NCBI GenBank assembly: GCA_044344255.1
Contig: JBIJDH010000021.1
Coordinates: forward strand, 84,045-148,044
DNA length: 64,000 nucleotides
Direction of reading: 5' to 3'
DNA from: Myxococcota bacterium
Lineage (GTDB): Bacteria > Myxococcota_A > UBA796 > UBA2385
The notes under the pieces were generated by a model that saw only the letters and a program-made list of their open reading frames with translations, ran no database searches and was not told the origin of the DNA. A program made the translations under genes and the position numbers. Of this stretch, positions 1 through 64,000 are shown piece by piece. The first letter of the stretch is position 1. Each line of letters starts with the position of its first letter.

Positions 1-1
1 C

Positions 2-460
2 AACCAGCACAAGTACCTCGGCAACTACCACATCTGGGAGTCGCTCGTGCGCTGGGATCGCCCCGAGGTCTACGGCGTGGCGCGTAAGCGAGCCGACTGC
101 CGCCTCCGCCAGAGCGCCTTCAACAGCCGGCCCGGCATCCGCGCGGCGATGGCGGCGATCATCGGGAAGCTGCGCGCCCGCCACATCCTCGTGTCGTTCA
201 ACAACGAGGGCTACATCAGCCGCGCCGAGATGGAGGCCCTGCTCCGCGTGCGGGGGACGGTCCGCGTCATCGAGCGAGACTTCAAGCGCTATGTGGGGGC
301 GCAGATCGGGATCTACAGCCCTCAGGGTCAACGGGTCGGTGAGGTCGGGGCCCTCACCAACAAGGAGTACCTCTTCCTCGTCAGCCCTGAGGGTGCAGGT
401 TCAGCCGACGCGGCTCAGCCGCCGACGCCGGGCTCTACGGCGGCCACACCCGCCTTGTAG
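2..460 (+). CDS. Adenine-specific DNA methyltransferase (D12-class-like), C-terminal part; 5' end lies outside the window
   Basis: Frame is open from base 2: NQHKYLGNYHIWESLVRWDRPEVYG...ILVSFNNEGYI...KEYLFLV. This resembles the region after the DPPY motif of orphan D12-type adenine MTases. The DPPY motif itself is not in the window. Confidence 0.7.
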   Translation, partial: NQHKYLGNYHIWESLVRWDRPEVYGVARKRADCRLRQSAFNSRPGIRAAMAAIIGKLRARHILVSFNNEGYISRAEMEALLRVRGTVRVIERDFKRYVGAQIGIYSPQGQRVGEVGALTNKEYLFLVSPEGAGSADAAQPPTPGSTAATPAL

Positions 461-933
461 GTCTCGTAGATGTAGACCTTCACGGGCAGGTCGCCGAGGT
501 GGTGCGCGATGAGGGGCTTGACCTCGGCCCAATCGAGCGCTCCCACGCCGGTGGCGAGGCGGGGCAGGGCGACGCTCTTATAGCCCTCGCGCTCGATCTC
601 CAGGCGCAGGGCCCGGAGCGCGTGGTTCACGGAGGAGAGCTTGGCCTTGCCGCCGTGGCCGGCGTGCCCGTGGGCGTCGGAGGGCTCCTGGGTGAAGACG
701 GAGAGCACGGTGCGGGCGCCCGGGCCACCCCAGCTCCAGAGCCCGCCCACCACGGCCTTGTGGGCGTGGCAGTAATGACGGAACTCCTTGTAGAGGGCCG
801 GCCACTGGTTGCGCATCGCGAGCGCGAGGCCTTGATCGAAATTGTCGTAGGGGGCGACCCCATGGGCGATGGCGTCGGCCTTGCTGAGGAGGATGTCGCC
901 GGTGACGTCGTGCATGTGGGTGTGTTCCTTCAT
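415..933 (-). CDS. Macro-domain protein (ADP-ribose binding/hydrolase; Poa1p/DarG-like subfamily)
   Basis: Macro motifs VTGDILLSKADAIAHGV, GLALAMRNQWP and SVALPRLATGVGALDWAEVKPLI. The start may be the ATG at 915. Overlaps the convergent MTase 3' end by 46 bp. Confidence 0.85.
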   Translation of the reverse strand: MKEHTHMHDVTGDILLSKADAIAHGVAPYDNFDQGLALAMRNQWPALYKEFRHYCHAHKAVVGGLWSWGGPGARTVLSVFTQEPSDAHGHAGHGGKAKLSSVNHALRALRLEIEREGYKSVALPRLATGVGALDWAEVKPLIAHHLGDLPVKVYIYETYKAGVAAVEPGVGG

Positions 934-1046
934 CGAGATGGGCTTTTTCGCACAGTCGCCGGGCGCCTGAGGTGCTCGGTGGGGCGAGAACGACGGTTGA
1001 ACCTTTGAAAATCCGGCGTGCTCGCTTTACTGTGTGGGGCTGAGGC

Positions 1047-1061
1047 GCAACAACCGTGCCA
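1047..1061 (-). promoter_or_regulatory. Sigma54 (-24/-12) promoter upstream of the macro-domain gene
   Basis: Minus strand reads TGGCACG-GTTG-TTGC, an exact match to the TGGCACG-N4-TTGC consensus, ~115 bp upstream of the ATG at 933. Confidence 0.7.
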
Positions 1062-1122
1062 CGGTCTGTCCACGGGCGACGGCGAGCCCCAAGGCGGGTA
1101 GAGCGCGGGCCGGGGGGCGTGG

Positions 1123-2379
1123 ATGCGCGAGCTCGACATCGGCGTGATCGGCTGCGGCACGGCGGGCCCCGCGGCCGCCCTCTTCCTCGCCCGGCGGGGG
1201 CACAGGGTCACCCTCTACGAGAAGGTGCGCCAGCCCGGCCCGGTCGGGGCGGGCATCATGCTCCAGCCCACCGGGCAGCGGGTCCTGGCCGAGCTGGGCC
1301 TGCTCCCCGCCATCCTCACCGCGGGGGAGCGGATCGATCGGCTCCGCTGCGAGACCGTGAGCGGGCGCGGGCTCGTCGACATCGCCTACGCCCACGTCGA
1401 CCCTCGCCTCTTCGGCCTCGGCCTGCACCGCGGCGTCCTCTTTCAGGCGCTCTACGACGCCGTCCGGGCCGAGCCGCGCATCGTGCTGAAGCTCGGGATC
1501 GAGGGCCGGGACTTGAGCCGGCGCGAGGGGCACCGCGCGATCATCGACGTCCACGGCCAGGCGCACGGTGAGCACCAGCTCATCGTCGTCTCCGATGGGG
1601 CCCACTCCCAGTTTCGGGATGACACCCCGCTCCCGCAGCGGGTGCGCCCCTACCCTTGGGGTGCGCTGTGGTTCGTCGCGCGGGACCCGGAGCGGCGCTT
1701 CACCGGTCGGCTCCATCAGGTCGTGCGCGGCACCGAGCGCATGCTCGGCCTCCTGCCCACGGGAGAGGGCCCCCGGGGGGAGGGGCGGGTGGTGAGCCTG
1801 TTCTGGAGCATCGCTGGCCGCGCGGTGGAGGACTTCCGTCGGGGCGACCTCGAGGCCTGGAAGGCGGAGCTCCGCGCCATGAACCCGGCGGTCGCGCCCG
1901 TGCTCGAGCAGATCCACACCCCCGACGACCTCCTCTACGCCTCCTACAAGGACGTCGAGATGCGCCGCTGGAACACCGATGACGTCGTCTACATCGGCGA
2001 CTCCGCCCACGCGATGAGCCCCCAGCTCGGCCAGGGGGCCAACCTCGCGCTGATGGACGCCTCCGCCCTCGCGGCTGCGCTGGGCGCCGAGCCGAGCGTG
2101 GCGGCGGCCCTCCGGCGGTACAGCCGGGAGCGGAGGGATCATCTTCGTTTCTACGGCTTCATGACCCGCTGGCTCACGCCCTTCTTTCAGTCCGACCTTC
2201 GTCCGCTCGGCCCGCTGCGCGACCTCGCCCTGCCGCTCGGGCGGTGGCTGCCGGGCATCACCGGCCAGATGGTGCGGACCATGGCCGGCCTGAAACGCGG
2301 CTTCTTCTTGCCGTCTATGCGGCCGGATCGGCTGCTGGACCTCCACCCCGAGGCGGGGCTGCGGGCCCCACGGACCTGA
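1123..2379 (+). CDS. FAD-dependent monooxygenase (UbiH/salicylate-hydroxylase-like, class A)
   Basis: GxGxxG (IGCGTAG), DG motif (SDGAHS) and GD motif (IGDSAHAMSPQLGQGANLALMDA). Confidence 0.9.
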   Translation: MRELDIGVIGCGTAGPAAALFLARRGHRVTLYEKVRQPGPVGAGIMLQPTGQRVLAELGLLPAILTAGERIDRLRCETVSGRGLVDIAYAHVDPRLFGLGLHRGVLFQALYDAVRAEPRIVLKLGIEGRDLSRREGHRAIIDVHGQAHGEHQLIVVSDGAHSQFRDDTPLPQRVRPYPWGALWFVARDPERRFTGRLHQVVRGTERMLGLLPTGEGPRGEGRVVSLFWSIAGRAVEDFRRGDLEAWKAELRAMNPAVAPVLEQIHTPDDLLYASYKDVEMRRWNTDDVVYIGDSAHAMSPQLGQGANLALMDASALAAALGAEPSVAAALRRYSRERRDHLRFYGFMTRWLTPFFQSDLRPLGPLRDLALPLGRWLPGITGQMVRTMAGLKRGFFLPSMRPDRLLDLHPEAGLRAPRT

Positions 2380-2412
2380 GCGGTCCCCGAGGACCTGGGG
2401 CAGGGCTCCGGC

Positions 2413-2931
2413 TCAGCGGTCCATCAGCCGCTGGGCCTCCAGCACCTCGTAGACCGCGCGGAGCTGCTCGGGGGTGAAGGCGCGCTTCCACGGGGGCATG
2501 TCGGTGCCGGGCACCCCCTCTTCGATGAGGCGGAGCTGGGCGGCGTCGGAGAAGTAGGTGGCGCCCTCACCTTCGACGAGGTTGACCGGCGGGGGCCGCA
2601 GGCTCGCGGCGCGGGGGCCGTCGCCGGCGCCGCTCAGGCCGTGGCAGGCCGCGCAGCTCTTGGCCCAGATCTCCGCCGCGGCGGCCCGCGAGGCGGGGTC
2701 AGCCGGTGGGAGGGGGGCGTCGTAGGCGGGGCCCATGGTTCGTCTCAGGTCCTCGCGGAGGGCCGCCCAGCGCTGCTCCCGGGGCGCCGCGGGCGCGGGT
2801 TGGGCGCAGCCGCCCAGCGGCAGGAGGAGCGCGAAGAGAGACACGACGAGGGGCACGAGGAGGGGCGCGAGGAGCCCCCCGCGGCGGGCGGCGGGGCTCA
2901 GGGGCCGGCGGGGGTGCTGCGGATCGACCAC
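2413..2931 (-). CDS. Mono-heme c-type cytochrome, probable lipoprotein
   Basis: CAACH heme motif, distal Met in GVPGTDMPPW, and a hydrophobic N-terminus ending LGGC. Confidence 0.85.
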   Translation of the reverse strand: MVDPQHPRRPLSPAARRGGLLAPLLVPLVVSLFALLLPLGGCAQPAPAAPREQRWAALREDLRRTMGPAYDAPLPPADPASRAAAAEIWAKSCAACHGLSGAGDGPRAASLRPPPVNLVEGEGATYFSDAAQLRLIEEGVPGTDMPPWKRAFTPEQLRAVYEVLEAQRLMDR

Positions 2932-4541
2932 GTGCTGCTGTCGCTCCAGTCGAGGGCCGCGCCCTGATCGGCGAGGCCGGTGGCCGGGCCCCAGGCGAGG
3001 GGGGCTTGTCCGGTGAGGGCCTCTCGTAGCGCGATCCGGAGGTACGAGAAGCGGCCGTCGCCGAGGGCGCAGCCGTCCTCGACGTCGCTGCCCGCCACCT
3101 CGAGGGTGTCTGTGTCCGGGGTGAGCCGCCCGCGCTGGTTGTGGGTGTCGGCGGTGACGGCGACGCCGGCGGGGATGAGGTTGCCCACCTCGCAGGGGGT
3201 GTCGTCGATGGCGATCGTGTAGGCGACCGGCGGCAGGAGGAGGGCGCCGCTGTGGACGTCGGTGAGCGCGACGGTGTCATCGGAGACCGCGTGCAGCGTC
3301 ACCGAGACCGCGGCGCCGGCCCCGTCGTCGGTCCAGGTGCGGCTGCTGGGCAGGCGGCCGGGCAGGCGAGCGGTCATCTGGGCGCCGAGGAGGCGGTCGT
3401 GGAGCGCATGATCGACGGCGTCGGGGTTGAGCTCGGGGGCCGCCGGGGCGAGGTAGGGGAGCGTCGCCCCGAGGCTGCCGCTGTACCGGAGGACGATGCC
3501 GGCGCTGTCGGCGGCGCTCTCGCGGGAGAGCGTGGCGCCATCGAGCTCGTGGCCGAGGGCGAGCTCCAGCCACGCGGCCCAGAGGAGGGTCGCGGCCTCG
3601 ATCTCCGGCGGCACCGCCGTGAGGTAGGCGAGCTCGGCGGTGGCCGTGGCCTCGACCATGTCGGTGCAGATCGGGCCCTCGCCGTCCCACTCCACGGTCC
3701 AGGCGTGGTCGTCGGAGAGGGCGAGGTCGAGGTCGAGGCTCTGTCCGCGGACGCCGCCCACGCCGGGGCTGAGGGTGGCCACGAGGCGGCCGGTGCGGGG
3801 GGTGGTGTAGACCCCCTGGAGCTCGACCTCCCAGAGGATGCGCGTGTCGTCGAGCACGACGTCGATGAGGCCGCCGCTGGTGTCGAGGGAGACCTGGGCG
3901 TCGATCGACCAGGCGCCAGTCGCCACGAGCGCCTCGGGCACCAGCTCGCACTCGGTGCCCGTCGGGCAGACCTCGCAGTCCGCGGCGGTGAGGTGGAGGC
4001 CGGGCTCGGGGCCGAGCGCGCGTCCGGCGAGGATCGGCGGCAGGTAGGCGGCCACTTGCTCGAGGCCGAGCGGCCCCAGGCTCGACTGGAGGCCGCCCTG
4101 GACGGGATCTTCGCCGGCCTCGGCCAGCCCGAGCTGCACCGTGACGGCGGCCTCACGCCCCGAGGTGTCGGCGCCGTGGAGGGTGAGGATGCGCCAGGGC
4201 TCGCCTTCGAGGGAGAGGCCAACGGAGAAGGCCCCGTCGGCGTCGACCGAGACGGGCTCGAGATCGGCGTAGAGGCCGGCGAGGTTCTCCACGCCCTCGA
4301 CGCGGCCGGTGACCGTGACCACGCCCGAGCTGCCGTAGGTGGCCGGGCGGTCTGGCAGGATGACGATCGGGCCGCCGTAGCCGCCGTCTGCGCCGTCTCC
4401 GGCGCCGCTGTCCTCCTCGCCTGTGCCGACGGGGCGGGACTTCTCGGTGCCTGGGTTGCCACAGCTGGCGAGCCCCGCCGCCACGAGCAGCGCGCCGAGG
4501 CAGCTCAGGCTCGCGCAGGAAGGGGGTTGGATCTGGGACAT
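2898..4541 (-). CDS. Hypothetical lipoprotein with an Ig-like N-terminal region
   Basis: Start set at ATG 4541 (MSQIQPP). Lipobox LASC, acidic linker, then beta-rich VTVTGRVEG. Codon pattern is typical of coding DNA. Confidence 0.65.
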   Translation of the reverse strand: MSQIQPPSCASLSCLGALLVAAGLASCGNPGTEKSRPVGTGEEDSGAGDGADGGYGGPIVILPDRPATYGSSGVVTVTGRVEGVENLAGLYADLEPVSVDADGAFSVGLSLEGEPWRILTLHGADTSGREAAVTVQLGLAEAGEDPVQGGLQSSLGPLGLEQVAAYLPPILAGRALGPEPGLHLTAADCEVCPTGTECELVPEALVATGAWSIDAQVSLDTSGGLIDVVLDDTRILWEVELQGVYTTPRTGRLVATLSPGVGGVRGQSLDLDLALSDDHAWTVEWDGEGPICTDMVEATATAELAYLTAVPPEIEAATLLWAAWLELALGHELDGATLSRESAADSAGIVLRYSGSLGATLPYLAPAAPELNPDAVDHALHDRLLGAQMTARLPGRLPSSRTWTDDGAGAAVSVTLHAVSDDTVALTDVHSGALLLPPVAYTIAIDDTPCEVGNLIPAGVAVTADTHNQRGRLTPDTDTLEVAGSDVEDGCALGDGRFSYLRIALREALTGQAPLAWGPATGLADQGAALDWSDSSTWSIRSTPAGP

Positions 4542-4672
4542 CGGGCCTCCGGGGCTCCCTCCCTCCCTATCCGCACCTCCGCGGGCTGGGTGGCGGGACG
4601 TCGAGCTTTGGCGTACAGTGCCGGGGGTTGTCCGGGAGGGCCGCCTGCGCACCCGAATTGTCGCTGGAGGAG

Positions 4673-5311
<639 letters not shown>

Positions 5312-5352
5312 GGCACGGGTGGGCCGCCCGCCGAGCGCGGCCCCGACCGTGT

Positions 5353-6375
5353 TCAGACCCCGTGGCAGAGCCCAGCGGGCAGGTGCCCGGTGAGCAGACA
5401 GTGGAGGTGATCCACACAGGCGAGGATCACCGCCACCGCCGTCGCTCCCATCAGCCGGCGAAAGGTACGCCGAACCGCGCTCGGCTCGGGCGCCGCCGCG
5501 GCGAGGCACCATGGGAGGAGGAGCAGCGCCGGTAGCGTGAGGCGGGGCACGTATTCGACGAAGGCCAGCCCGCTGTAGAGCAGCGCCGAGAACCCGAAGC
5601 TGAGCCGGGCGGCGTGGACGCAGGCTCGCGCGCCGTGGGTGACCACGAGGGTCCGGTACCCCCGCGCGCGGTCCTCGGCCTCCTGGAAGGACTGCGCGAG
5701 GAACGTGAGCCCGAGCAGCCCGAAGGCCAGGACCAGCCCCATCACCGGGGTGCGCGGCTGGTAGGGCCAGCCCACGATGATGAAGCCGGCGAGCGGCGTG
5801 AGCAGCCCGTAGCCCACGAAGTTGACGAGCGGACCGAGGAGGGGGTGGCCCTTCCAGGCGGTGCGGGGGTGCGAGTAGAACAAGGCCAGCAGCGCGTTGC
5901 CGGCGGCCGCGGTCGCCGCGACCGGGTGGACGCAGAGCGCCAGGAGGGGGGCGATCGCGAGCGCGACGAGGCCGGCGGTCGTGGCCTCCTTCGGCACCGG
6001 CACCGAGCGACCGAAGAGCACGGGGCCGTCGTCCTGATCGAGGGCGGCGTTGAGCCAGAGGGATCCTGCGTGGAGGGCGGCCCAGGCGCCCAGCAGCAGC
6101 ACGAAGCCGCCGGGGGCCTTGAGGTCGAGGCCGCCGCACCAGTGCGCCCAGGCGTAGCCGAGGCCGAGCAGGATCCAGAGCCAGGGCAACATCCGCGGCC
6201 GGGCGAGCGTCATCAGGCGCCGCGCCTTGTCCTGGGCGGAGCCGGGTTCGGGGCCCGGCGCGGCGGGGCGGGGGGCGGGCTTGGTCAGGGTCAGGGTGGC
6301 TCCGACGCGGAGCTTATCCGCCCTGGAGGACGGGTCGCGGCGCTCACCCTGTCCGGGCTGGGCGACGGTGTACAC
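5353..6375 (-). CDS. UbiA-family prenyltransferase
   Basis: Multi-TM protein with LARP, WLNAALDQDDG (NxxxDxxxD-like), YSHP and QEAEDRARGYRTL motifs. The true start may be the ATG at 6213. Confidence 0.8.
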   Translation of the reverse strand: MYTVAQPGQGERRDPSSRADKLRVGATLTLTKPAPRPAAPGPEPGSAQDKARRLMTLARPRMLPWLWILLGLGYAWAHWCGGLDLKAPGGFVLLLGAWAALHAGSLWLNAALDQDDGPVLFGRSVPVPKEATTAGLVALAIAPLLALCVHPVAATAAAGNALLALFYSHPRTAWKGHPLLGPLVNFVGYGLLTPLAGFIIVGWPYQPRTPVMGLVLAFGLLGLTFLAQSFQEAEDRARGYRTLVVTHGARACVHAARLSFGFSALLYSGLAFVEYVPRLTLPALLLLPWCLAAAAPEPSAVRRTFRRLMGATAVAVILACVDHLHCLLTGHLPAGLCHGV

Positions 6376-6527
6376 TCCGTTCTACACCCCCCTCCCCGGA
6401 GAGGGGCCTCCCCGCTATGCGGGCGGGCCAGGTCCCCCTTGGCACCCTCCTTGCTCGGTGGGTCGTGTTCCGTCCGATCGATGTCTCGGGACCCCTCACC
6501 GCTGGAGGGGCCCGCGCTGGAGGCGCC

Positions 6528-7151
6528 TTGGGAACCCTGTCGCTCGCCCTGCTCTCGCTGCTGAAGATCGCCGCTGCGCAGGACGAGGCCCTCTACGCCG
6601 CCGCCCCGCCGCCGGGCTCGGCCTTCGTGCGGGTCGTGGCCACCACCCGGCAGGGGTCCGTGAAGCTGGGCGCGACCGACCTCGGCGCTCTCGCCCCCGG
6701 CGGCGCCTCTGCCTACCGGCCCCGCCCCGCTGGCTCGGGGCCGGTGGTCTCCGGCGCGCTGCAGTGCAACTACACTGCCGAGGCGGGCCAGTATTACACC
6801 GTGGTGCTCCCGGCGGCGGGCAGCTCGACCACCTGCACCACCCTGCACGATCCGGCGCCCCCGAGCCGCTCCAAGGCCGGCCTCGTCCTCTACAACCTGA
6901 GCCGGTCCGGGCCCCTCACCCTCGAGACCGCCGACGGCGCCGTGAAGGTGATCGAGGCCCTCGGCGCGGGCGCCCTCGCCGACCGCGCGGTCAACGCGCT
7001 GCCGGTGACGCTGCGGGTCTCCCGGCCCCAGGGGCCGCCTCTCCCCCTCCCCGAGCTCTCCCTGCGTCGCGGCGGGGTGTGGAGCGTCTTCGTGCGGGAG
7101 GAGGGCAACGGGCTCTCGGTCTCCGTCGTCGAAAACACCACCGGCGCCTGA
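6528..7151 (+). CDS. algF: AlgF-like O-acetylation accessory protein
   Basis: TTG start after GGAGG; signal peptide, then ALYAAAPPPGSAFVRV typical of AlgF/WssG; immediately precedes an MBOAT gene. Confidence 0.75.
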   Translation: MGTLSLALLSLLKIAAAQDEALYAAAPPPGSAFVRVVATTRQGSVKLGATDLGALAPGGASAYRPRPAGSGPVVSGALQCNYTAEAGQYYTVVLPAAGSSTTCTTLHDPAPPSRSKAGLVLYNLSRSGPLTLETADGAVKVIEALGAGALADRAVNALPVTLRVSRPQGPPLPLPELSLRRGGVWSVFVREEGNGLSVSVVENTTGA

Positions 7152-7152
7152 C

Positions 7153-8535
7153 GTGGTCTTCTCCTCTTCGATCTTTCTCTTTGTATTTCTCCCGCTCTTT
7201 CTGTCTGTCTACTATGTCGTCCCAGCGCGGCTGCGCACCCTCGTCATCCTGCTGGGCTCCTACGTCTTCTTCGGCTGGTGGCGGTACGACTTCCTCTTCC
7301 TTCTCATCGGGGTCACCACCTGGAGCTGGGCCTGGAGCCACGCCGTCGCCCGCGCCCCGTCGCCGGCCTTGAAGCGGCTCGCGCTCACCATCGGCGTGGT
7401 GGGTGACCTCGGCGTGCTGGCCGGCTTCAAGTACACCTCCTTCGTGATGGGTAACCTCGCCGGGCTGGCGGTCACCCTCGGCCTCGAGCCCCCGCCGGTG
7501 CCGTCGGTGTTGCTGCCCGTAGGGATCTCCTTCTACACCTTTCAGGCGCTGAGCTACCTCGTCGACGTCTATCGGGGAGACGCGGTGGCGGAGCGGAGTC
7601 CGCTCAACTTCTCTGCCTTTATCGTTGTGTTTCCGCAGCTCATCGCCGGGCCGGTGCTCCGCTACAAAGACGTGGCCGATCAGTTCCACTCCCGGCCGCA
7701 CAGCTTCGCCCTCTTCAGCGAGGGGGCTGAGCGCTTCATGCTCGGCTTCTGCATGAAGGTCCTGGTGGCCGATCCCATCGCCCCGCTCGTCACCACCCTC
7801 TTCGAGCGGAGCGCACCGACCCTCGCCGAGAGCTGGCTGGGCGTCACCGCCTACACGGTACAGCTCTACTTTGACTTCGCGGGCTACAGCCACATGGCGG
7901 TGGGCCTCGGCCTCCTCATCGGCTTCCGGTTCATGGAGAACTTCGATCAGCCCTACATCTCCAGCAGCATCACCGAGTTCTGGCGCCGCTGGCACATCTC
8001 CCTGTCCACCTGGCTCCGCGACTATCTGTACGTGCCGCTCGGCGGGAATCGACGCGGAGAGCGGAGGACCTACCTGAACTTGATGGCGACGATGGTGCTC
8101 GGCGGCCTCTGGCACGGCGCCGCCTGGACCTTCCTCGCCTGGGGCCTCTGGCACGGGGTGTGGCTGAGCTTGGAGCGGCATAACCGCCACCGGCTCCCCA
8201 CCGGGCCGCTGGCCGTCGCCCGCACGATGCTGGTGGTGATGGTGGGTTGGGTGCTCTTTCGTTCGACAGACCTCCCCTCCGCGGGCCGCTTCTTCGCCGG
8301 GATGGTGGGGCTCCATGGCGTTGGCCTGAGCGGGGACGTCGCCTGGCGGATCGCCCCGCTCTCCGTGGTGATGGTGCTCGTCGGCCTGGCTGTGGTTTAT
8401 GTCCCGGGGCGGGTCCGGCTGGAGCGGCTCCCGCTGGCCCGCTTCGTGCCGGTCCTGGTCTCGCTCGGCTTCGTCGTCGCGGTGCTGCGCCTGACCGCGA
8501 TGAGCCACTCCCCCTTCCTGTATTTTCAGTTCTGA
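7153..8535 (+). CDS. algI: AlgI-like MBOAT polysaccharide O-acetyltransferase
   Basis: MVFSSxxFLFxFLP start, LPVGISFYTFQ, QLYFDFAGYS, ENFDQPY, FWRRWHISLSTWLRDYLY, GLWHG (catalytic His) and C-terminal PFLYFQF. Confidence 0.95.
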   Translation: MVFSSSIFLFVFLPLFLSVYYVVPARLRTLVILLGSYVFFGWWRYDFLFLLIGVTTWSWAWSHAVARAPSPALKRLALTIGVVGDLGVLAGFKYTSFVMGNLAGLAVTLGLEPPPVPSVLLPVGISFYTFQALSYLVDVYRGDAVAERSPLNFSAFIVVFPQLIAGPVLRYKDVADQFHSRPHSFALFSEGAERFMLGFCMKVLVADPIAPLVTTLFERSAPTLAESWLGVTAYTVQLYFDFAGYSHMAVGLGLLIGFRFMENFDQPYISSSITEFWRRWHISLSTWLRDYLYVPLGGNRRGERRTYLNLMATMVLGGLWHGAAWTFLAWGLWHGVWLSLERHNRHRLPTGPLAVARTMLVVMVGWVLFRSTDLPSAGRFFAGMVGLHGVGLSGDVAWRIAPLSVVMVLVGLAVVYVPGRVRLERLPLARFVPVLVSLGFVVAVLRLTAMSHSPFLYFQF

Positions 8536-8541
8536 GCCGGG

Positions 8542-9657
8542 ATGGACCGCGATGAGCTCCCAGGGGCGAACATGATGGAGACGAGCGGGGGCGCTCCCAG
8601 TGCCTCGTGGGTCGAGCGGGCCCCGGGGTTCGTGCTGATCGGGATCCTCGGCAGCGCCCTCTGGACCCTCCGGGGCCTGCCGGCCGCGCTGGAGGCCCCC
8701 ACCGCGGCGACCCTGCTCGACGGGCGCTACACCGCGGCGACCGCGGCCACCGTCGACCGGGAGCTCTCCTTCCGCGAGGAGTCCGTGGCGCTCTGGGCCG
8801 CCGCCGAGCTCGCCCTCTTCGGGGTGGGCCGCCCGGGCGTCGTCGTCGGCCGGGAGGGGTGGCTGTTCTCCACCGAAGAGCTGGAGCCCGGTGCCCCGAA
8901 CGCGCCCCTGATCCTCGACCTCGCCCAGCGCGCCTCGGCGCGGCTCCGGGCAGAGGGCGGGAGCCTCGTGGTGGTGGTGCTCCCCGACAAGCTCCGGGTC
9001 GAGGCCGCGCAGGCCGGGCGCTTCGGCAGCCCGCCGGAGAACGCCGGTCGCGCCGCCGCGCTCCGGGCCGCGCTCACGGCCGCAGAGATCCGCGCCCCCG
9101 ATGTGGAGGGGGCGTTGGTCGCCGCCCACGGGGGGAGCGGCGGTCCGCTCTACTTCCGCACCGACACCCACTGGACGCCCGTGGGGGCGCAGGTGGCCGC
9201 GGGCGCCATCGCCGCCGCCGTGCCGGAGCTCCGGGGGCTGGCCCGCTTCACCGTGGAGATGGCGCCCGAGGAGGCTTACGCGGGAGACCTCCTCCGCTTC
9301 CTGCCCCTCGGGCCCTTCGTCGCCCTCGGCCCCTCCCCGGACCGCCTCGCCCAGCCCACCACCCGCCGCGTCGCCGCCCCGGCCTCCGCCGCCGACCTCT
9401 TCGGTGAGGTGGAGCTGCCGATCACGCTGATCGGCACGTCCTACTCGGCGAACCCGCGCTGGGACTTCCCCGGCGCCCTCTCCCGCGCCTTCGGGCTCGA
9501 GGTCTTGGACCTCTCGGTGGAGGGGGAGGGGCCGATCGCCCCGATGCGGGCCTGGCTCTCCGCCCCGCTGGAGGGCGGCGCGCCGGCCCTGGTCATCTGG
9601 GAGGTGCCGGAGCGGTACCTCGCCGTGGCGCTCCCTCAGCCGAAGGCGGGGGCCTGA
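8542..9657 (+). CDS. algJ: AlgJ-like SGNH O-acetyltransferase
   Basis: N-terminal anchor, GREGWLF, YFRTDTHWT (DxH), GTSYS (catalytic Ser) and IWEVPERYL. Confidence 0.85.
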   Translation: MDRDELPGANMMETSGGAPSASWVERAPGFVLIGILGSALWTLRGLPAALEAPTAATLLDGRYTAATAATVDRELSFREESVALWAAAELALFGVGRPGVVVGREGWLFSTEELEPGAPNAPLILDLAQRASARLRAEGGSLVVVVLPDKLRVEAAQAGRFGSPPENAGRAAALRAALTAAEIRAPDVEGALVAAHGGSGGPLYFRTDTHWTPVGAQVAAGAIAAAVPELRGLARFTVEMAPEEAYAGDLLRFLPLGPFVALGPSPDRLAQPTTRRVAAPASAADLFGEVELPITLIGTSYSANPRWDFPGALSRAFGLEVLDLSVEGEGPIAPMRAWLSAPLEGGAPALVIWEVPERYLAVALPQPKAGA

Positions 9658-9658
9658 C

Positions 9659-11056
9659 ATGTCCCGCCTCCGCGCCGCGCGCGCGCGCGCTGTCACCGTC
9701 CCTGTCGTCGTCGCCGTGCTCGTCGTGCTCTTCGGGCTCGGGCTCGGGCCTGGACTCGCCGGCCGCTCCGGCTGGGCGGCCGCCCCGGCCCTCGCGGAGT
9801 CACCGCCCTTCGTGGTCTGTCCGGCCGCGATGGACCCTGCTCGGACCTCCGCCGGCATCGGCGGCCTCTTCGGGGGGAAGGACGGTTGGATCTTCCGCGG
9901 CGACGCGGACCTCCACCCCACCTTCCGCACAGACGACCTCGCCCTCGAGAGCCTCCGCCGCTTCACGGTCGCGCTGCGGCGCCGGGGCACCACCCTCGTG
10001 CTGGTGCTGCTGCCCCCGCGCGGGCTCCTCGCCCCCGAGGTCGTCGATCCCGGCGCGCCCTTCGACCTCGTCGCCGCGCGCGCGAGCTGGGAGGCCGCGC
10101 TGCAGCGGGTCCGCTCGACCGGCGTCATCGTCCCCGACATCCGCGCCGCCCAGGAGGCCCAGGGGTCCGCGGAGGCCTGGTTTCACCGCGACCACCACTG
10201 GACCAGCCTCGGCGCACGCCTCGCCGCCGAGGCCGTGGCCGCCGCGGTGGCTCCGGACACCCTCGGGCTCCCGCGGTCCACCTTCGAGACCACCGAGGGC
10301 CCGCCCTATCCGCAGGAGGGCAGCCTCCGAAAGAAGGTCGAGGAGCTCTGCGGCCCCTCCGGCTGGCCGGGCGACAGCTACCGCACCTTCCACACCCGCT
10401 CGACCGCCGCCGCGGACCTCCTCGGCGAGAGCTTCCCCGCCGTGGTCGTCGTCGGCACCAGCAACGCCAACAAGAACGACCGCGACCTCTTCAACTTCGG
10501 AGGGTGGCTCTCGGAGGCCCTCCACACCGAGGTCGCCAATTGGGGCGTCGACGGGGGCGGCCCCGAGACCTCGCTCCAGGGATACCTCGACACCGAGGAG
10601 GCCCGCGCCCACCCGCCGAAGCTCCTGATCTGGGAGATCCCCGGCCATGTCTCGGTCGAGGTCGAGAGCCGCTACCGGGAGGCCCTGGCCACCCTCGAGG
10701 GCCCCTGCACCGACGCGGAGGCCCTGGCCCTCGGCGGGGGGGCGGTCGATGCCGCGGGCGTGGAGCTCCTCCCCCCGGACACGAAGCTCCAGGCCGCGGG
10801 CGGGCGGATCACCCTCGAGGCCAGCGACCTCGCGTTCTTGGAGTTCAACCTCAACCTTCGGTACGACCGGAAGGCGCGACAGGGCACCGAGGACCGCTTC
10901 CCCGTCCGCCGCTCGCCGCGCCAGCAGAACAACGGCCGCTACTTCGTCGGCCTCGACGTGCCCGACGGCGCCTCGCTCGTCGGGGTCCGTCTCGTGCCGA
11001 AGGGCCCAGGCGGCGGCACGGTGAAGCTGAGGGTGTGCCCGGCGCCGAAGGGCTGA
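9659..11056 (+). CDS. algX: AlgX-like SGNH O-acetyltransferase with a C-terminal beta domain (CBM-like)
   Basis: Signal peptide, GKDGWIFR, RDHHWT, GTSN, LLIWEIP, plus a ~120-aa Cys-bounded C-terminal domain as in AlgX. Confidence 0.8.
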   Translation: MSRLRAARARAVTVPVVVAVLVVLFGLGLGPGLAGRSGWAAAPALAESPPFVVCPAAMDPARTSAGIGGLFGGKDGWIFRGDADLHPTFRTDDLALESLRRFTVALRRRGTTLVLVLLPPRGLLAPEVVDPGAPFDLVAARASWEAALQRVRSTGVIVPDIRAAQEAQGSAEAWFHRDHHWTSLGARLAAEAVAAAVAPDTLGLPRSTFETTEGPPYPQEGSLRKKVEELCGPSGWPGDSYRTFHTRSTAAADLLGESFPAVVVVGTSNANKNDRDLFNFGGWLSEALHTEVANWGVDGGGPETSLQGYLDTEEARAHPPKLLIWEIPGHVSVEVESRYREALATLEGPCTDAEALALGGGAVDAAGVELLPPDTKLQAAGGRITLEASDLAFLEFNLNLRYDRKARQGTEDRFPVRRSPRQQNNGRYFVGLDVPDGASLVGVRLVPKGPGGGTVKLRVCPAPKG

Positions 11057-11119
11057 GCGCCGGGAGGACAGGGGAGGGAGCATGCTGTCCGACTCCGCCG
11101 GAGGAGGGGAGGGCTCATC

Positions 11120-13003
11120 TCACTCCGGCCCGCCGAAGACGACATACGCCGCGCCGGCCCACTCTCCATAGGTGCGGTCACCCGCCGCGCCGATCAGCAG
11201 ATCATCCGCACCGTCCCCGTCCAGGTCGGGGCAGCCTGCCACACGGCCCGCTGCAGCACCTGGTGCCTCTCCCTGCAGGGTGGCGTCCGCCGAGCCGCGA
11301 TCCACGGTCCCGCTAAATCCGTCGTAGAAGATATAGATCTCACCGGGGTATCCGTCCAAAAAGGACCCCACCACGACATCGTCGAGCCCGTCCGCGTCGA
11401 TGTCGGCATCGACTGATACACTCGATCCAACCTCGTCGAAGGCTGTGTCCCCATAGACCACACCATCCGCTTCACTCACCGTTTGAACACCGGTTGCTAT
11501 CGGGCCGCGAAAGAGCGCCGCCGCGCCCATGTACTCGCCGGAGCTCGCCTCACCCAGAGCGCCGACCAGAAGGTCATCATGGCCATCCCCGTCGGTGTCT
11601 CCACCACAAGAGAGGGAGTATCCCGTGGTGCCAGACCTCTCGTCAGCGCCTTCGATGCGCGCGTCAGCGTCGATCAGCGTCCCCTCCCAGTCCGACATGC
11701 GCAGGTCGCCGGAGAACGGGCCATCCATCAGATACACGAGGCCCCAGGTCATGAAGTCCCTGCGGCTCTCCGCCCCCAGGGAAGGCGCGCCGATCGCGAG
11801 GTCGGCCTCGCCGTCCCCGTTGAGGTCACCGCTGCAGAGGGCCCAGCCGAAGTTGCCATACTCGTGGCCCACATCTGGCTGAAAGGAGGCGACGGCGGAG
11901 TGAGTGCGCTCGCTGCTCTCCAGGGGGCCCTCGAAGATGTACACCGCACCGACATCCGCGCCCCAGTAACCGTCCTGAAAGAGGTTCCCCGAGCCGCCGA
12001 TGGCGAAGCGCCGATTTCCCAGCGCCGCGACGCTCCCACCCAATTGGACGCTGCCAAAATCGTCGATCAGGGTGGTGTCAGCATCGGAGACGAGGAGGGG
12101 CCCCACCACCGGCCCGTTGAAGAGCGCCGTCTCCACCAGCACCTCGTCGTACCCGTCCAGGTCCAGGTCGCCCACGAAGCCCATGCCATGCCAGGTCAGC
12201 GGGGCCTCGGGTTCCCCCCAGATCGAGGCCGCGGCCACGTCCTCGAGCAGCACTTCGCCGGTGGACAGCCCCCCCACCAGCCAAGCCCCCCCCGGGCCGG
12301 GGGCCCCCTCGGCGTCGAAATCGTACTCCTCCGTCTCTCCGATGAGCAGCTCCGGCTGCCCGTCCCCATCGGTGTCCCCGCCGCAGGTGACCGCGGCCCC
12401 GGTGAGGCCGCCCTCCGTCGAGCCCAGGTACTTCACGCCGCTGTCCGCGAGGCTCAGCTCACCCTCCGGCCGGCAGCGGCTGTCGGGCTCACCGGTGCAG
12501 CCGTCGTCGAGGCCGTTGCCGCAGATGTCCGGGGCGCCCGGATAGACCGCGGCGCGGCTGTCATCGCAGTCCTCTCCGGTGGCGAGGTAGCCTGTGGGGC
12601 TGTCGCAGCGCGCCTCGGGCGCAGACTCATCACCCCAGCCGTCTCCGTCCACGTCTGGATAGAGCAGCGTCGTCGGGAGCCCTTCGTCGATCTCGCTGTC
12701 ACAGTCGTCGTCTCGAGCGTTACACCGCTCCGCCGCGCCCGGATGAATGAGCGTGTCAGCGTCGTCACAGTCCTGGTCATCGGCCACAAAGCCGGCCGGC
12801 GCGACCTCGGCCTCCACCGGGGCCGCGGGGTCACCATATCCGTCGAGGTCGACGTCGGGGTACCAGGTGGAGCGGGGCGGCGCGGAGTCGGAGGCGCCGG
12901 TGTCGCCGGTGGGGGCGCCGCTGTCGGCCGTCAGCGGGGGGCCTTCGCCCTTGGGGCTGCAGGCCCCGAGAAAGGCGAGGAGGAGGGGGAGGAAGGCGGC
13001 CAT
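11120..13003 (-). CDS. Lipoprotein with Cys/Asp-rich putative metal-binding repeats (MopE-related type) and FG-GAP/integrin-alpha-like repeats
   Basis: Lipobox LGAC; WYPDVDLDGYGD, DCDD...IHPGAAERCNARDDDCD; several GDxDGDGxxDLLIGA repeats. Its start overlaps the upstream stop (TGATG). Confidence 0.85.
   Translation of the reverse strand: MAAFLPLLLAFLGACSPKGEGPPLTADSGAPTGDTGASDSAPPRSTWYPDVDLDGYGDPAAPVEAEVAPAGFVADDQDCDDADTLIHPGAAERCNARDDDCDSEIDEGLPTTLLYPDVDGDGWGDESAPEARCDSPTGYLATGEDCDDSRAAVYPGAPDICGNGLDDGCTGEPDSRCRPEGELSLADSGVKYLGSTEGGLTGAAVTCGGDTDGDGQPELLIGETEEYDFDAEGAPGPGGAWLVGGLSTGEVLLEDVAAASIWGEPEAPLTWHGMGFVGDLDLDGYDEVLVETALFNGPVVGPLLVSDADTTLIDDFGSVQLGGSVAALGNRRFAIGGSGNLFQDGYWGADVGAVYIFEGPLESSERTHSAVASFQPDVGHEYGNFGWALCSGDLNGDGEADLAIGAPSLGAESRRDFMTWGLVYLMDGPFSGDLRMSDWEGTLIDADARIEGADERSGTTGYSLSCGGDTDGDGHDDLLVGALGEASSGEYMGAAALFRGPIATGVQTVSEADGVVYGDTAFDEVGSSVSVDADIDADGLDDVVVGSFLDGYPGEIYIFYDGFSGTVDRGSADATLQGEAPGAAAGRVAGCPDLDGDGADDLLIGAAGDRTYGEWAGAAYVVFGGPE
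12773..12866. repeat. 94-bp direct repeat, copy 1 (inside the FG-GAP lipoprotein gene)
   Basis: Matches 14770-14863 with 7 mismatches by manual alignment. Confidence 0.9.
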
Positions 13004-14570
13004 CAGTTGGTGAGCTCAGCGAAGACAATTGCAGCATCATCTCCTGCGTTGACCCCACCGTCATCGTCAAGTCCCGTTCCGCATCCGGCGCCATCCAGGA
13101 GCTTGAACGCCATCGCGGAGCGAGCGGTCCCGCTGGTGACATGGACTACCGCCGAGACATTTTCGATGCAGTCATGGCTCGGCCCGCTGCTCGAGCCGTC
13201 CCAGTCGAAGTCGATCGGCACCTCGTCTCCCCATGTCGCTCCGTCCCAGTAGATGACATACCACTCGTAGGGAGAGTTCCACTGTTTGTAATACAACTTG
13301 TACTCTCCGTTGGGCAGCGGGACGAGCGTGTTGTCATGGACGTCCGTCACCTGCACCACCGGGCAGTCGGGGGAGCCACCGTCGGTGACCACGGTCCAGT
13401 CCCAGGTGAGGCCATTCCAGGCGCCCTCCGCCCGAGCGACGTCGTCGTGCGAGCCGGGATCTGCGCAGCTTGACGAGCCTGGCCTCTTCATGTTGAACAT
13501 CATGAAGGGGTAGTCGGTACCGGCGTCGATGTACGGGTCGCCGAGGTAGTTCCACCCGACACGGCCGTGCTGGGCGTGCACGACGTAGTCAGTGCCGCTC
13601 CCGCCGTCCGCCGCGATCGCCACGTAGCCATCGCCGTCCAGGAGGGTGGAGGAGCAGGTCCCGCCGCTGCAGAGCCCGAAGTCATCCCCCACCTCGTCGG
13701 TGGACTCGATCTGGAGCACCTCCTTGTTGGTGCGATCCTGGCTCTGCAAGAAGAGCTGCACCCGCCGATAGCCGGCCTCACGGGTGAGCATGGCCCAGGG
13801 GTGATCGGCCTTGTAGTCGTGGTCCCCCGAGTCAGCCGATCCCTCGGCGACCAGCGTGGCGGTGGCCCAGCTCGCAGGGTCGTTCAAGGCGCCGGTCGGC
13901 CAGCCCGTAGAGTCGTTGATGGTGTAATAGACCTTGCTGACCGATCCGCCGGCCGCCTCGCTGTAGTAGAGGCCCATCCGGTTGCCGAGGGAGAGGCTCC
14001 AGTCGGTAGGGTAGAAGAAGACGTGGGGCGCGTTGGCGTCCTGGTCATCCACCGCCACGGAGCTGACGTCCGTTGGGCCCGTGACGTCGGTGAGCTCCCA
14101 CGTCTCAAAGTCGGTCTGGGCGAGGGCGGTCGTGTTTGTCGCGACCTCGTAGCTGCCGCTGCCATCGCCATACTGGGAGACACACAGCGCAGACTCGCAG
14201 GCGAAGAGCGCGTAGGCGTAGTCCTTGCCGGAGCGATGCATGGTGTCTGTGATGGTCGTCGTCGCCGCAGACATGTTGGCGACGAGGGTGCCGCTGTTCG
14301 CCGTGGAAGGCGGGGTAGAGCCCTCCGCTCTGCGCAGCGTCAGCTTGTTCGTCCCGCCCCAGTTGTCTCCCGGGGGGGCCGGCGGGTTGCTACAAGCGCT
14401 CGGCGGAGCCGACGACCACGAGATCGTGATCGAGGCAGACTCGGCCCCGCCGGTAGCAGTCGCGAGGACGATCGGGTTCCAGGTGCCACAGACCGCTTCC
14501 GCGTTCGGAGTGATGAGCAACACCGCGTTCAGAAAGGAGAGGAGAGGAGAGGAGAGGAGAGGAGAATCAA
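13003..14570 (-). CDS. Hypothetical secreted beta-rich protein; its signal peptide is out of frame because of a (CTCCT)6 repeat (open part 13003-14523)
   Basis: The 506-aa ORF starts at GTG 14523 without an RBS. GGAGG + TTG at 14570 would give MILLS..FLNAVLLITPNAEA if the repeat count were 2 mod 3. Confidence 0.65.
14535..14564 (-). repeat. Pentanucleotide simple-sequence repeat (CTCCT)6 / (AGGAG)6
   Basis: Six perfect copies directly visible. Confidence 0.95.
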
Positions 14571-14769
14571 AGGGCCTCCAGTGGTATCGTCACCCGCAGA
14601 GCTGAATCCAAGCGCGACGAAATCAAGGTAACACAGATCTGGGGCGTCGCCGTCGAAATGGAGGGCGATCAGGCCAACGGCCCAGCAGATCTGACCATCG
14701 TCACAGGGCAGTGAGCGCCATCGTGTCTTCGCAAACGCCCTGGCCCTCCACGTCAGCGGCCGATGGGGG

Positions 14770-14863
14770 CTGGTCATCGACCACGAAGCCGGCCGGCGCG
14801 ACCTCGGCCTCCACGGGGGCCGTCGGGTCACCATACCCGTCCAGGTCGACGTCGGGGTACCAG
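14770..14863 (-). pseudogene. 94-bp direct repeat, copy 2: orphan remnant of a paralogous DxDGDGYG-repeat lipoprotein gene
   Basis: Encodes WYPDVDLDGYGDPTAPVEAEVAPAGFVVDDQ versus WYPDVDLDGYGDPAAPVEAEVAPAGFVADDQ in 11120-13003; no signal peptide and no continuation. Confidence 0.8.
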
Positions 14864-14924
14864 AGGGAGAGGGGGAGGCCAAGACCCGCACGGGCGAGGG
14901 GCCGGAGCGAACCGTGGGTCGATC

Positions 14925-15149
14925 GCCCTTCGGGGCCATGCCACTGCCCTTCGGGGCCATGCCACTGCCCTTCGGGGCCATGCCACTGCCCTTCGGGGCC
15001 ATGCCACCGCCCTTCGGGGCCATGCCACTGCCCTTCGGGGCCATGCCACCGCCCTTCGGGGCCATGCCACCGCCCTTCGGGGCCATGCCACTGCCCTTCG
15101 GGGCCATGCCACTGCCCTTCGGGGCCATGCCACTGCCCTTCGGGGCCAT
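14925..15149. repeat. 21-bp tandem array (GCCCTTCGGGGCCATGCCACY) x10.7
   Basis: Ten full units plus a partial unit; only the last base varies (C/T); no spacers. Confidence 0.95.
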
Positions 15150-15191
15150 CGCGCGGCCGGTCACCGCCCCGCGTGAATCGCCCCCCACCCC

Positions 15192-15476
15192 ATGTCAAGG
15201 GGCGCCATCACCGGCGCCGAGGTCAAGCGGCGGTATGGCGAGCGTTTCTCCTGCGAAGAGATGTTCCGCGACTTCAAGGACCTGCGGTATGACTGGGGGC
15301 TCTCCTGGACCCACATCGGCACCACCGCGCGCCGGGACAGCCTCTTCCTCCTCGCCGCGATGGCCTTCGTCCTCTTGATCCTCTCTCGGCACCGCCAATG
15401 GCGCCCTGCAACCGTACGAGTCGATGCAGGTCACTCTGTTGGGGGAGTCGTGGCAATAGCCGCCTTGATAGGCTAA
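15192..15476 (+). mobile_element. IS4-superfamily DDE transposase C-terminal remnant
   Basis: YGERFSCEEMFRDFK resembles the YREK signature of IS4-type transposases, followed by the typical hydrophobic helix (LFLLAAMAFVLL). The N-terminal DD region is missing. Confidence 0.7.
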
Positions 15477-15535
15477 ACGTATGAGGGGCTCCCCCAGAAG
15501 GCCAGGGGAGGCCGGGTGGGGCCAGGGCCGCTCAT

Positions 15536-16159
15536 TCAAGTGGTTTGTTCACGGGCCTTGGCGTCGAGCCGAGCGAGGATCGACCGCGCGAGCTCCTCGA
15601 AGTCCTCTCGACATCGCTGAACCGCGGACATCTGCGCCCCGATCGCGCCGTCCGCCGCCCGAAGGGCGAACATCGGCTTCTTGGCGTCCTGCGCGAGCGG
15701 CTTCAGGCTCTGGTAGTGGCGCATCACGCCGAGGCAGGCCGGATCTACGTCCGTGGACGCCGGAGGGGTACCGGAGTGCCCGAGCTGCCTATGTACCTCC
15801 CCCGGCATCTGCTGCACCCAGCGTTCGTAGGCTCGGATCGGCCGGTTCAACCGCATCTCCGCCTGCATGACCACATATCCTATGGCCTCCATCCGTCCGG
15901 CGGGGAGCCACAGCTCTCGGTCCGGGCAGCGCCCTCTTCGCTCACCCCAGCCGATTCGCCAGTCGGCCAGCGCCGGTCCGAGGTTGCGGAGGCCCTGCAT
16001 GGAGAACAAGTCCGGCGCCAGGGGGAGGATGACGTAGTCGGCGCCGATGAGCACCGCTCGATTGATCGCGCCCAAATTCGGCCCCACGTCTACGATCGCG
16101 ATGTCGGCCCGGTGCGCGATACCCGCTTCCCGGGTCAGGCGGGAGAGAGGGTTCCCATT
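15536..16159 (-). pseudogene. ParA/MinD-family ATPase, C-terminal fragment
   Basis: IAIVDVGPNLGAINRAVLIGADYVILPLAPDLFSMQGL (Walker B region). No Walker A and no valid start; joined directly to the upstream HATPase remnant. Confidence 0.8.
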
Positions 16160-16741
16160 CTACCGACAGGCTCGCCTCGCGATCGGCACGCCCGCTCCAA
16201 ACCGCTGAACAATACCCAATCGGTGTAGCGCGCCCGCGAGGGTGGGGTTTCGATAGTCATTTCCGCCTAGCGCGCCGAAGGTCTCCGGGTTGGCACGACC
16301 ATACAAGCCGCCTGGATTGTGATTTTCAACTCGGTCGGAGAACCAATACCACTGGGTGGGTGCGTTGCCCGTCTCGGTGGGGACACCGTCTGGGCTCGCC
16401 GAGTGGAGCGCGGAGGGCTGCTCAGCCAGGGACCGACCGCCTTCGCGGATGACCGAGGGGTCGACGGCGCTCGGTCGGTGTTCGTGGGTGAAGAGACCCA
16501 TGTCGAGATCGCGGAGGGTGGTGCCCGAGATCGCTCGCTGGTCGAGGGGAAGGTCCCACCCGCGTCGCCGTTCTGTGAGGACCCTCACTTGATCGCGCGT
16601 CGCGATCCCCCGGTTAGGCCCCGTCCGCACGCGCACCACGCCGCGGTGTTGGACGGGCGGCTCGTGGGAAGGCTCCGTTCTCTCGATGTTCGGGGCCTCC
16701 AGGCGCCAGGCGGCCTGGGCGAGGGCGTCTGGGGTGAGCAC
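16160..16741 (-). pseudogene. Degraded ATP-binding protein of the AlbA_2/RecG-C (HATPase_c_4) type
   Basis: WFSDRVENHNPGGLYG...DYRNPTLAGALHRLGIVQRFGAGVPIARRACR*NGNP: in-frame stop before the usual NGNP, with apparent internal deletions. Confidence 0.7.
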
Positions 16742-16829
16742 GGGGCTGGTCTCGCGGCGCGATTGGGATGGTGCTGGAGCCCTCGGCGCTGAGCCGGGCT
16801 AACTGTCCCCCCATCCCGCCGCGCCCCGC

Positions 16830-17450
16830 TCAGGGCTCGTAGCCGTAGAGCCCGCCCGCCCTGAGCTCACCCTCGCCGAAGAGCCGCCCGTCGCGGACGC
16901 GGAAGCCGCCCAGGCCGCCGTCGATGAGCGTGCCGCCCGCGCCTTCGAGCAGGGCGCCGTCTACGGCGTCGAGGCCGGGGCCGTGCTGGCCGGCGTCGAG
17001 GTCGAGGAGCCGGGTGACCGAGATCTCGGCGGTGCGGCCGTCGTCATAGAGGTCGAAGACGGTCACGGCCACGTCGTCAGCGGCGCCGTCGCCGTCGAGG
17101 TCACCCTTGCGGGCGGTCACGAAGAAGGCGGAGCTCGGGGTGGCACGGTCGGTGAGCGCGACGCCGATGAGGCGCTCGCCCTCGAGCTCGAAGACCGCGG
17201 GGGTGAGCGCGGTGGTCTCGACGCGGAGGTCGCTCAGCTCGAGGTCGAGCTCGGCGAGGAGGAGGGGGTCCATGATGCCGTCCTCGAGGTCCGTCATCAG
17301 CTTCTTCTTGAAGTCGAGGCACTGTGCCGGCGACAGCTCCGGCGGGCAGAGGATGAAGCTGCCGCCGCCGCCGAGGAGGCCGCCGCCGAGGATGTCGCCG
17401 GCGTGCGCGGGGGAGAGGGCGGCGAGCAGGGCGAAGATGGACAGGGTCAT
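16830..17450 (-). CDS. Hypothetical secreted acidic protein
   Basis: AGGAG RBS, signal peptide MTLSIFALLAALSPAHA, and a GDLDGDG Ca-binding-like loop. Confidence 0.7.
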   Translation of the reverse strand: MTLSIFALLAALSPAHAGDILGGGLLGGGGSFILCPPELSPAQCLDFKKKLMTDLEDGIMDPLLLAELDLELSDLRVETTALTPAVFELEGERLIGVALTDRATPSSAFFVTARKGDLDGDGAADDVAVTVFDLYDDGRTAEISVTRLLDLDAGQHGPGLDAVDGALLEGAGGTLIDGGLGGFRVRDGRLFGEGELRAGGLYGYEP

Positions 17451-17491
17451 GGGGCTCTCCTGGGCTCGGGAACGGTGACGACGATCCTGAC

Positions 17492-17507
17492 AGCACGAAG
17501 TGTGCCG
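17492..17507 (-). promoter_or_regulatory. Probable sigma54 promoter for the secreted protein gene
   Basis: Minus strand CGGCACACTTCGTGCT (GG-N10-GC with GGCAC and TGCT). Repeated GCCCACA-like motifs at ~17563-17610 lie further upstream. Confidence 0.55.
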
Positions 17508-17711
17508 GGGTCGTCGCTTGTCGTCGCCTCCGCACACGATGGCAGAAGATCGGCGATGGCGCGCCCACACGGGCCCACAGGCACCCACACGGGCCTACAG
17601 GCGCCCACAGCGCGGTGCGCGGTTTGGAGGAGCGGGCGCGGCGCGTCGGCGAACCGGCGAACGGCGGTGAACGGGGAGGTCGCGGCGCGGTGTTTGTGAC
17701 AGCAATTGGTG

Positions 17712-17740
17712 TTGACATCAAATGCTGGCAACATTACAGT
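17712..17740 (+). promoter_or_regulatory. Sigma70 promoter, probably giving a leaderless mRNA for the MerR-like gene
   Basis: TTGACA-N17-TACAGT; ATG follows 6 nt after the -10 box with no RBS. Confidence 0.7.
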
Positions 17741-17746
17741 AATGAC

Positions 17747-18330
17747 ATGACGCCTCGCCTGACCGACCTCCGCGACCAGACCTTCACGCTCCCCGAGCTC
17801 TGCCTCCGGGCGGAAGCGTTGATCCGATCGGTCGGATCGACCCCCGCCGACCAGCGGGTCACCCCCTTCCCGGACGTGCGCACCACCCGCTACTACCAGA
17901 CCCTCGGCCTCGTCGATCGTCCCCTCCGCCATGACGGTCGCAGCGCGATCTACGGCTACCGGCACCTGCTGCAGGCGGTGGCGGTCAAGCTCCTGCAGAA
18001 CGAGGGCTGGTCGCTGTCACGATTGCAGCAATCGTTGGCGGGGGTCTCGACCGAGGCCCTCGAGGTGGCCGTCGAAGAGTCCCTCCTCCCGAGCGGCGAG
18101 GCCGCGCCCCCTGCGGAGGCGCGCCCCGATGACGCGCGGCGCGCGCATGCGCGCGCAGCGCCCGCGCCGCCGGGTCCGCCCGCGCCGCCGGGTCCGGCCC
18201 CCTGGGTGGCGGCCGCCCTGGCCCCGGGCCTCGTGATCAGCATCGACCCCGCCCTCCACCCTGACCCTCCCGCCATCATCGCCGCGTTGTCGCTTCTCTT
18301 CTCCGCATCCCGTCCCGATCAGGAGCTCCC

Positions 18331-18334
<4 letters not shown>
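17747..18334 (+). CDS. MerR-type HTH regulator
   Basis: PDVRTTRYYQTLGLVDRP...YGYRHLLQAVAVKLLQNEGWSL; overlaps the next gene (ATGA). Confidence 0.85.
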
Positions 18335-20943
<2,609 letters not shown>

Positions 20944-20947
20944 AGGC

Positions 20948-21739
20948 TCAGCCGCGCCCGAGGTGGTGGAGCAGCGGCCCGGCCCCCGCGCCGAGGCCGT
21001 GCTCCGCCGAGGCCGCGAGGAGCTCAGCGACGAACTGGATCGCGCCGCCGACCGCCTCGACCAGCGGCTCCCCGCGGGCGAGGCGGGCGGTGAGGGCGGC
21101 GGCGAGGGTGCAGCCCGTCCCGTGGGTGTTTCGGGTGGTCAGGCGAGGGTGGGCCCAGGCGGCCTCGGAGCCGTCGGGGAGGTAGAGGCGGTCGACCACC
21201 TCGGCCCCCTCGCCGTGACCGTCCTTGAGCAGGAGCGCGACCCCCTGCCGACGGGCCCACTCACGCGGCGGGCCCAGGACGAGGATGCGGGCCTCGTGGG
21301 TGTTCGGCGTCACGACGGTCGCGAGCGGCAGCAGGGCCTCGAGGATCGCGCCCACGGCCTCGTCGTCGAGGAGGCGGTGACCGGAGGTGGAGACCATCAC
21401 AGGGTCGAGCACGAGCGGGACGCGGAGGCCCCGGAGGCCCAGGGCGACGGCGCGCACGATGGGCCCGTCCTTCAGCATCCCGGTCTTGACGGCGCCGGGC
21501 GGGATGTCCTGCCTCACCATGCGGAGCTGCTCGGTCACGAAGTCCGGGGGCACCGCATGAACGGCCGACACTCCGGTGGTGTTCTGCGCGGTGAGGGCCG
21601 TGATCACGGCCATCCCGTAGACCCCGTGGGCGGCGAAGGTCTTGAGGTCGGCCTGGACGCCGGCGCCGCCGCTCGGGTCGGAGCCAGCGACGCTCAGCGC
21701 GACCGGGGTGGCGACGAGGGCGGGATTCGGCTGGAGCAC
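20948..21739 (-). CDS. thiD: Hydroxymethylpyrimidine/phosphomethylpyrimidine kinase
   Basis: AGSDPSGGAGVQADLKTF, ITALTAQNT, VKTGML, LDPVM, TPN and NTHGTGCT; GTG start after GGAGG. Confidence 0.95.
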   Translation of the reverse strand: MLQPNPALVATPVALSVAGSDPSGGAGVQADLKTFAAHGVYGMAVITALTAQNTTGVSAVHAVPPDFVTEQLRMVRQDIPPGAVKTGMLKDGPIVRAVALGLRGLRVPLVLDPVMVSTSGHRLLDDEAVGAILEALLPLATVVTPNTHEARILVLGPPREWARRQGVALLLKDGHGEGAEVVDRLYLPDGSEAAWAHPRLTTRNTHGTGCTLAAALTARLARGEPLVEAVGGAIQFVAELLAASAEHGLGAGAGPLLHHLGRG

Positions 21740-21782
21740 GGGCACCTCCGCGGCGGGCGTATCCCAGACCTGGGGCCCGAGT

Positions 21783-21889
21783 GTGGGGCACCGGCGCCCC
21801 GCAGTGGGACATCGATGCCCCACTCTCTGGGGCGGACAAACCGTGAAAGGCTGACAAATTACAGATCGAGGCCTGGATCGATCTGTGCA
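21783..21889 (+). promoter_or_regulatory. Probable sigma54 promoter with tandem upstream palindromes
   Basis: Two imperfect 20-bp palindromes (GTGGGGCA-N4-TGCCCCAC consensus) at 21783-21802 and 21804-21823. TGGATCGATCTGTGCA (GG-N10-GC) at 21874-21889, overlapped by the inverted repeat ACAGATCGA-N8-TCGATCTGT (21861-21886). Confidence 0.5.
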
Positions 21890-21917
21890 ATGCTGTTGTT
21901 CGACCCGAGGAGCGCCC

Positions 21918-23432
21918 ATGTCCCTGTCGCACGCCACGCAGAGCTCCCGCAGCCACGGCCCCCTCAGCCACGGCCCCGCCGCCGCGAGCGGCGCCCGCGG
22001 GGCGGGCGGCCCGGGGATGAGCGCCGCGAAGCGCCCCGCCTCGGGCCCCTTCGGGAACGGCGCGCTGAACGAGGCCCTCTCCTCCGCCTTCGGCCGCTCC
22101 CTCGGCGGGCTGGACGCCGCCTTTGGGCAGGGCGGCGAGAACAAGGCGATGGGCGCCCAGGCGAGCACCGCCGGGCGCTCGATGTCCTTCGGCGCCGGGG
22201 TCTCCGAGGACTCGATGGACGGCGCCTCGCTCGAGGCCATCGGCCACGAGGCCGCCCACGCCCTCGCAGGCGGCGGGTCGGGCAAGCACGGCATCGACCA
22301 GAAGGGCGACGCCGGCGAGCGGAAGGCCGACACCGCGGGCAAGCGCTTCCGCGCCTGGGGAGAGCGGGGCTTCGAGGGCCCGGCGCCCAAGCTGGAGCCC
22401 GCCCATGGCGGCCAGGCCGAGGTCCACCGCAAGCCCGACAGCGCGGGCGTGACGCTCACGGGCGTCCCGGCGCTTCAGCGCGGCAGCTCCGGCTCGCTCG
22501 TCAAGGAGCTGCAGCGGCTGCTCAACCTGCACGGCGCCCGCCTCGACCTCGACGGCGACTTCGGCCGCAACACATCTTACGCCGTCATGAACTTCCAGTC
22601 CGACCATGGCCTCCTGGCGGACGGGGTGGTCGGCCCGAAGACGGCGGCCTCGCTCGAGGGTTCGGGCGGCAGCAGCGCCAGCGGCGGCTCCAGTGGCAGC
22701 ACCTCCTCCTCCTCTGGCGGCTCGCTCGACGGCAAGCCCGCGCTGCAGCAAGGCAGCAAGGGGAGCCTCGTCAAGAAGGCCCAGGAGCTGTTGAACAAGT
22801 ACGGCGCGGACGTCGATGCCGACGGTGTCTTCGGCGCGCTCACCGCCTCCGCCGTGCGCTCCTTCCAGTCGGCCAACGGGCTCGACCGCGACGGCGTCAT
22901 CGGCCCCGGCACCGCCGCCAAGCTCACGAGCGGCAAGGCGAACCAGATCAGCAGCGGGGGGGGGGGCTCCGGCGACAGCGGCGGGTCCTACGCCGGCAAC
23001 GACGCCTACGACAGCATGCGCGACGCCGTGCTCGCCGCCGCCAAGTCCCACATGGGCGCCCGCTACTACTGGGGCGCCGACGGGCCGTCGATGTTCGACT
23101 GCTCGGGGCTCGTCCTCTACGTGCTGCGCCAGGACACCGGCCTCGTGAACTGGGGCGACGACACCGCCCAGGGCATCCGCAACCGGGTGTCGAGCACGAA
23201 GAACCCCAAGAAGGGTGACTTTGTCTTCTCGCTGTCCGGCGGCAGCGCCCAGCACATCCAGATCGCGACGGGCAGCGGCACGGGCACCATCGGCGCCAAC
23301 GGCGGTGGCAGCCGCACCAAGGGCGACGACCCCAACGCTCGGGTCAAGTACGGCGACTGGAGCCAGGACAGCCGCAAGATCGTCTTCGGCTCGATCGAAG
23401 AGATCATCGCCGCGAAGGCGAAGAAGAAGTAG
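21918..23432 (+). CDS. DUF4157 (eCIS-core)-like domain + two peptidoglycan-binding domains + NlpC/P60 peptidase
   Basis: IGHEAAHAL..GERKAD (DUF4157-like); two LQxGSxGxxVK..Q..LN..DGxFG..T..AV..FQ..GL..DGV.GP.T repeats; YYWGADGPSMFDCSGLV...QHIQI. No signal peptide. Confidence 0.8.
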   Translation: MSLSHATQSSRSHGPLSHGPAAASGARGAGGPGMSAAKRPASGPFGNGALNEALSSAFGRSLGGLDAAFGQGGENKAMGAQASTAGRSMSFGAGVSEDSMDGASLEAIGHEAAHALAGGGSGKHGIDQKGDAGERKADTAGKRFRAWGERGFEGPAPKLEPAHGGQAEVHRKPDSAGVTLTGVPALQRGSSGSLVKELQRLLNLHGARLDLDGDFGRNTSYAVMNFQSDHGLLADGVVGPKTAASLEGSGGSSASGGSSGSTSSSSGGSLDGKPALQQGSKGSLVKKAQELLNKYGADVDADGVFGALTASAVRSFQSANGLDRDGVIGPGTAAKLTSGKANQISSGGGGSGDSGGSYAGNDAYDSMRDAVLAAAKSHMGARYYWGADGPSMFDCSGLVLYVLRQDTGLVNWGDDTAQGIRNRVSSTKNPKKGDFVFSLSGGSAQHIQIATGSGTGTIGANGGGSRTKGDDPNARVKYGDWSQDSRKIVFGSIEEIIAAKAKKK

Positions 23433-23470
23433 GCGGCCCGCGCCGCGCTCCTGCCCGCTCCACCCTCGCA

Positions 23471-24304
23471 TCAGTCGGAGAGGCCCCGCCCGAGGCGGAG
23501 CGCGACCAGCCAGGCGTCCAGCGCCTCGGGCTGGGGCGCCTCGGCCGGGAGGGCGGAGCGCGCGTGGGCCTGCTCCAGGGCCTGCAGGGCCGCGTCCATT
23601 CGGCCCCGCCAGTACGTGAATTCCTCAGTGGACAGCTCGGTCTGTTCGCCGCGCTGCTTGGTGTTGATGAGGTCCTGGGCGTCGGGGAAGCCGTAGGGGA
23701 GGGCGAGGCGGGAGAGGTCGAGCTCGAGCGCCCCCTCGAGCAGCAGGTGTGCGCCGGTGAGCGTGGTCCGCAGCACGTAGAGCACCCGCTTGGGGGTGGG
23801 CCGCCGCTCGGCCTCCTTCCGCTGGTTGTGGGCGAAGCCGCGGTAGTGGGCGTAAAAGCGCCGGTGGAGGTTCATCCGCAGCAGGGGCTGAAGGCCCTCG
23901 AGCGCGGGATCGGCCTGGAGCGTGACCGGGCCGAGCAGGCGCTCGAGGTAATTCCCGTTGCCGCCGAGGACGCCCGCGAGGGCCGCCCCCACCTCATTCG
24001 AGCTGTAGTCGAGCTCGATCCCGTCGACCACCTCGGTCTTCTCGGCGGTGGGCCCCGGTGGCCGGAGCCCGAGCAGGCCGCGGGTGGGGGCGACGTGGAC
24101 ACACTTGAGGTCGATGTCGCTGCCGGGTGAGGGAAAGCCGAACACATGGGAGCCGGAGAGGGCTACGACGAGGTGATGGCGCTCCGCCTCTCGGGCGAGG
24201 AGCCAGGGCGTGATGACGGCGCGCTCCGCGGGGCTGAGCGGGGCGTGGGAGAGCCCGGGGGTGACCATCTCGGGTGCGACGATCGGGGGGAGTGGAGCGG
24301 ACAT
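23471..24304 (-). CDS. Pol-beta-superfamily nucleotidyltransferase (RlaP/YcgL-like)
   Basis: SGSHVFGFPSPGSDIDLK, GNGNYLERL, HYRGFA and KRVLYVLR. Confidence 0.85.
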   Translation of the reverse strand: MSAPLPPIVAPEMVTPGLSHAPLSPAERAVITPWLLAREAERHHLVVALSGSHVFGFPSPGSDIDLKCVHVAPTRGLLGLRPPGPTAEKTEVVDGIELDYSSNEVGAALAGVLGGNGNYLERLLGPVTLQADPALEGLQPLLRMNLHRRFYAHYRGFAHNQRKEAERRPTPKRVLYVLRTTLTGAHLLLEGALELDLSRLALPYGFPDAQDLINTKQRGEQTELSTEEFTYWRGRMDAALQALEQAHARSALPAEAPQPEALDAWLVALRLGRGLSD

Positions 24305-24347
24305 GCGGGGCCTCTCGCGTTTTCATGTCCTACGGGACCGGGGACTG

Positions 24348-25613
24348 CTACCCTTGGGGCGGGGTGGGCGGCGGCGGCGCCTCGGCGCCCCAGGGCCCGG
24401 GGGCCTGGTCGAGCCAGCGACGGGCAACCTCGTCTCCGGTGCGGCGCAGCAGGCCGTCGATGCGGTCGAGGTCGGGGCCGAGGGGGAGGTGGGGCTCGTG
24501 GCGGGCGGCCTCGAGGCGGGGGGTGAGGGCCTCGGCCTGCACGAGCACCGCCTCGAGCTCCACCTCGCCGTTCTTGATGGCCAGGAGCTGATCGCGGAGC
24601 GGCCCCTCCACGCGGAGCTGGGCCCGGCCCGTCTCCATCCAGCGAATGGCCGTCCAGATCAGCCGCAGCAGATTGTAGGCGTTCTTCGGTCGCAGCGTGC
24701 GGGGGAGGTCAAAGTCGGCGCTGCGCTCGCGGGCGAAGGTGACGAAGGCCGACCAGTCCCGCGCGCTCAGGAGCCCCTGGTCATAGAGGGAGGAGTAGAC
24801 CTGCTTGATGTAGTCCTTACAGTGTGCGCGGTGCTCTCCGGGGCGCCGCCCCTCGGCGGGGGCGTGCAGGGCGAGGCGGGTGGCCACCTGATCGAGGTCG
24901 AGGCCGGGCTCGGCGCGCAGCCAGTCGAGCAGGACGGCGCGGTGCTCGGCGAGGCGCAGGCCGGACTGGAGCCGGTGGAGCTGGGAGAGGGCGTATCGGC
25001 CGAAGCTGCCGTAGATCTCCCGGCTGACGAAGGCCTCTCGGTGGCGGAGCAGCTCCTCGCCCAGGGGGTCGATCGCGCGGGCTTCCTCGACGAAGAGCAT
25101 CTCGAGCGTGTTCGGGTCGGCCGACAGGGCCTGTCGCACCGCCTTGTCGAGCGCCCACAGGGTCGTGCTGCCGTCGGCGCTGATGAGGTCGGCGGGGGGC
25201 TGGACGAGGCCCTGGGTCCACGGGAAGGGGAGGGCGAAGACGCCGCGCAGGTCGGTGTCGCTGCCCTCGTGGGAGAGGCCCCAGGCCCGCGAGCCCACGG
25301 TGGAGAGCAGCACGGCGTTCCCCCGCAGGGCCGTCCAAGCAGCGTCACGGTGGATGGCGTAGCGGAGCTGACCGAGCTTGCGCGGGACGAGCTCCTCTCG
25401 GCGATAGCGCAGCACGCCGACGCCGACGAGGGCCACGTCGATGCCGGCCTCTCCGTGCAGGGCCACCACCCGGCCGACAGAGCCCTGGGGCACCTTGCGG
25501 GCCTCGGGCCCCTCCCCGAGCCAGCGGTCGACGCGGGTGCCCACCTCCGTGCCGTGGGGCAGCGGGACGGCGAGGGGGTCGATGTCTTGGAGGGCGCTGA
25601 GGCGGGGCTTCAT
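24348..25613 (-). CDS. Pol-beta-superfamily nucleotidyltransferase (RlaP-like) with an N-terminal beta extension
   Basis: VGSRAWGLSHEGSDTDLRGVF, ADPNTLEMLF, SFGRYALSQL, KNAYNLLRL and LLAIKNGE. Confidence 0.85.
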   Translation of the reverse strand: MKPRLSALQDIDPLAVPLPHGTEVGTRVDRWLGEGPEARKVPQGSVGRVVALHGEAGIDVALVGVGVLRYRREELVPRKLGQLRYAIHRDAAWTALRGNAVLLSTVGSRAWGLSHEGSDTDLRGVFALPFPWTQGLVQPPADLISADGSTTLWALDKAVRQALSADPNTLEMLFVEEARAIDPLGEELLRHREAFVSREIYGSFGRYALSQLHRLQSGLRLAEHRAVLLDWLRAEPGLDLDQVATRLALHAPAEGRRPGEHRAHCKDYIKQVYSSLYDQGLLSARDWSAFVTFARERSADFDLPRTLRPKNAYNLLRLIWTAIRWMETGRAQLRVEGPLRDQLLAIKNGEVELEAVLVQAEALTPRLEAARHEPHLPLGPDLDRIDGLLRRTGDEVARRWLDQAPGPWGAEAPPPPTPPQG

Positions 25614-25693
25614 GGTGCGCCATGTCTATCCCGCGCCGGCCGGTCCTCCAGGCGGCGCGGCCGGGTCGGGTTACGCTCGCTGAGGGGCGTCGG

Positions 25694-26388
25694 ATGTCCA
25701 GCGTTCAACGTCGTGTCGTCGCCTGTCTCGCCCTTGGGGTGGCGGTCGCGGGCTGGTGGTCGCTGAGTCGCCCGACGTGGGCCTCGACGCGCCCTGTGTC
25801 GTCACCGAGCGCTTCGACGACCGGGCGGACGGTTCGTTTAACCGCGCCACCCGCCGCGCCTACGACGAGGAGGGGACGCTCCTCGAGACGCTGTTTGACG
25901 GCCAGGCCGACGGCGTCTGGGACTCCCGCACCACCGAGGTGGAGCACCCCGACGGCTACTGGGTCGAGCTCTATGACCTCTCCCTCGACGGCACCCTGGA
26001 CGGCCTGTCGGCCGCCACCTACGACACCCTCGGCCGACTGGAGCGCGTAGACGCGGACTATGACGGCGACGGGCTCATCGACGCGCACACCACCCACACC
26101 TGGGAGGGAGACCGCGAGACGGTGGAGATCGATTGGGCGCGAGACGGGGTGATCGAGCACCGGCTCGTCTATCCGTGGAGCTATTCCTACGACGCTGCGG
26201 GGGCCCTGTCGATCGTCGACCAGGACGACTACGCCAACGACGTCATCGATCTCCGCGCCACCTACACGCGAGACGCCCTCGGGCGGCGACTGAGCGAAGA
26301 CTGGGATCGCGAGGTCGACGGGGACGTCGACTGGCGCACGGAGTACACGATAGTCTGTGGCGACCAGCTCCCACCCGAGCCCGGATAG
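25694..26388 (+). pseudogene. Lipoprotein with YD-like / DxDGDGxxD repeats; apparent 1-nt frameshift at the lipobox (~25755)
   Basis: Signal peptide MSSVQRRVVACLALGVAVAG is in one frame; the mature domain (YDEEG, YDTLGRL, DYDGDGLID, YDAAG) is in the frame of 25756-26388. One extra base would restore VAG-C-VVAESP. Confidence 0.6.
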
Positions 26389-26419
26389 GCGGCGGCGGCG
26401 GCGGCGGCGCCCGGGCGCC

Positions 26420-27013
26420 TCAGGGGCGCGGGCGGAGGAGCTCGTGGTCGAGGTGGGCCCGCACAGTGGGCCACTCGGCCGCGGTGATGCTGTAGACCAC
26501 CGTGTCGCGCACCGTGCCGTTGGGCATGACCGTGTGGGCGCGGAGCACCCCGTCCTGCTGAGCGCCGAGCCGCTCGATGCCGGCGCGGCTCGCCTGGTTG
26601 AAGAGGTGGGTGCGGAACTCGACCGCGATGCAGTCGAGCCCCTCAAAGGCGTGGCCGAGCAGGAGCCGCTTGCATTGGGTGTTCACCGCGGTGCGCTGGA
26701 CGCGCCGACGGTACCAGGTGGAGCCGATCTCCAGCCGCCGGTTCACCCGATCGATGTTCATGTAGGTGGTCATGCCGCAGGGCCGGCCCGACTCCGCGTC
26801 GATCACCGTAAAGGGCAGCATGGTGCCGCGGGCCTGAAGCGCCAGCCGCCGCTCAATCTCAGGGGCCATGCCCTCGGGATCGGGGATGACCGTGTACCAG
26901 AGGCGCCAGAGCTCTCCGTCGCGGACCGCCTCCACGAGGTCGTCGTGATGGGTGGGGTGGAGGGGCACGAGGCTCGCGTGGCGGCCGACGAGCGCGATGG
27001 CTTGGGGGTTCAG
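26420..27013 (-). CDS. GNAT N-acetyltransferase (RimJ/RimL family)
   Basis: LEIGSTWY..VQRTAVNTQCKRLLL.HAFE...VEFRTH..NQASRAGIERLGA..DGVLR. Start uncertain (CTG after GGAGG used). Confidence 0.9.
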   Translation of the reverse strand: MNPQAIALVGRHASLVPLHPTHHDDLVEAVRDGELWRLWYTVIPDPEGMAPEIERRLALQARGTMLPFTVIDAESGRPCGMTTYMNIDRVNRRLEIGSTWYRRRVQRTAVNTQCKRLLLGHAFEGLDCIAVEFRTHLFNQASRAGIERLGAQQDGVLRAHTVMPNGTVRDTVVYSITAAEWPTVRAHLDHELLRPRP

Positions 27014-27053
27014 GGGGGCCTCCGACGGTAAACGGTGACGCGGGGCGCTCCGC

Positions 27054-28097
27054 TCAGCCGCCCGTGTCTGCCCCGCCGGTCTCCCCGGCGAGGCGCTGCC
27101 CGAGGCGGTGGAGCGCGGCCTGGACCTCGGGCTGGTCGAAGTAGTCGCTGCCCAGCGATCCGTCGGCCCAGCGCTCCTCGGCGTCATACTCCCAGTTGAG
27201 GAACATGCTGCAGCCGGGGGTGGCGGAGAGGACGTCGCCGTATCGCACGATCTCTTCGGCGGACATCGCGTAGCGACCCTCCTCCCAGCCCGGCTGCCCG
27301 CTCGAGCCGTCGCCGCCGTTGGCCATGTTCAGACCCATGATCAGGCCCACGCCCAGCGACGCGGCGGCGGCCTCCTGCGCCTGCGCGTAGCCTTCGACCG
27401 ACCCCTCCTGCGAGAGGTACTGGTTCACGCTGGCGTCGAGGTGGGTGTAGCGGCCCCCCTCGGGCACCGGCAGGTCATCGGCGTTGGCGCGCACCAGCAC
27501 CGGTAGGCCGGGCAGCAGCTCCTCGCTGTAACGAGCCAGCTCGTCGAGCTCGGCGGCGGTGGGCCCCTCCCCGTCGAACTGGTCAATGTCGTCGAGCAGC
27601 ATGTGCGTGGCCAAGGTGCCGTCGTCGATGAAGTCCTGAACGCCCGAGCCGGCCCAGGGGTCGAGCATCGCCTTCCAGGCCTCGATGTCGAAGTCACCCT
27701 CGTGGTTCGTGTAGAACGCGTGGTCTCCGACGAGGCGCAGGTTCACGCGCAGGCCGCTCTCCCGCACCATCGGCAGGAGCTCCTCCACGCCGTACTCGGG
27801 GTGCCGGGTGGCGGTGTGGAAGTGCGTGAGGCCGAACCGATCGCGGAGCTCCGCCAGCCCCTCGGCGGACACGAAGCCGTTGAGGCCCCAGAAGCCGTAG
27901 GGGATGGGGGTGACCGCGGGGAGCGGCACCTCGGAGGCGGAGCCCCCGCTGTCTCCGCCGAGGTCGCCCGTGCCGAAGCTCCCCTTGACCGGCCCACAGG
28001 CCAGGAGCAGCAGAGAGCCGAGGCACAGGGTGGGCGCCACCGCCGTGGTGGCGGTGCGGCGACGCGGGGTGTCGAGTGAGGGCACTCGGGGCTTCAT
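27054..28097 (-). CDS. Hypothetical lipoprotein, possibly a glycoside-hydrolase-like TIM barrel
   Basis: Lipobox LLAC; alternating alpha/beta pattern with aromatic and acidic residues; no recognisable family motif. Confidence 0.65.
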   Translation of the reverse strand: MKPRVPSLDTPRRRTATTAVAPTLCLGSLLLLACGPVKGSFGTGDLGGDSGGSASEVPLPAVTPIPYGFWGLNGFVSAEGLAELRDRFGLTHFHTATRHPEYGVEELLPMVRESGLRVNLRLVGDHAFYTNHEGDFDIEAWKAMLDPWAGSGVQDFIDDGTLATHMLLDDIDQFDGEGPTAAELDELARYSEELLPGLPVLVRANADDLPVPEGGRYTHLDASVNQYLSQEGSVEGYAQAQEAAAASLGVGLIMGLNMANGGDGSSGQPGWEEGRYAMSAEEIVRYGDVLSATPGCSMFLNWEYDAEERWADGSLGSDYFDQPEVQAALHRLGQRLAGETGGADTGG

Positions 28098-28160
28098 GGG
28101 GTCTGGTGCTCGGAGGGTGGTCTGCTGTACATGCCACGGAATTGCGGTGGTGTCACCCAT

Positions 28161-29039
28161 CTATCGGGGGGTTGGGGAGGACGACGGAGCACGATCGAGG
28201 CGGTTGTAGCTCCCGGCCGTCCAGACCTCATGCTTCACCCGCGCCGGCAGCCGATCGAAGAGGGGGCGCAGCCAGGCAGAGAGGGGGAGCGGCCGGCCGA
28301 GGCGGGCGCCCGCGTAGCCGAGCGGGCAGCGCTCACCGATCGCCCAGCCCCAGGCGGCGAAGGACCCCTCCCAGTCGCCCGGGCTGAAGCGGAGCGGCGT
28401 CTCGCGCAGCGCGCGGCCGTGCCTCATTACGCGGGTGGCGAGGAGGAAGCGGCGGGTCACCTCATCGACGATCCAGGAGGCGAAGGTGACCTGGGCGTGG
28501 AGGTCTCTGGCCAGCTCGGCCACCGCGGTATTGTGGAGGTAGGGCAGCACCCCCTCGGTGAGCACGAGCGTGCGCCGCGACTCGGCGCCGATCGCCTCGA
28601 AGAGGCGGGCCCGGGCGCGCCGATCGGAGAGGTCGAGGCCGTGGCGCTCCACCCGACAGGCGGCGGGGCGCCCGGAGAGGCGGGCCTCCTTGAAGGAGAT
28701 CGTCGCCGGGAAGTCGACCTCCACCCAGCGGAGGGAGGCGGGCAGCGCGAGGCGATAAGGGCGGGTGTCGAGGCCGGCCCCGAGGTTGAGCACCGTGTCG
28801 CAGCCCGCGCGGAGGGCGCCCGCGAGCAGCTCGTCGATGACCACGGTGCGGATCGCGATCGCCCAGGCGACGTTCGGATCGTCGCCGACCCCTGCGAGGA
28901 TCGTGCGGCCTCGGCCCTCGACGAGGCAGGAGACGGCCTCATCGACGAAGAGGGCGTCGGGGCGGGCGCTCTCGACCTCTCGGAGGGCCGCCACCCAGAA
29001 GGCGGTGTCGGAGACGTCGTGGATGGGGCTGTCGGGCAT
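28161..29039 (-). CDS. SAM-dependent methyltransferase, leucine-carboxyl-MTase (LCM)-like
   Basis: VSDTAFWVAALR..ES.RPDALF.D, RTVVID, LNLGAGLDTRPYRL, EVD and TEGVLPYL. Confidence 0.9.
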   Translation of the reverse strand: MPDSPIHDVSDTAFWVAALREVESARPDALFVDEAVSCLVEGRGRTILAGVGDDPNVAWAIAIRTVVIDELLAGALRAGCDTVLNLGAGLDTRPYRLALPASLRWVEVDFPATISFKEARLSGRPAACRVERHGLDLSDRRARARLFEAIGAESRRTLVLTEGVLPYLHNTAVAELARDLHAQVTFASWIVDEVTRRFLLATRVMRHGRALRETPLRFSPGDWEGSFAAWGWAIGERCPLGYAGARLGRPLPLSAWLRPLFDRLPARVKHEVWTAGSYNRLDRAPSSSPTPR

Positions 29040-29047
29040 GGCGCTCC

Positions 29048-30127
29048 CTATCCGGTCGAGCGGGACCCCTCTGGGAGCGGCGGAGGCCAGTGCGCCTCAC
29101 GATGGAGGTCGAAGCCGGCGAAGCGCAGCTCGGCGTAGCGGAGGAAGTCGAAGGGGATGGGCGACCAGGCCGCTTGCAGCACCGCCCAGCTCCCCCAGAA
29201 GAGGTGGTCGATGAGCACGAAGTGATCGACCAGCGCGGCGTGTCGGTCGAGCTCGGGGTGCTGGGGATCACCGAGCCAGTGGGCGACGAAGGCCCGGCGT
29301 CGTTCGGCGGAGGGGAAGTCACGCGCGAAGTCGGAGGCGAAGCCCGTGTGCTCGCAGAGGTGGTTGGCGAGGTCGAAGGCGGCGGGGGAGAGGTCGGCGT
29401 ACTCGAAGTCGACGAAGCGGATCTCCCCGCTCTCCTCGTGCAGCAGGATGTTCCCGCTCAGAAGGTCGTTGTGGGCCAGCACGGGGCGCATGCCGGGGTG
29501 GCCCTCCAGGCCCTCGAGCGCGGTGATGAGGGCCTCGAGGTCAGCGGCGCGGGACGGCAGCGAGAGGGCCTGTCGGCGGAGCTCGCGGTCGGGCTCGGGC
29601 AGCCGGAGCCCCTGGGCGGCGGTCATCCAGGCCCGCAGCCGGCCCCAGAGGCGGTGCCCGCCCTCCACCGGGGTGGCGTGCAGCCGAGCGAGGCAGGCGG
29701 CGATGGCATCGCTGTGATCGGCCATCTCCTGGGGGGCGAGCGGGCGGAAGCCCTCCCACCACTGCTCGATCCGCCCGCCCGGGAAGGCCCCGTAGACGGT
29801 CGGTGCCAGGCCGGCGGCGCCGAGGGTCTCGAGCCAGCGCCGCTCGCGCGCGCGGTCGATGACGAGCTCGGTGCGGGGGCCGAAGCGCCGCACCAGCAGC
29901 GGGGGCCGGCCGGGGGCGCGGAGCCGCCACAGCTCATTCGTGATGCCGCCGCCGACCGCGCTCACCTCCGCGGTCTCTGCGGAGGCCCAGCTCGGCACGA
30001 GGGCGCGGCAGAGCGCGAGCAGGGCCGCGGGGCTGGGCTCGGTGAGGGGCTCGGTGAGGGGCTCGGCGAGGGGCTCGGCGAGGGGCTCGGCGAGGGGCTC
30101 GGCGGGCTCGGGCCAGGGGTCGGTCAC
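29048..30127 (-). CDS. Choline/ethanolamine kinase
   Basis: GGITN, Brenner motif HNDLLSGNIL, FVDFEYA..FDLANHLCE and C-terminal HLFWGSWAVLQA..FDFLRYA..RF. N-terminal (EPLA/T) repeats. Confidence 0.9.
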   Translation of the reverse strand: MTDPWPEPAEPLAEPLAEPLAEPLTEPLTEPSPAALLALCRALVPSWASAETAEVSAVGGGITNELWRLRAPGRPPLLVRRFGPRTELVIDRARERRWLETLGAAGLAPTVYGAFPGGRIEQWWEGFRPLAPQEMADHSDAIAACLARLHATPVEGGHRLWGRLRAWMTAAQGLRLPEPDRELRRQALSLPSRAADLEALITALEGLEGHPGMRPVLAHNDLLSGNILLHEESGEIRFVDFEYADLSPAAFDLANHLCEHTGFASDFARDFPSAERRRAFVAHWLGDPQHPELDRHAALVDHFVLIDHLFWGSWAVLQAAWSPIPFDFLRYAELRFAGFDLHREAHWPPPLPEGSRSTG

Positions 30128-30891
30128 CGCCTCCCCCGCGTGGAGGGCTCGGCGGCGACGATGTAGTCTTCGCCGAAGTTCACGCCGCGCTGCACCTCGG
30201 AGAGGGCGAGGGTGCGGGCCCGGGTCTCCTCGATGTGGCGGCCCATCTCGGCGGCGAGGGCGGGATCGGCGAAGTAGGGCAGCTTGCTCTGGGCCACGTT
30301 GAGCTGCCCGTTGAAGAAGCGCTCCCGATAGACGATGGGCATCGGGATCGCGTCCAGCACGGCGAAGTCGGCCGCCTCGAGGTGCCGGATCACCCAGTCC
30401 ATCGGATATTCGCGGTAGCAGCGGTGGCCGGCGAGGAGGATGCAGGCGTCGCGCAGGCGGGCGATCTCCAGCACCGCGCGGCCGCCCGGCGTATCGGCGA
30501 CGTCGGGGTAGGGGGCGAGGCCGACCACATACAGGCGCCGCCCGACCAGCGGGCGCAGGCGGGAGAAGAGGCGGTCCTGGTAGTAGGGGGCGAAGCCGTC
30601 GAGCGCGCCGAGCAGATAGTCCGCGAGCACGGTGTCGTAGACCTCGCCCTCGAGGAGGGTGGGGTCAGTCCAGTTGCCGGAGAGGATGCGGTCCTGCGGG
30701 CGGGTGCGGCCGAGGAAGCGGCTGCGCATCGAAGCCCCACGGTCTCCATCGCCGGTGATCGCCGTCCAGCGCTCGGTGGGGAGGCCGCAGAGCCAGGACA
30801 GGGAGTGGTCGCCGGTGCCGGCGTCCAAGGTGGCGCCCCAGGGGGCGGCGCCCTGGAGGCGCTCGATCGTGGTGAAGAGGGCGTCGGCCAT
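30124..30891 (-). CDS. Class I SAM-dependent methyltransferase-like protein
   Basis: LDAGTG motif I and YDTVLADYLLGA; GGAG RBS; overlaps the kinase start (GTGA). Confidence 0.75.
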   Translation of the reverse strand: MADALFTTIERLQGAAPWGATLDAGTGDHSLSWLCGLPTERWTAITGDGDRGASMRSRFLGRTRPQDRILSGNWTDPTLLEGEVYDTVLADYLLGALDGFAPYYQDRLFSRLRPLVGRRLYVVGLAPYPDVADTPGGRAVLEIARLRDACILLAGHRCYREYPMDWVIRHLEAADFAVLDAIPMPIVYRERFFNGQLNVAQSKLPYFADPALAAEMGRHIEETRARTLALSEVQRGVNFGEDYIVAAEPSTRGRR

Positions 30892-30981
30892 GGGTCTCCT
30901 CGGAGGTGGCCGGCCCCGGGGGCGCGCGGCGGCTCCGTCGGGCGCGGCCATATCCCCCGCCAGCCCCACGCGGGGGCGGAG

Positions 30982-33330
30982 TCAGGGCGCGCAGACGTAG
31001 TCGGTGCAGGACTGGCCGGGGGGGCAGTCGGCGTCCTCCCCGCAGGCGTTCGCCCCGCAGACCGCCCCCGGCCCGCCGAGGGCGGTGATGCAGGCGAAGG
31101 TCTCGGCCACGCTGTCCCCCTCGATCGCGCAGTCGGTGGCGGCGAGGGCCTGCACGCAGTCGAGGTCACCCTCGGCGCAGCTCCGCCAGTGGTTGTCTCC
31201 GCAGGTGGGGTCGGTCGCGGGGTCACAGACGCGCAGGAGCTGCATCATGCCTTCATCTTCGTGGCTGAGCTTGTGGCAGTGCAGGACGAAGGCCCCGGTG
31301 AAGGTGTTGTACTTCGTGATCATGTCCACCCGTCGGTTCAGGTTCACGAGGTACGTGTCGCGCCAGTGGGCCACCGGGATGGGGTCGAAGGGGTTCTCCT
31401 CCGGACAGACCAGATAGGGGTTGGTGTGGATGTGGAAGGGGTGGCCGTCCGCCGAGGCGGAGACCCGCCAGTGCTCCACCTCGCCGAGGGGCAGGTCGCG
31501 GTCGTAGGGATAGAGCGACCGATCGATCTCGCCGAAGTTCTTGCAGTTGATGTTGTGGTCGCCGCAGTCGCAGGGATCGGGATCATCGACGGTGAAGATC
31601 CCCACCTGGAGGATGTTGACCTGATCGAAGTCTTCCGCCTTCTCGACGAGGGCGGCCTCGGCGCAGCGGTCCTCCGCCGAGACGCCGTCGATGGTCGTGC
31701 TCGGTGCGGTGGCGGCGATGGCGGAGAGGTCGGGGAGAGTGGTGCTCGTCGCGGCGCCGGCGCCGGAGGTCACGTTGACGATGGCGGCGACGTCGCCGTC
31801 GGTCAGGAGGTCAAAGATGTCCTCTTCGGTGGGCGGCCCGCTCGGGTCCGTCGGATCGACGCCGGTCTCCTGCAGGAATCGACCGGCGATGAGGCACCAG
31901 GTGTCACCCTCCTGCATCACCCCCTCGCCGCCGAAGAGCCCCTCCACTCGATAACCGGAGGCCATGAACCAGTAGGGCGCCGTGAAGGCCTCGGGGAGGG
32001 TGATGCCGTCTCTCGCGATCTGGGTGAGCTCGATGCGGTCGCTCGCCGCGGCGCTCCAGGTGTTGCAGTCGTTGTCATTCCCCCGAAAGAGGGCCAGATA
32101 GACCTCATCGAGGAAGCCCGCGTTCAAGACCCGCCAGCGCTCCACCTGCCCCGGGGGTGTCACGATGCGGGGTCGGTGGACGCCGTTGATGAGGTTGAGC
32201 TGCTTGGCGGCGGGGTCGCCGAGCACGCCGAAGTTGTTGAAGGTGAGGCTCTCCTCCGTGCAGTCCTCCCCCTCGGCGAGCTCGACGAAGCCGTTGTCTC
32301 CGACCGGCGGCGTGCTGAAGACGAGCACCCGCTCCCGGGCCTCGGCCATCCCGGGCACCGCGTCCACGGGGCCGCGGATGATCCACGCGCCGGCCGCGCC
32401 CGAGGAGACCTGAATGGCGGTCGTGCCGTGGATGTGGGGGTGGTACCAGTTCAGGCCGTCGTGGTGGGTGCCGTCTTCGTCGATGTCCCAGCGGTAGTGT
32501 GCCCCCTCCCCGGGCTCCACCTGGGTGAGCACGTCGTCGCTGAAGAAGCAGGTGTCGTCTGAGCTGTCGCCGTCGCAGACGTCGGCGTCGCAGTCGCGAC
32601 AGGTGAGGCCGTCGGCGTCGACGCAGCCGCCGCCCGCCGCCGCGTCCGGGCGGATGTGGGAGCCGTGGGCGTGGAGGTTCGTGAGGTTGAAGTTGTACAT
32701 CTCATGGCACTCTTCCCCCTCGCTGTTCGTGCAGGTGCAGTCCCCGTGCCCCGCCATCTCGTCGCAGCCGCCGTGCCCGGCGGGCTCGCAGGCCATCCCG
32801 TCCGCGTCGAGGCAGGCGCAGGTGTCGTCCCCCTCGAGGGAGCGGTAGTCGGGCTGGGTGAAGGCGTTGGTGAGGTCAATTCGGATCTGGCGCGGGCTGT
32901 CCCCCTCCCGGGCCTCGGTGACCAGGGTGGGGGCGACGTAGGAGCCGTTGTAGGCGCGGCCGCAGTGGCGCTTCCCGTCGAACTCGAGCTCGGTGGGGGC
33001 GAGGGTGAGGGAGTGGACGCCGTCTACGGCCTCGAGCTCCGGGATGTCGACCCAGGTCGGCTCGACGCAGCTCCCGTCGGCGAGCTCCACGCAGTCCGGA
33101 TCTCCGGTGTCGCCGCCGCCGTCCGCCCCGTCGGTGCCGTCTGTCCCGTCGGTGCCGTCTGTCCCGTCGGCGCCGTCTGTCCCGTCGGCGCCGTCTGTCC
33201 CGTCGGCGCCGTCTGTCCCGTCGGTCCCGTCGGGCCCGCCCTTGTCTCCTCCGCAGCCCACGGTGGCAGAGGCGGCGCCGGCGAGCAGCAGGGCCAGGAG
33301 GGCGGAGGGGAGGCGGCGGCGGTTGGACAT
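30982..33330 (-). CDS. Multicopper oxidase lipoprotein with Cys-rich insertions
   Basis: All four Cu-binding motifs: [21 protein letters not shown] and [13 protein letters not shown]. Lipobox VGC and a (DGTDGA)n linker. Confidence 0.9.
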
Positions 33331-33422
33331 GGGGATCCCTCGCGAGGCCGAGGGTGGAGCGGTCGGCGGTTCGCCCTCTCCTTCTACCGGTGGGCCTCCC
33401 GCACAGGGATGGCCGCAGTCGG

Positions 33423-33806
33423 TCAGGGGGTGGTCGACATTTGGACAGGGCCGGCCGGGACAGGGCCGGCCGGGACAGGGCCGGCCGGGACAGGGCCGGC
33501 CGGGACAGGGCTCGGGGCCTCGATCACGCAGCCGGTCGCGGCGTCGACCCAGCGCGCGCTCTGTCTACCCATGCCGAGGGCCCGGGCGCTCACGCGCCGC
33601 TCGGCGAGGTCAATCCGATAGCGCGCGACGGCGGGTTCGACCTTCGTATAGGCCGCGCAGGCCGCCTCGCTGCGCCCGCTGACGAACAGGCAGGAGCACA
33701 TCTCCTTGGCGGCGAAGCCGGAGGCCAGCTCAAAGAGGCTGTTGTCATAGGCCCGCGGGGCGGGCTTGGGCGCGCAGGCGAGGGCGCCGAGGAGGAGCAG
33801 GATCAA
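33423..33806 (-). CDS. Small Cys-containing lipoprotein coupled to the serine hydrolase
   Basis: Lipobox ALAC; GFAAKEMCSCLFVSGR; (PVPAG)4 tail from a 15-bp repeat (33443-33511); overlaps the upstream stop. Confidence 0.7.
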   Translation of the reverse strand: MILLLLGALACAPKPAPRAYDNSLFELASGFAAKEMCSCLFVSGRSEAACAAYTKVEPAVARYRIDLAERRVSARALGMGRQSARWVDAATGCVIEAPSPVPAGPVPAGPVPAGPVPAGPVQMSTTP

Positions 33807-35011
33807 GGGGTGGCTCCGGTGCCCGGCTGTCGCCCCCGGGCCTCCAGGACGAGGCGGAGGAGCTCATCGAGTGAGAAGCTGCCGTCCCGATCGTCGCCGG
33901 TGCGCACCACCACGAGGTCGTGGCTGGGGATCACGGTGATCGACTGGGCCCAGTGGCCGAGGGCGGCGAAGGCCCCCTCGGGGGCGTGGGGCCAGGGGAG
34001 GGAGGTCTGTCCGATCTCCGGCACGGCGCGGTTCAGCCAGAGCTGTCGCCCCTGCACGTCTCCCTCGTCGCGGTGGAGGGGCTTCTGTCGGATCGGGCCG
34101 TTGACGGCGGTAGACGCGGTGACCCAGCCCTCTGGCAGGAGGCGGTCGCCGCCCCAGCAGCCGTCTCGGAGGAGGAGCAGGCCGAAGCGGGCGAGGTCCT
34201 GGGGTGTGGCGTAGAGATAGGAAGAGCCCACGTAGGTGCCGCGCCCGTCCCGCTCCCAGGTGGCGGAGCGGAGGCCGATAGGGTCAAAGAGGAGGGCCCA
34301 GGGGTACCGCTCGCCGTGGGCCGGTGAGAGGGCCGCCCCCGCCACCGCGGAGAGGACGTTCGTGTCTCCCGAGGAGTAGGCCCAGCTCGTCCCCGGCGGG
34401 TCACGGAGGGGGTGCTCGGCGACGAAGGCCGCCATGTCACCCTTGCCCTCGCCGTAGAGCATGGCCAGCACGGAGGACTCGGTGAGCGCGGTGCCCTCGT
34501 AGCCCTCGACCCAGTCGAAGCCGCTCGAGAACTCGAGCAGGTGCTGCACCGTGACCGCGCAGCTCGACGCCGGGAAGTCGGGGCGAAATTTGCAGATGGA
34601 GTCTGTGAGCGCGACCTTGCCCTCCCCCACCGCCACGCCGATGAGGGCGCCCATCACGCTCTTGCTCACCGACCAAGCGAGGTGCCGGGTCTCGGCGGTG
34701 TAGTCGGCGCCGTATCGTTCGTAGACGATCCGCCCCTCGGAGAGGACCACCACGCCGTCGGTGCGGACCCCCGCCCGGGCCTTGTCGGCGCGGTCCTGCC
34801 CCGGGGGGAACAGGTAGGCGTCGAGGGGGGCGGTGGCCGTCCAGGGGGCACGATCCCAGGCCTCCCCCGGGGTCGCTCCGGCGGGACAGGAGGGGTCTGC
34901 GGCCGCGGCCTCGGCGATCGGCAGCCCCACGAGCACGAGGCCCGCGAACCGGAGGCCCTCGAGCAGGAGGAGCGGGGCGAGGGGGCGGCGTCGGCGCGGG
35001 GAGGTGATCAC
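33803..35011 (-). CDS. Serine hydrolase, beta-lactamase class C / AmpC-NylB-like
   Basis: WSVSKS (SxxK), HLLEFSSG, WAYSSGDTN, DLARFG and AALGHWAQ. Confidence 0.9.
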   Translation of the reverse strand: MITSPRRRRPLAPLLLLEGLRFAGLVLVGLPIAEAAAADPSCPAGATPGEAWDRAPWTATAPLDAYLFPPGQDRADKARAGVRTDGVVVLSEGRIVYERYGADYTAETRHLAWSVSKSVMGALIGVAVGEGKVALTDSICKFRPDFPASSCAVTVQHLLEFSSGFDWVEGYEGTALTESSVLAMLYGEGKGDMAAFVAEHPLRDPPGTSWAYSSGDTNVLSAVAGAALSPAHGERYPWALLFDPIGLRSATWERDGRGTYVGSSYLYATPQDLARFGLLLLRDGCWGGDRLLPEGWVTASTAVNGPIRQKPLHRDEGDVQGRQLWLNRAVPEIGQTSLPWPHAPEGAFAALGHWAQSITVIPSHDLVVVRTGDDRDGSFSLDELLRLVLEARGRQPGTGATP

Positions 35012-35017
35012 GGGCCC

Positions 35018-35061
35018 TGTCTACCACATCGTTGTCTACCACATCGTTGTCTACCACATCG
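35018..35061. repeat. 15-bp tandem repeat TGTCTACCACATCGT x3 in a divergent intergenic region
   Basis: Directly visible. Confidence 0.9.
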
Positions 35062-35139
35062 GCCGCCGCCCTTCTCGCCCCCGGGGCCCTTGCTCGGGGC
35101 CGCGCCGCCGGTGCAAGCTGCGAAGAACCCGGGGCCCTC

Positions 35140-35976
35140 ATGCTGCGCTCGATGTCTCTCCCCCTCTGGCTGACCGTGTGCTCCCTCTCCGCTCCGGCGG
35201 GCGCGGCCGAGCTCGAGCCGACGATGGGGGCCTCCCTCTCCGCCAGCTATTGGGACCTCGGCACCAAGGTGGCGGCCAAGCCCGGCCTCAAGCTCCCCCT
35301 CTGGAACCAGCCCGACAGCGTGCTCTTCGCGGACACCTCCCTCCACGGAGAGCTCAGCCTCGAGCTCACGCCAGCCTATGCCCGGGTGGTGCCCACCCTC
35401 ACCTTCTCGCCCATCGCGGTGCTCGAGCTCAGCGCGCATTACGCGGCCTCGGGCTGGTTCGGGACCTTCTCTACGATCAAGCCCTTTGACAGCCCCGCCG
35501 CCGCCGCCACCGAGGAGGCCCTCGCCGAGCTCGACGGGCAGACCGGCTTTGGCCAGCGTGTGGGCGGCGAGGTGACGCTGCAAGCGAAGGCGGGGCCGGT
35601 GATCGTGGCCCTCTGGGGCAGCGGCGAGCGCTGGTGGACCGAGCCCAGCGGGGGGCGGAGCGGCTGCTGCTTCTATGAGTCGGAGCGGGAGCTGCTCTTC
35701 GCTTGGGAGGAGACCTACCTCTCCGGCAACGGGGTCCTGCTCTATGAGCGCACCCTGGACGCGGACGCGGGCCGGGCCTTTCGGGTGGGCAGCATCACGA
35801 ACTACAGCCGGGCCCAGACTACGGAGGACGTGCTGCTCCGCTCCGGCCTGATCGGCACCTACTCGACGAGCGCCCACTGGACCTTCGTCCTGCTGGCCCA
35901 GCCCTACCTCCGCTCCCGCACCCATGACGCCGCCTTCCCGCCCTTTATGGCCGCCCAGGCGCGCTGGAAGATGTGA
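35140..35976 (+). CDS. Hypothetical exported protein, possibly an outer-membrane beta-barrel
   Basis: Signal peptide, amphipathic beta-strand pattern, C-terminal AQARWKM. Confidence 0.6.
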   Translation: MLRSMSLPLWLTVCSLSAPAGAAELEPTMGASLSASYWDLGTKVAAKPGLKLPLWNQPDSVLFADTSLHGELSLELTPAYARVVPTLTFSPIAVLELSAHYAASGWFGTFSTIKPFDSPAAAATEEALAELDGQTGFGQRVGGEVTLQAKAGPVIVALWGSGERWWTEPSGGRSGCCFYESERELLFAWEETYLSGNGVLLYERTLDADAGRAFRVGSITNYSRAQTTEDVLLRSGLIGTYSTSAHWTFVLLAQPYLRSRTHDAAFPPFMAAQARWKM

Positions 35977-36090
35977 TGTGAGGGGGAGGGAGCACGGGCG
36001 GCTGGACGCAGCCCTTGGAGCAAGCCTAGGGCGGCTCTCAGCCGGCTCCAATCTCGCGCGGGCATGTTGAGACCGTACCCAGGAGGTCTC

Positions 36091-36519
36091 ATGAGTCGTC
36101 TCCCCGCGATCGCCGCCGCCCTTGGCGGCCTCCTCTTGTCCGTGGTCTTGGTGGGGACGGTCGCGCTGACCGTCGGCTTGGGCCCGGACCGGAGCGTCGA
36201 CGGTGCCCCCACCGCGGAGGACCCGGGCGGCCCTGCGCCCTCCGCCCAGCCCTCCGCCCAGCCCTCCGCCCAGCCCTCCGCCGACGCTCCCGCGGCCTTC
36301 GTCGACGAGGGCGCGGAGGCGGTCGCGGAGAGCGAGCCCGCTCGTCGGCGGTACGACGAAGGTGAGGGAGCGGACGAAGAGGACGAAGGCGAAGACGAAG
36401 AGGGAGAGGACGAGGACGAGGGCGAGGGCGACGATGACGCCCACGAGCGGCACGAGCGGCACGAGCGGCACGAGCGGCACGAGCGGCACGAGCGCGGCGG
36501 CGAGGCCGATGATGACTGA
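36091..36519 (+). CDS. Membrane-anchored acidic / His-Glu-Arg repeat protein
   Basis: AGGAGG RBS, N-terminal TM, D/E tract and (HER)6; overlaps the next gene. Confidence 0.65.
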   Translation: MSRLPAIAAALGGLLLSVVLVGTVALTVGLGPDRSVDGAPTAEDPGGPAPSAQPSAQPSAQPSADAPAAFVDEGAEAVAESEPARRRYDEGEGADEEDEGEDEEGEDEDEGEGDDDAHERHERHERHERHERHERGGEADDD

Positions 36520-36967
36520 AGAGAAGGTGCCAGAGCATGTGCCAGAGAGGGCGACCCACAAGGCGCCTGCAAAGGCCAGCGGGGGGCTCTCGGAGCGAGA
36601 GCGGAGGGCCTTTCTGGTAGACCTGTCCGTCCTCTGCGGGTCCGTCGTCCTCCTCGGGCTGAGCGGCCTGGCGGTCGTCTCGGGCAGCCCGCGCTCGACG
36701 GCCGGTGGCTCGGGTTGGGCGGAGGGCCCTGCCGAGGGCGCGCTCGCCGAGGCGGAGCCCGCGGCGGTCGGGGCGGGCTTCGCCGCCCGGGCTCGCTCGC
36801 TGCGCGTGGGCCTCGACGGGGAGGACGACGATGATGACGATGACGACGACCACGAGAGCGGCCGCCTCGTCGCCCGGGCCGACCGCTCGCCCGCCGCAGG
36901 GCTCCAGCGCTCTCCCTCGCGGGGTCGGGGCGGCCGGGCCGTCCATCGACGCTCCCGGGCCTCGTGA
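36509..36967 (+). CDS. Membrane-anchored hypothetical protein ending ...HRRSRAS
   Basis: RRAFL followed by a TM helix, an Asp tract and a basic C-terminus; overlaps apbE (GTGA). Confidence 0.6.
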   Translation: MMTEEKVPEHVPERATHKAPAKASGGLSERERRAFLVDLSVLCGSVVLLGLSGLAVVSGSPRSTAGGSGWAEGPAEGALAEAEPAAVGAGFAARARSLRVGLDGEDDDDDDDDDHESGRLVARADRSPAAGLQRSPSRGRGGRAVHRRSRAS

Positions 36968-37800
36968 TGCCCACGATCTTCCGCGCCATGGACACCGAGT
37001 GGGCCGTCTTCTCCGATCGGCCGGACCTCCACGGTGAGGTGGAGCGGCAGGTGCGGGAGCTCGAGGGCCTGGCCTCCCGGTTCCAGCCCGAGAGCGCCTT
37101 GTCGCGGCTCAACCAGCGGCGGGCGCTGCGGTCTCCGGAGCTCGCCCCGCTCGTCCTCCTCGCCCTCCAGTGGAGGACGGCGACCGGCGGGCTCTTTGAC
37201 CCCACCCTCGGCGCCCATCTGCGGGCGGCCGGGTACCGCAGCAGCTTTGAGGCCCTCCCCGCGGAGGCCGAGCGGGGGCCGATCCCCGCGGGGCGCCTCG
37301 GCGTCCGGGTCGAAGGGGATGAGCTCCGCCTCGAGGGGGAGGGGGAGCTCGACCTCGGCGGGATCGCCAAGGGGTGGGCGGTGGAGCGGGCGCACGCCTG
37401 GCTCCGCGCGGCGGGGGCCTCCTTCGCCCTCGTCGATGGCGGCGGAGACCTGCGCGGCAGCGGGCGGCCGTGGGCCATCGGCTGGGGGCACGACGAGTCC
37501 CTCTCCCTCCCGGACGGCGCGGTCGCCACGTCCAGCACGGAGCGGCGCCGGTGGGGCGTCCGAGGGGGCGGCGGCGCCCACCACATCCTCGATCCGCGCA
37601 GCGGGGAGCCCGCGCGGTCGGCGCTCCGCACCGTCACCGTCCGGGCCCCCGACACGGTCACCGCCGAGGTCCTCGCCAAGGCGGTGCTGATCGACCCCGA
37701 CACCTTCATCCCCCGCCTCGTTGACTTCTCCGCGGCCGCGACCGTCTCGGACGCGGGCGGCCGCTGGTGGCACACACCCAACTGGCCGGAGCCTGCATGA
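36964..37800 (+). CDS. apbE: FAD:protein FMN transferase
   Basis: FRAMDT, SRFQPESALSRLN, TGGLFDPT, LDLGGIAKGWAVE, DGGGD, VATSS and HHILDPRSG. No signal peptide. Confidence 0.92.
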   Translation: MMPTIFRAMDTEWAVFSDRPDLHGEVERQVRELEGLASRFQPESALSRLNQRRALRSPELAPLVLLALQWRTATGGLFDPTLGAHLRAAGYRSSFEALPAEAERGPIPAGRLGVRVEGDELRLEGEGELDLGGIAKGWAVERAHAWLRAAGASFALVDGGGDLRGSGRPWAIGWGHDESLSLPDGAVATSSTERRRWGVRGGGGAHHILDPRSGEPARSALRTVTVRAPDTVTAEVLAKAVLIDPDTFIPRLVDFSAAATVSDAGGRWWHTPNWPEPA

Positions 37801-38468
37801 GCGCCTCCTTTCCTTCGTGGTTCCGCGCCCTCCTCTGGATGGCCGCGGGCGGCCTCCTGCTGGTGACCCTCCGCTCGGCGGCCTCCGCCGTCTCTGGCGC
37901 CGGGCTGCCCCTCTTGTGGTGGAGCGCCCGCACGCTCGGCATCGTGGCCACCGTGGCCCTGTCTCTGTCCATCGTCTTCGGGCTCCAGCTCGGCGGTAAG
38001 TCGGCGGCCCTGCTCCCCCCTGCCGTGACCCTGGCGCTGCACCAGCGGTGGACCCTCGTGTCCCTGCTCGCCACCGCCGGCCATGTGCTGGCGGTGGTCG
38101 TCGATGACAACGCGCGGGTCGGGCCCCTCTCCGTGCTCATCCCCTTCGCGTCTGCTCAGCTCCGGGGCCCGGTGGCGCTCGGCACCCTGGCGCTCTGGGG
38201 CCTCGCCTTGATCGCCCTGTCCACCGCCCTCTCGGCCCACATCCCCCGGCCCGTCTGGCGCGCGCTGCACGGCCTCGCCTTCGGCGCCTTCGCCCTCTCG
38301 GTGATGCACGCCGCGACCGCTGGCACGGACGTCTGGTCGCCCGTCGTGCTCCTCTTGGTCGGCGGCGGGCTCGTCCTGGTGCTCGGCGGGGTCTTCCAGC
38401 GGGTCCTGCTGGGCCTCCTGCTTCCGGCGGGCGAGCCCAAGGGCAGCGGCGAGCGGGGCGGGGCCTAA
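37797..38468 (+). CDS. Ferric-reductase-like (MsrQ-like) heme b transmembrane protein
   Basis: About 6 TM helices with conserved His (LHQR, GHVL, WRALHGLAF, MHA); overlaps the apbE stop (ATGA). Confidence 0.8.
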   Translation: MSASFPSWFRALLWMAAGGLLLVTLRSAASAVSGAGLPLLWWSARTLGIVATVALSLSIVFGLQLGGKSAALLPPAVTLALHQRWTLVSLLATAGHVLAVVVDDNARVGPLSVLIPFASAQLRGPVALGTLALWGLALIALSTALSAHIPRPVWRALHGLAFGAFALSVMHAATAGTDVWSPVVLLLVGGGLVLVLGGVFQRVLLGLLLPAGEPKGSGERGGA

Positions 38469-38469
38469 A

Positions 38470-38497
38470 TGCAAACCGTTTGCAAATCTTTTGCAAA
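38470..38497. promoter_or_regulatory. Operator-like palindrome and repeats in an AT-rich intergenic region
   Basis: TGCAAAC-C-GTTTGCA palindrome (38470-38484); TGCAAA occurs at 38470, 38481 and 38492 (11-bp period). Confidence 0.5.
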
Positions 38498-38731
38498 CCG
38501 TGCCCGAACTGTATAGTCGTGTGCAACGTTTTGTAATCGCTGGAGTTGAACAGGTGATCTGCGTGGGTCTTCGGACTTCAAGACGGGTCGATCACAGGCC
38601 AATCTGGGTCTATTTGATGGGGCGGCTATAAAAGTTTACATTATAAGGAGATCCTATTCTCCATCAGTTTGACCGTACTCTGCGGCTCCGGTGCCTTGCG
38701 CGGTTCAGAGAAACAAGAGTAGCCTCGGGGC

Positions 38732-41700
38732 ATGTTCCAGCCGCGCACGCCCCAGCCGCCGGTCTCCCCAAGTCGGCTGCCCGACGCGCTCGAAGCTCGG
38801 GTGGGCGAGCTGGAGCCGGAGGAGCGGGCGATGGGGCTCCTCCTCATCGTGGTGTCCGCCGCCGTGCTGGTGGGGGCGGGCTGGACCTACTCCTGGTATT
38901 CTGGTTTTGCGGAGCGGAAGACCCAGGAGAGCCTCCACAGCGTCATCCTGTCGAAGAAGGCGACGATCGAAGGCTACCTCGCCGAGCGGATGAAAGACGC
39001 CGAGATCTTCTCTCGCCGGGAGTCGGTGCGGCAGGGCCTGCTCCGGGCCGGTGCGGCCTCCTCCGTGGGCGATCTGAGCCGCGCGCTACAGGACGACGAG
39101 TCGGAGGTGGTGAACATCTTCGGCTATCGCGACGCCAGCGTGGTCGACTTGGGCCTCCGCGAGCTCGACCCCCACCGCGGAGGGTCCGTCTTGGCTCTCA
39201 AGCGAGAGGTGTTCCTCGATGTGATCGAACACGGCGAGCCCCGTATCGTCGATCTGCACCGCGAGAGCGACGGGACCGTCTGCTTCGGTGTGGCGTATCC
39301 GGTCTTTGGCGGGGAGCCCTCCGCCGCCGGGACGGCGCCTCCGGCCTCGGCCCCGGTGCTCGGGCTCGTCTACCTTGAGATGGGCACGGCCGCCCGCTTC
39401 GATGACGTCGTCAGCGGCTGGCCGATCGCCTCGGAGAGCGCGGAGACCGTCCTCTTCCGGGTCGAAGGGGAGGAGCTGCTCTTCCTCAACCCGCTGCGCT
39501 TCCTGCCCGACGCTCCCCGCCTCAGCGTGCGCCGTCCCCTCCACACTCCGGGCCTCATCTCGGCCCAGCTCGTCCAGGCGGCCGACACCGCCATCGTCAC
39601 CGGGGTGGACTACCGAGGGGAGCAGGTGATCGGCGCGGGCACGATCATCGCCGGGACGACCTGGCACCTCCTCGCCAAGATGGATCAATCTGAGGCCTTG
39701 GGCTCTGTCCGTCGGGTGGGCCCCTCCCTCGCGGTGACCGCCCTCCTGTCCCTGCTGTTGATGAGCGGGGCGGGCAGCTCCCTGTGGACACGCCGAAGGG
39801 CTCGTTTCGCCTTGGAGCAGGGCGCGCGGTACGCGCGGTACGCCGTCGCGCGGAACACCTCGATCGATGGGTACATCGTCGTCAACAAGCACGGTGTCAT
39901 CGTAGAGGCCAACGAGGCGATCGCCCGCCTGTCGGGCTACTCCGAGGCCGAGCTGATCAGCCTGCCGCTCGCACAGATCCACGCGATGTATAACCACGAG
40001 GAGGTCCTGGGCGTCCTCAGCCGGATCCGGGAGGTTGGAGCCGATCGGTTTCGCAGCGGTTGGCGTCAAAAGGACGGGACCCTCGTTCACTTCGATGTCA
40101 GCGCCTCCTACGTGCCCGGCCCCGGTGGAGAGGCCTGGCACTGCTTCCTGCACGACGTCGGCCCCGAATTGGCGGCGCAAGCCCGCATTGACCGGCTGAA
40201 CAGCTTCTATGTCTTCCTCAGCCACGCCAACGCAGCGGTGTTCAACGTAGACTCCATCGAGCGAATGCTGGCCGCGGTCTGCGAGGGCGCCGTCCGCGAC
40301 GCCGGCTTCCTCCTCGTCTGGGCGGGCTCCCTCGATCCGATCACTGGGCGCGTCGTGCCCACCGCCGCGTCCGGCGTAGAGATCGCCTACCTGAACGGCA
40401 TCGACTTCTCGATCGACGCGACGCTGCCCTCCGGATGGGGCCCGACGGGCCGTTGCTTGCGCGAACAGACGGTCTGTCATCTCAATGATTTCCAGTCTGC
40501 CTCGAGCGTGGTGGCCTGGAGGCCCCAAGCGGAGCTGCACGGGATCCGATCCAGCGCGGCGGTGCCGATCGTCGTCGAGGGTGAGTCGGTGGGGTCGCTC
40601 CAGTTCTACTCGGGGGTGGATGGCTGCTTCGAGGGGGAGCTCCTCGCCCTGCTCGAGGAGGTGGGCCACACCGTCGGCCTCGCCTGGCGGGCCATCACCC
40701 TCAAGGCGGCGCACTCCGACGCCCTCCAGCGCCTCGAGGCCAGCGAGGTGCGCCTCGTCCGGGTGCTCGAGAACTCGCCGATCCCCACCCAGGTGATCTC
40801 TCTGTCCAGCCGCAAGATGCGGATGCTCAACCAGGCCCACGTGCGGACCTTTGGCTATCGGCTGGATGAGGTCCCCGATGAGGAGCGCTGGTTCGAGAGT
40901 GTCTACCAGGGCCTGATTCCCCTCGCGGTCGTGCGGAGCATCTGGGAGGCGGACCTCCTGCGGGCGATCGAGGGCGGGCCCGGCTTCGTCGTCTCTTCCC
41001 CTGAGCTGCAGCTCCTCCGGTCAGACGGGCGCCGCTTGTGGATGGTGGGCCGTCTCACCGTGGTCAACGATGACATCCTGGCCCAGTGGATCGACCTCAC
41101 TGAGATCCGCCGCGCCGAGGCTGAGCTGCGCGCCAACGAGCAGCGCTTCCGCGGGATGATCGAGCACAACCTCGCCGCGATCTGCGTGGTGATGGGCATG
41201 GAGGTCGTGTACTGCAATCGCCGCTTGAGTGACCTCACCGGCTGGCGCGTGGATGAGCTCGTCGGCGCGGACGTGACCGTGGTCTTTCGCCCCGATCCAG
41301 AGGGCTTCGAGCAGATCAAGCAGGCGCGGGAGCGCCTGAAGGACGGCGCCCCTGCGATCGAGCTCACCTTGGCCTGCCACATCAAGGATGGGCGGAAGCT
41401 GCTCATCGGGGTCCACGGCAGCATGGGCGTCTGGGACGGCCAGCCGGCCACCGTGTTGACGATCCAGGACGTCACGGAGCGCCAGCAAGCCGAGGAGAAG
41501 ATCGCCGCCTATGTGCAGCAGCTCGAGGGGGCCGTACAGAGCACGCTCACCGCGGTCGCCAAGATGTTGGACATGCGCGACCCCTACACCGCCGGGCACG
41601 AGCGCCGCGTGGGCCTGATCGCCGCTGACATCGCCAAGGAGATGGGCTGGGACGAGGCGCGTTGTTACGCGCTGAACCTCGCCGGGCTGGTCCATGACAT

Positions 41701-42103
41701 CGGCAAGATCGCCGTCCCCGCCGAGATCTTGACCAAGCCCACCCGGCTGACGACCCTCGAGTACGAGATGGTCAAGACCCACGCCGAGCTGGGCTACGAG
41801 ATATTGAAGGACGTCGACTTCCTCCGCCCGGTGGCCACCGTCATCCGGTCTCACCACGAGCGGCTGGACGGCAGCGGCTACCCGCTCGGCCTCAAGGGGG
41901 ATCAGATCCCCGTCGAAGCGAGGGTGCTCGCCGTGGCCGACGTGCTGGAGTCGATGGCCTCTCACCGCCCCTACCGGGCCTCGCTCGGCATCGAGGCCGC
42001 GCTCCGCGAGCTCGAGGGCCACCGAGACCTGTGGTTTGACCGGGAGGTCGTAGACGCCCTGCTGCGCCTGGTCCGAGACCGCGGCTACCAGCTCCCCGAC
42101 TGA
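38732..42103 (+). CDS. Membrane sensor HD-GYP phosphodiesterase (TM-Cache-like-TM-PAS-GAF-PAS-PAS-HD-GYP)
   Basis: RDPYTAGHERRV, VHDIGKI, HHERLDGSGYP and ADVLESMASHRPYR; PAS and GAF signatures upstream. Confidence 0.92.
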   Translation: MFQPRTPQPPVSPSRLPDALEARVGELEPEERAMGLLLIVVSAAVLVGAGWTYSWYSGFAERKTQESLHSVILSKKATIEGYLAERMKDAEIFSRRESVRQGLLRAGAASSVGDLSRALQDDESEVVNIFGYRDASVVDLGLRELDPHRGGSVLALKREVFLDVIEHGEPRIVDLHRESDGTVCFGVAYPVFGGEPSAAGTAPPASAPVLGLVYLEMGTAARFDDVVSGWPIASESAETVLFRVEGEELLFLNPLRFLPDAPRLSVRRPLHTPGLISAQLVQAADTAIVTGVDYRGEQVIGAGTIIAGTTWHLLAKMDQSEALGSVRRVGPSLAVTALLSLLLMSGAGSSLWTRRRARFALEQGARYARYAVARNTSIDGYIVVNKHGVIVEANEAIARLSGYSEAELISLPLAQIHAMYNHEEVLGVLSRIREVGADRFRSGWRQKDGTLVHFDVSASYVPGPGGEAWHCFLHDVGPELAAQARIDRLNSFYVFLSHANAAVFNVDSIERMLAAVCEGAVRDAGFLLVWAGSLDPITGRVVPTAASGVEIAYLNGIDFSIDATLPSGWGPTGRCLREQTVCHLNDFQSASSVVAWRPQAELHGIRSSAAVPIVVEGESVGSLQFYSGVDGCFEGELLALLEEVGHTVGLAWRAITLKAAHSDALQRLEASEVRLVRVLENSPIPTQVISLSSRKMRMLNQAHVRTFGYRLDEVPDEERWFESVYQGLIPLAVVRSIWEADLLRAIEGGPGFVVSSPELQLLRSDGRRLWMVGRLTVVNDDILAQWIDLTEIRRAEAELRANEQRFRGMIEHNLAAICVVMGMEVVYCNRRLSDLTGWRVDELVGADVTVVFRPDPEGFEQIKQARERLKDGAPAIELTLACHIKDGRKLLIGVHGSMGVWDGQPATVLTIQDVTERQQAEEKIAAYVQQLEGAVQSTLTAVAKMLDMRDPYTAGHERRVGLIAADIAKEMGWDEARCYALNLAGLVHDIGKIAVPAEILTKPTRLTTLEYEMVKTHAELGYEILKDVDFLRPVATVIRSHHERLDGSGYPLGLKGDQIPVEARVLAVADVLESMASHRPYRASLGIEAALRELEGHRDLWFDREVVDALLRLVRDRGYQLPD

Positions 42104-42116
42104 GGGGGGGCCGGGC

Positions 42117-44354
<2,238 letters not shown>

Positions 44355-44410
44355 GGGGCCGGCGCTTAACCGATGGCCCCTCCATCGGCTGGCCCGTGTG
44401 GGGCCTCCGC

Positions 44411-45232
44411 TCAGCCGTTCTCGGCGGATCGGAGCCCGTCGGCGCGCGGGGAGGGCGGCTCGGGGCTCCGCGCGCCGTACTGCGCACGCTGGAGGGCCCG
44501 GTAGAGCAGGACCAGCGAGGCGGTGGCGAGGGCGAGGCTGAGGCCCCAGGAGAGGTCGGTCGAGGCCCAGGCCTCGGCGGCCCGCGCGCCGCCAAACGCG
44601 GCCCCGCAGAAGAGGGGCGCGCCCAAGAGGACGAAGAGCGTGCCGTGTGTCCCCGAGAGGTCGCGGCGGACGGCCATGGCGCGACCGCGGCGCCCGAGCC
44701 GGGGGGCGGCGAAGGCGGGGTGGGTGACCGCCCCCTCGAGGGCCGTGGTGAGTGCATGGGCGACGGCGTCTGCGGCGGCGGCGAGGTCGGCGCCCTGCGC
44801 GTCCGGGGAGCCCCCCTCCGGCGGCGCCGAGAAGGTGAGGCGAGCGTCTCCGTCGGCCCAAGAGAGCTCCAGCAGCCCCGCGTCCCCGCGTGCGCGGAGG
44901 AGGGCCTCTCGGAGCGACGCCACCTGGAGCAGGGCGGCGCAGCGCTCGGGGTCGGTGGTGACGACGCAGAAGGCGAGGTCAAAGGTGGGGTCACCGCTCG
45001 GGACCATCGCCTCTCCCTGACAGTGGCCGAGGGGGCCGAGGCTGCGGCGGTCACGGAGGCAGAGCTCGATCGCCGGGTCGCAGAGGAGGCCGCCTCTGCG
45101 CAGCCGGATCCCGCTGGACAGCCCCTCCTCGCGCCCGTCGGCCGCGTCCCCGGGCGTGTGGGCCTGCGCGAGGTCCACCACGGTCCAGCCGCTCCCCTCG
45201 CCAGCCGCCTTGTGTGGGGGCCCGTCGTTCAT
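44411..45232 (-). CDS. Hypothetical membrane protein
   Basis: GGAG RBS + ATG 45232; SGDPTFDLAFCV segment and two C-terminal TM helices. Confidence 0.5.
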   Translation of the reverse strand: MNDGPPHKAAGEGSGWTVVDLAQAHTPGDAADGREEGLSSGIRLRRGGLLCDPAIELCLRDRRSLGPLGHCQGEAMVPSGDPTFDLAFCVVTTDPERCAALLQVASLREALLRARGDAGLLELSWADGDARLTFSAPPEGGSPDAQGADLAAAADAVAHALTTALEGAVTHPAFAAPRLGRRGRAMAVRRDLSGTHGTLFVLLGAPLFCGAAFGGARAAEAWASTDLSWGLSLALATASLVLLYRALQRAQYGARSPEPPSPRADGLRSAENG

Positions 45233-45412
45233 CGATGCAGCTCCGAGTGTGGGAGGGCTTGGGCGACTGTCTCGCGCGGGGTCTTGAGCTTCTGGGTGGG
45301 GAACTTGAAGACTCTGGCACGGAACCCATTGGCCCCTCATTGGAGAGGAGCACCGCTGAATGTGATCCGCGCCTACCGTGATCATGATCATGGGATACGC
45401 ATCTTTCTGCCC

Positions 45413-45468
45413 GGGCCCCCTCGTTTGAGCCCCCTCGTTTGAGCCCCCTCGTTCGAGCCCCCTTGTTC
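45413..45468. repeat. 14-bp tandem repeat (GAGCCCCCTCGTTY) x4 upstream of the giant operon
   Basis: Directly visible; followed by the partly complementary GAGGGAGGGGGG. Confidence 0.85.
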
Positions 45469-45498
45469 GAGGGAGGGGGGCGGGCAGATGAGGACTCG

Positions 45499-46371
45499 AT
45501 GCGAATTCGTCTGAGCTTGGATGGCGTCTGGTCACGCGGTTCGGAGCGGCTCCGCGAGCCCCTCCTCTGGCCGGTGTGGTTCGCGGTCGATGACGCGGCG
45601 CTGCGCACCCTCGCCGGAGACCTGCGCGCGGCCGACGTCCTCTTCGCCCCGGGTCCGCTCGCCGCCGAGCAGCGGATGCCCTGGGAGCGACGCCTCCAGC
45701 TCCAGGCCCTGCCGCCCGAGCGAGCGCTGATCGGGCTGGCGGTCCTCTACTCCGAAGGCGGCGCCACCCTCCACGAGACCCGCGCCGCCTATGACGCGCT
45801 CCAGGAGCGCATCCTCGCCCTGGTGCTCGCGGAGGGCGCGCAGGCGAGCGGGCTCGGCGCGCTGCTGTCGGCCTTCGGCGGCCCGGTCTCCCTGGGGCCC
45901 GACCGGGGGCATGACCGACGGGCCCGCGCCGCGCTCCTCGAGGGGATGGACACCGCGGAGCTCGAGCGCTGGGTGGACGTCGACACGATCGAGCGCCAGC
46001 GGGGCCTCCGCGGCCTCGGCGCCGCCCTCTCCCGCGCGCTCCCCGGCGGCGCGGCGGCGCGACCCGAGCGGCCCGCCACCCCCGTCGAGCGGGCGACCCT
46101 CCCCGAGCGGGTGACCCTCCCCGGCGGCGTCGTCCGCCCCGAGCGGGTGACCCTCCCCGAGCGGGTGACCCTCCCCGGCGGTGTCGTCCGCCCGGAGCGC
46201 CCGACCCTGTCCACCTTGCTGTCGGGGACCGTGGTCGCCGGCACGGTTCAGGCCTGGGCGCCCTCGGGGCTCCGCGCCGGTGAGCCGCACACGGTCGAGC
46301 GCCCCTTGCCCACCCGTGTCGCGCTCCGGTCGAGCCTCGTGCTCCGCGCTTCGCTCTCCGTGGAGGTCTGA
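45499..46371 (+). CDS. Hypothetical protein, first gene of the giant operon
   Basis: GAGGA RBS; MRIRLSLDGV..EPLLWPVWFAVDD; internal TLPERVTLPGGVVRPER repeats; ends 3 nt before the giant gene. Confidence 0.7.
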   Translation: MRIRLSLDGVWSRGSERLREPLLWPVWFAVDDAALRTLAGDLRAADVLFAPGPLAAEQRMPWERRLQLQALPPERALIGLAVLYSEGGATLHETRAAYDALQERILALVLAEGAQASGLGALLSAFGGPVSLGPDRGHDRRARAALLEGMDTAELERWVDVDTIERQRGLRGLGAALSRALPGGAAARPERPATPVERATLPERVTLPGGVVRPERVTLPERVTLPGGVVRPERPTLSTLLSGTVVAGTVQAWAPSGLRAGEPHTVERPLPTRVALRSSLVLRASLSVEV

Positions 46372-46374
46372 ACG

Positions 46375-49300
46375 ATGCCCCTCGTCCGTGGCGCGACCCT
46401 CTTTGACCTCATCACTGAGCTCCCGCCGGGCGCTCAGGGCTTCATCCCCGAGTCGGTCAACCAGTTCATCAACCTGCTCAACATCGCCGAGCTCCAGAGC
46501 CGCAGCTCCGGCCGGTACTTCCTGCACAGCGGGCGGGTGCAGTCGGCCTCGGAGGCGGGGCTCGCGCTGGGCGCCAACTTCCCGGTGGAGATCCCCGGCC
46601 TCAACGTGGGCGTGCCCTTCCAGCTCGCCTGGGTGCGGGCCACCGTGGGCACCGCCGCGACAGACCTCGAAGGGGAGCCCACCGGCTGGATCCTCGACCT
46701 CTTCCTCGAGCGGGTGGCCGTCGTCGTCCCCATCGGGCAGGCCGCCCGCCTCGTGCCCACCGCCGCCGTCGCCCCCGCGCACCTCGAAGCGGCGGGCGGC
46801 GGGCGGGTCAAGCTCTACGCCCGCGGTGTGCTGCGCATCGAGGGCGGGGCCGGGGGCTCACGGGTGCGGGTCATCGCCGATCCCGATCCTTTCGTCCCCG
46901 ACGCTGCCATCGGCGCCGTGATCGAGACCGGCTTCTCGCCGCCCCACCTGCTCCTGCACGAGAGCGGCTTCGGCCTCACCGTCAACCGCGTGGTGCTCGA
47001 CCTCTCCGACGCCTTCACCCCGGCCGACATCGTCGCCCGCGGGCACGGCGCTGACTTCGAGGGGATGACCATCACGGAGGCCACCCTCTACTTCCCGCGC
47101 AACCTCCCCTTCGTGGGAGACGTCAACATCGGCGTGCGCGATCTGCTCATCGGCTGGTCGCCCACGCCGGCCTTTCAGGGTGAGGCGCGGGTGGAGCTCG
47201 GGCTTGCCCTCGAGAGCGCAGCGGCGGTCGCCTTCTTCCAGGACGTGAACGGTGTGCTGGTGCCCCTCGGCGGGCCCAGCGGCTCGGGCACCGCGCTCAC
47301 CGTCACCCTCCACCCCGACACCGGGCCCCGGGCGCGCCTCTTCGCCCGCATGACCACCCCGGGGGTCGAGCCCTCCTGGACCTTACCCGCCGGCGGCGGC
47401 GTCACCGGCGTCGACACCGGCTGGTTTGAGGTCGGGATGCCGTCGGGCAGCCCGCTGCGGGCCACCGAGCGGCGCACCGGCGCCGACGGTGAGATCACTG
47501 ACGGCCAGGAGCGCAGCTTCATCTTCGTGCGGGCCGCCGCCTCGACGAAGCCGGAGCACGCGCCCCCCATCCGCGTGAAGTACAGCAACACCGGCTTCTC
47601 GCACGCCTGGGACGACGTCGCCTCGCTGCGCGGCCCGGGCACCGCCCTCGACTTCGTGGCCTTCGAGGCCGTGACCACCGGCCTCTCCACCGAAGACATC
47701 GCCGGCCTCCGCTGGCAGTGGGAGAAGGAGGGCAGCAGCCAGAGCGGGAGCGGCGAGAGCTTCGCCCCCGACGTCGGCTGGTCGATGGGGCGGCACACCA
47801 TCACCCTCAAAGACCGCCACAACCACGTCCGGCGCTGCGTGATCGAGTCCTCGGCCACCACCGGCGACACGCTCTTCGTGGGCCACCGCGGGGGAGGGGC
47901 CCGCCAGGTCACGGGCGCCACCGACGTCGCCGCCACCCTCGCCGCCGTCGAGAACTCCTGGGACCTCGCCGCCTTCCACGCCTCGGACGGCCGGAGCGGG
48001 GCCCGCAGCGCCGCCACCCTCGCCGGGGCCACGCTCACCGTCCCCAAGGGCGCCCTCGCCGAGGTCACCGTCGCCGTCGGCACCCCCGCGGAGCCCGAGG
48101 CCCCCGTGGTGCCCGCCGCCGAGCCCCCCTTCCGCCACGTCCGCGTGCGGATGACCTTCAACCAGACCGACCCCACCGGCTGGAGGAAGATCCGCCCGGT
48201 CTCCACCCGGCCTTACGGCCCCGCCGAGCCCTACCCCACCTTCGCCGGCGGCCTGCCCTTGGTGAACACGCCCGAGGAGCAGCTCGACCCGAGCTTCACC
48301 ACCGCCAAGCTCGGGGAGTGGGCCTCCGGGCTGCCCGCCGACACCCGCTTCGTGGTCGTCGGCCGCTGCTGTGACCTCGGCACCCTCTCCCGCAACATCG
48401 AGCTCGCCGACGCGCGTGCGAAGATCGGCCGCGATCTGCTCGTCACCGCCGGCATCTCCGCCGATCGGATCCGGTTCGTCGGCGAGCAGGGCACCACGAA
48501 GGACCCCGACGCCGGCTTCACCACGGCGCTCCAGTTCCCGACCGCCCCGCAGCCGGTGAGTGACACAGACCTCGAGCCTCGGATCCACGAGGAGTGGGCC
48601 TTCAAGGCGTATCACTCGGCCACCACCCGCACCGCCTGGGGTGACACCCAAGACCAGCCCGAGCGCAAGGAGGGCCGCGGGGTCGACATTTACGCGATGG
48701 TGCCGGCCGCCGCCCCGGTCGAGACCGCCACCCCCACCGACGCCGCCACCCGGGCCACCTCCCTCGTCCGACTGCTCGTGCCCGGTGAGAACATCGACGT
48801 GGTCGAGCCCTTCGAGGCCAAGGGCCTGCGGACCCCCTACCGGGTCGAGGTGAAGGCCAAGTGGGACTCCCCCTCCATCGTCGAGGCCGCCGACTGGGTG
48901 CCCACGATGGCGCAGGTGACGGTGGAGTGGGCCTCCTCGGCCGTGCCGGTGCCCGGGCTCGCCGATCCCGTCACGCCCACCCGCCCGAGCGGCACCCCCT
49001 CGCCGACCGATCTCTGGCGCGTCATCGGGCGCTTCAGCACCGATCTGCGCAGCGGGCAGACGAGCTACCTGCTCTCGCTGGACTCCATGGGCGACGCCGA
49101 CGGCCTCTTCGCCATCGTCTCCCCCGGCGCCGGCCGCGCCGACGAGACCGTCGCCGTCGGCCTCGCCCTCGCCCCGGCGCTGCTCGGCGGGATCACGACG
49201 GATGACCCCGCTGGCGCCGCCGTCCGCATCGGCGCCCTCATCGCCGCCTCCGCCGCGGCGGCGGCCCTGCAGCTCGACGGACAGCACGTCATCAACGACG

Positions 49301-52300
49301 GGCGTGTGATCGTCGAGAAGCTGGAGGGCGAGGTCAAGCTCCGCGCCATCGACGCCACCGACGGCATGAAGATCCGCATCGGCGTGGATTACACGGCCTC
49401 CTTCGGCGTGAAGGCCAACGTGGCCGGCGCGGTGGGCGTGAGCACGATCTCGCCCATCAAGGTCAAGTACAAGAACGTCGGCCTCGAGTACGAGCACGAC
49501 ACGGCCAAGCCGCTGCTGGAGCGGATCCGCTTCGTCTTCGAGGACGCGAAGTTCGAGGTGGCCGACCCCGGCCGTTGGGCGATCACCGGGGCGCTCGGGC
49601 GGCTGCTCGGCATCACCGCGATCCGGGTGGGCGCAGGCTCCGTCTGGATCGAGGTCGACGTCGAATTCGCCCTCGACCTCGGCGTGGTGGAGATCTCCCG
49701 CACCACGATCCGGGTGGAGATTCACACCGAGAGCACCCCGCCCACCCTCTCGGTCTCGATCCGCGGGATCAAGGCCAAGATCGACGTCCCGGGCACCATC
49801 AAGGGCAAGGGGGAGCTGAGGGTCCTGCCGGACGGCTTCGGCGCCTCGCTCGAGCTCGACATCCTCCCCGCCAAGCTCAAGGCCTGGGGCGGCTTCGTCG
49901 TCCGCCCGCCGATGGTGCACATCGAGGGCGGGGTGCGCTTCGCCACCGGCATCCCCCTCGGCAGCACCGGCCTCGGCCTCTTCGGCTTCGCGGGGCGCTT
50001 CGTCGCCAACGGGCAGCGGAACCTCAGCGGCCTCGATGCCACCGACATCATCGCCCGCGAGGTGGGCTGGCACGACCGCGCCCTGGTGGACAAGTACAAC
50101 CCCCAGCAGGGGCAGTTCGCGATCGGCTTCGGCGTCTACGTGGGCACGCTGCCCGACGCCGGCTTCACCTTCAACGCCCTCGGCATGCTGACCGTCGCCT
50201 TCCCCGACGTCTCGGTCGTGCTCGCCATCGACGCCACCCTGCTCTCCGCCGAGCCCAAGTCGGCCACCGAGACGAAGGCCGCCGGCACCGACGCCGGGCT
50301 CCAGCTCCTGGGCATCGTCTCGGTCGATCCCACCGCGATCGGCATCGCCATTCGGGGCAAGTACACGATCCCCAAGGTGCTCATCCTCGAGGTGCCGATC
50401 GGGGCCTACTTCCCGCTCCAGTCGAGCGCCGTGGGCGCCTATGTGCGGGTGGGCTCGGACGGCGCCGGCGGGCGGCCGGACCGGCCGGTCACCGTGCGCA
50501 TCCTGCCCGACCTGCTCGATCTGCGCGCCACCGCCTTCTTCATGGTGGAGGAGCGGAAGCTCCACGACCTCGGCGGTAAGCCCCAGCTCGACTTCGACGG
50601 CTTCTCGATCGGCTTCGGCGCCGGGCTGTCGGTGAAGTGGGGCGGCGGGCCCATCTACCTCCGCGCCTCCTTCTCGCTGCTGGTCGGCCTCGGCACCCGC
50701 CCCTTCACGCTCGCCGGCGGCATCTACGTGCAGGGGGAGCTCCGGCTCATCATCATCAGCATCAGCGTGACGGGGGAGCTCGAGGCCCGCATCACGGACA
50801 AGGGCGCGATGCTCCGCGGCGAGTTCTGCGGGGAGGTCGACTTCTTCTTCTTCAGCGTCGAGGGCTGCGTCAGCTTCACGGTGGGCTCGGAGCCCGCTAT
50901 CGACCCCCCGCCGGCCGACCCCCTCGTCTCGGGCCTCGTGCTGGCCGACAAATTCTCGCGGGTGGTGGGCGAGGGTGCGGCCTCCCTCGGCGCCCTCACC
51001 GACGCCCACACCGCCTGGCCGGACGCCGCCCCGGTGCTGCGCTTCAGCCACGGGGTGCGGAACGGCCTCGGCGCGAGCGGCTACAAGCCCACCCCGTCGA
51101 ACGGCTGGGGGGCGGCCTGGAGCGGCACCAACCGCGTGCGCTACCTCTACGAGCTGCAGGCGGTCGAGCTCTTCAAGCACCCGGCCTCGGGGCCCGCGCT
51201 CGCGATCGACACCACCACCTGGCCCTCCGCCTGGTGGCTGCCGGCCTTCCGAAACGCCGTCCCGGCCTCGGGCGACACCTCCGCCAGCACGCACGAGGGC
51301 TGGGACCTCGCGCTCAACCAGTGGGCGCCGGCCCCCTGGTCGCGGGTCCACACCGAGGGCGGCGAGGGCCTGGACGCCGATCCCGCCGACAGCGTCGGGC
51401 GGCTCTGCGAGGATGCCCCGCTCCCCACCCGCCACTGCGTCTTCGGCGCCGACGGTCAGCGGCTGTCGGTGGGCTTCGTCCGCGTCGTGGGCGCGCCCTC
51501 GGGCCAGAGCCCCTATCCGCCCGACTTCTTCGTCCACCTCGAAGAGGGCCTGCCGCCCGCGCTCAGCGTGCCCTCACTCTCGGCCCTGGCCTCCCTGCTC
51601 GGCCTCGGCTTCTCACCCGGGGGGCGGGTGGACTTGCCGGAGCCCTTCACCCCGACCGGCGAGCCGGGCGCGATGACGGCCGCCTGGCGCCTGCCCCGCT
51701 TCACGCGGGACGGCTTCACGGCGATGAGCCTCGGCGGCATCGGCACCTTCGTGCCCGAGGTCTCGTTGCCGCAGCTCCTCCTCGGCGTCTGCATCGAGCT
51801 GCCCGAGCTCGACGACGTGAAGGAGACCTGCCTCGACACCCGCCGCATCCAGCCGAGCGAAGAGCGGCTGCCCCGCTTCGTGCTCGAGGACGTGATCTTC
51901 GAAGATCGCGGTGAGGGGATGCGCCTGACGAGCCGCTTCCCGCTCGGGGCCCCCGACGACGCAGGCGAGATCAACTTCTCCGAGAAGGGCCTGCTCGTGC
52001 GGCTCCCCCACGATGTAGACGCCGTGACGGTCGAGATCGGCCTCCTCAAGGACAAGGCGGTCCGCGTCTCGGCCCGCCGCGAGGACGGCGGGGAGGTCGA
52101 CCAGGACCGCGCCGAGCTCGACGCCCCCGGCACCGTCACCCTCCGGCTCACCGGCGGCGGCATCCGCCTCCTGCACATCCGGGCCTCGGGGCCGACCGCG
52201 CACCTCATCCGCCTCTGCACCGAGACCGGCGGGGGGCGGCGCGAGGAGAAGCTCATCGCGCACATCCTGTCGATGTTCGGCCCGCCGCGCCCGCAGTCTT

Positions 52301-53874
52301 CGGCGGAGCTCGGCCGCCTCGAGGGCCGCGAGCCCGCCCGCCTGGCGCTGCCCCGCGTGCTCGGCACCCGCAAGGACGAGGGCGGTCAGAATGTCGATGA
52401 GGACTGGAACGGCGAGGTGATCGGCGCCAGCGTGCACGACCGCCACGGCTGCGTCTACATCCGCTACAGCCCGAAGCTCCCGGGGCCGTGGAGCCGCTTC
52501 ATCGTGGCGCCCTACCCCTGGTTCGAGCTCTCGATCTTGCGGGTCTGCGCCATCCGGCACGGGGCGCTCGTCGCCGCGGCGCAGGACGACCAGAACCGCG
52601 AGGAGCTGCAGGACGCCTGGAACGACGCCGCGACGGGGCCGGCGATCACCCGTTACCAGCTCCTCGACCCCGACAGCCGCTACGAGGTGCGGGTCACCGC
52701 GCGCGCCGCGACCTGGGTGGGGGCGAAGCCCACCGATCTGCCGCCCGACGCCAGCGCCCTCGACTTCGGGGCCCCCCCGGCGGGGGTCTCGGTGGTGGCC
52801 GCGCCGCAGTCCTTCTTCTTCCGCACCGCGCCTGCGGGGGCCCTCCCCGACGACCGGGTGCTCGACTTCGCGCAGCAGCGCCTCTTCGACCCCCGCGCCC
52901 TCGGGCGCTACCTGCGCGGCTTCGACCCCGTGGCCGAGCTCCCCTCGCACCTGCGGGCCGATCCGCTGCTGGTCTGGTTCGAAGAGGAGTGGGTGGAGGA
53001 CCTCCTCGACCGTTACGGCTACAGCCTCACGCTCGTCCTCCAGCGCACCGATCCGCCGCCCACGCCGCCCTCCGGCGTCGCCCCCATTGTCTTCCCCTTG
53101 ATCACGGTGAGCTGGGTGGGGCTGCCCTATGAGCTCCGCAACCTCGCCGATCAGCGGATGATCGACGCCGCCACCGAGGCCCCCTGCCTCGAGGACGCGC
53201 CGAAGGAGGGGGCCACCGCCCTCATCACCGCCGACCTCGAGCCCCGCGCCCGGTACGACCTCGTCGTGCAGGCGAAGCGGGCGAGCGACGGCGCCCTCAC
53301 CGAGATCGGCCGCGGGCACTTCCGGGCCTCCCGGTACACAGACGCTGGCGCCCTCATCGAGGCCACCGGCTTCCGCCTCGTCGGGTCGAACCCCTTCTAC
53401 CCGCTCGACCTGCTGGTGGGCGCGGCCCCGCCCACCGACCAGCGCCTGAACGACGACGCCCTGCTCGACCAGGCGCTCTCCGACCTCGGGCTCGACCCCT
53501 TCACCCCCGCCTCCGAGCCGCGGTCGGTGGTGCTCTGGCGGCAGATCGGGTCGAGCTGGAGGCTCGTGGGCCTGCTCCTCGACAGCGACGAGGCGCTGAT
53601 CCGCGGGCCGCGGCTCACCGATCCGGGTCCCAACCCGCCAAGGCTCGAGATCCTCGAGGCGCGGGTGCCAGGGATCCCCGCCTTCCTGCCCTCAAAGCTA
53701 GTCCCGGTGCGCTCGAACCAGGCCGCCACTCGCGTCCTGCTGGCCGCCACGGGCGGAATCGCCGTCCCCGCCGACGGCGTGCTCGAGCTCAGCTTCCGGG
53801 AGCCCGCGGGCACCCGCATCGCCAGACGAAACCTGCTCTCCCTCCCGCTGGTCATCGCTCAGGAGCGTCCATGA
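46375..53874 (+). CDS. Giant 2499-aa beta-rich protein with PKD-like, OmpA-C-like and DUF6603-like regions
   Basis: GGAGG RBS; uninterrupted ORF with strong GC3 bias; OmpA-like VVGRCCDLGTLSRNIELADARA..LVTAGISADRIRFVGE; long Gly/aromatic amphipathic beta tract (~49300-50900). No signal peptide. Confidence 0.9.
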   Translation: MPLVRGATLFDLITELPPGAQGFIPESVNQFINLLNIAELQSRSSGRYFLHSGRVQSASEAGLALGANFPVEIPGLNVGVPFQLAWVRATVGTAATDLEGEPTGWILDLFLERVAVVVPIGQAARLVPTAAVAPAHLEAAGGGRVKLYARGVLRIEGGAGGSRVRVIADPDPFVPDAAIGAVIETGFSPPHLLLHESGFGLTVNRVVLDLSDAFTPADIVARGHGADFEGMTITEATLYFPRNLPFVGDVNIGVRDLLIGWSPTPAFQGEARVELGLALESAAAVAFFQDVNGVLVPLGGPSGSGTALTVTLHPDTGPRARLFARMTTPGVEPSWTLPAGGGVTGVDTGWFEVGMPSGSPLRATERRTGADGEITDGQERSFIFVRAAASTKPEHAPPIRVKYSNTGFSHAWDDVASLRGPGTALDFVAFEAVTTGLSTEDIAGLRWQWEKEGSSQSGSGESFAPDVGWSMGRHTITLKDRHNHVRRCVIESSATTGDTLFVGHRGGGARQVTGATDVAATLAAVENSWDLAAFHASDGRSGARSAATLAGATLTVPKGALAEVTVAVGTPAEPEAPVVPAAEPPFRHVRVRMTFNQTDPTGWRKIRPVSTRPYGPAEPYPTFAGGLPLVNTPEEQLDPSFTTAKLGEWASGLPADTRFVVVGRCCDLGTLSRNIELADARAKIGRDLLVTAGISADRIRFVGEQGTTKDPDAGFTTALQFPTAPQPVSDTDLEPRIHEEWAFKAYHSATTRTAWGDTQDQPERKEGRGVDIYAMVPAAAPVETATPTDAATRATSLVRLLVPGENIDVVEPFEAKGLRTPYRVEVKAKWDSPSIVEAADWVPTMAQVTVEWASSAVPVPGLADPVTPTRPSGTPSPTDLWRVIGRFSTDLRSGQTSYLLSLDSMGDADGLFAIVSPGAGRADETVAVGLALAPALLGGITTDDPAGAAVRIGALIAASAAAAALQLDGQHVINDGRVIVEKLEGEVKLRAIDATDGMKIRIGVDYTASFGVKANVAGAVGVSTISPIKVKYKNVGLEYEHDTAKPLLERIRFVFEDAKFEVADPGRWAITGALGRLLGITAIRVGAGSVWIEVDVEFALDLGVVEISRTTIRVEIHTESTPPTLSVSIRGIKAKIDVPGTIKGKGELRVLPDGFGASLELDILPAKLKAWGGFVVRPPMVHIEGGVRFATGIPLGSTGLGLFGFAGRFVANGQRNLSGLDATDIIAREVGWHDRALVDKYNPQQGQFAIGFGVYVGTLPDAGFTFNALGMLTVAFPDVSVVLAIDATLLSAEPKSATETKAAGTDAGLQLLGIVSVDPTAIGIAIRGKYTIPKVLILEVPIGAYFPLQSSAVGAYVRVGSDGAGGRPDRPVTVRILPDLLDLRATAFFMVEERKLHDLGGKPQLDFDGFSIGFGAGLSVKWGGGPIYLRASFSLLVGLGTRPFTLAGGIYVQGELRLIIISISVTGELEARITDKGAMLRGEFCGEVDFFFFSVEGCVSFTVGSEPAIDPPPADPLVSGLVLADKFSRVVGEGAASLGALTDAHTAWPDAAPVLRFSHGVRNGLGASGYKPTPSNGWGAAWSGTNRVRYLYELQAVELFKHPASGPALAIDTTTWPSAWWLPAFRNAVPASGDTSASTHEGWDLALNQWAPAPWSRVHTEGGEGLDADPADSVGRLCEDAPLPTRHCVFGADGQRLSVGFVRVVGAPSGQSPYPPDFFVHLEEGLPPALSVPSLSALASLLGLGFSPGGRVDLPEPFTPTGEPGAMTAAWRLPRFTRDGFTAMSLGGIGTFVPEVSLPQLLLGVCIELPELDDVKETCLDTRRIQPSEERLPRFVLEDVIFEDRGEGMRLTSRFPLGAPDDAGEINFSEKGLLVRLPHDVDAVTVEIGLLKDKAVRVSARREDGGEVDQDRAELDAPGTVTLRLTGGGIRLLHIRASGPTAHLIRLCTETGGGRREEKLIAHILSMFGPPRPQSSAELGRLEGREPARLALPRVLGTRKDEGGQNVDEDWNGEVIGASVHDRHGCVYIRYSPKLPGPWSRFIVAPYPWFELSILRVCAIRHGALVAAAQDDQNREELQDAWNDAATGPAITRYQLLDPDSRYEVRVTARAATWVGAKPTDLPPDASALDFGAPPAGVSVVAAPQSFFFRTAPAGALPDDRVLDFAQQRLFDPRALGRYLRGFDPVAELPSHLRADPLLVWFEEEWVEDLLDRYGYSLTLVLQRTDPPPTPPSGVAPIVFPLITVSWVGLPYELRNLADQRMIDAATEAPCLEDAPKEGATALITADLEPRARYDLVVQAKRASDGALTEIGRGHFRASRYTDAGALIEATGFRLVGSNPFYPLDLLVGAAPPTDQRLNDDALLDQALSDLGLDPFTPASEPRSVVLWRQIGSSWRLVGLLLDSDEALIRGPRLTDPGPNPPRLEILEARVPGIPAFLPSKLVPVRSNQAATRVLLAATGGIAVPADGVLELSFREPAGTRIARRNLLSLPLVIAQERP

Positions 53875-56800
53875 GCGCCTCGCCTCCCCCCTGGGCCTTC
53901 GGCGCCGTCGCCATCGACGCCGCGGGCGATCCGCACCTCGCGCCCGGGGTGCACCTCCGGGTGTTCACCGCCCCCGCCTTCGGCCTGCCGATCCGACCCT
54001 TCGTGGTCTACCGGGCCACCGATCAGGGCGCCCAGCGCCTGCTCCGCGAGCAGCTCCACCACGACATCACCTGGGTGGACCGCCGCGGCCGGGTGCGCAC
54101 CCTCCCCTTTGAGGTCACCCCCGAGAACCCGGTCACCGGGCACATCCCCCGCGGGCCGGGCCAGCGCGCGATCGCGGTCGGCCTCGGCGGCGCGGGCAGC
54201 GGAGGGCAGCTCCACCCGGAGGGGCTGGCGATGGTCGCGCCGCGTCCCGGGGCGCAGGGCGAGCTCCGCCTCGAGGCCTTCATCGACGGCCCCGCCGGGC
54301 GACGGGTGGTGGGCGCCCGCGAGGCCGCGCCCTACCAGCTCGCCGCCCCCGACCTCCACGGCGTGGTGGTGTCGGGCGCGGGGGTGGTGCGCACCGCCTT
54401 CTGGTTGTCCGCCGACGTCTCGATGGTCGACAAGCTCGAGCCCGCCTTCCTCCTCGACCTGCCGGTGCCCAAGGCCGCCCGCTACGAGGGCCTCCCTGAC
54501 GCGCCCAGCCGGGCGATCGACCGGGTGAAGCGCGGCGCCCCCCAACGCTTCGGCCTGCACGATGATCCCACCGTGAGCGGGCCCGCCGCCGCGGCGCCGG
54601 CCACCGCCGACGATGAGCTCAAGCGGGTGGGTCCGCTGGCCGAAGAGGTCTTCCCCGCGCTCGACCGGGCCTTGAACGACCTCAGCCAGCGCCCCGCCGC
54701 CCTCCGGACCGCGCAGACGCTCTCCGAGGGGGCGCTGACGGGCTCGGTCGCCCAGGCCGACGTCGCCTGCTTACGCGCCGTGCTCGCCGGCACCGCCGAC
54801 CCCGGCATGGGCCGCTTCCTCGGCTTCCTCGACGTCGACACGCTGCCCGTCGAGTCGGGCGCCACCTTCGTGCTCTACTTCGTGCGGGCCTTCCTCGCCT
54901 TCGACCCCGCCGAGCTCGAGCCCATCGAGGCCCTCGCCGCGCTGCTGAGCGGGGGCGTGCTCACGGCCGACCTCAGCCCGCCGGGCCTCCCCTTCTCGGT
55001 GCCGAAGCGCTCGGCGGACGGGCTGCTGGTCTTTGATTACACCGTCCCCGTCGTGGTCTTCATGGGGGCCTCCCCCGATCGACCGCTCGCCCCCGTCCTC
55101 AGCGCGCCGCTCGCCCCCTCGGCCCAGGTGGGCCCCACCGGTGAGGCCCCCGCGGTGACCCTCGACGGGCAAGGACCGTGGAACGCCGACTTCCTCCCCC
55201 CAGAGGCCCGACGGGAGGTGGTGCTGCCCCTCTCTTCGCTGGTCGCCGCGCCCACTCTGGCCATCGCGCGGAAGGACGCCTCCGGCCTGACCTCGATGAA
55301 CGACCACCACCCCGTGAGCGGCCGCGCGCTCGCGCTCGTGCCCGCCGTGCCGAGCGACGCCGTCGTGACCGGCGCCGGCCGCTGGGCCGACCGCGCCGCC
55401 CCCGAGGGGGCCCTGCACTACCGGGTCGCCCAGGCGGACTGGTTCGGGCGCTGGAGCGAGTTCTCCACCCGCGCGGTGCCCGGGAAGGTCCGCCCTCCGC
55501 CCCCCGCGCCGGTCTTCGAGCTCCACTACGCGCTCGCGTCGGCGACCCCGCTCGATGACGCGCCCCGCTTCGGCGCCCTGCGGGTGCGCCTGAACGTGCC
55601 GCGGGTGGACGACCTCGCCGCCGGCTCCCGCCTGCTCGTGCGGGCCAAGGTCACGGCGGTGGTGGGTGGCCTGACGGTGAACGTCGAGGCGCCTCTGCCG
55701 AGCCCGTCTGCCCGCACGCTCGACGTGCTCATCCCCGGCCCCGCGGGCCTCATCCCCCGCGCCGGCCAGGTCGAGGCGACGGTGAACGCGCGCTGGAACG
55801 ACGGCGTCCTGGACGGGCCCCTGGGCGAGCCCCAGCAGAAGCTGCTCCCCGACCCTCGGCCCCCCGCCGCCCTCGTCCTTGACCCCATCCTCCGCTACTC
55901 GGCGCGCCCCGACGCGACCGGCCGCGCCCGCGTCGTGCTCGAGTGGGACGCCCCGGCGGGCGCCCGCTACCGCGTCTACAACACCGACGAGACCCGCCTC
56001 CGCAGCGCGCTCGGGGAGGCCTCGACCGCCGGGAGCGCACTGGCGACGGGCCTCCTCGGCGAGCTCAACGGGCAGAGCGACCCCGCCGTGCGCGGCGCCG
56101 CTTACACCACCCTGGGCCGGGCCAGCCTCTACCCTCGGGAGCTGTTCAACAACCTCACCGCTCAGCCGCTCGTGGCGGCGGCGGCGGGCAAGATGCGCTT
56201 CTCGCACGACCTCTCGGGCTCGCTCACGGTCCTCTCCTTCTTCAAGGTGGTGACCCTCTCTGTCAACAACGTGGAGAGCCCCTTCACCGACGCCGTCCTG
56301 CTGCCGGTGGGCGTGCCCTCCGGCGGGCCGCCGCCGCGGCCCCTGCTCGACTTCCTGGGCTTTGATGAGGCCGGGGCGGCCCGGCTCCAGGTCACCGTGG
56401 TGCGCGGCCCGCAGCCCGCGGCGACCTACCGCCTGCGGCGCAGCTACGCCGCCTCCGAAGATCCGCTCCAGATGCCCGTCGTCGGGGTCGGCGCCGTCGT
56501 GGCCGACGATCCCGCCGCGCCGGGCCCGCTGGTCTTCACGCTCACCGACAGCGGCGCCGACACCCTGGCCGGCGGCGCCCTCCGCCCCTGGACCCGCATG
56601 AGCTGGCGGGTGGAGGTCGCCGCCCCCAGCCCCGCCGGCAGCGCCCTCCCCGGCGACTGGAGCGCCGCCAGCGGCGCGGTGAGCGGCATGCGCGTGCCGC
56701 CCGCCCCCGCGGCCCCGCACGGGCTCGCGATCACCGCGGTCGGCCCCTCGGACACCGGCCTCGAGTGGGGCCAGCCGGACCCCCTCGAGAAGGGCAGCCA

Positions 56801-57026
56801 GGGTGGCTACCGCTTCGACGTCTACCGCCGCGCCCCCGGTGGCGCCGAGCAGCGCGCAGGCACCGTCCTGGCCGACGATCCCACCGCCAAGACCGGAGCG
56901 GGCGCCGCCCGCCGCTTCCACTTCACCGACAGCGCCGGCGCCTCCGCGGGCACGAGCTGGCGGGTGGTGGTGCTCGACCCCATCGGCCGAACCAGCCCCC
57001 CCTCTCCCACCGTGACGCGGAGCTGA
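53871..57026 (+). CDS. 1051-aa protein with multiple FN3/Ig-like beta-sandwich domains
   Basis: YRVAQADWFGRWSEFS, VVLEW..YRVY, PPAPAAPHGLAIT..LEW..FDVYRR..WRVVVLDPIGRTSPPS; ATGA overlap with the giant gene. Confidence 0.85.
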   Translation: MSASPPPWAFGAVAIDAAGDPHLAPGVHLRVFTAPAFGLPIRPFVVYRATDQGAQRLLREQLHHDITWVDRRGRVRTLPFEVTPENPVTGHIPRGPGQRAIAVGLGGAGSGGQLHPEGLAMVAPRPGAQGELRLEAFIDGPAGRRVVGAREAAPYQLAAPDLHGVVVSGAGVVRTAFWLSADVSMVDKLEPAFLLDLPVPKAARYEGLPDAPSRAIDRVKRGAPQRFGLHDDPTVSGPAAAAPATADDELKRVGPLAEEVFPALDRALNDLSQRPAALRTAQTLSEGALTGSVAQADVACLRAVLAGTADPGMGRFLGFLDVDTLPVESGATFVLYFVRAFLAFDPAELEPIEALAALLSGGVLTADLSPPGLPFSVPKRSADGLLVFDYTVPVVVFMGASPDRPLAPVLSAPLAPSAQVGPTGEAPAVTLDGQGPWNADFLPPEARREVVLPLSSLVAAPTLAIARKDASGLTSMNDHHPVSGRALALVPAVPSDAVVTGAGRWADRAAPEGALHYRVAQADWFGRWSEFSTRAVPGKVRPPPPAPVFELHYALASATPLDDAPRFGALRVRLNVPRVDDLAAGSRLLVRAKVTAVVGGLTVNVEAPLPSPSARTLDVLIPGPAGLIPRAGQVEATVNARWNDGVLDGPLGEPQQKLLPDPRPPAALVLDPILRYSARPDATGRARVVLEWDAPAGARYRVYNTDETRLRSALGEASTAGSALATGLLGELNGQSDPAVRGAAYTTLGRASLYPRELFNNLTAQPLVAAAAGKMRFSHDLSGSLTVLSFFKVVTLSVNNVESPFTDAVLLPVGVPSGGPPPRPLLDFLGFDEAGAARLQVTVVRGPQPAATYRLRRSYAASEDPLQMPVVGVGAVVADDPAAPGPLVFTLTDSGADTLAGGALRPWTRMSWRVEVAAPSPAGSALPGDWSAASGAVSGMRVPPAPAAPHGLAITAVGPSDTGLEWGQPDPLEKGSQGGYRFDVYRRAPGGAEQRAGTVLADDPTAKTGAGAARRFHFTDSAGASAGTSWRVVVLDPIGRTSPPSPTVTRS

Positions 57027-57030
57027 GATC

Positions 57031-60000
57031 ATGGCGACCACGCTGAACCCCGCGCCGCGCTCCCTCGGCCTGCACAGCCCCGTGCTCGGCCCCTGGTTCT
57101 CCACCGCCGACGTCACGCTGCCGCTGCCCGACGCCGACCTCGCCTGCTCGCTCACCATCGGCGACAACGTCGAGTGGCGCCCCCCCGCCGGGGGGCTCTT
57201 CTCCCTCTACGTGGCCTCCGCCACCCGGCCGGCCGGGCTCAGCCGCCTGCGGGCGCCGAGCGGCGCGCCGGCCTTCACGAACGACCGCCTCGTCGCGGTC
57301 TTCGAGCTCCTCCCCGAGGTGAGCGAGCGCCTCGGGGCCTTGATGCGGGTGATCCCGACCGCGGGCAACCCGGCGGTGGCGAACCTCGCCACCCGGCCGC
57401 CGATCCGCACGCTGGCGATCGAATTCAACGAGCCGAGCCCGAGCCTCGCCTTCCTCACCGCCCGCCTGCCGACCGGCTTCGCCTTCCCGGCGACGGTGAC
57501 CTCGGACGCCGACAAGCTCACCTACCTCGGCCTCGCCGCGGGGGCGGTGCTCATGAGCGGCCCGACGCCGATGCGCGACCTCTTCCGTCCGGGCGTCACG
57601 GCCGGGAGCTCGGAGGTCCTGCTCCGCTTCCCCGCCGACACCCCGGTGCGGCTCTGGACCTTCGACGGGCGGGGGCGCGCTGTGGACCCCGGCGCCGCCG
57701 CCTGCTGGTGGCTCTTCCTCGCCACCCAGGCCACCGTCGGCTTCGTCGATCTCTTCGCCCAGGGCATCGACGCCGCCGATCAGCGCACCTGCTCGGTGGC
57801 GCCGGGCGCCGATCGCCTGACGGTGCAGCTCTGTAACGCCCACGAGGGCCCCCTCGACCCCGCGGCGCTCGCCCGCCTCACGATCGGCGGGAACGTCGAC
57901 GGCACCGACAGTCTGCGCTTCCGCGGCGCCGCCACCGACGGCGGGGTCGACCTCTCCTTCACCGACGCCGCCGCCGGCGCCCCCGACGACCTCCCCACGC
58001 CCCGCATGGCCGTGCTCCCCGACGGGCGCCTCGGCGCCTCGCTGAGCCTCTTCCCCACCGGGGCGATGGACCCCCTCCTCCGCCGCGATCAGGTGCGCGT
58101 GGCCGTGCTCTCCGTCGAGCACCAGCTCATCGGGCAGCCGCGCAGCGCCGACACCAGCGCGCCCGAACCCGTGCGCCGCCGCGCCGCTGATCAGGAGCGG
58201 GCCTCCACCCGCCAGCTCATCGGCAAGGCCGCCCGCCCGGCCCTGCTCCTCGACGATGACGCCGTCGCCGCCGCGGCGGTGGCCACCCTCTCGCTCGTCG
58301 ATGGGGCCACCGCCGTCCCCGCCCGCCTCGTCGCCCCGGCGATGAGCCTCGACTTCGGGCCGCTCACCGCCACCCCCGCCGACGTCGCCGTGCCCACCTC
58401 CCTCACGATGAGCGTCCAGGCCCTCGTCGGCGGGGGCGCGGCCGTGGGGAGCACGGTGGTCGATCAGCGTGTGCTGCTCCGCGTCGACCTCGGCGCCGCC
58501 GCGGCCGGGGCCTGGCTCCGCGCCTGGAGCCAGGGCTTCGACCCCGAGAAGGGGGAGCGCTTCCGCCTCGACGGCGGCGCCGCCTTCGCCGACACGACCG
58601 GCCGGGTGCGCCTCGTGCTCCCCTTGCCCACCGGGAGCGCCAGCTCGACCGCGCCCCTCGGCGTTGACCTCCTGGTCGTGACCGCGCAGGGGAGCCGCCT
58701 CTTCGCCGACCAGCGCTTCGAGCGCCCGAGCCCCGTGGGTGGCGCGCCCGTCGCCGCGAGCGCCGCTGTGGGTCCGATCCTCCTCGCCGAGGAGGGCCGC
58801 GAGGTGCCGAGCCTCACCGCCGGCGTCGACCTGCGCCCCGGCACCACCGCGGTGGCCCTCGGCGGGAGCCCGACGCGGGTCGACCCCGCCTCGATCCCCA
58901 TCGCCGCGCGGCAGGGGGCCTGCTTCGCGCGCGCCGCCGCCGCCGGAGACACGCTCCGGCTCACCCAGCCGGCCTTCCCGACTGCGCCCGTCGGTGACGC
59001 CGAGGCCGCGCTCGGCGCCACGGGCGCCACCGTCCGTCGCACCGCCCGCCGGCTGCCCGCGGCCTGGCAGGCCGGCTTCCCGCTCCCCGGCATGGAGCGC
59101 CACGAGCTCCTCGGCGCTGCCACCACGGCGAACGTCAGCCGGGCCTTCGTGGGCGGGGGCGCCGCCCTCGGGCTCCGCCACGGCCGGGGCGCCCACCACG
59201 ACGGGCACCCCGGCGGCCCCGCCAGCGATGACCTCGTCAGCACCGGCGTTGACCTCCAGGGCCCCGCCGTGCTGGGCCTCGCCGAATTCGCAATCGAGCG
59301 CGGCTCCACTGACAGCCTCGACCTCGCCACCTCCGCCGCCGACGCCGCGATCGTCGCCCCCGCCGAGGCCGCCGCCCACACCCTCTGGGCCGCCGGCCTC
59401 CGCACCGTGGCCGCCGGCGTCGAGGCCGAGGTGGGCCTCGCCGCCCTCTTCGACCTCGGCCTCGGCGACGCCTACCCCTTCGGGCAGACCCTGACAGACA
59501 TCCGCGACTTCCTCTCCGGGGTGGGCCTCACCCTGCCCGCCACCCTCGCCGACCCCGCCGGACGGGTGGCCCGGGCCCTCGACCGCCGCTTCCTCGCCGC
59601 CGCGCACGGCGCCCGCGAGGGGGCCACGGCGCTGCTCGCCGCCGTCCGCCGCGCCGAGGACCTCGTCTATATCGAGACCCCCGCCCTCGACGACAAGGCC
59701 TTCGGCGGCACCGACGACACGGTCGACCTCCTGGGCGCCCTCGTCACCCGGATGGCCGAGCGCCCCGGCCTCGTCGTCGTCCTCTGCCTGCCGGTCTTCT
59801 ATGACAGCCGCGTCCCCAAGCCCCTCCAGCGCGTGCGCGACGCCGCCCTCCGGCGGGCCCTCGACACGCTCCAGGGTGGCGGTCGCGAGGCGCGGGTGGC
59901 CGTCTTCTCGCCCTCCGCGGGGCCCGGGCGCACGCTCAAGCTGGCGACCACCACGGTGATCGTCGATGACGCCTGGTGTTTGGTCGGCAGCACCCACCTC

Positions 60001-60384
60001 TGGCGCCGCGGCCTCAGCTACGACGCGTCTTACGCGGTCGCCCTCTTCGACGACGAGCTGGCCGAGGGCCGCCCCCGGGAGCTGCTCGACTTCCGCCGCC
60101 GGCTGACCGCCAAGCGCCTCGGGGTGGCGGTGGACGAGGTGCCCACCGACCCCGTCGATCTCTGCGTCTCCGTGCGCATCTTCGTCGCCCGCGGCGGCTT
60201 CGGGCGCCTCGCCGCCGACCGGCTCCGCCCCCCCGAGGAGGCCACAACCTCGCTCACGAGCGGCACCTTCACCGAGGCCGACGTCTGGAACCCCGACGGC
60301 AGCCCGCCCGCCGGGCTGAACCCGCTCGTCTGGGCGCTCCAGCTCACGCCCACCGCGGTGACCGAGTCCTTCACCACGCCCTGA
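57031..60384 (+). CDS. 1117-aa protein with a C-terminal phospholipase D-fold domain (degenerate HKD)
   Basis: AVRRAEDLVYIETPAL and KLATTTVIVDDAWCLVGSTHLWRRGLSYDAS match the PLD scaffold, but the His and Lys of HxKxxxxD are replaced. Confidence 0.8.
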   Translation: MATTLNPAPRSLGLHSPVLGPWFSTADVTLPLPDADLACSLTIGDNVEWRPPAGGLFSLYVASATRPAGLSRLRAPSGAPAFTNDRLVAVFELLPEVSERLGALMRVIPTAGNPAVANLATRPPIRTLAIEFNEPSPSLAFLTARLPTGFAFPATVTSDADKLTYLGLAAGAVLMSGPTPMRDLFRPGVTAGSSEVLLRFPADTPVRLWTFDGRGRAVDPGAAACWWLFLATQATVGFVDLFAQGIDAADQRTCSVAPGADRLTVQLCNAHEGPLDPAALARLTIGGNVDGTDSLRFRGAATDGGVDLSFTDAAAGAPDDLPTPRMAVLPDGRLGASLSLFPTGAMDPLLRRDQVRVAVLSVEHQLIGQPRSADTSAPEPVRRRAADQERASTRQLIGKAARPALLLDDDAVAAAAVATLSLVDGATAVPARLVAPAMSLDFGPLTATPADVAVPTSLTMSVQALVGGGAAVGSTVVDQRVLLRVDLGAAAAGAWLRAWSQGFDPEKGERFRLDGGAAFADTTGRVRLVLPLPTGSASSTAPLGVDLLVVTAQGSRLFADQRFERPSPVGGAPVAASAAVGPILLAEEGREVPSLTAGVDLRPGTTAVALGGSPTRVDPASIPIAARQGACFARAAAAGDTLRLTQPAFPTAPVGDAEAALGATGATVRRTARRLPAAWQAGFPLPGMERHELLGAATTANVSRAFVGGGAALGLRHGRGAHHDGHPGGPASDDLVSTGVDLQGPAVLGLAEFAIERGSTDSLDLATSAADAAIVAPAEAAAHTLWAAGLRTVAAGVEAEVGLAALFDLGLGDAYPFGQTLTDIRDFLSGVGLTLPATLADPAGRVARALDRRFLAAAHGAREGATALLAAVRRAEDLVYIETPALDDKAFGGTDDTVDLLGALVTRMAERPGLVVVLCLPVFYDSRVPKPLQRVRDAALRRALDTLQGGGREARVAVFSPSAGPGRTLKLATTTVIVDDAWCLVGSTHLWRRGLSYDASYAVALFDDELAEGRPRELLDFRRRLTAKRLGVAVDEVPTDPVDLCVSVRIFVARGGFGRLAADRLRPPEEATTSLTSGTFTEADVWNPDGSPPAGLNPLVWALQLTPTAVTESFTTP

Positions 60385-60409
60385 GGGCCACTCCTGGAGG
60401 GCGCGGGGG

Positions 60410-60456
60410 CGGCGCCCCCTTGCTGCGCCGGGACGGCGCCCCCTTGCTGCGCCGGG
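60410..60456. repeat. 24-bp tandem duplication downstream of the giant operon
   Basis: CGGCGCCCCCTTGCTGCGCCGGG(A) x2. Confidence 0.8.
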
Positions 60457-60489
60457 GCGGGTGCTTCCCTTCTGGGCCTGGGGGGTACC

Positions 60490-61005
60490 ATGCGTCGTCT
60501 CTGGATCGGCCTCGCCGCGGCTGCGCTCGTTGGGGTGGCGCTCACCTTCAACACCTCGTCTCCGGTGCTCGACCGTGACGTGGCCCTCGGCCCCTTGCCG
60601 ATCGCCGACTGGTCGGGGGCGGCGGTCGACCTGACGGGCCGGCCCTGGATCATCAACGTCTGGATGCCGGCCTGCGCGCCCTGTCAGCGTGAGGTGCCCG
60701 GCCTCGTGGCGGCGCGGGAGGCCTGGGAGGCCGAGGGGGTTGGCTTCCTCGCGGTGTCCATCTCGCCGGAGCGCCCCTGGGTGGACGCCCACGTGAAGCG
60801 CTGGGGCTTTGACCTCCCCCAGGTCCACACCACCGGCAACCTGCTGGAGCAGGTCGGCGTGACCGAGGTGCCCTTCACGATGCTCGTCTCACGCGAGGGG
60901 CGGCTCGTCGGCCTCGCCAAGGGCGAGCAGGACGCCGACTACTTCGACACCGCCGCCCGCGCCCTCCTCGCCGCGGGCCCCCCCGCGGTCACGGCCTCCC
61001 GATAG
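60490..61005 (+). CDS. TlpA-family thiol:disulfide oxidoreductase
   Basis: N-terminal anchor, IINVWMPACAPCQREVP (CxxC) and cis-Pro motif VPFTMLVSREG. Confidence 0.88.
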   Translation: MRRLWIGLAAAALVGVALTFNTSSPVLDRDVALGPLPIADWSGAAVDLTGRPWIINVWMPACAPCQREVPGLVAAREAWEAEGVGFLAVSISPERPWVDAHVKRWGFDLPQVHTTGNLLEQVGVTEVPFTMLVSREGRLVGLAKGEQDADYFDTAARALLAAGPPAVTASR

Positions 61006-61018
61006 GCTTGTCGGGGCC

Positions 61019-61963
61019 TCAGAGGCAGTCCACCGTCTCTTCGGAGTAGCAGACCGGCGCCTCGGCGCAGAGATCGAGGGCCATCCCGTCGGGGCAGGAC
61101 CAGCCGCTGGTCTCTCCCAGCGCGAAGGTGGAGCCGATAGAGTCGGAGGCCGACCAGAGGATGTTGCCCGCGTAGTCCTGTCCGGCCATCGCGGCGTCGT
61201 CGGTGAGGCTGCCGGTGGGGAAGGGGCCCGCCACCTCGGCGCCGAGCCCCGCCGGTCCGCCGGCGTTGTACCCTTCAAACTCGACGATGTGGGTGCCCGA
61301 CGACAGGGTGATCGGCTGGATCCACCAGTACTTGAAGTTGTCGGTGTTGTCGTCGGTGTTGTTGAAGAGCAGCACGCCGTCGACGGCGAAGCGCATCCGG
61401 TTGTCGGCGCCGAGGCCGAGCAGGTACTCGCCGGGGGTGGTGATGTCGAGGCAGACCGAGAAGCCGATCCACTCGTCGACCGGGTTGTAGCCGGAGGTGG
61501 TGGAGTCGCCGTCACAGGCCCAGACCCCCTCCGCGTTCATGCGCCCGTCGGGCACGCCATCGTTGTCTCCCCAATAATCATCCGATACGACCGTGCCGCC
61601 CGGATAGCGGGCCCCATACGACCCATAGTCGGGGTGCGGGATCAACGGACAGACCGGATAGCCGTCGCCGAGGAAGAGGGGCTCCTCCTCGGTGCGGCGG
61701 GTGCAGCCGTCGTCGGCGGGGAGGGCCGTGAAGCCCTCGGGGCAGTCGCAGCCGCTCGGGGTGACGGCGGTGTCGACCGGCGGCGCGGTGTCCTCGGGGG
61801 CCGGGCTGTCCTCGGGGGGCGGCGCGCTGTCCTCGGGCTCGGCCGTCTCCCGGGCGGGGGCCGCGGGAGCCTTATCGGGGTTGATCTCGTAGTCCGAGCA
61901 GGCCGCGAGCAGCAGCAGGGAGGCCCGTCGACCCGGAGCGGAGAGCGGAGACCGGCGGCGCAT
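61019..61963 (-). CDS. Lipoprotein with a PA14-like domain and Cys-rich segments
   Basis: Lipobox LAAC; ITTPGEYLLGLGADNRMRFAVDG..ITLSSGTHIVEFEGYNAGG. Confidence 0.7.
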   Translation of the reverse strand: MRRRSPLSAPGRRASLLLLAACSDYEINPDKAPAAPARETAEPEDSAPPPEDSPAPEDTAPPVDTAVTPSGCDCPEGFTALPADDGCTRRTEEEPLFLGDGYPVCPLIPHPDYGSYGARYPGGTVVSDDYWGDNDGVPDGRMNAEGVWACDGDSTTSGYNPVDEWIGFSVCLDITTPGEYLLGLGADNRMRFAVDGVLLFNNTDDNTDNFKYWWIQPITLSSGTHIVEFEGYNAGGPAGLGAEVAGPFPTGSLTDDAAMAGQDYAGNILWSASDSIGSTFALGETSGWSCPDGMALDLCAEAPVCYSEETVDCL

Positions 61964-62006
61964 GGGGACCTCGTCACCCCCAAGGTAGCACGCGACGAAG
62001 GCCTGT

Positions 62007-62981
62007 TCAGCCCGCCAGCGCCGACTCCATGCGCTGGTACGAGACCTCCATCCCATCCACCATCCCGGTGCCGAGCACCATGTCGCGGAGCTCCTTCGAC
62101 GGGTAGGTGATGACCAGCGTGATGCAGGTGCGGTCGCCGGGGAGCGGGCTCAGCACGAGCTCGTTGTGGGTGCCCGGGCCCTCCATGCCGATCATGGCCT
62201 CGGTGGTGATGGCGCGGCGGGGCGGCTCGCTCAGCAGGAGCTCCCCGGTGAAGCCGAAGCGCGCGCCGCCCTGATCGGCGGCCCACTCGTAGCGGTAGGT
62301 CTGGCCGACGACGGTGGCCACCTCGCACACCGGCATCGACCACCCGTCGGGGCCGAGCATCCAGCGCTGGATGAGGGCCGGCTCATGGTGGGCCCGCCAG
62401 ACCTGCTGGAGGCTCCCGCGCACGTCGCGGGTGAGCCGCACATGCGTGTCGTCGAGCAGCTCGATGGCGATCCCCGCTCCGGTGGAGCTCGCCCGCAGGT
62501 CAGCGACGACGTCGTCCATCTGGGCGAGGGCGCTGCGCAGGCCCTCCATCATGCCCATCGCCACGAGCTGCTCCATCGCCGCCACGCTGGGGAAGCGGGT
62601 CTCGAGCACGAAGCGGGCGCCGCCGGCGGTGGCCTCGAAGCGCGCCTGCATCCGGCAGCCCGGCAGGTCCGTGTTCGGGCGGCCCTCGTCGTCGCAGAAG
62701 CCGTCCTGCACCTCGAAGGCGCGCCCCGGCTCCACCGACAGGAAGCGCCAATAGCCGGCGCTCGACTCGCCGTTGGGGCCGGTCATTCGGTATTGGGACT
62801 CCCCGCCCGTGACCATGTCGTGGCGGGTGAAGGTGGCCGGCCAGGTGGGCGGGCCCCAGAAGCGCTCGAGCTGCCGGGGATCGGCCCAGGCGGCCCACAG
62901 GCGCTCCAGGGGGACAGGATATTCACCCACGACGGTGAGCGAGAGGGCCTGGGCGTCAGACGAGACAGAGACGATGGGCAC
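62007..62981 (-). CDS. Tandem SRPBCC (AHSA1/START-like) domain protein
   Basis: Two repeats: LERLWAAWADPRQLERFWGP and LQQVWRAHHEPALIQRWMLGP. Confidence 0.9.
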   Translation of the reverse strand: MPIVSVSSDAQALSLTVVGEYPVPLERLWAAWADPRQLERFWGPPTWPATFTRHDMVTGGESQYRMTGPNGESSAGYWRFLSVEPGRAFEVQDGFCDDEGRPNTDLPGCRMQARFEATAGGARFVLETRFPSVAAMEQLVAMGMMEGLRSALAQMDDVVADLRASSTGAGIAIELLDDTHVRLTRDVRGSLQQVWRAHHEPALIQRWMLGPDGWSMPVCEVATVVGQTYRYEWAADQGGARFGFTGELLLSEPPRRAITTEAMIGMEGPGTHNELVLSPLPGDRTCITLVITYPSKELRDMVLGTGMVDGMEVSYQRMESALAG

Positions 62982-62984
62982 GGA

Positions 62985-63320
62985 CTACTCCTTCTGGGGA
63001 CTGAGGACGGCGTCAAGCTGGCTGAAACGGGCGTACCAGAGCGCCTCGAGCTCGGTGAGCGCGGCGCGGGCGCGGGCGAGCTGGGCGGGGTCTGCGCGGA
63101 CGAGGCGCTCCCGCCCCTGCGCGGTCTTTTGAACGAGGCCCGCCGCTTCCAGCACCGCGACGTGCTTCTGCACCGCGGCGAAGGACATCTCGTAGCGGGC
63201 CGCGAGCTCGGACACCGAGACGGACGCCGTCATCGTCCGCCGCAAGATGTCGCGGCGGCTGGGGTCAGCGAGCGCCCGGAAGAGGCGGTCGAGCGTAGGG
63301 TCGGCGAGTTCTACAACCAT
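62985..63320 (-). CDS. ArsR/SmtB-family transcriptional regulator
   Basis: LDRLFRALADPSRRDIL..SVSELA..MSFAAVQKHVAVLEAAGLV..GRER; typical partner of SRPBCC genes. Confidence 0.92.
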   Translation of the reverse strand: MVVELADPTLDRLFRALADPSRRDILRRTMTASVSVSELAARYEMSFAAVQKHVAVLEAAGLVQKTAQGRERLVRADPAQLARARAALTELEALWYARFSQLDAVLSPQKE

Positions 63321-63329
63321 ATGGTTGTA
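63312..63329. promoter_or_regulatory. Perfect 18-bp palindrome overlapping the arsR start (autoregulatory operator)
   Basis: TACAACCAT-ATGGTTGTA. Confidence 0.75.
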
Positions 63330-63418
63330 CGTTAGCGCGGGGGCGTGGGGAGCGCAAGGGGTCCACGCCGGGACGCGGGGGCCGGGTGCGCGCGTTAGCC
63401 CGACGCTAGGAGCGCCCG

Positions 63419-63775
63419 ATGCCAAGCCCGCCACCCATCCGCCGACTTCGTGCCGCGCACTACAAGGCGTTCGGTGGTGTTTTCGATCTCGCAGTGCGGC
63501 CGTTGACCGTTGTCTTTGGCCATAACGGCGCCGGAAAGAGCGCGCTCGCGCAGCTCCCCATCGCGCTGGCGGCCGGGCTCCGGGGGCAGGGGCCGGCTGG
63601 ACTCCCGCTCGATGTAGACGGGCTTCGGTTCGGGTCCAGCCTCCTCGACCTGCGGCACGGTCGGGTGGTCGCTGACGTCTCCCTTGGGATGGACCTCTCG
63701 CTCCCCGCCGGTGGCGTGCTGTCGCATCGGCGCCGCAGGGGGGCCAGTCATCGGGGCGACCCTTCATCGTGGTGA
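63419..63775 (+). pseudogene. Truncated ABC/AAA-type ATPase (AAA_15/AAA_21-like N-terminus)
   Basis: AGGAG RBS; IRRLRAAHYKAF..LAVRPLTVVFGHNGAGKS (Walker A). The ORF runs into a repeat at ~63728 and stops; no Walker B. Confidence 0.7.
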
Positions 63776-63983
63776 GCACACCGCGACAGGCCGCGTCCGC
63801 CCGAGAGGTCCGTCGCCGATCCACACACCCGGGGCCGTCTCCCGATCCTCCTCCCGCGCCGCGCGGGGGGAGGTGGCGCCGCAACGGCGCCGGAGGGGGG
63901 CCAGTCATCGGAGGGACCCTTCATCGTGGTGCCCATCCCGCGACAGGCCGCGTCCGCCCGAGAGGTCCATCGCCGATCCACAC
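63728..63983. repeat. Imperfect 99-bp direct repeat (63728-63826 and 63885-63983, period 157) with a GC hairpin between the copies
   Basis: Shared core GGGGGGCCAGTCATCGG..GACCCTTCATCGTGGTG..CCGCGACAGGCCGCGTCCGCCCGAGAGGTCC.TCGCCGATCCACAC; hairpin at ~63847-63873. Confidence 0.85.
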
Positions 63984-64000
63984 TCGGGTCGCTCTCCTGA

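Follow-up and report, generated by a model that had tools for sequence, protein, structure and literature searches.

What do four adjacent genes for large proteins do when no known system matches them? The window (the whole stretch of DNA that was analysed, 64,000 nucleotides) holds such genes, A to D, within or beside a 14-kb cassette that has no assigned function and is under purifying selection across many phyla and in a haloarchaeon. All four are co-directional on the forward strand (A is counted from its ATG), with junctions of 3 nt between A and B, an ATGA overlap (-4) between B and C, and 4 nt between C and D. This layout, described in an earlier note on this DNA, was confirmed from the coordinates:

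45415..45470, + strand: tandem repeat of four 14-bp units, immediately upstream of gene A
45499..46371, + strand: gene A, 290 aa, accessory
46375..53874, + strand: gene B, 2499 aa, giant, core subunit
53871..57026, + strand: gene C, 1051 aa, obligate partner of B
57031..60384, + strand: gene D, 1117 aa, pseudo-phospholipase D (PLD)

Across A-D, GC3 is 0.92-0.96 against a GC2 of 0.52-0.58. The dN/dS of B, C and D in homologue pairs is 0.10-0.29, indicating purifying selection and therefore real genes. Together, codon-position GC and dN/dS rule out frameshift or chance ORFs. Each gene is single-copy in the host genome, and neither a sigma-70 promoter nor a terminator was found within 44800-46400. 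The best N-terminal 19-residue Kyte-Doolittle window scores 0.70-1.12 for A-D versus 1.75 for the next gene; no signal peptide or N-terminal hydrophobic stretch was seen in these windows, as the earlier note had also read the four proteins. PADLOC 2.0 matched no family in any of the four, single-sequence searches of the PDB returned nothing significant, single-sequence NCBIfam searches gave OmpA/Pal matches only, all below cut-off, and no toxin family was matched in Pfam or NCBIfam.

Linkage and spread of the cassette

Co-occurrence of the homologues elsewhere, on which the earlier note had staked its operon beforehand, was found. Of 80 B loci, 8 stop at a contig edge past B and were left out of the B-C count; in the other 72, from many phyla, C follows B without exception (72/72), and the B-C junction is -4 or -1 in 40/64 loci. 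D is found in 52/66 loci. Among 60 D-anchored metagenome loci, those with enough flank have C before D in 35/35 and B before D in 23/23. The core is thus B-C, and D is usual but dispensable. The third gene slot is exchangeable, and D can be lost or replaced: in Haloferax the B-C pair is followed by a gene with a Baseplate_J domain (47 bits), and in two other loci (L060 and L066) a weak M66-like peptidase match takes the place of D. No D orthologue was found elsewhere in 10 D-less genomes, three of which have partial PLD-like matches, and C has lost no segment in D-less (13) compared with D-bearing (44) loci. The proposed four-gene operon therefore stands as a conserved B-C-D unit, outside which lies A, a clade-restricted accessory with a tblastn match in 4/80 loci (some of the 80 have no upstream sequence).

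The spread of the cassette is accessory and mobile-like. Phyla are interleaved in the B tree, 25 of whose 65 rows are Actinomycetota, which are monoderm; copies occur on plasmids and in a haloarchaeon (Haloferax), and only 1/60 relatives of the host carries D. A species-genome scan found 258 B relatives, and C has 943 representatives at 50% identity. No cassette relative was found in viral contigs. In the flanks of the 80 loci, BLAST clustering of crude ORF calls found no gene family that recurs other than A-D, and no conserved toxic enzyme, immunity, lysis or export gene adjoins the cassette. The earlier note's statement that the set matches no named system holds for what is a conserved, uncharacterised multi-gene unit. 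A literature search combining eCIS, baseplate, OmpA, PLD and fibronectin also found nothing related.

Folds and modules of B, C and D

The giant protein B is modular:

46375..47214, + strand: B 1-280, conserved N-terminal domain, without signal peptide
48142..48699, + strand: B ~590-775, OmpA-C-like module, candidate peptidoglycan-binding, fast-evolving
48841..50886, + strand: B 823-1504, antiparallel amphipathic beta-meander of about 30-33 strands, slowest-evolving
49135..49266, + strand: B 921-964, hairpin of hydrophobic helices within the sheet, conserved
51814..52233, + strand: B 1814-1953, CBM-like jelly roll, one copy here
52822..53871, + strand: B 2150-2499, C-terminal region, conserved and still recognisable in the homologue from Haloferax

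B 290-575, the candidate place for the PKD-like segments of the earlier note, has no Pfam match, and hhalign comparisons among 21 segments gave no confident internal repeat. By module-wise pair identities the sheet is the most conserved part of B. One of its faces is ~80% V/L/I/A/G/F and the opposite face ~71% G/S/E/R/A/T/D/K. The earlier note had likened this tract to DUF6603 (PF20248). DUF6603 clusters are the top language-model neighbours of the sheet (0.94), the family being on 12-23% of their members, and the PF20248 cut-off is exceeded by P0081 (42 bits) and P0085 (40 bits), two distant homologues that match B at E 1.9e-40 and 6.6e-31. B itself does not match PF20248 at E up to 1 and 2/20 B homologues pass the cut-off, so B is a remote DUF6603 relative, and the likeness stands as a relation through homologues. 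B differs from the DUF6603 giants in its OmpA-C module, hairpin, CBM array and fixed partners C and D. DUF6603 has no assigned function, and no paper naming it or PF20248 was found in a search of the main text of mostly open-access papers; a supplementary table could therefore list cassette genes. A function for the cassette would be the first functional handle on DUF6603-related giants.

The modelled part of B is 822-2000, and the model is moderate (pLDDT 77, pTM 0.45). Porins and CBMs crowded the lists from fold searches with the whole model; the porin matches reach Z 14.2 but with rmsd 10-12 Å over ~260 residues. B does not read as an outer-membrane beta-barrel, having no leader and occurring in Actinomycetota. 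TamB, VPS13 and ATG2 are absent among the matches listed in three fold searches of the whole of B 822-2000, a negative of limited reach, since the sheet was searched only as part of that model. Like the TamB, YhdP and VPS13 bridges, B is predicted to have a long antiparallel sheet with one hydrophobic face. Unlike them, it has no N-terminal membrane helix and no Pfam match to Chorein-N or AsmA, is accessory rather than core, occurs in monoderms and a haloarchaeon, and has longer strands that partly superpose on porins.

The OmpA-C-like segment that the earlier note saw in the giant was recovered by a family profile, which matches the OprF C-domain at E 7.6e-8; B alone scores 21 bits against Pfam PF00691, below the 27.2 cut-off. 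D667, N674, R681, R764 and R768 are present in 38/38 homologues, and the OmpA Asp/Arg motif in 58/61 region matches. As in OmpA-C, Pal and MotB, the module has an Asp...Asn-x-x-Leu-x-x-x-Arg motif, aligned to OprF and OmpA, but it lies mid-protein in a leaderless 2500-aa giant, evolves fast and occurs in Gram-positive hosts. According to one source the Asp/Arg-motif residues of OmpA-C bind DAP (PMC5974059). The Asp/Asn/Arg motif is kept in two Ornithinimicrobium loci (L025 and L026), a genus whose wall contains ornithine according to two others (PMC9973731, PMC6113628). No OmpA domain was detected in the B homologue of Haloferax, a host without peptidoglycan, an absence that fits binding to the producer's own wall at least as well as docking on a foreign target.

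The CBM-like domain has fold matches of Z 12.6-12.8 (rmsd 2.5-3.4 Å). The likeness, which extends to the fold only, is closest to CBM families 4/22/29, reaching Z 12.8; jelly rolls with which binary and Cry toxins bind receptors (in Vip1, Cry8Ba and C. difficile RBD1) come lower, at Z 9.3-10. Its copy number in 52 proteins is one in 39, two in 3, three in 9 and four in 1. BFVD gave low-TM matches only, to CBM-bearing tail proteins. Mean pair identity is 69% for OmpA, 67% for CBM and 90% for the sheet, and OmpA and CBM are each less identical than the sheet in 15/15 non-overlapping pairs. Between L019 and L036, synonymous differences number 20/57 in the OmpA module versus 45/437 in the sheet (Fisher p 4e-6), from which the module looks swapped. 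The dN/dS of OmpA and CBM is 0.11-0.68, never above 1, and their fast evolution may reflect relaxed constraint. The earlier note had seen neither the CBM array with its changing copy number nor the hairpin.

Protein C, previously called FN3-like, probably consists of several FN3/Ig-like domains, to judge from its sequence. This is a lead: profile matches to FN3 proteins are weak (E 0.07-0.8), atlas values of 0.86-0.87 fall under the 0.9 mark, and the internal repeat probability is 18%. Predicted as a complex, C 1-620 and B 2145-2499 scored 0.23 against a mark of 0.32, which has no bearing either way.

Protein D was modelled as one compact unit (pLDDT 88, pTM 0.92), with these features:

58195..60291, + strand: D 389-1087, two-lobed PLD fold (predicted structure)
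58384-58740, + strand: D 452-570, Ig-like insert in the PLD fold
59098..59106, + strand: R690-x-E692, degenerate first HKD motif (His and Lys positions)
59944..59967, + strand: A972-x-T974...D979, degenerate second HKD motif, only Asp kept

The PLD fold expected at the end of the fourth protein is there and larger than claimed (D ~389-1087). It came only from the model (Foldseek E 1.2e-12), since a D profile found nothing among PDB sequences. The closest structure is human PLD2 (6ohm; Z 26.6, rmsd 3.3, 425 aligned), followed by plant PLD-alpha (6kz8, Z 24.8), vaccinia F13 (9fhk, 24.1) and P. aeruginosa PldA (7v53, 21.7). D shares the full two-lobed fold of the superfamily (Z 21.7-26.6) at 13-15% identity and differs in the loss of both HxK, an extra N-terminal region and the Ig insert. 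In lobe 1, whose register was deduced from where the strand lies and from an AFVGG motif further downstream, R690 and E692 are each present in 37/41 sequences and in 46/47 of the metagenome set. In lobe 2, position 972 is A/D/R/M in 40/41 (one H) and position 974 is T/S/M, never K, while D979/D980/G986/R992/R993/D998 are invariant (41/41). By these residues D is a catalytically dead PLD, both HKD motifs being lost family-wide, and the degenerate motifs rule out an active PLD toxin of the Tle5/PldA type. Literature on pseudo-PLD yielded FAM83 papers only. D 3-245 has a weak M23-like match (Z 7.5), a lead within noise.

What the cassette might do

The reading that we tentatively favor, as a good possibility short of a probable one, builds on what was computed: how the genes are linked, how D and B 822-2000 fold, the loss of the HKD motifs, the amphipathic sheet and the variable modules. 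According to it, B, C and usually D form a leaderless particle that docks on foreign envelopes, with variable arms and a sheet that engages lipids. The proteins would be co-translated, and gene coupling suggests a stoichiometric B-C-D complex. The particle would be made in the cytoplasm and leave by lysis or another non-Sec route. The exchangeable arms of B (one to four CBM-like domains plus OmpA-C) would recognise surface glycan and DAP-type peptidoglycan. Its curved sheet, with one aliphatic face, and the hairpin would then engage the target membrane, such that lipid is extracted or held, or the membrane is inserted into. C would be an FN3/Ig-type scaffold, and D would bind lipid head groups or cap the particle without cutting. 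Against this docking particle stands the lack of any conserved toxic, immunity, lysis or export gene in the 80 flanks. A bolder version, which is rather doubtful, is a new class of bacterial weapon or foraging device: three proteins released together that depend on no known secretion or injection system. Its swappable wall and glycan arms would select the target cell, its sheet would be a groove that extracts lipid or a half-barrel formed in advance for membrane insertion, and its pseudo-PLD a lipid-sensing cap. If true, it would carry bridge-like lipid-handling folds from housekeeping into intercellular conflict. Working out the function of the cassette might uncover a route of export or a mechanism between bacteria that is new. 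Three features lend themselves to direct tests in cultured hosts (Halomonas nitroreducens, Pelomonas sp. Root405, Planotetraspora and Paracoccus aminophilus): the family-wide bacterial pseudo-PLD, the putative peptidoglycan-binding domain of a protein without a visible export signal, and the arms, variable like tail fibres, of the giant sheet.

A bridge-like lipid-transfer machine of the producer's own envelope (an AsmA/TamB/VPS13-like groove, hairpin-anchored and peptidoglycan-tethered, with D as lipid-sorting subunit) would account for the long meander with its mostly aliphatic face, the conservation of the sheet above the rest of B, the PLD-fold partner and the seeming absence of OmpA in a wall-less archaeal host. 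It is nevertheless unlikely. AsmA-like proteins are defined, according to PMC10345924, by an N-terminal membrane helix plus Chorein-N/AsmA domains, and B has no such helix (hydrophobicity 0.70) or match. Moreover, no route is visible for the OmpA domain to cross the inner membrane, the cassette occurs in monoderm Actinomycetota (25/65 tree rows), its distribution is patchy (D in 1/60 host relatives), and housekeeping transport has no need of variable CBM arms. The conduit for lipid with a tether to the cell's own peptidoglycan, one of two options in the earlier note, loses ground through the missing N-terminal anchor, the monoderm and haloarchaeal hosts and the patchiness, and also through the fast-evolving OmpA module with Asp/Arg kept in an ornithine-wall genus; the findings sit better with the other option, an assembly for adhesion, predation or intoxication that is exported non-classically. 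A non-classically exported adhesin or biofilm scaffold, with OmpA-C on the own wall, CBMs on environmental polysaccharide and a hydrophobic face that joins subunits into an oligomeric tube or cage instead of holding lipid, agrees with the varying CBM copy number, Ig/FN3-rich partners and lack of a toxic domain. We consider it improbable, as it leaves unexplained the strict pseudo-PLD retention (the six residues invariant in 41/41), the conserved hairpin, and the OmpA swap and OmpA retention in ornithine-wall hosts.

Contractile injection particles typically have leaderless subunits, and the cassette could be an accessory tip, fibre or cargo apparatus of such a system (eCIS/T6SS) encoded elsewhere in the genome. 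The Baseplate_J gene after the Haloferax pair (47 bits), sheath and baseplate genes on another contig of the host, and the eCIS marker PF14065 in 17/50 cassette hosts versus 13/101 genomes of one background order (an unmatched comparison) point this way. The marker is unmatched in 33/50 hosts (many of them incomplete MAGs), VipB is found in 0/5, and in the host's order 58/61 genomes have the eCIS marker but two have D. By the clustering of crude ORF calls, no tube, sheath, spike or baseplate family recurs in the flanks of the 80 cassette loci, one Baseplate_J fusion was seen, in Haloferax, and no relative was found in viral contigs, making such an accessory very unlikely. Equally slight are the chances of a cytoplasmic complex, an anti-phage sensor/effector or lipid-body scaffold in which the CBM and OmpA domains detect pieces of wall and the hairpin enters the producer's inner membrane. 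The unseen signal peptides and the patchy distribution suit it, and PLD folds are common in defence systems; but PADLOC matched nothing, the flanks showed no recurrent family of defence genes, D is catalytically dead, and Ig/FN3, CBM and OmpA domains are normally extracellular.

Gene A and its relatives

In three loci from Gemmatimonadota (L002-L004), the operon begins with an A homologue of the same size. The A domain in L007 and L009 forms the N-terminus of a protein of ~700-740 aa with a repeat-like C-terminal extension, which has no Pfam match and looks propeller-like by eye.

Gene content and linkage

The earlier note had read part of the window as a four-gene operon coding for a candidate envelope or lipid-handling machine. 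The four open reading frames (A to D; 290, 2499, 1051 and 1117 aa) are indeed found at the coordinates it claimed, all on the + strand and joined by a 3-nt gap, an ATGA overlap and a 4-nt gap:

45499-46371, + strand, gene A, ORF
46375-53874, + strand, gene B, ORF
53871-57026, + strand, gene C, ORF
57031-60384, + strand, gene D, ORF

The third-position GC of their codons is 92-96%, and the 8.18-Mb host genome holds one copy of each gene. NCBIfam yielded weak OmpA/Pal matches and nothing else. In line with the earlier note, which saw no obvious export signal, an N-terminal hydrophobic stretch is present in 0/4 of the proteins, as judged by a hydropathy window and by inspecting the N-termini of some of the homologues.

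Scanning one genome per species gave 258 relatives of B, the best 80 of which were retained as loci. The genes do co-occur elsewhere. By this computation, C follows B in 72/72 loci that extend beyond B, the remaining 8/80 stopping at a contig edge, and D follows C in 52/66 loci with sequence past C; it is absent in 14, and 6 further loci are cut within C. The B-C junction is -4 or -1 in 40/64 cases. Among 60 metagenome loci fetched with D as the anchor, those with enough flank have C immediately upstream in 35/35 and B in 23/23. Gene A was matched by tblastn in 4/80 loci; in L007 and L009 it aligns with the N-terminal portion of a longer protein. A is therefore accessory. The reading frames and junctions of the proposed operon stand, A as a core member does not. 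No further widely recurring neighbor was found beside the B-C-D cassette in the 80 loci. In two loci, the slot of D after C is occupied by a 719-aa protein that matches Peptidase_M66 weakly, at 19.7 bits against a cut-off of 20.6 (L060:20341-22497 and L066:20338-22482).

Hosts of the cassette include Gemmatimonadota, Myxococcota, Actinomycetota, Pseudomonadota, Chloroflexota, Bacteroidota, Acidobacteriota and Bdellovibrionales. In a FastTree of the B core, phyla are interleaved and the loci without D form no single group but belong to two or more distinct clades; a full D is present in only 1/60 relatives of the host. Plasmid copies include B-C on pAMI4 of Paracoccus aminophilus, which has no D, a distantly related B-C-D set in Rhizobium tropici, and a likewise remote B-C pair followed by a Baseplate_J-domain gene on pHME322 of Haloferax mediterranei. 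Among cultured hosts, Halomonas nitroreducens, Pelomonas sp. Root405 and Planotetraspora have B-C-D. The dN/dS for B, C and D is 0.10-0.29 (seven pairs; Nei-Gojobori, rough at high GC). One record titled Chitinophaga (L048) has a B that nevertheless sits among Sphaerotilaceae, its branch being very short; misbinning of the contig or recent transfer is the probable cause.

Short tandem repeats lie on both sides of the operon: upstream of A there are four units of 14 bp (45415-45470), and past D two of 24 bp (60401-60448). Gene A carries a short internal peptide repeat of PERVTLP-type units (46081-46210) in a region variable among homologues. Downstream are a TlpA-like thioredoxin gene (60490-61005) and, past it, a gene for a protein with a weak PA14 match and Cys-rich ends (61022-62056, - strand); neither recurs beside other cassettes. 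Ordinary neighbors are a Kup potassium transporter extended at its N-terminus by a PE repeat (42117-44861, - strand) and a PAS-GAF-HD-GYP phosphodiesterase (38732-42103, + strand).

Architecture of B, C and D

The sole Pfam match among A-D is to OmpA, at B 644-705, and is below cut-off. The OmpA-C-like segment read earlier in the giant is nevertheless supported by the B family profile, which matches the OmpA-C domain of OprF at E 7.6e-8; the Asp and the Asn-x-x-Leu-x-x-x-Arg motif fall in register. D667, N674 and R681 are invariant in 38/38 homologues; the corresponding OmpA Asp and Arg are reported to bind diaminopimelate (PMC5974059). The structure model of B, which spans 822-2000 (pLDDT 77, pTM 0.45), places about 33 meandering strands at 823-1504. 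The computed faces of this sheet are amphipathic, one being about 80% V/L/I/A/G/F and the other about 71% G/S/E/R/A/T/D/K, and a hydrophobic helical hairpin (921-964), kept in homologues, breaks up the strands. Fold searches superpose the sheet on porins with Z up to 14.2 only at an rmsd of 10-12 A. It is therefore a large, curved sheet to which no solved structure among the matches listed is closely related. Its proposed likeness to DUF6603 survives as a remote relationship, whereas membership by score does not. A CBM-like jelly roll follows at 1814-1953 (Z 12.6-12.8, model fold search); among 52 B proteins, 39 have one copy, three have two, nine have three and one has four.

Among 50%-identity representatives, 943 relatives of C were found with an E-value of 0.001 or lower. 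Pfam matched neither the window C nor 20 close homologues. Weak matches to several FN3 proteins (E 0.07-0.8), atlas neighbors at 0.86-0.87 and a weak internal repeat suggest that C may contain FN3 domains.

The model of D is compact and confident (pLDDT 88.4, pTM 0.92). As the earlier note had it, the protein has a PLD fold: residues 389-1087, with an Ig-like domain inserted at 452-570, superpose on human PLD2 (Z 26.6, rmsd 3.3 A, 425 aligned), plant PLD-alpha (Z 24.8) and vaccinia F13 (Z 24.1). The two-lobed fold is common to all, but D lacks the His and Lys at the motif positions. In lobe 1, with the register inferred from strand position and the AFVGG motif that follows, these are R690 and E692 (each in 37/41 homologues; 46/47 in the metagenome set); in lobe 2, position 972 is mostly A or D and position 974 mostly T, never K. 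D979, D980, G986, R992, R993 and D998 are invariant in 41/41 homologues. H989 is common (35/41) and missing from the remote subfamily, so it is unlikely to serve as an alternative catalytic His. D is thus a pseudo-phospholipase D with dead HKD motifs. An M23-like match at D 3-245 (Z 7.5) is weak and within noise.

Variable arms and proposed function

The computed variability of B is concentrated in its arms, the OmpA module and the CBM-like domains. Mean identity over 15 non-overlapping close pairs is 90% for the sheet, 87% for the N-terminal domain and 82% for the C-terminal region, but 69% for the OmpA module and 67% for the CBM, both less identical than the sheet in 15/15 pairs. Two Planotetraspora loci (L019/L036) share 58% identity in the OmpA module against 91-97% in the rest of B, and synonymous differences are likewise enriched in the module (20/57 sites vs 45/437 in the sheet; p 4e-6). 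This divergence, synonymous sites included, points to a swap of the module.

The reading we favor, though tentatively, is that the cassette makes a leaderless particle released without Sec that recognizes other cells and engages their membrane. We infer the complex, its export, its target and the outcome. The particle would exit through cell lysis or some other path that bypasses Sec; other cells would be recognized by its CBM and OmpA arms; the sheet and hairpin may engage the target membrane; C could be the scaffold and D a non-cutting, lipid-binding cap. Neither a toxic domain nor a gene for immunity or lysis was found with the cassette. The OmpA motif is retained in Ornithinimicrobium (L025, L026), a genus whose wall has ornithine instead of DAP (PMC9973731, PMC6113628). 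Counting against a foreign target, dN/dS never exceeds 1 and the OmpA domain was not detected in the Haloferax B homologue, which is what binding to the cell's own wall would predict.

A lipid bridge in the host's own envelope is compatible with the sheet but doubtful: B has neither the N-terminal helix nor the Chorein-N/AsmA domains by which the AsmA-like family is defined (PMC10345924), and monoderm hosts and variable arms are left unexplained. An adhesin, which would leave D and the hairpin unexplained, is about equally unlikely. Less probable still is an accessory of an injection system; the Baseplate_J-domain gene after the Haloferax pair speaks for it, but no injection genes flank the cassette and the eCIS marker PF14065 occurs in only 17/50 cassette hosts (50 of 80 loci tested). 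PADLOC matched none of A-D; a cytoplasmic role, in defense or as a scaffold, is given as little weight. The cassette was found described in none of the family libraries, solved structures or papers searched, and no paper naming DUF6603 or PF20248 was found in a search without most subscription journals or supplements.

On pHME322 (L087:9892-23005), the gene after the remote B-C pair codes for 1142 aa with a C-terminal Baseplate_J domain and is accompanied by a MoxR ATPase. The annotation over 12 kb upstream of the match and about 44 kb downstream includes no sheath or tube gene, and halocin H4 is encoded some 10 kb downstream. The host has an eCIS-like locus (G000:C52:240952-256432) with PF14065, two sheath genes and a 1178-aa Baseplate_J frame, and PF14065 is unusually near-universal in its order (58/61 genomes sampled).
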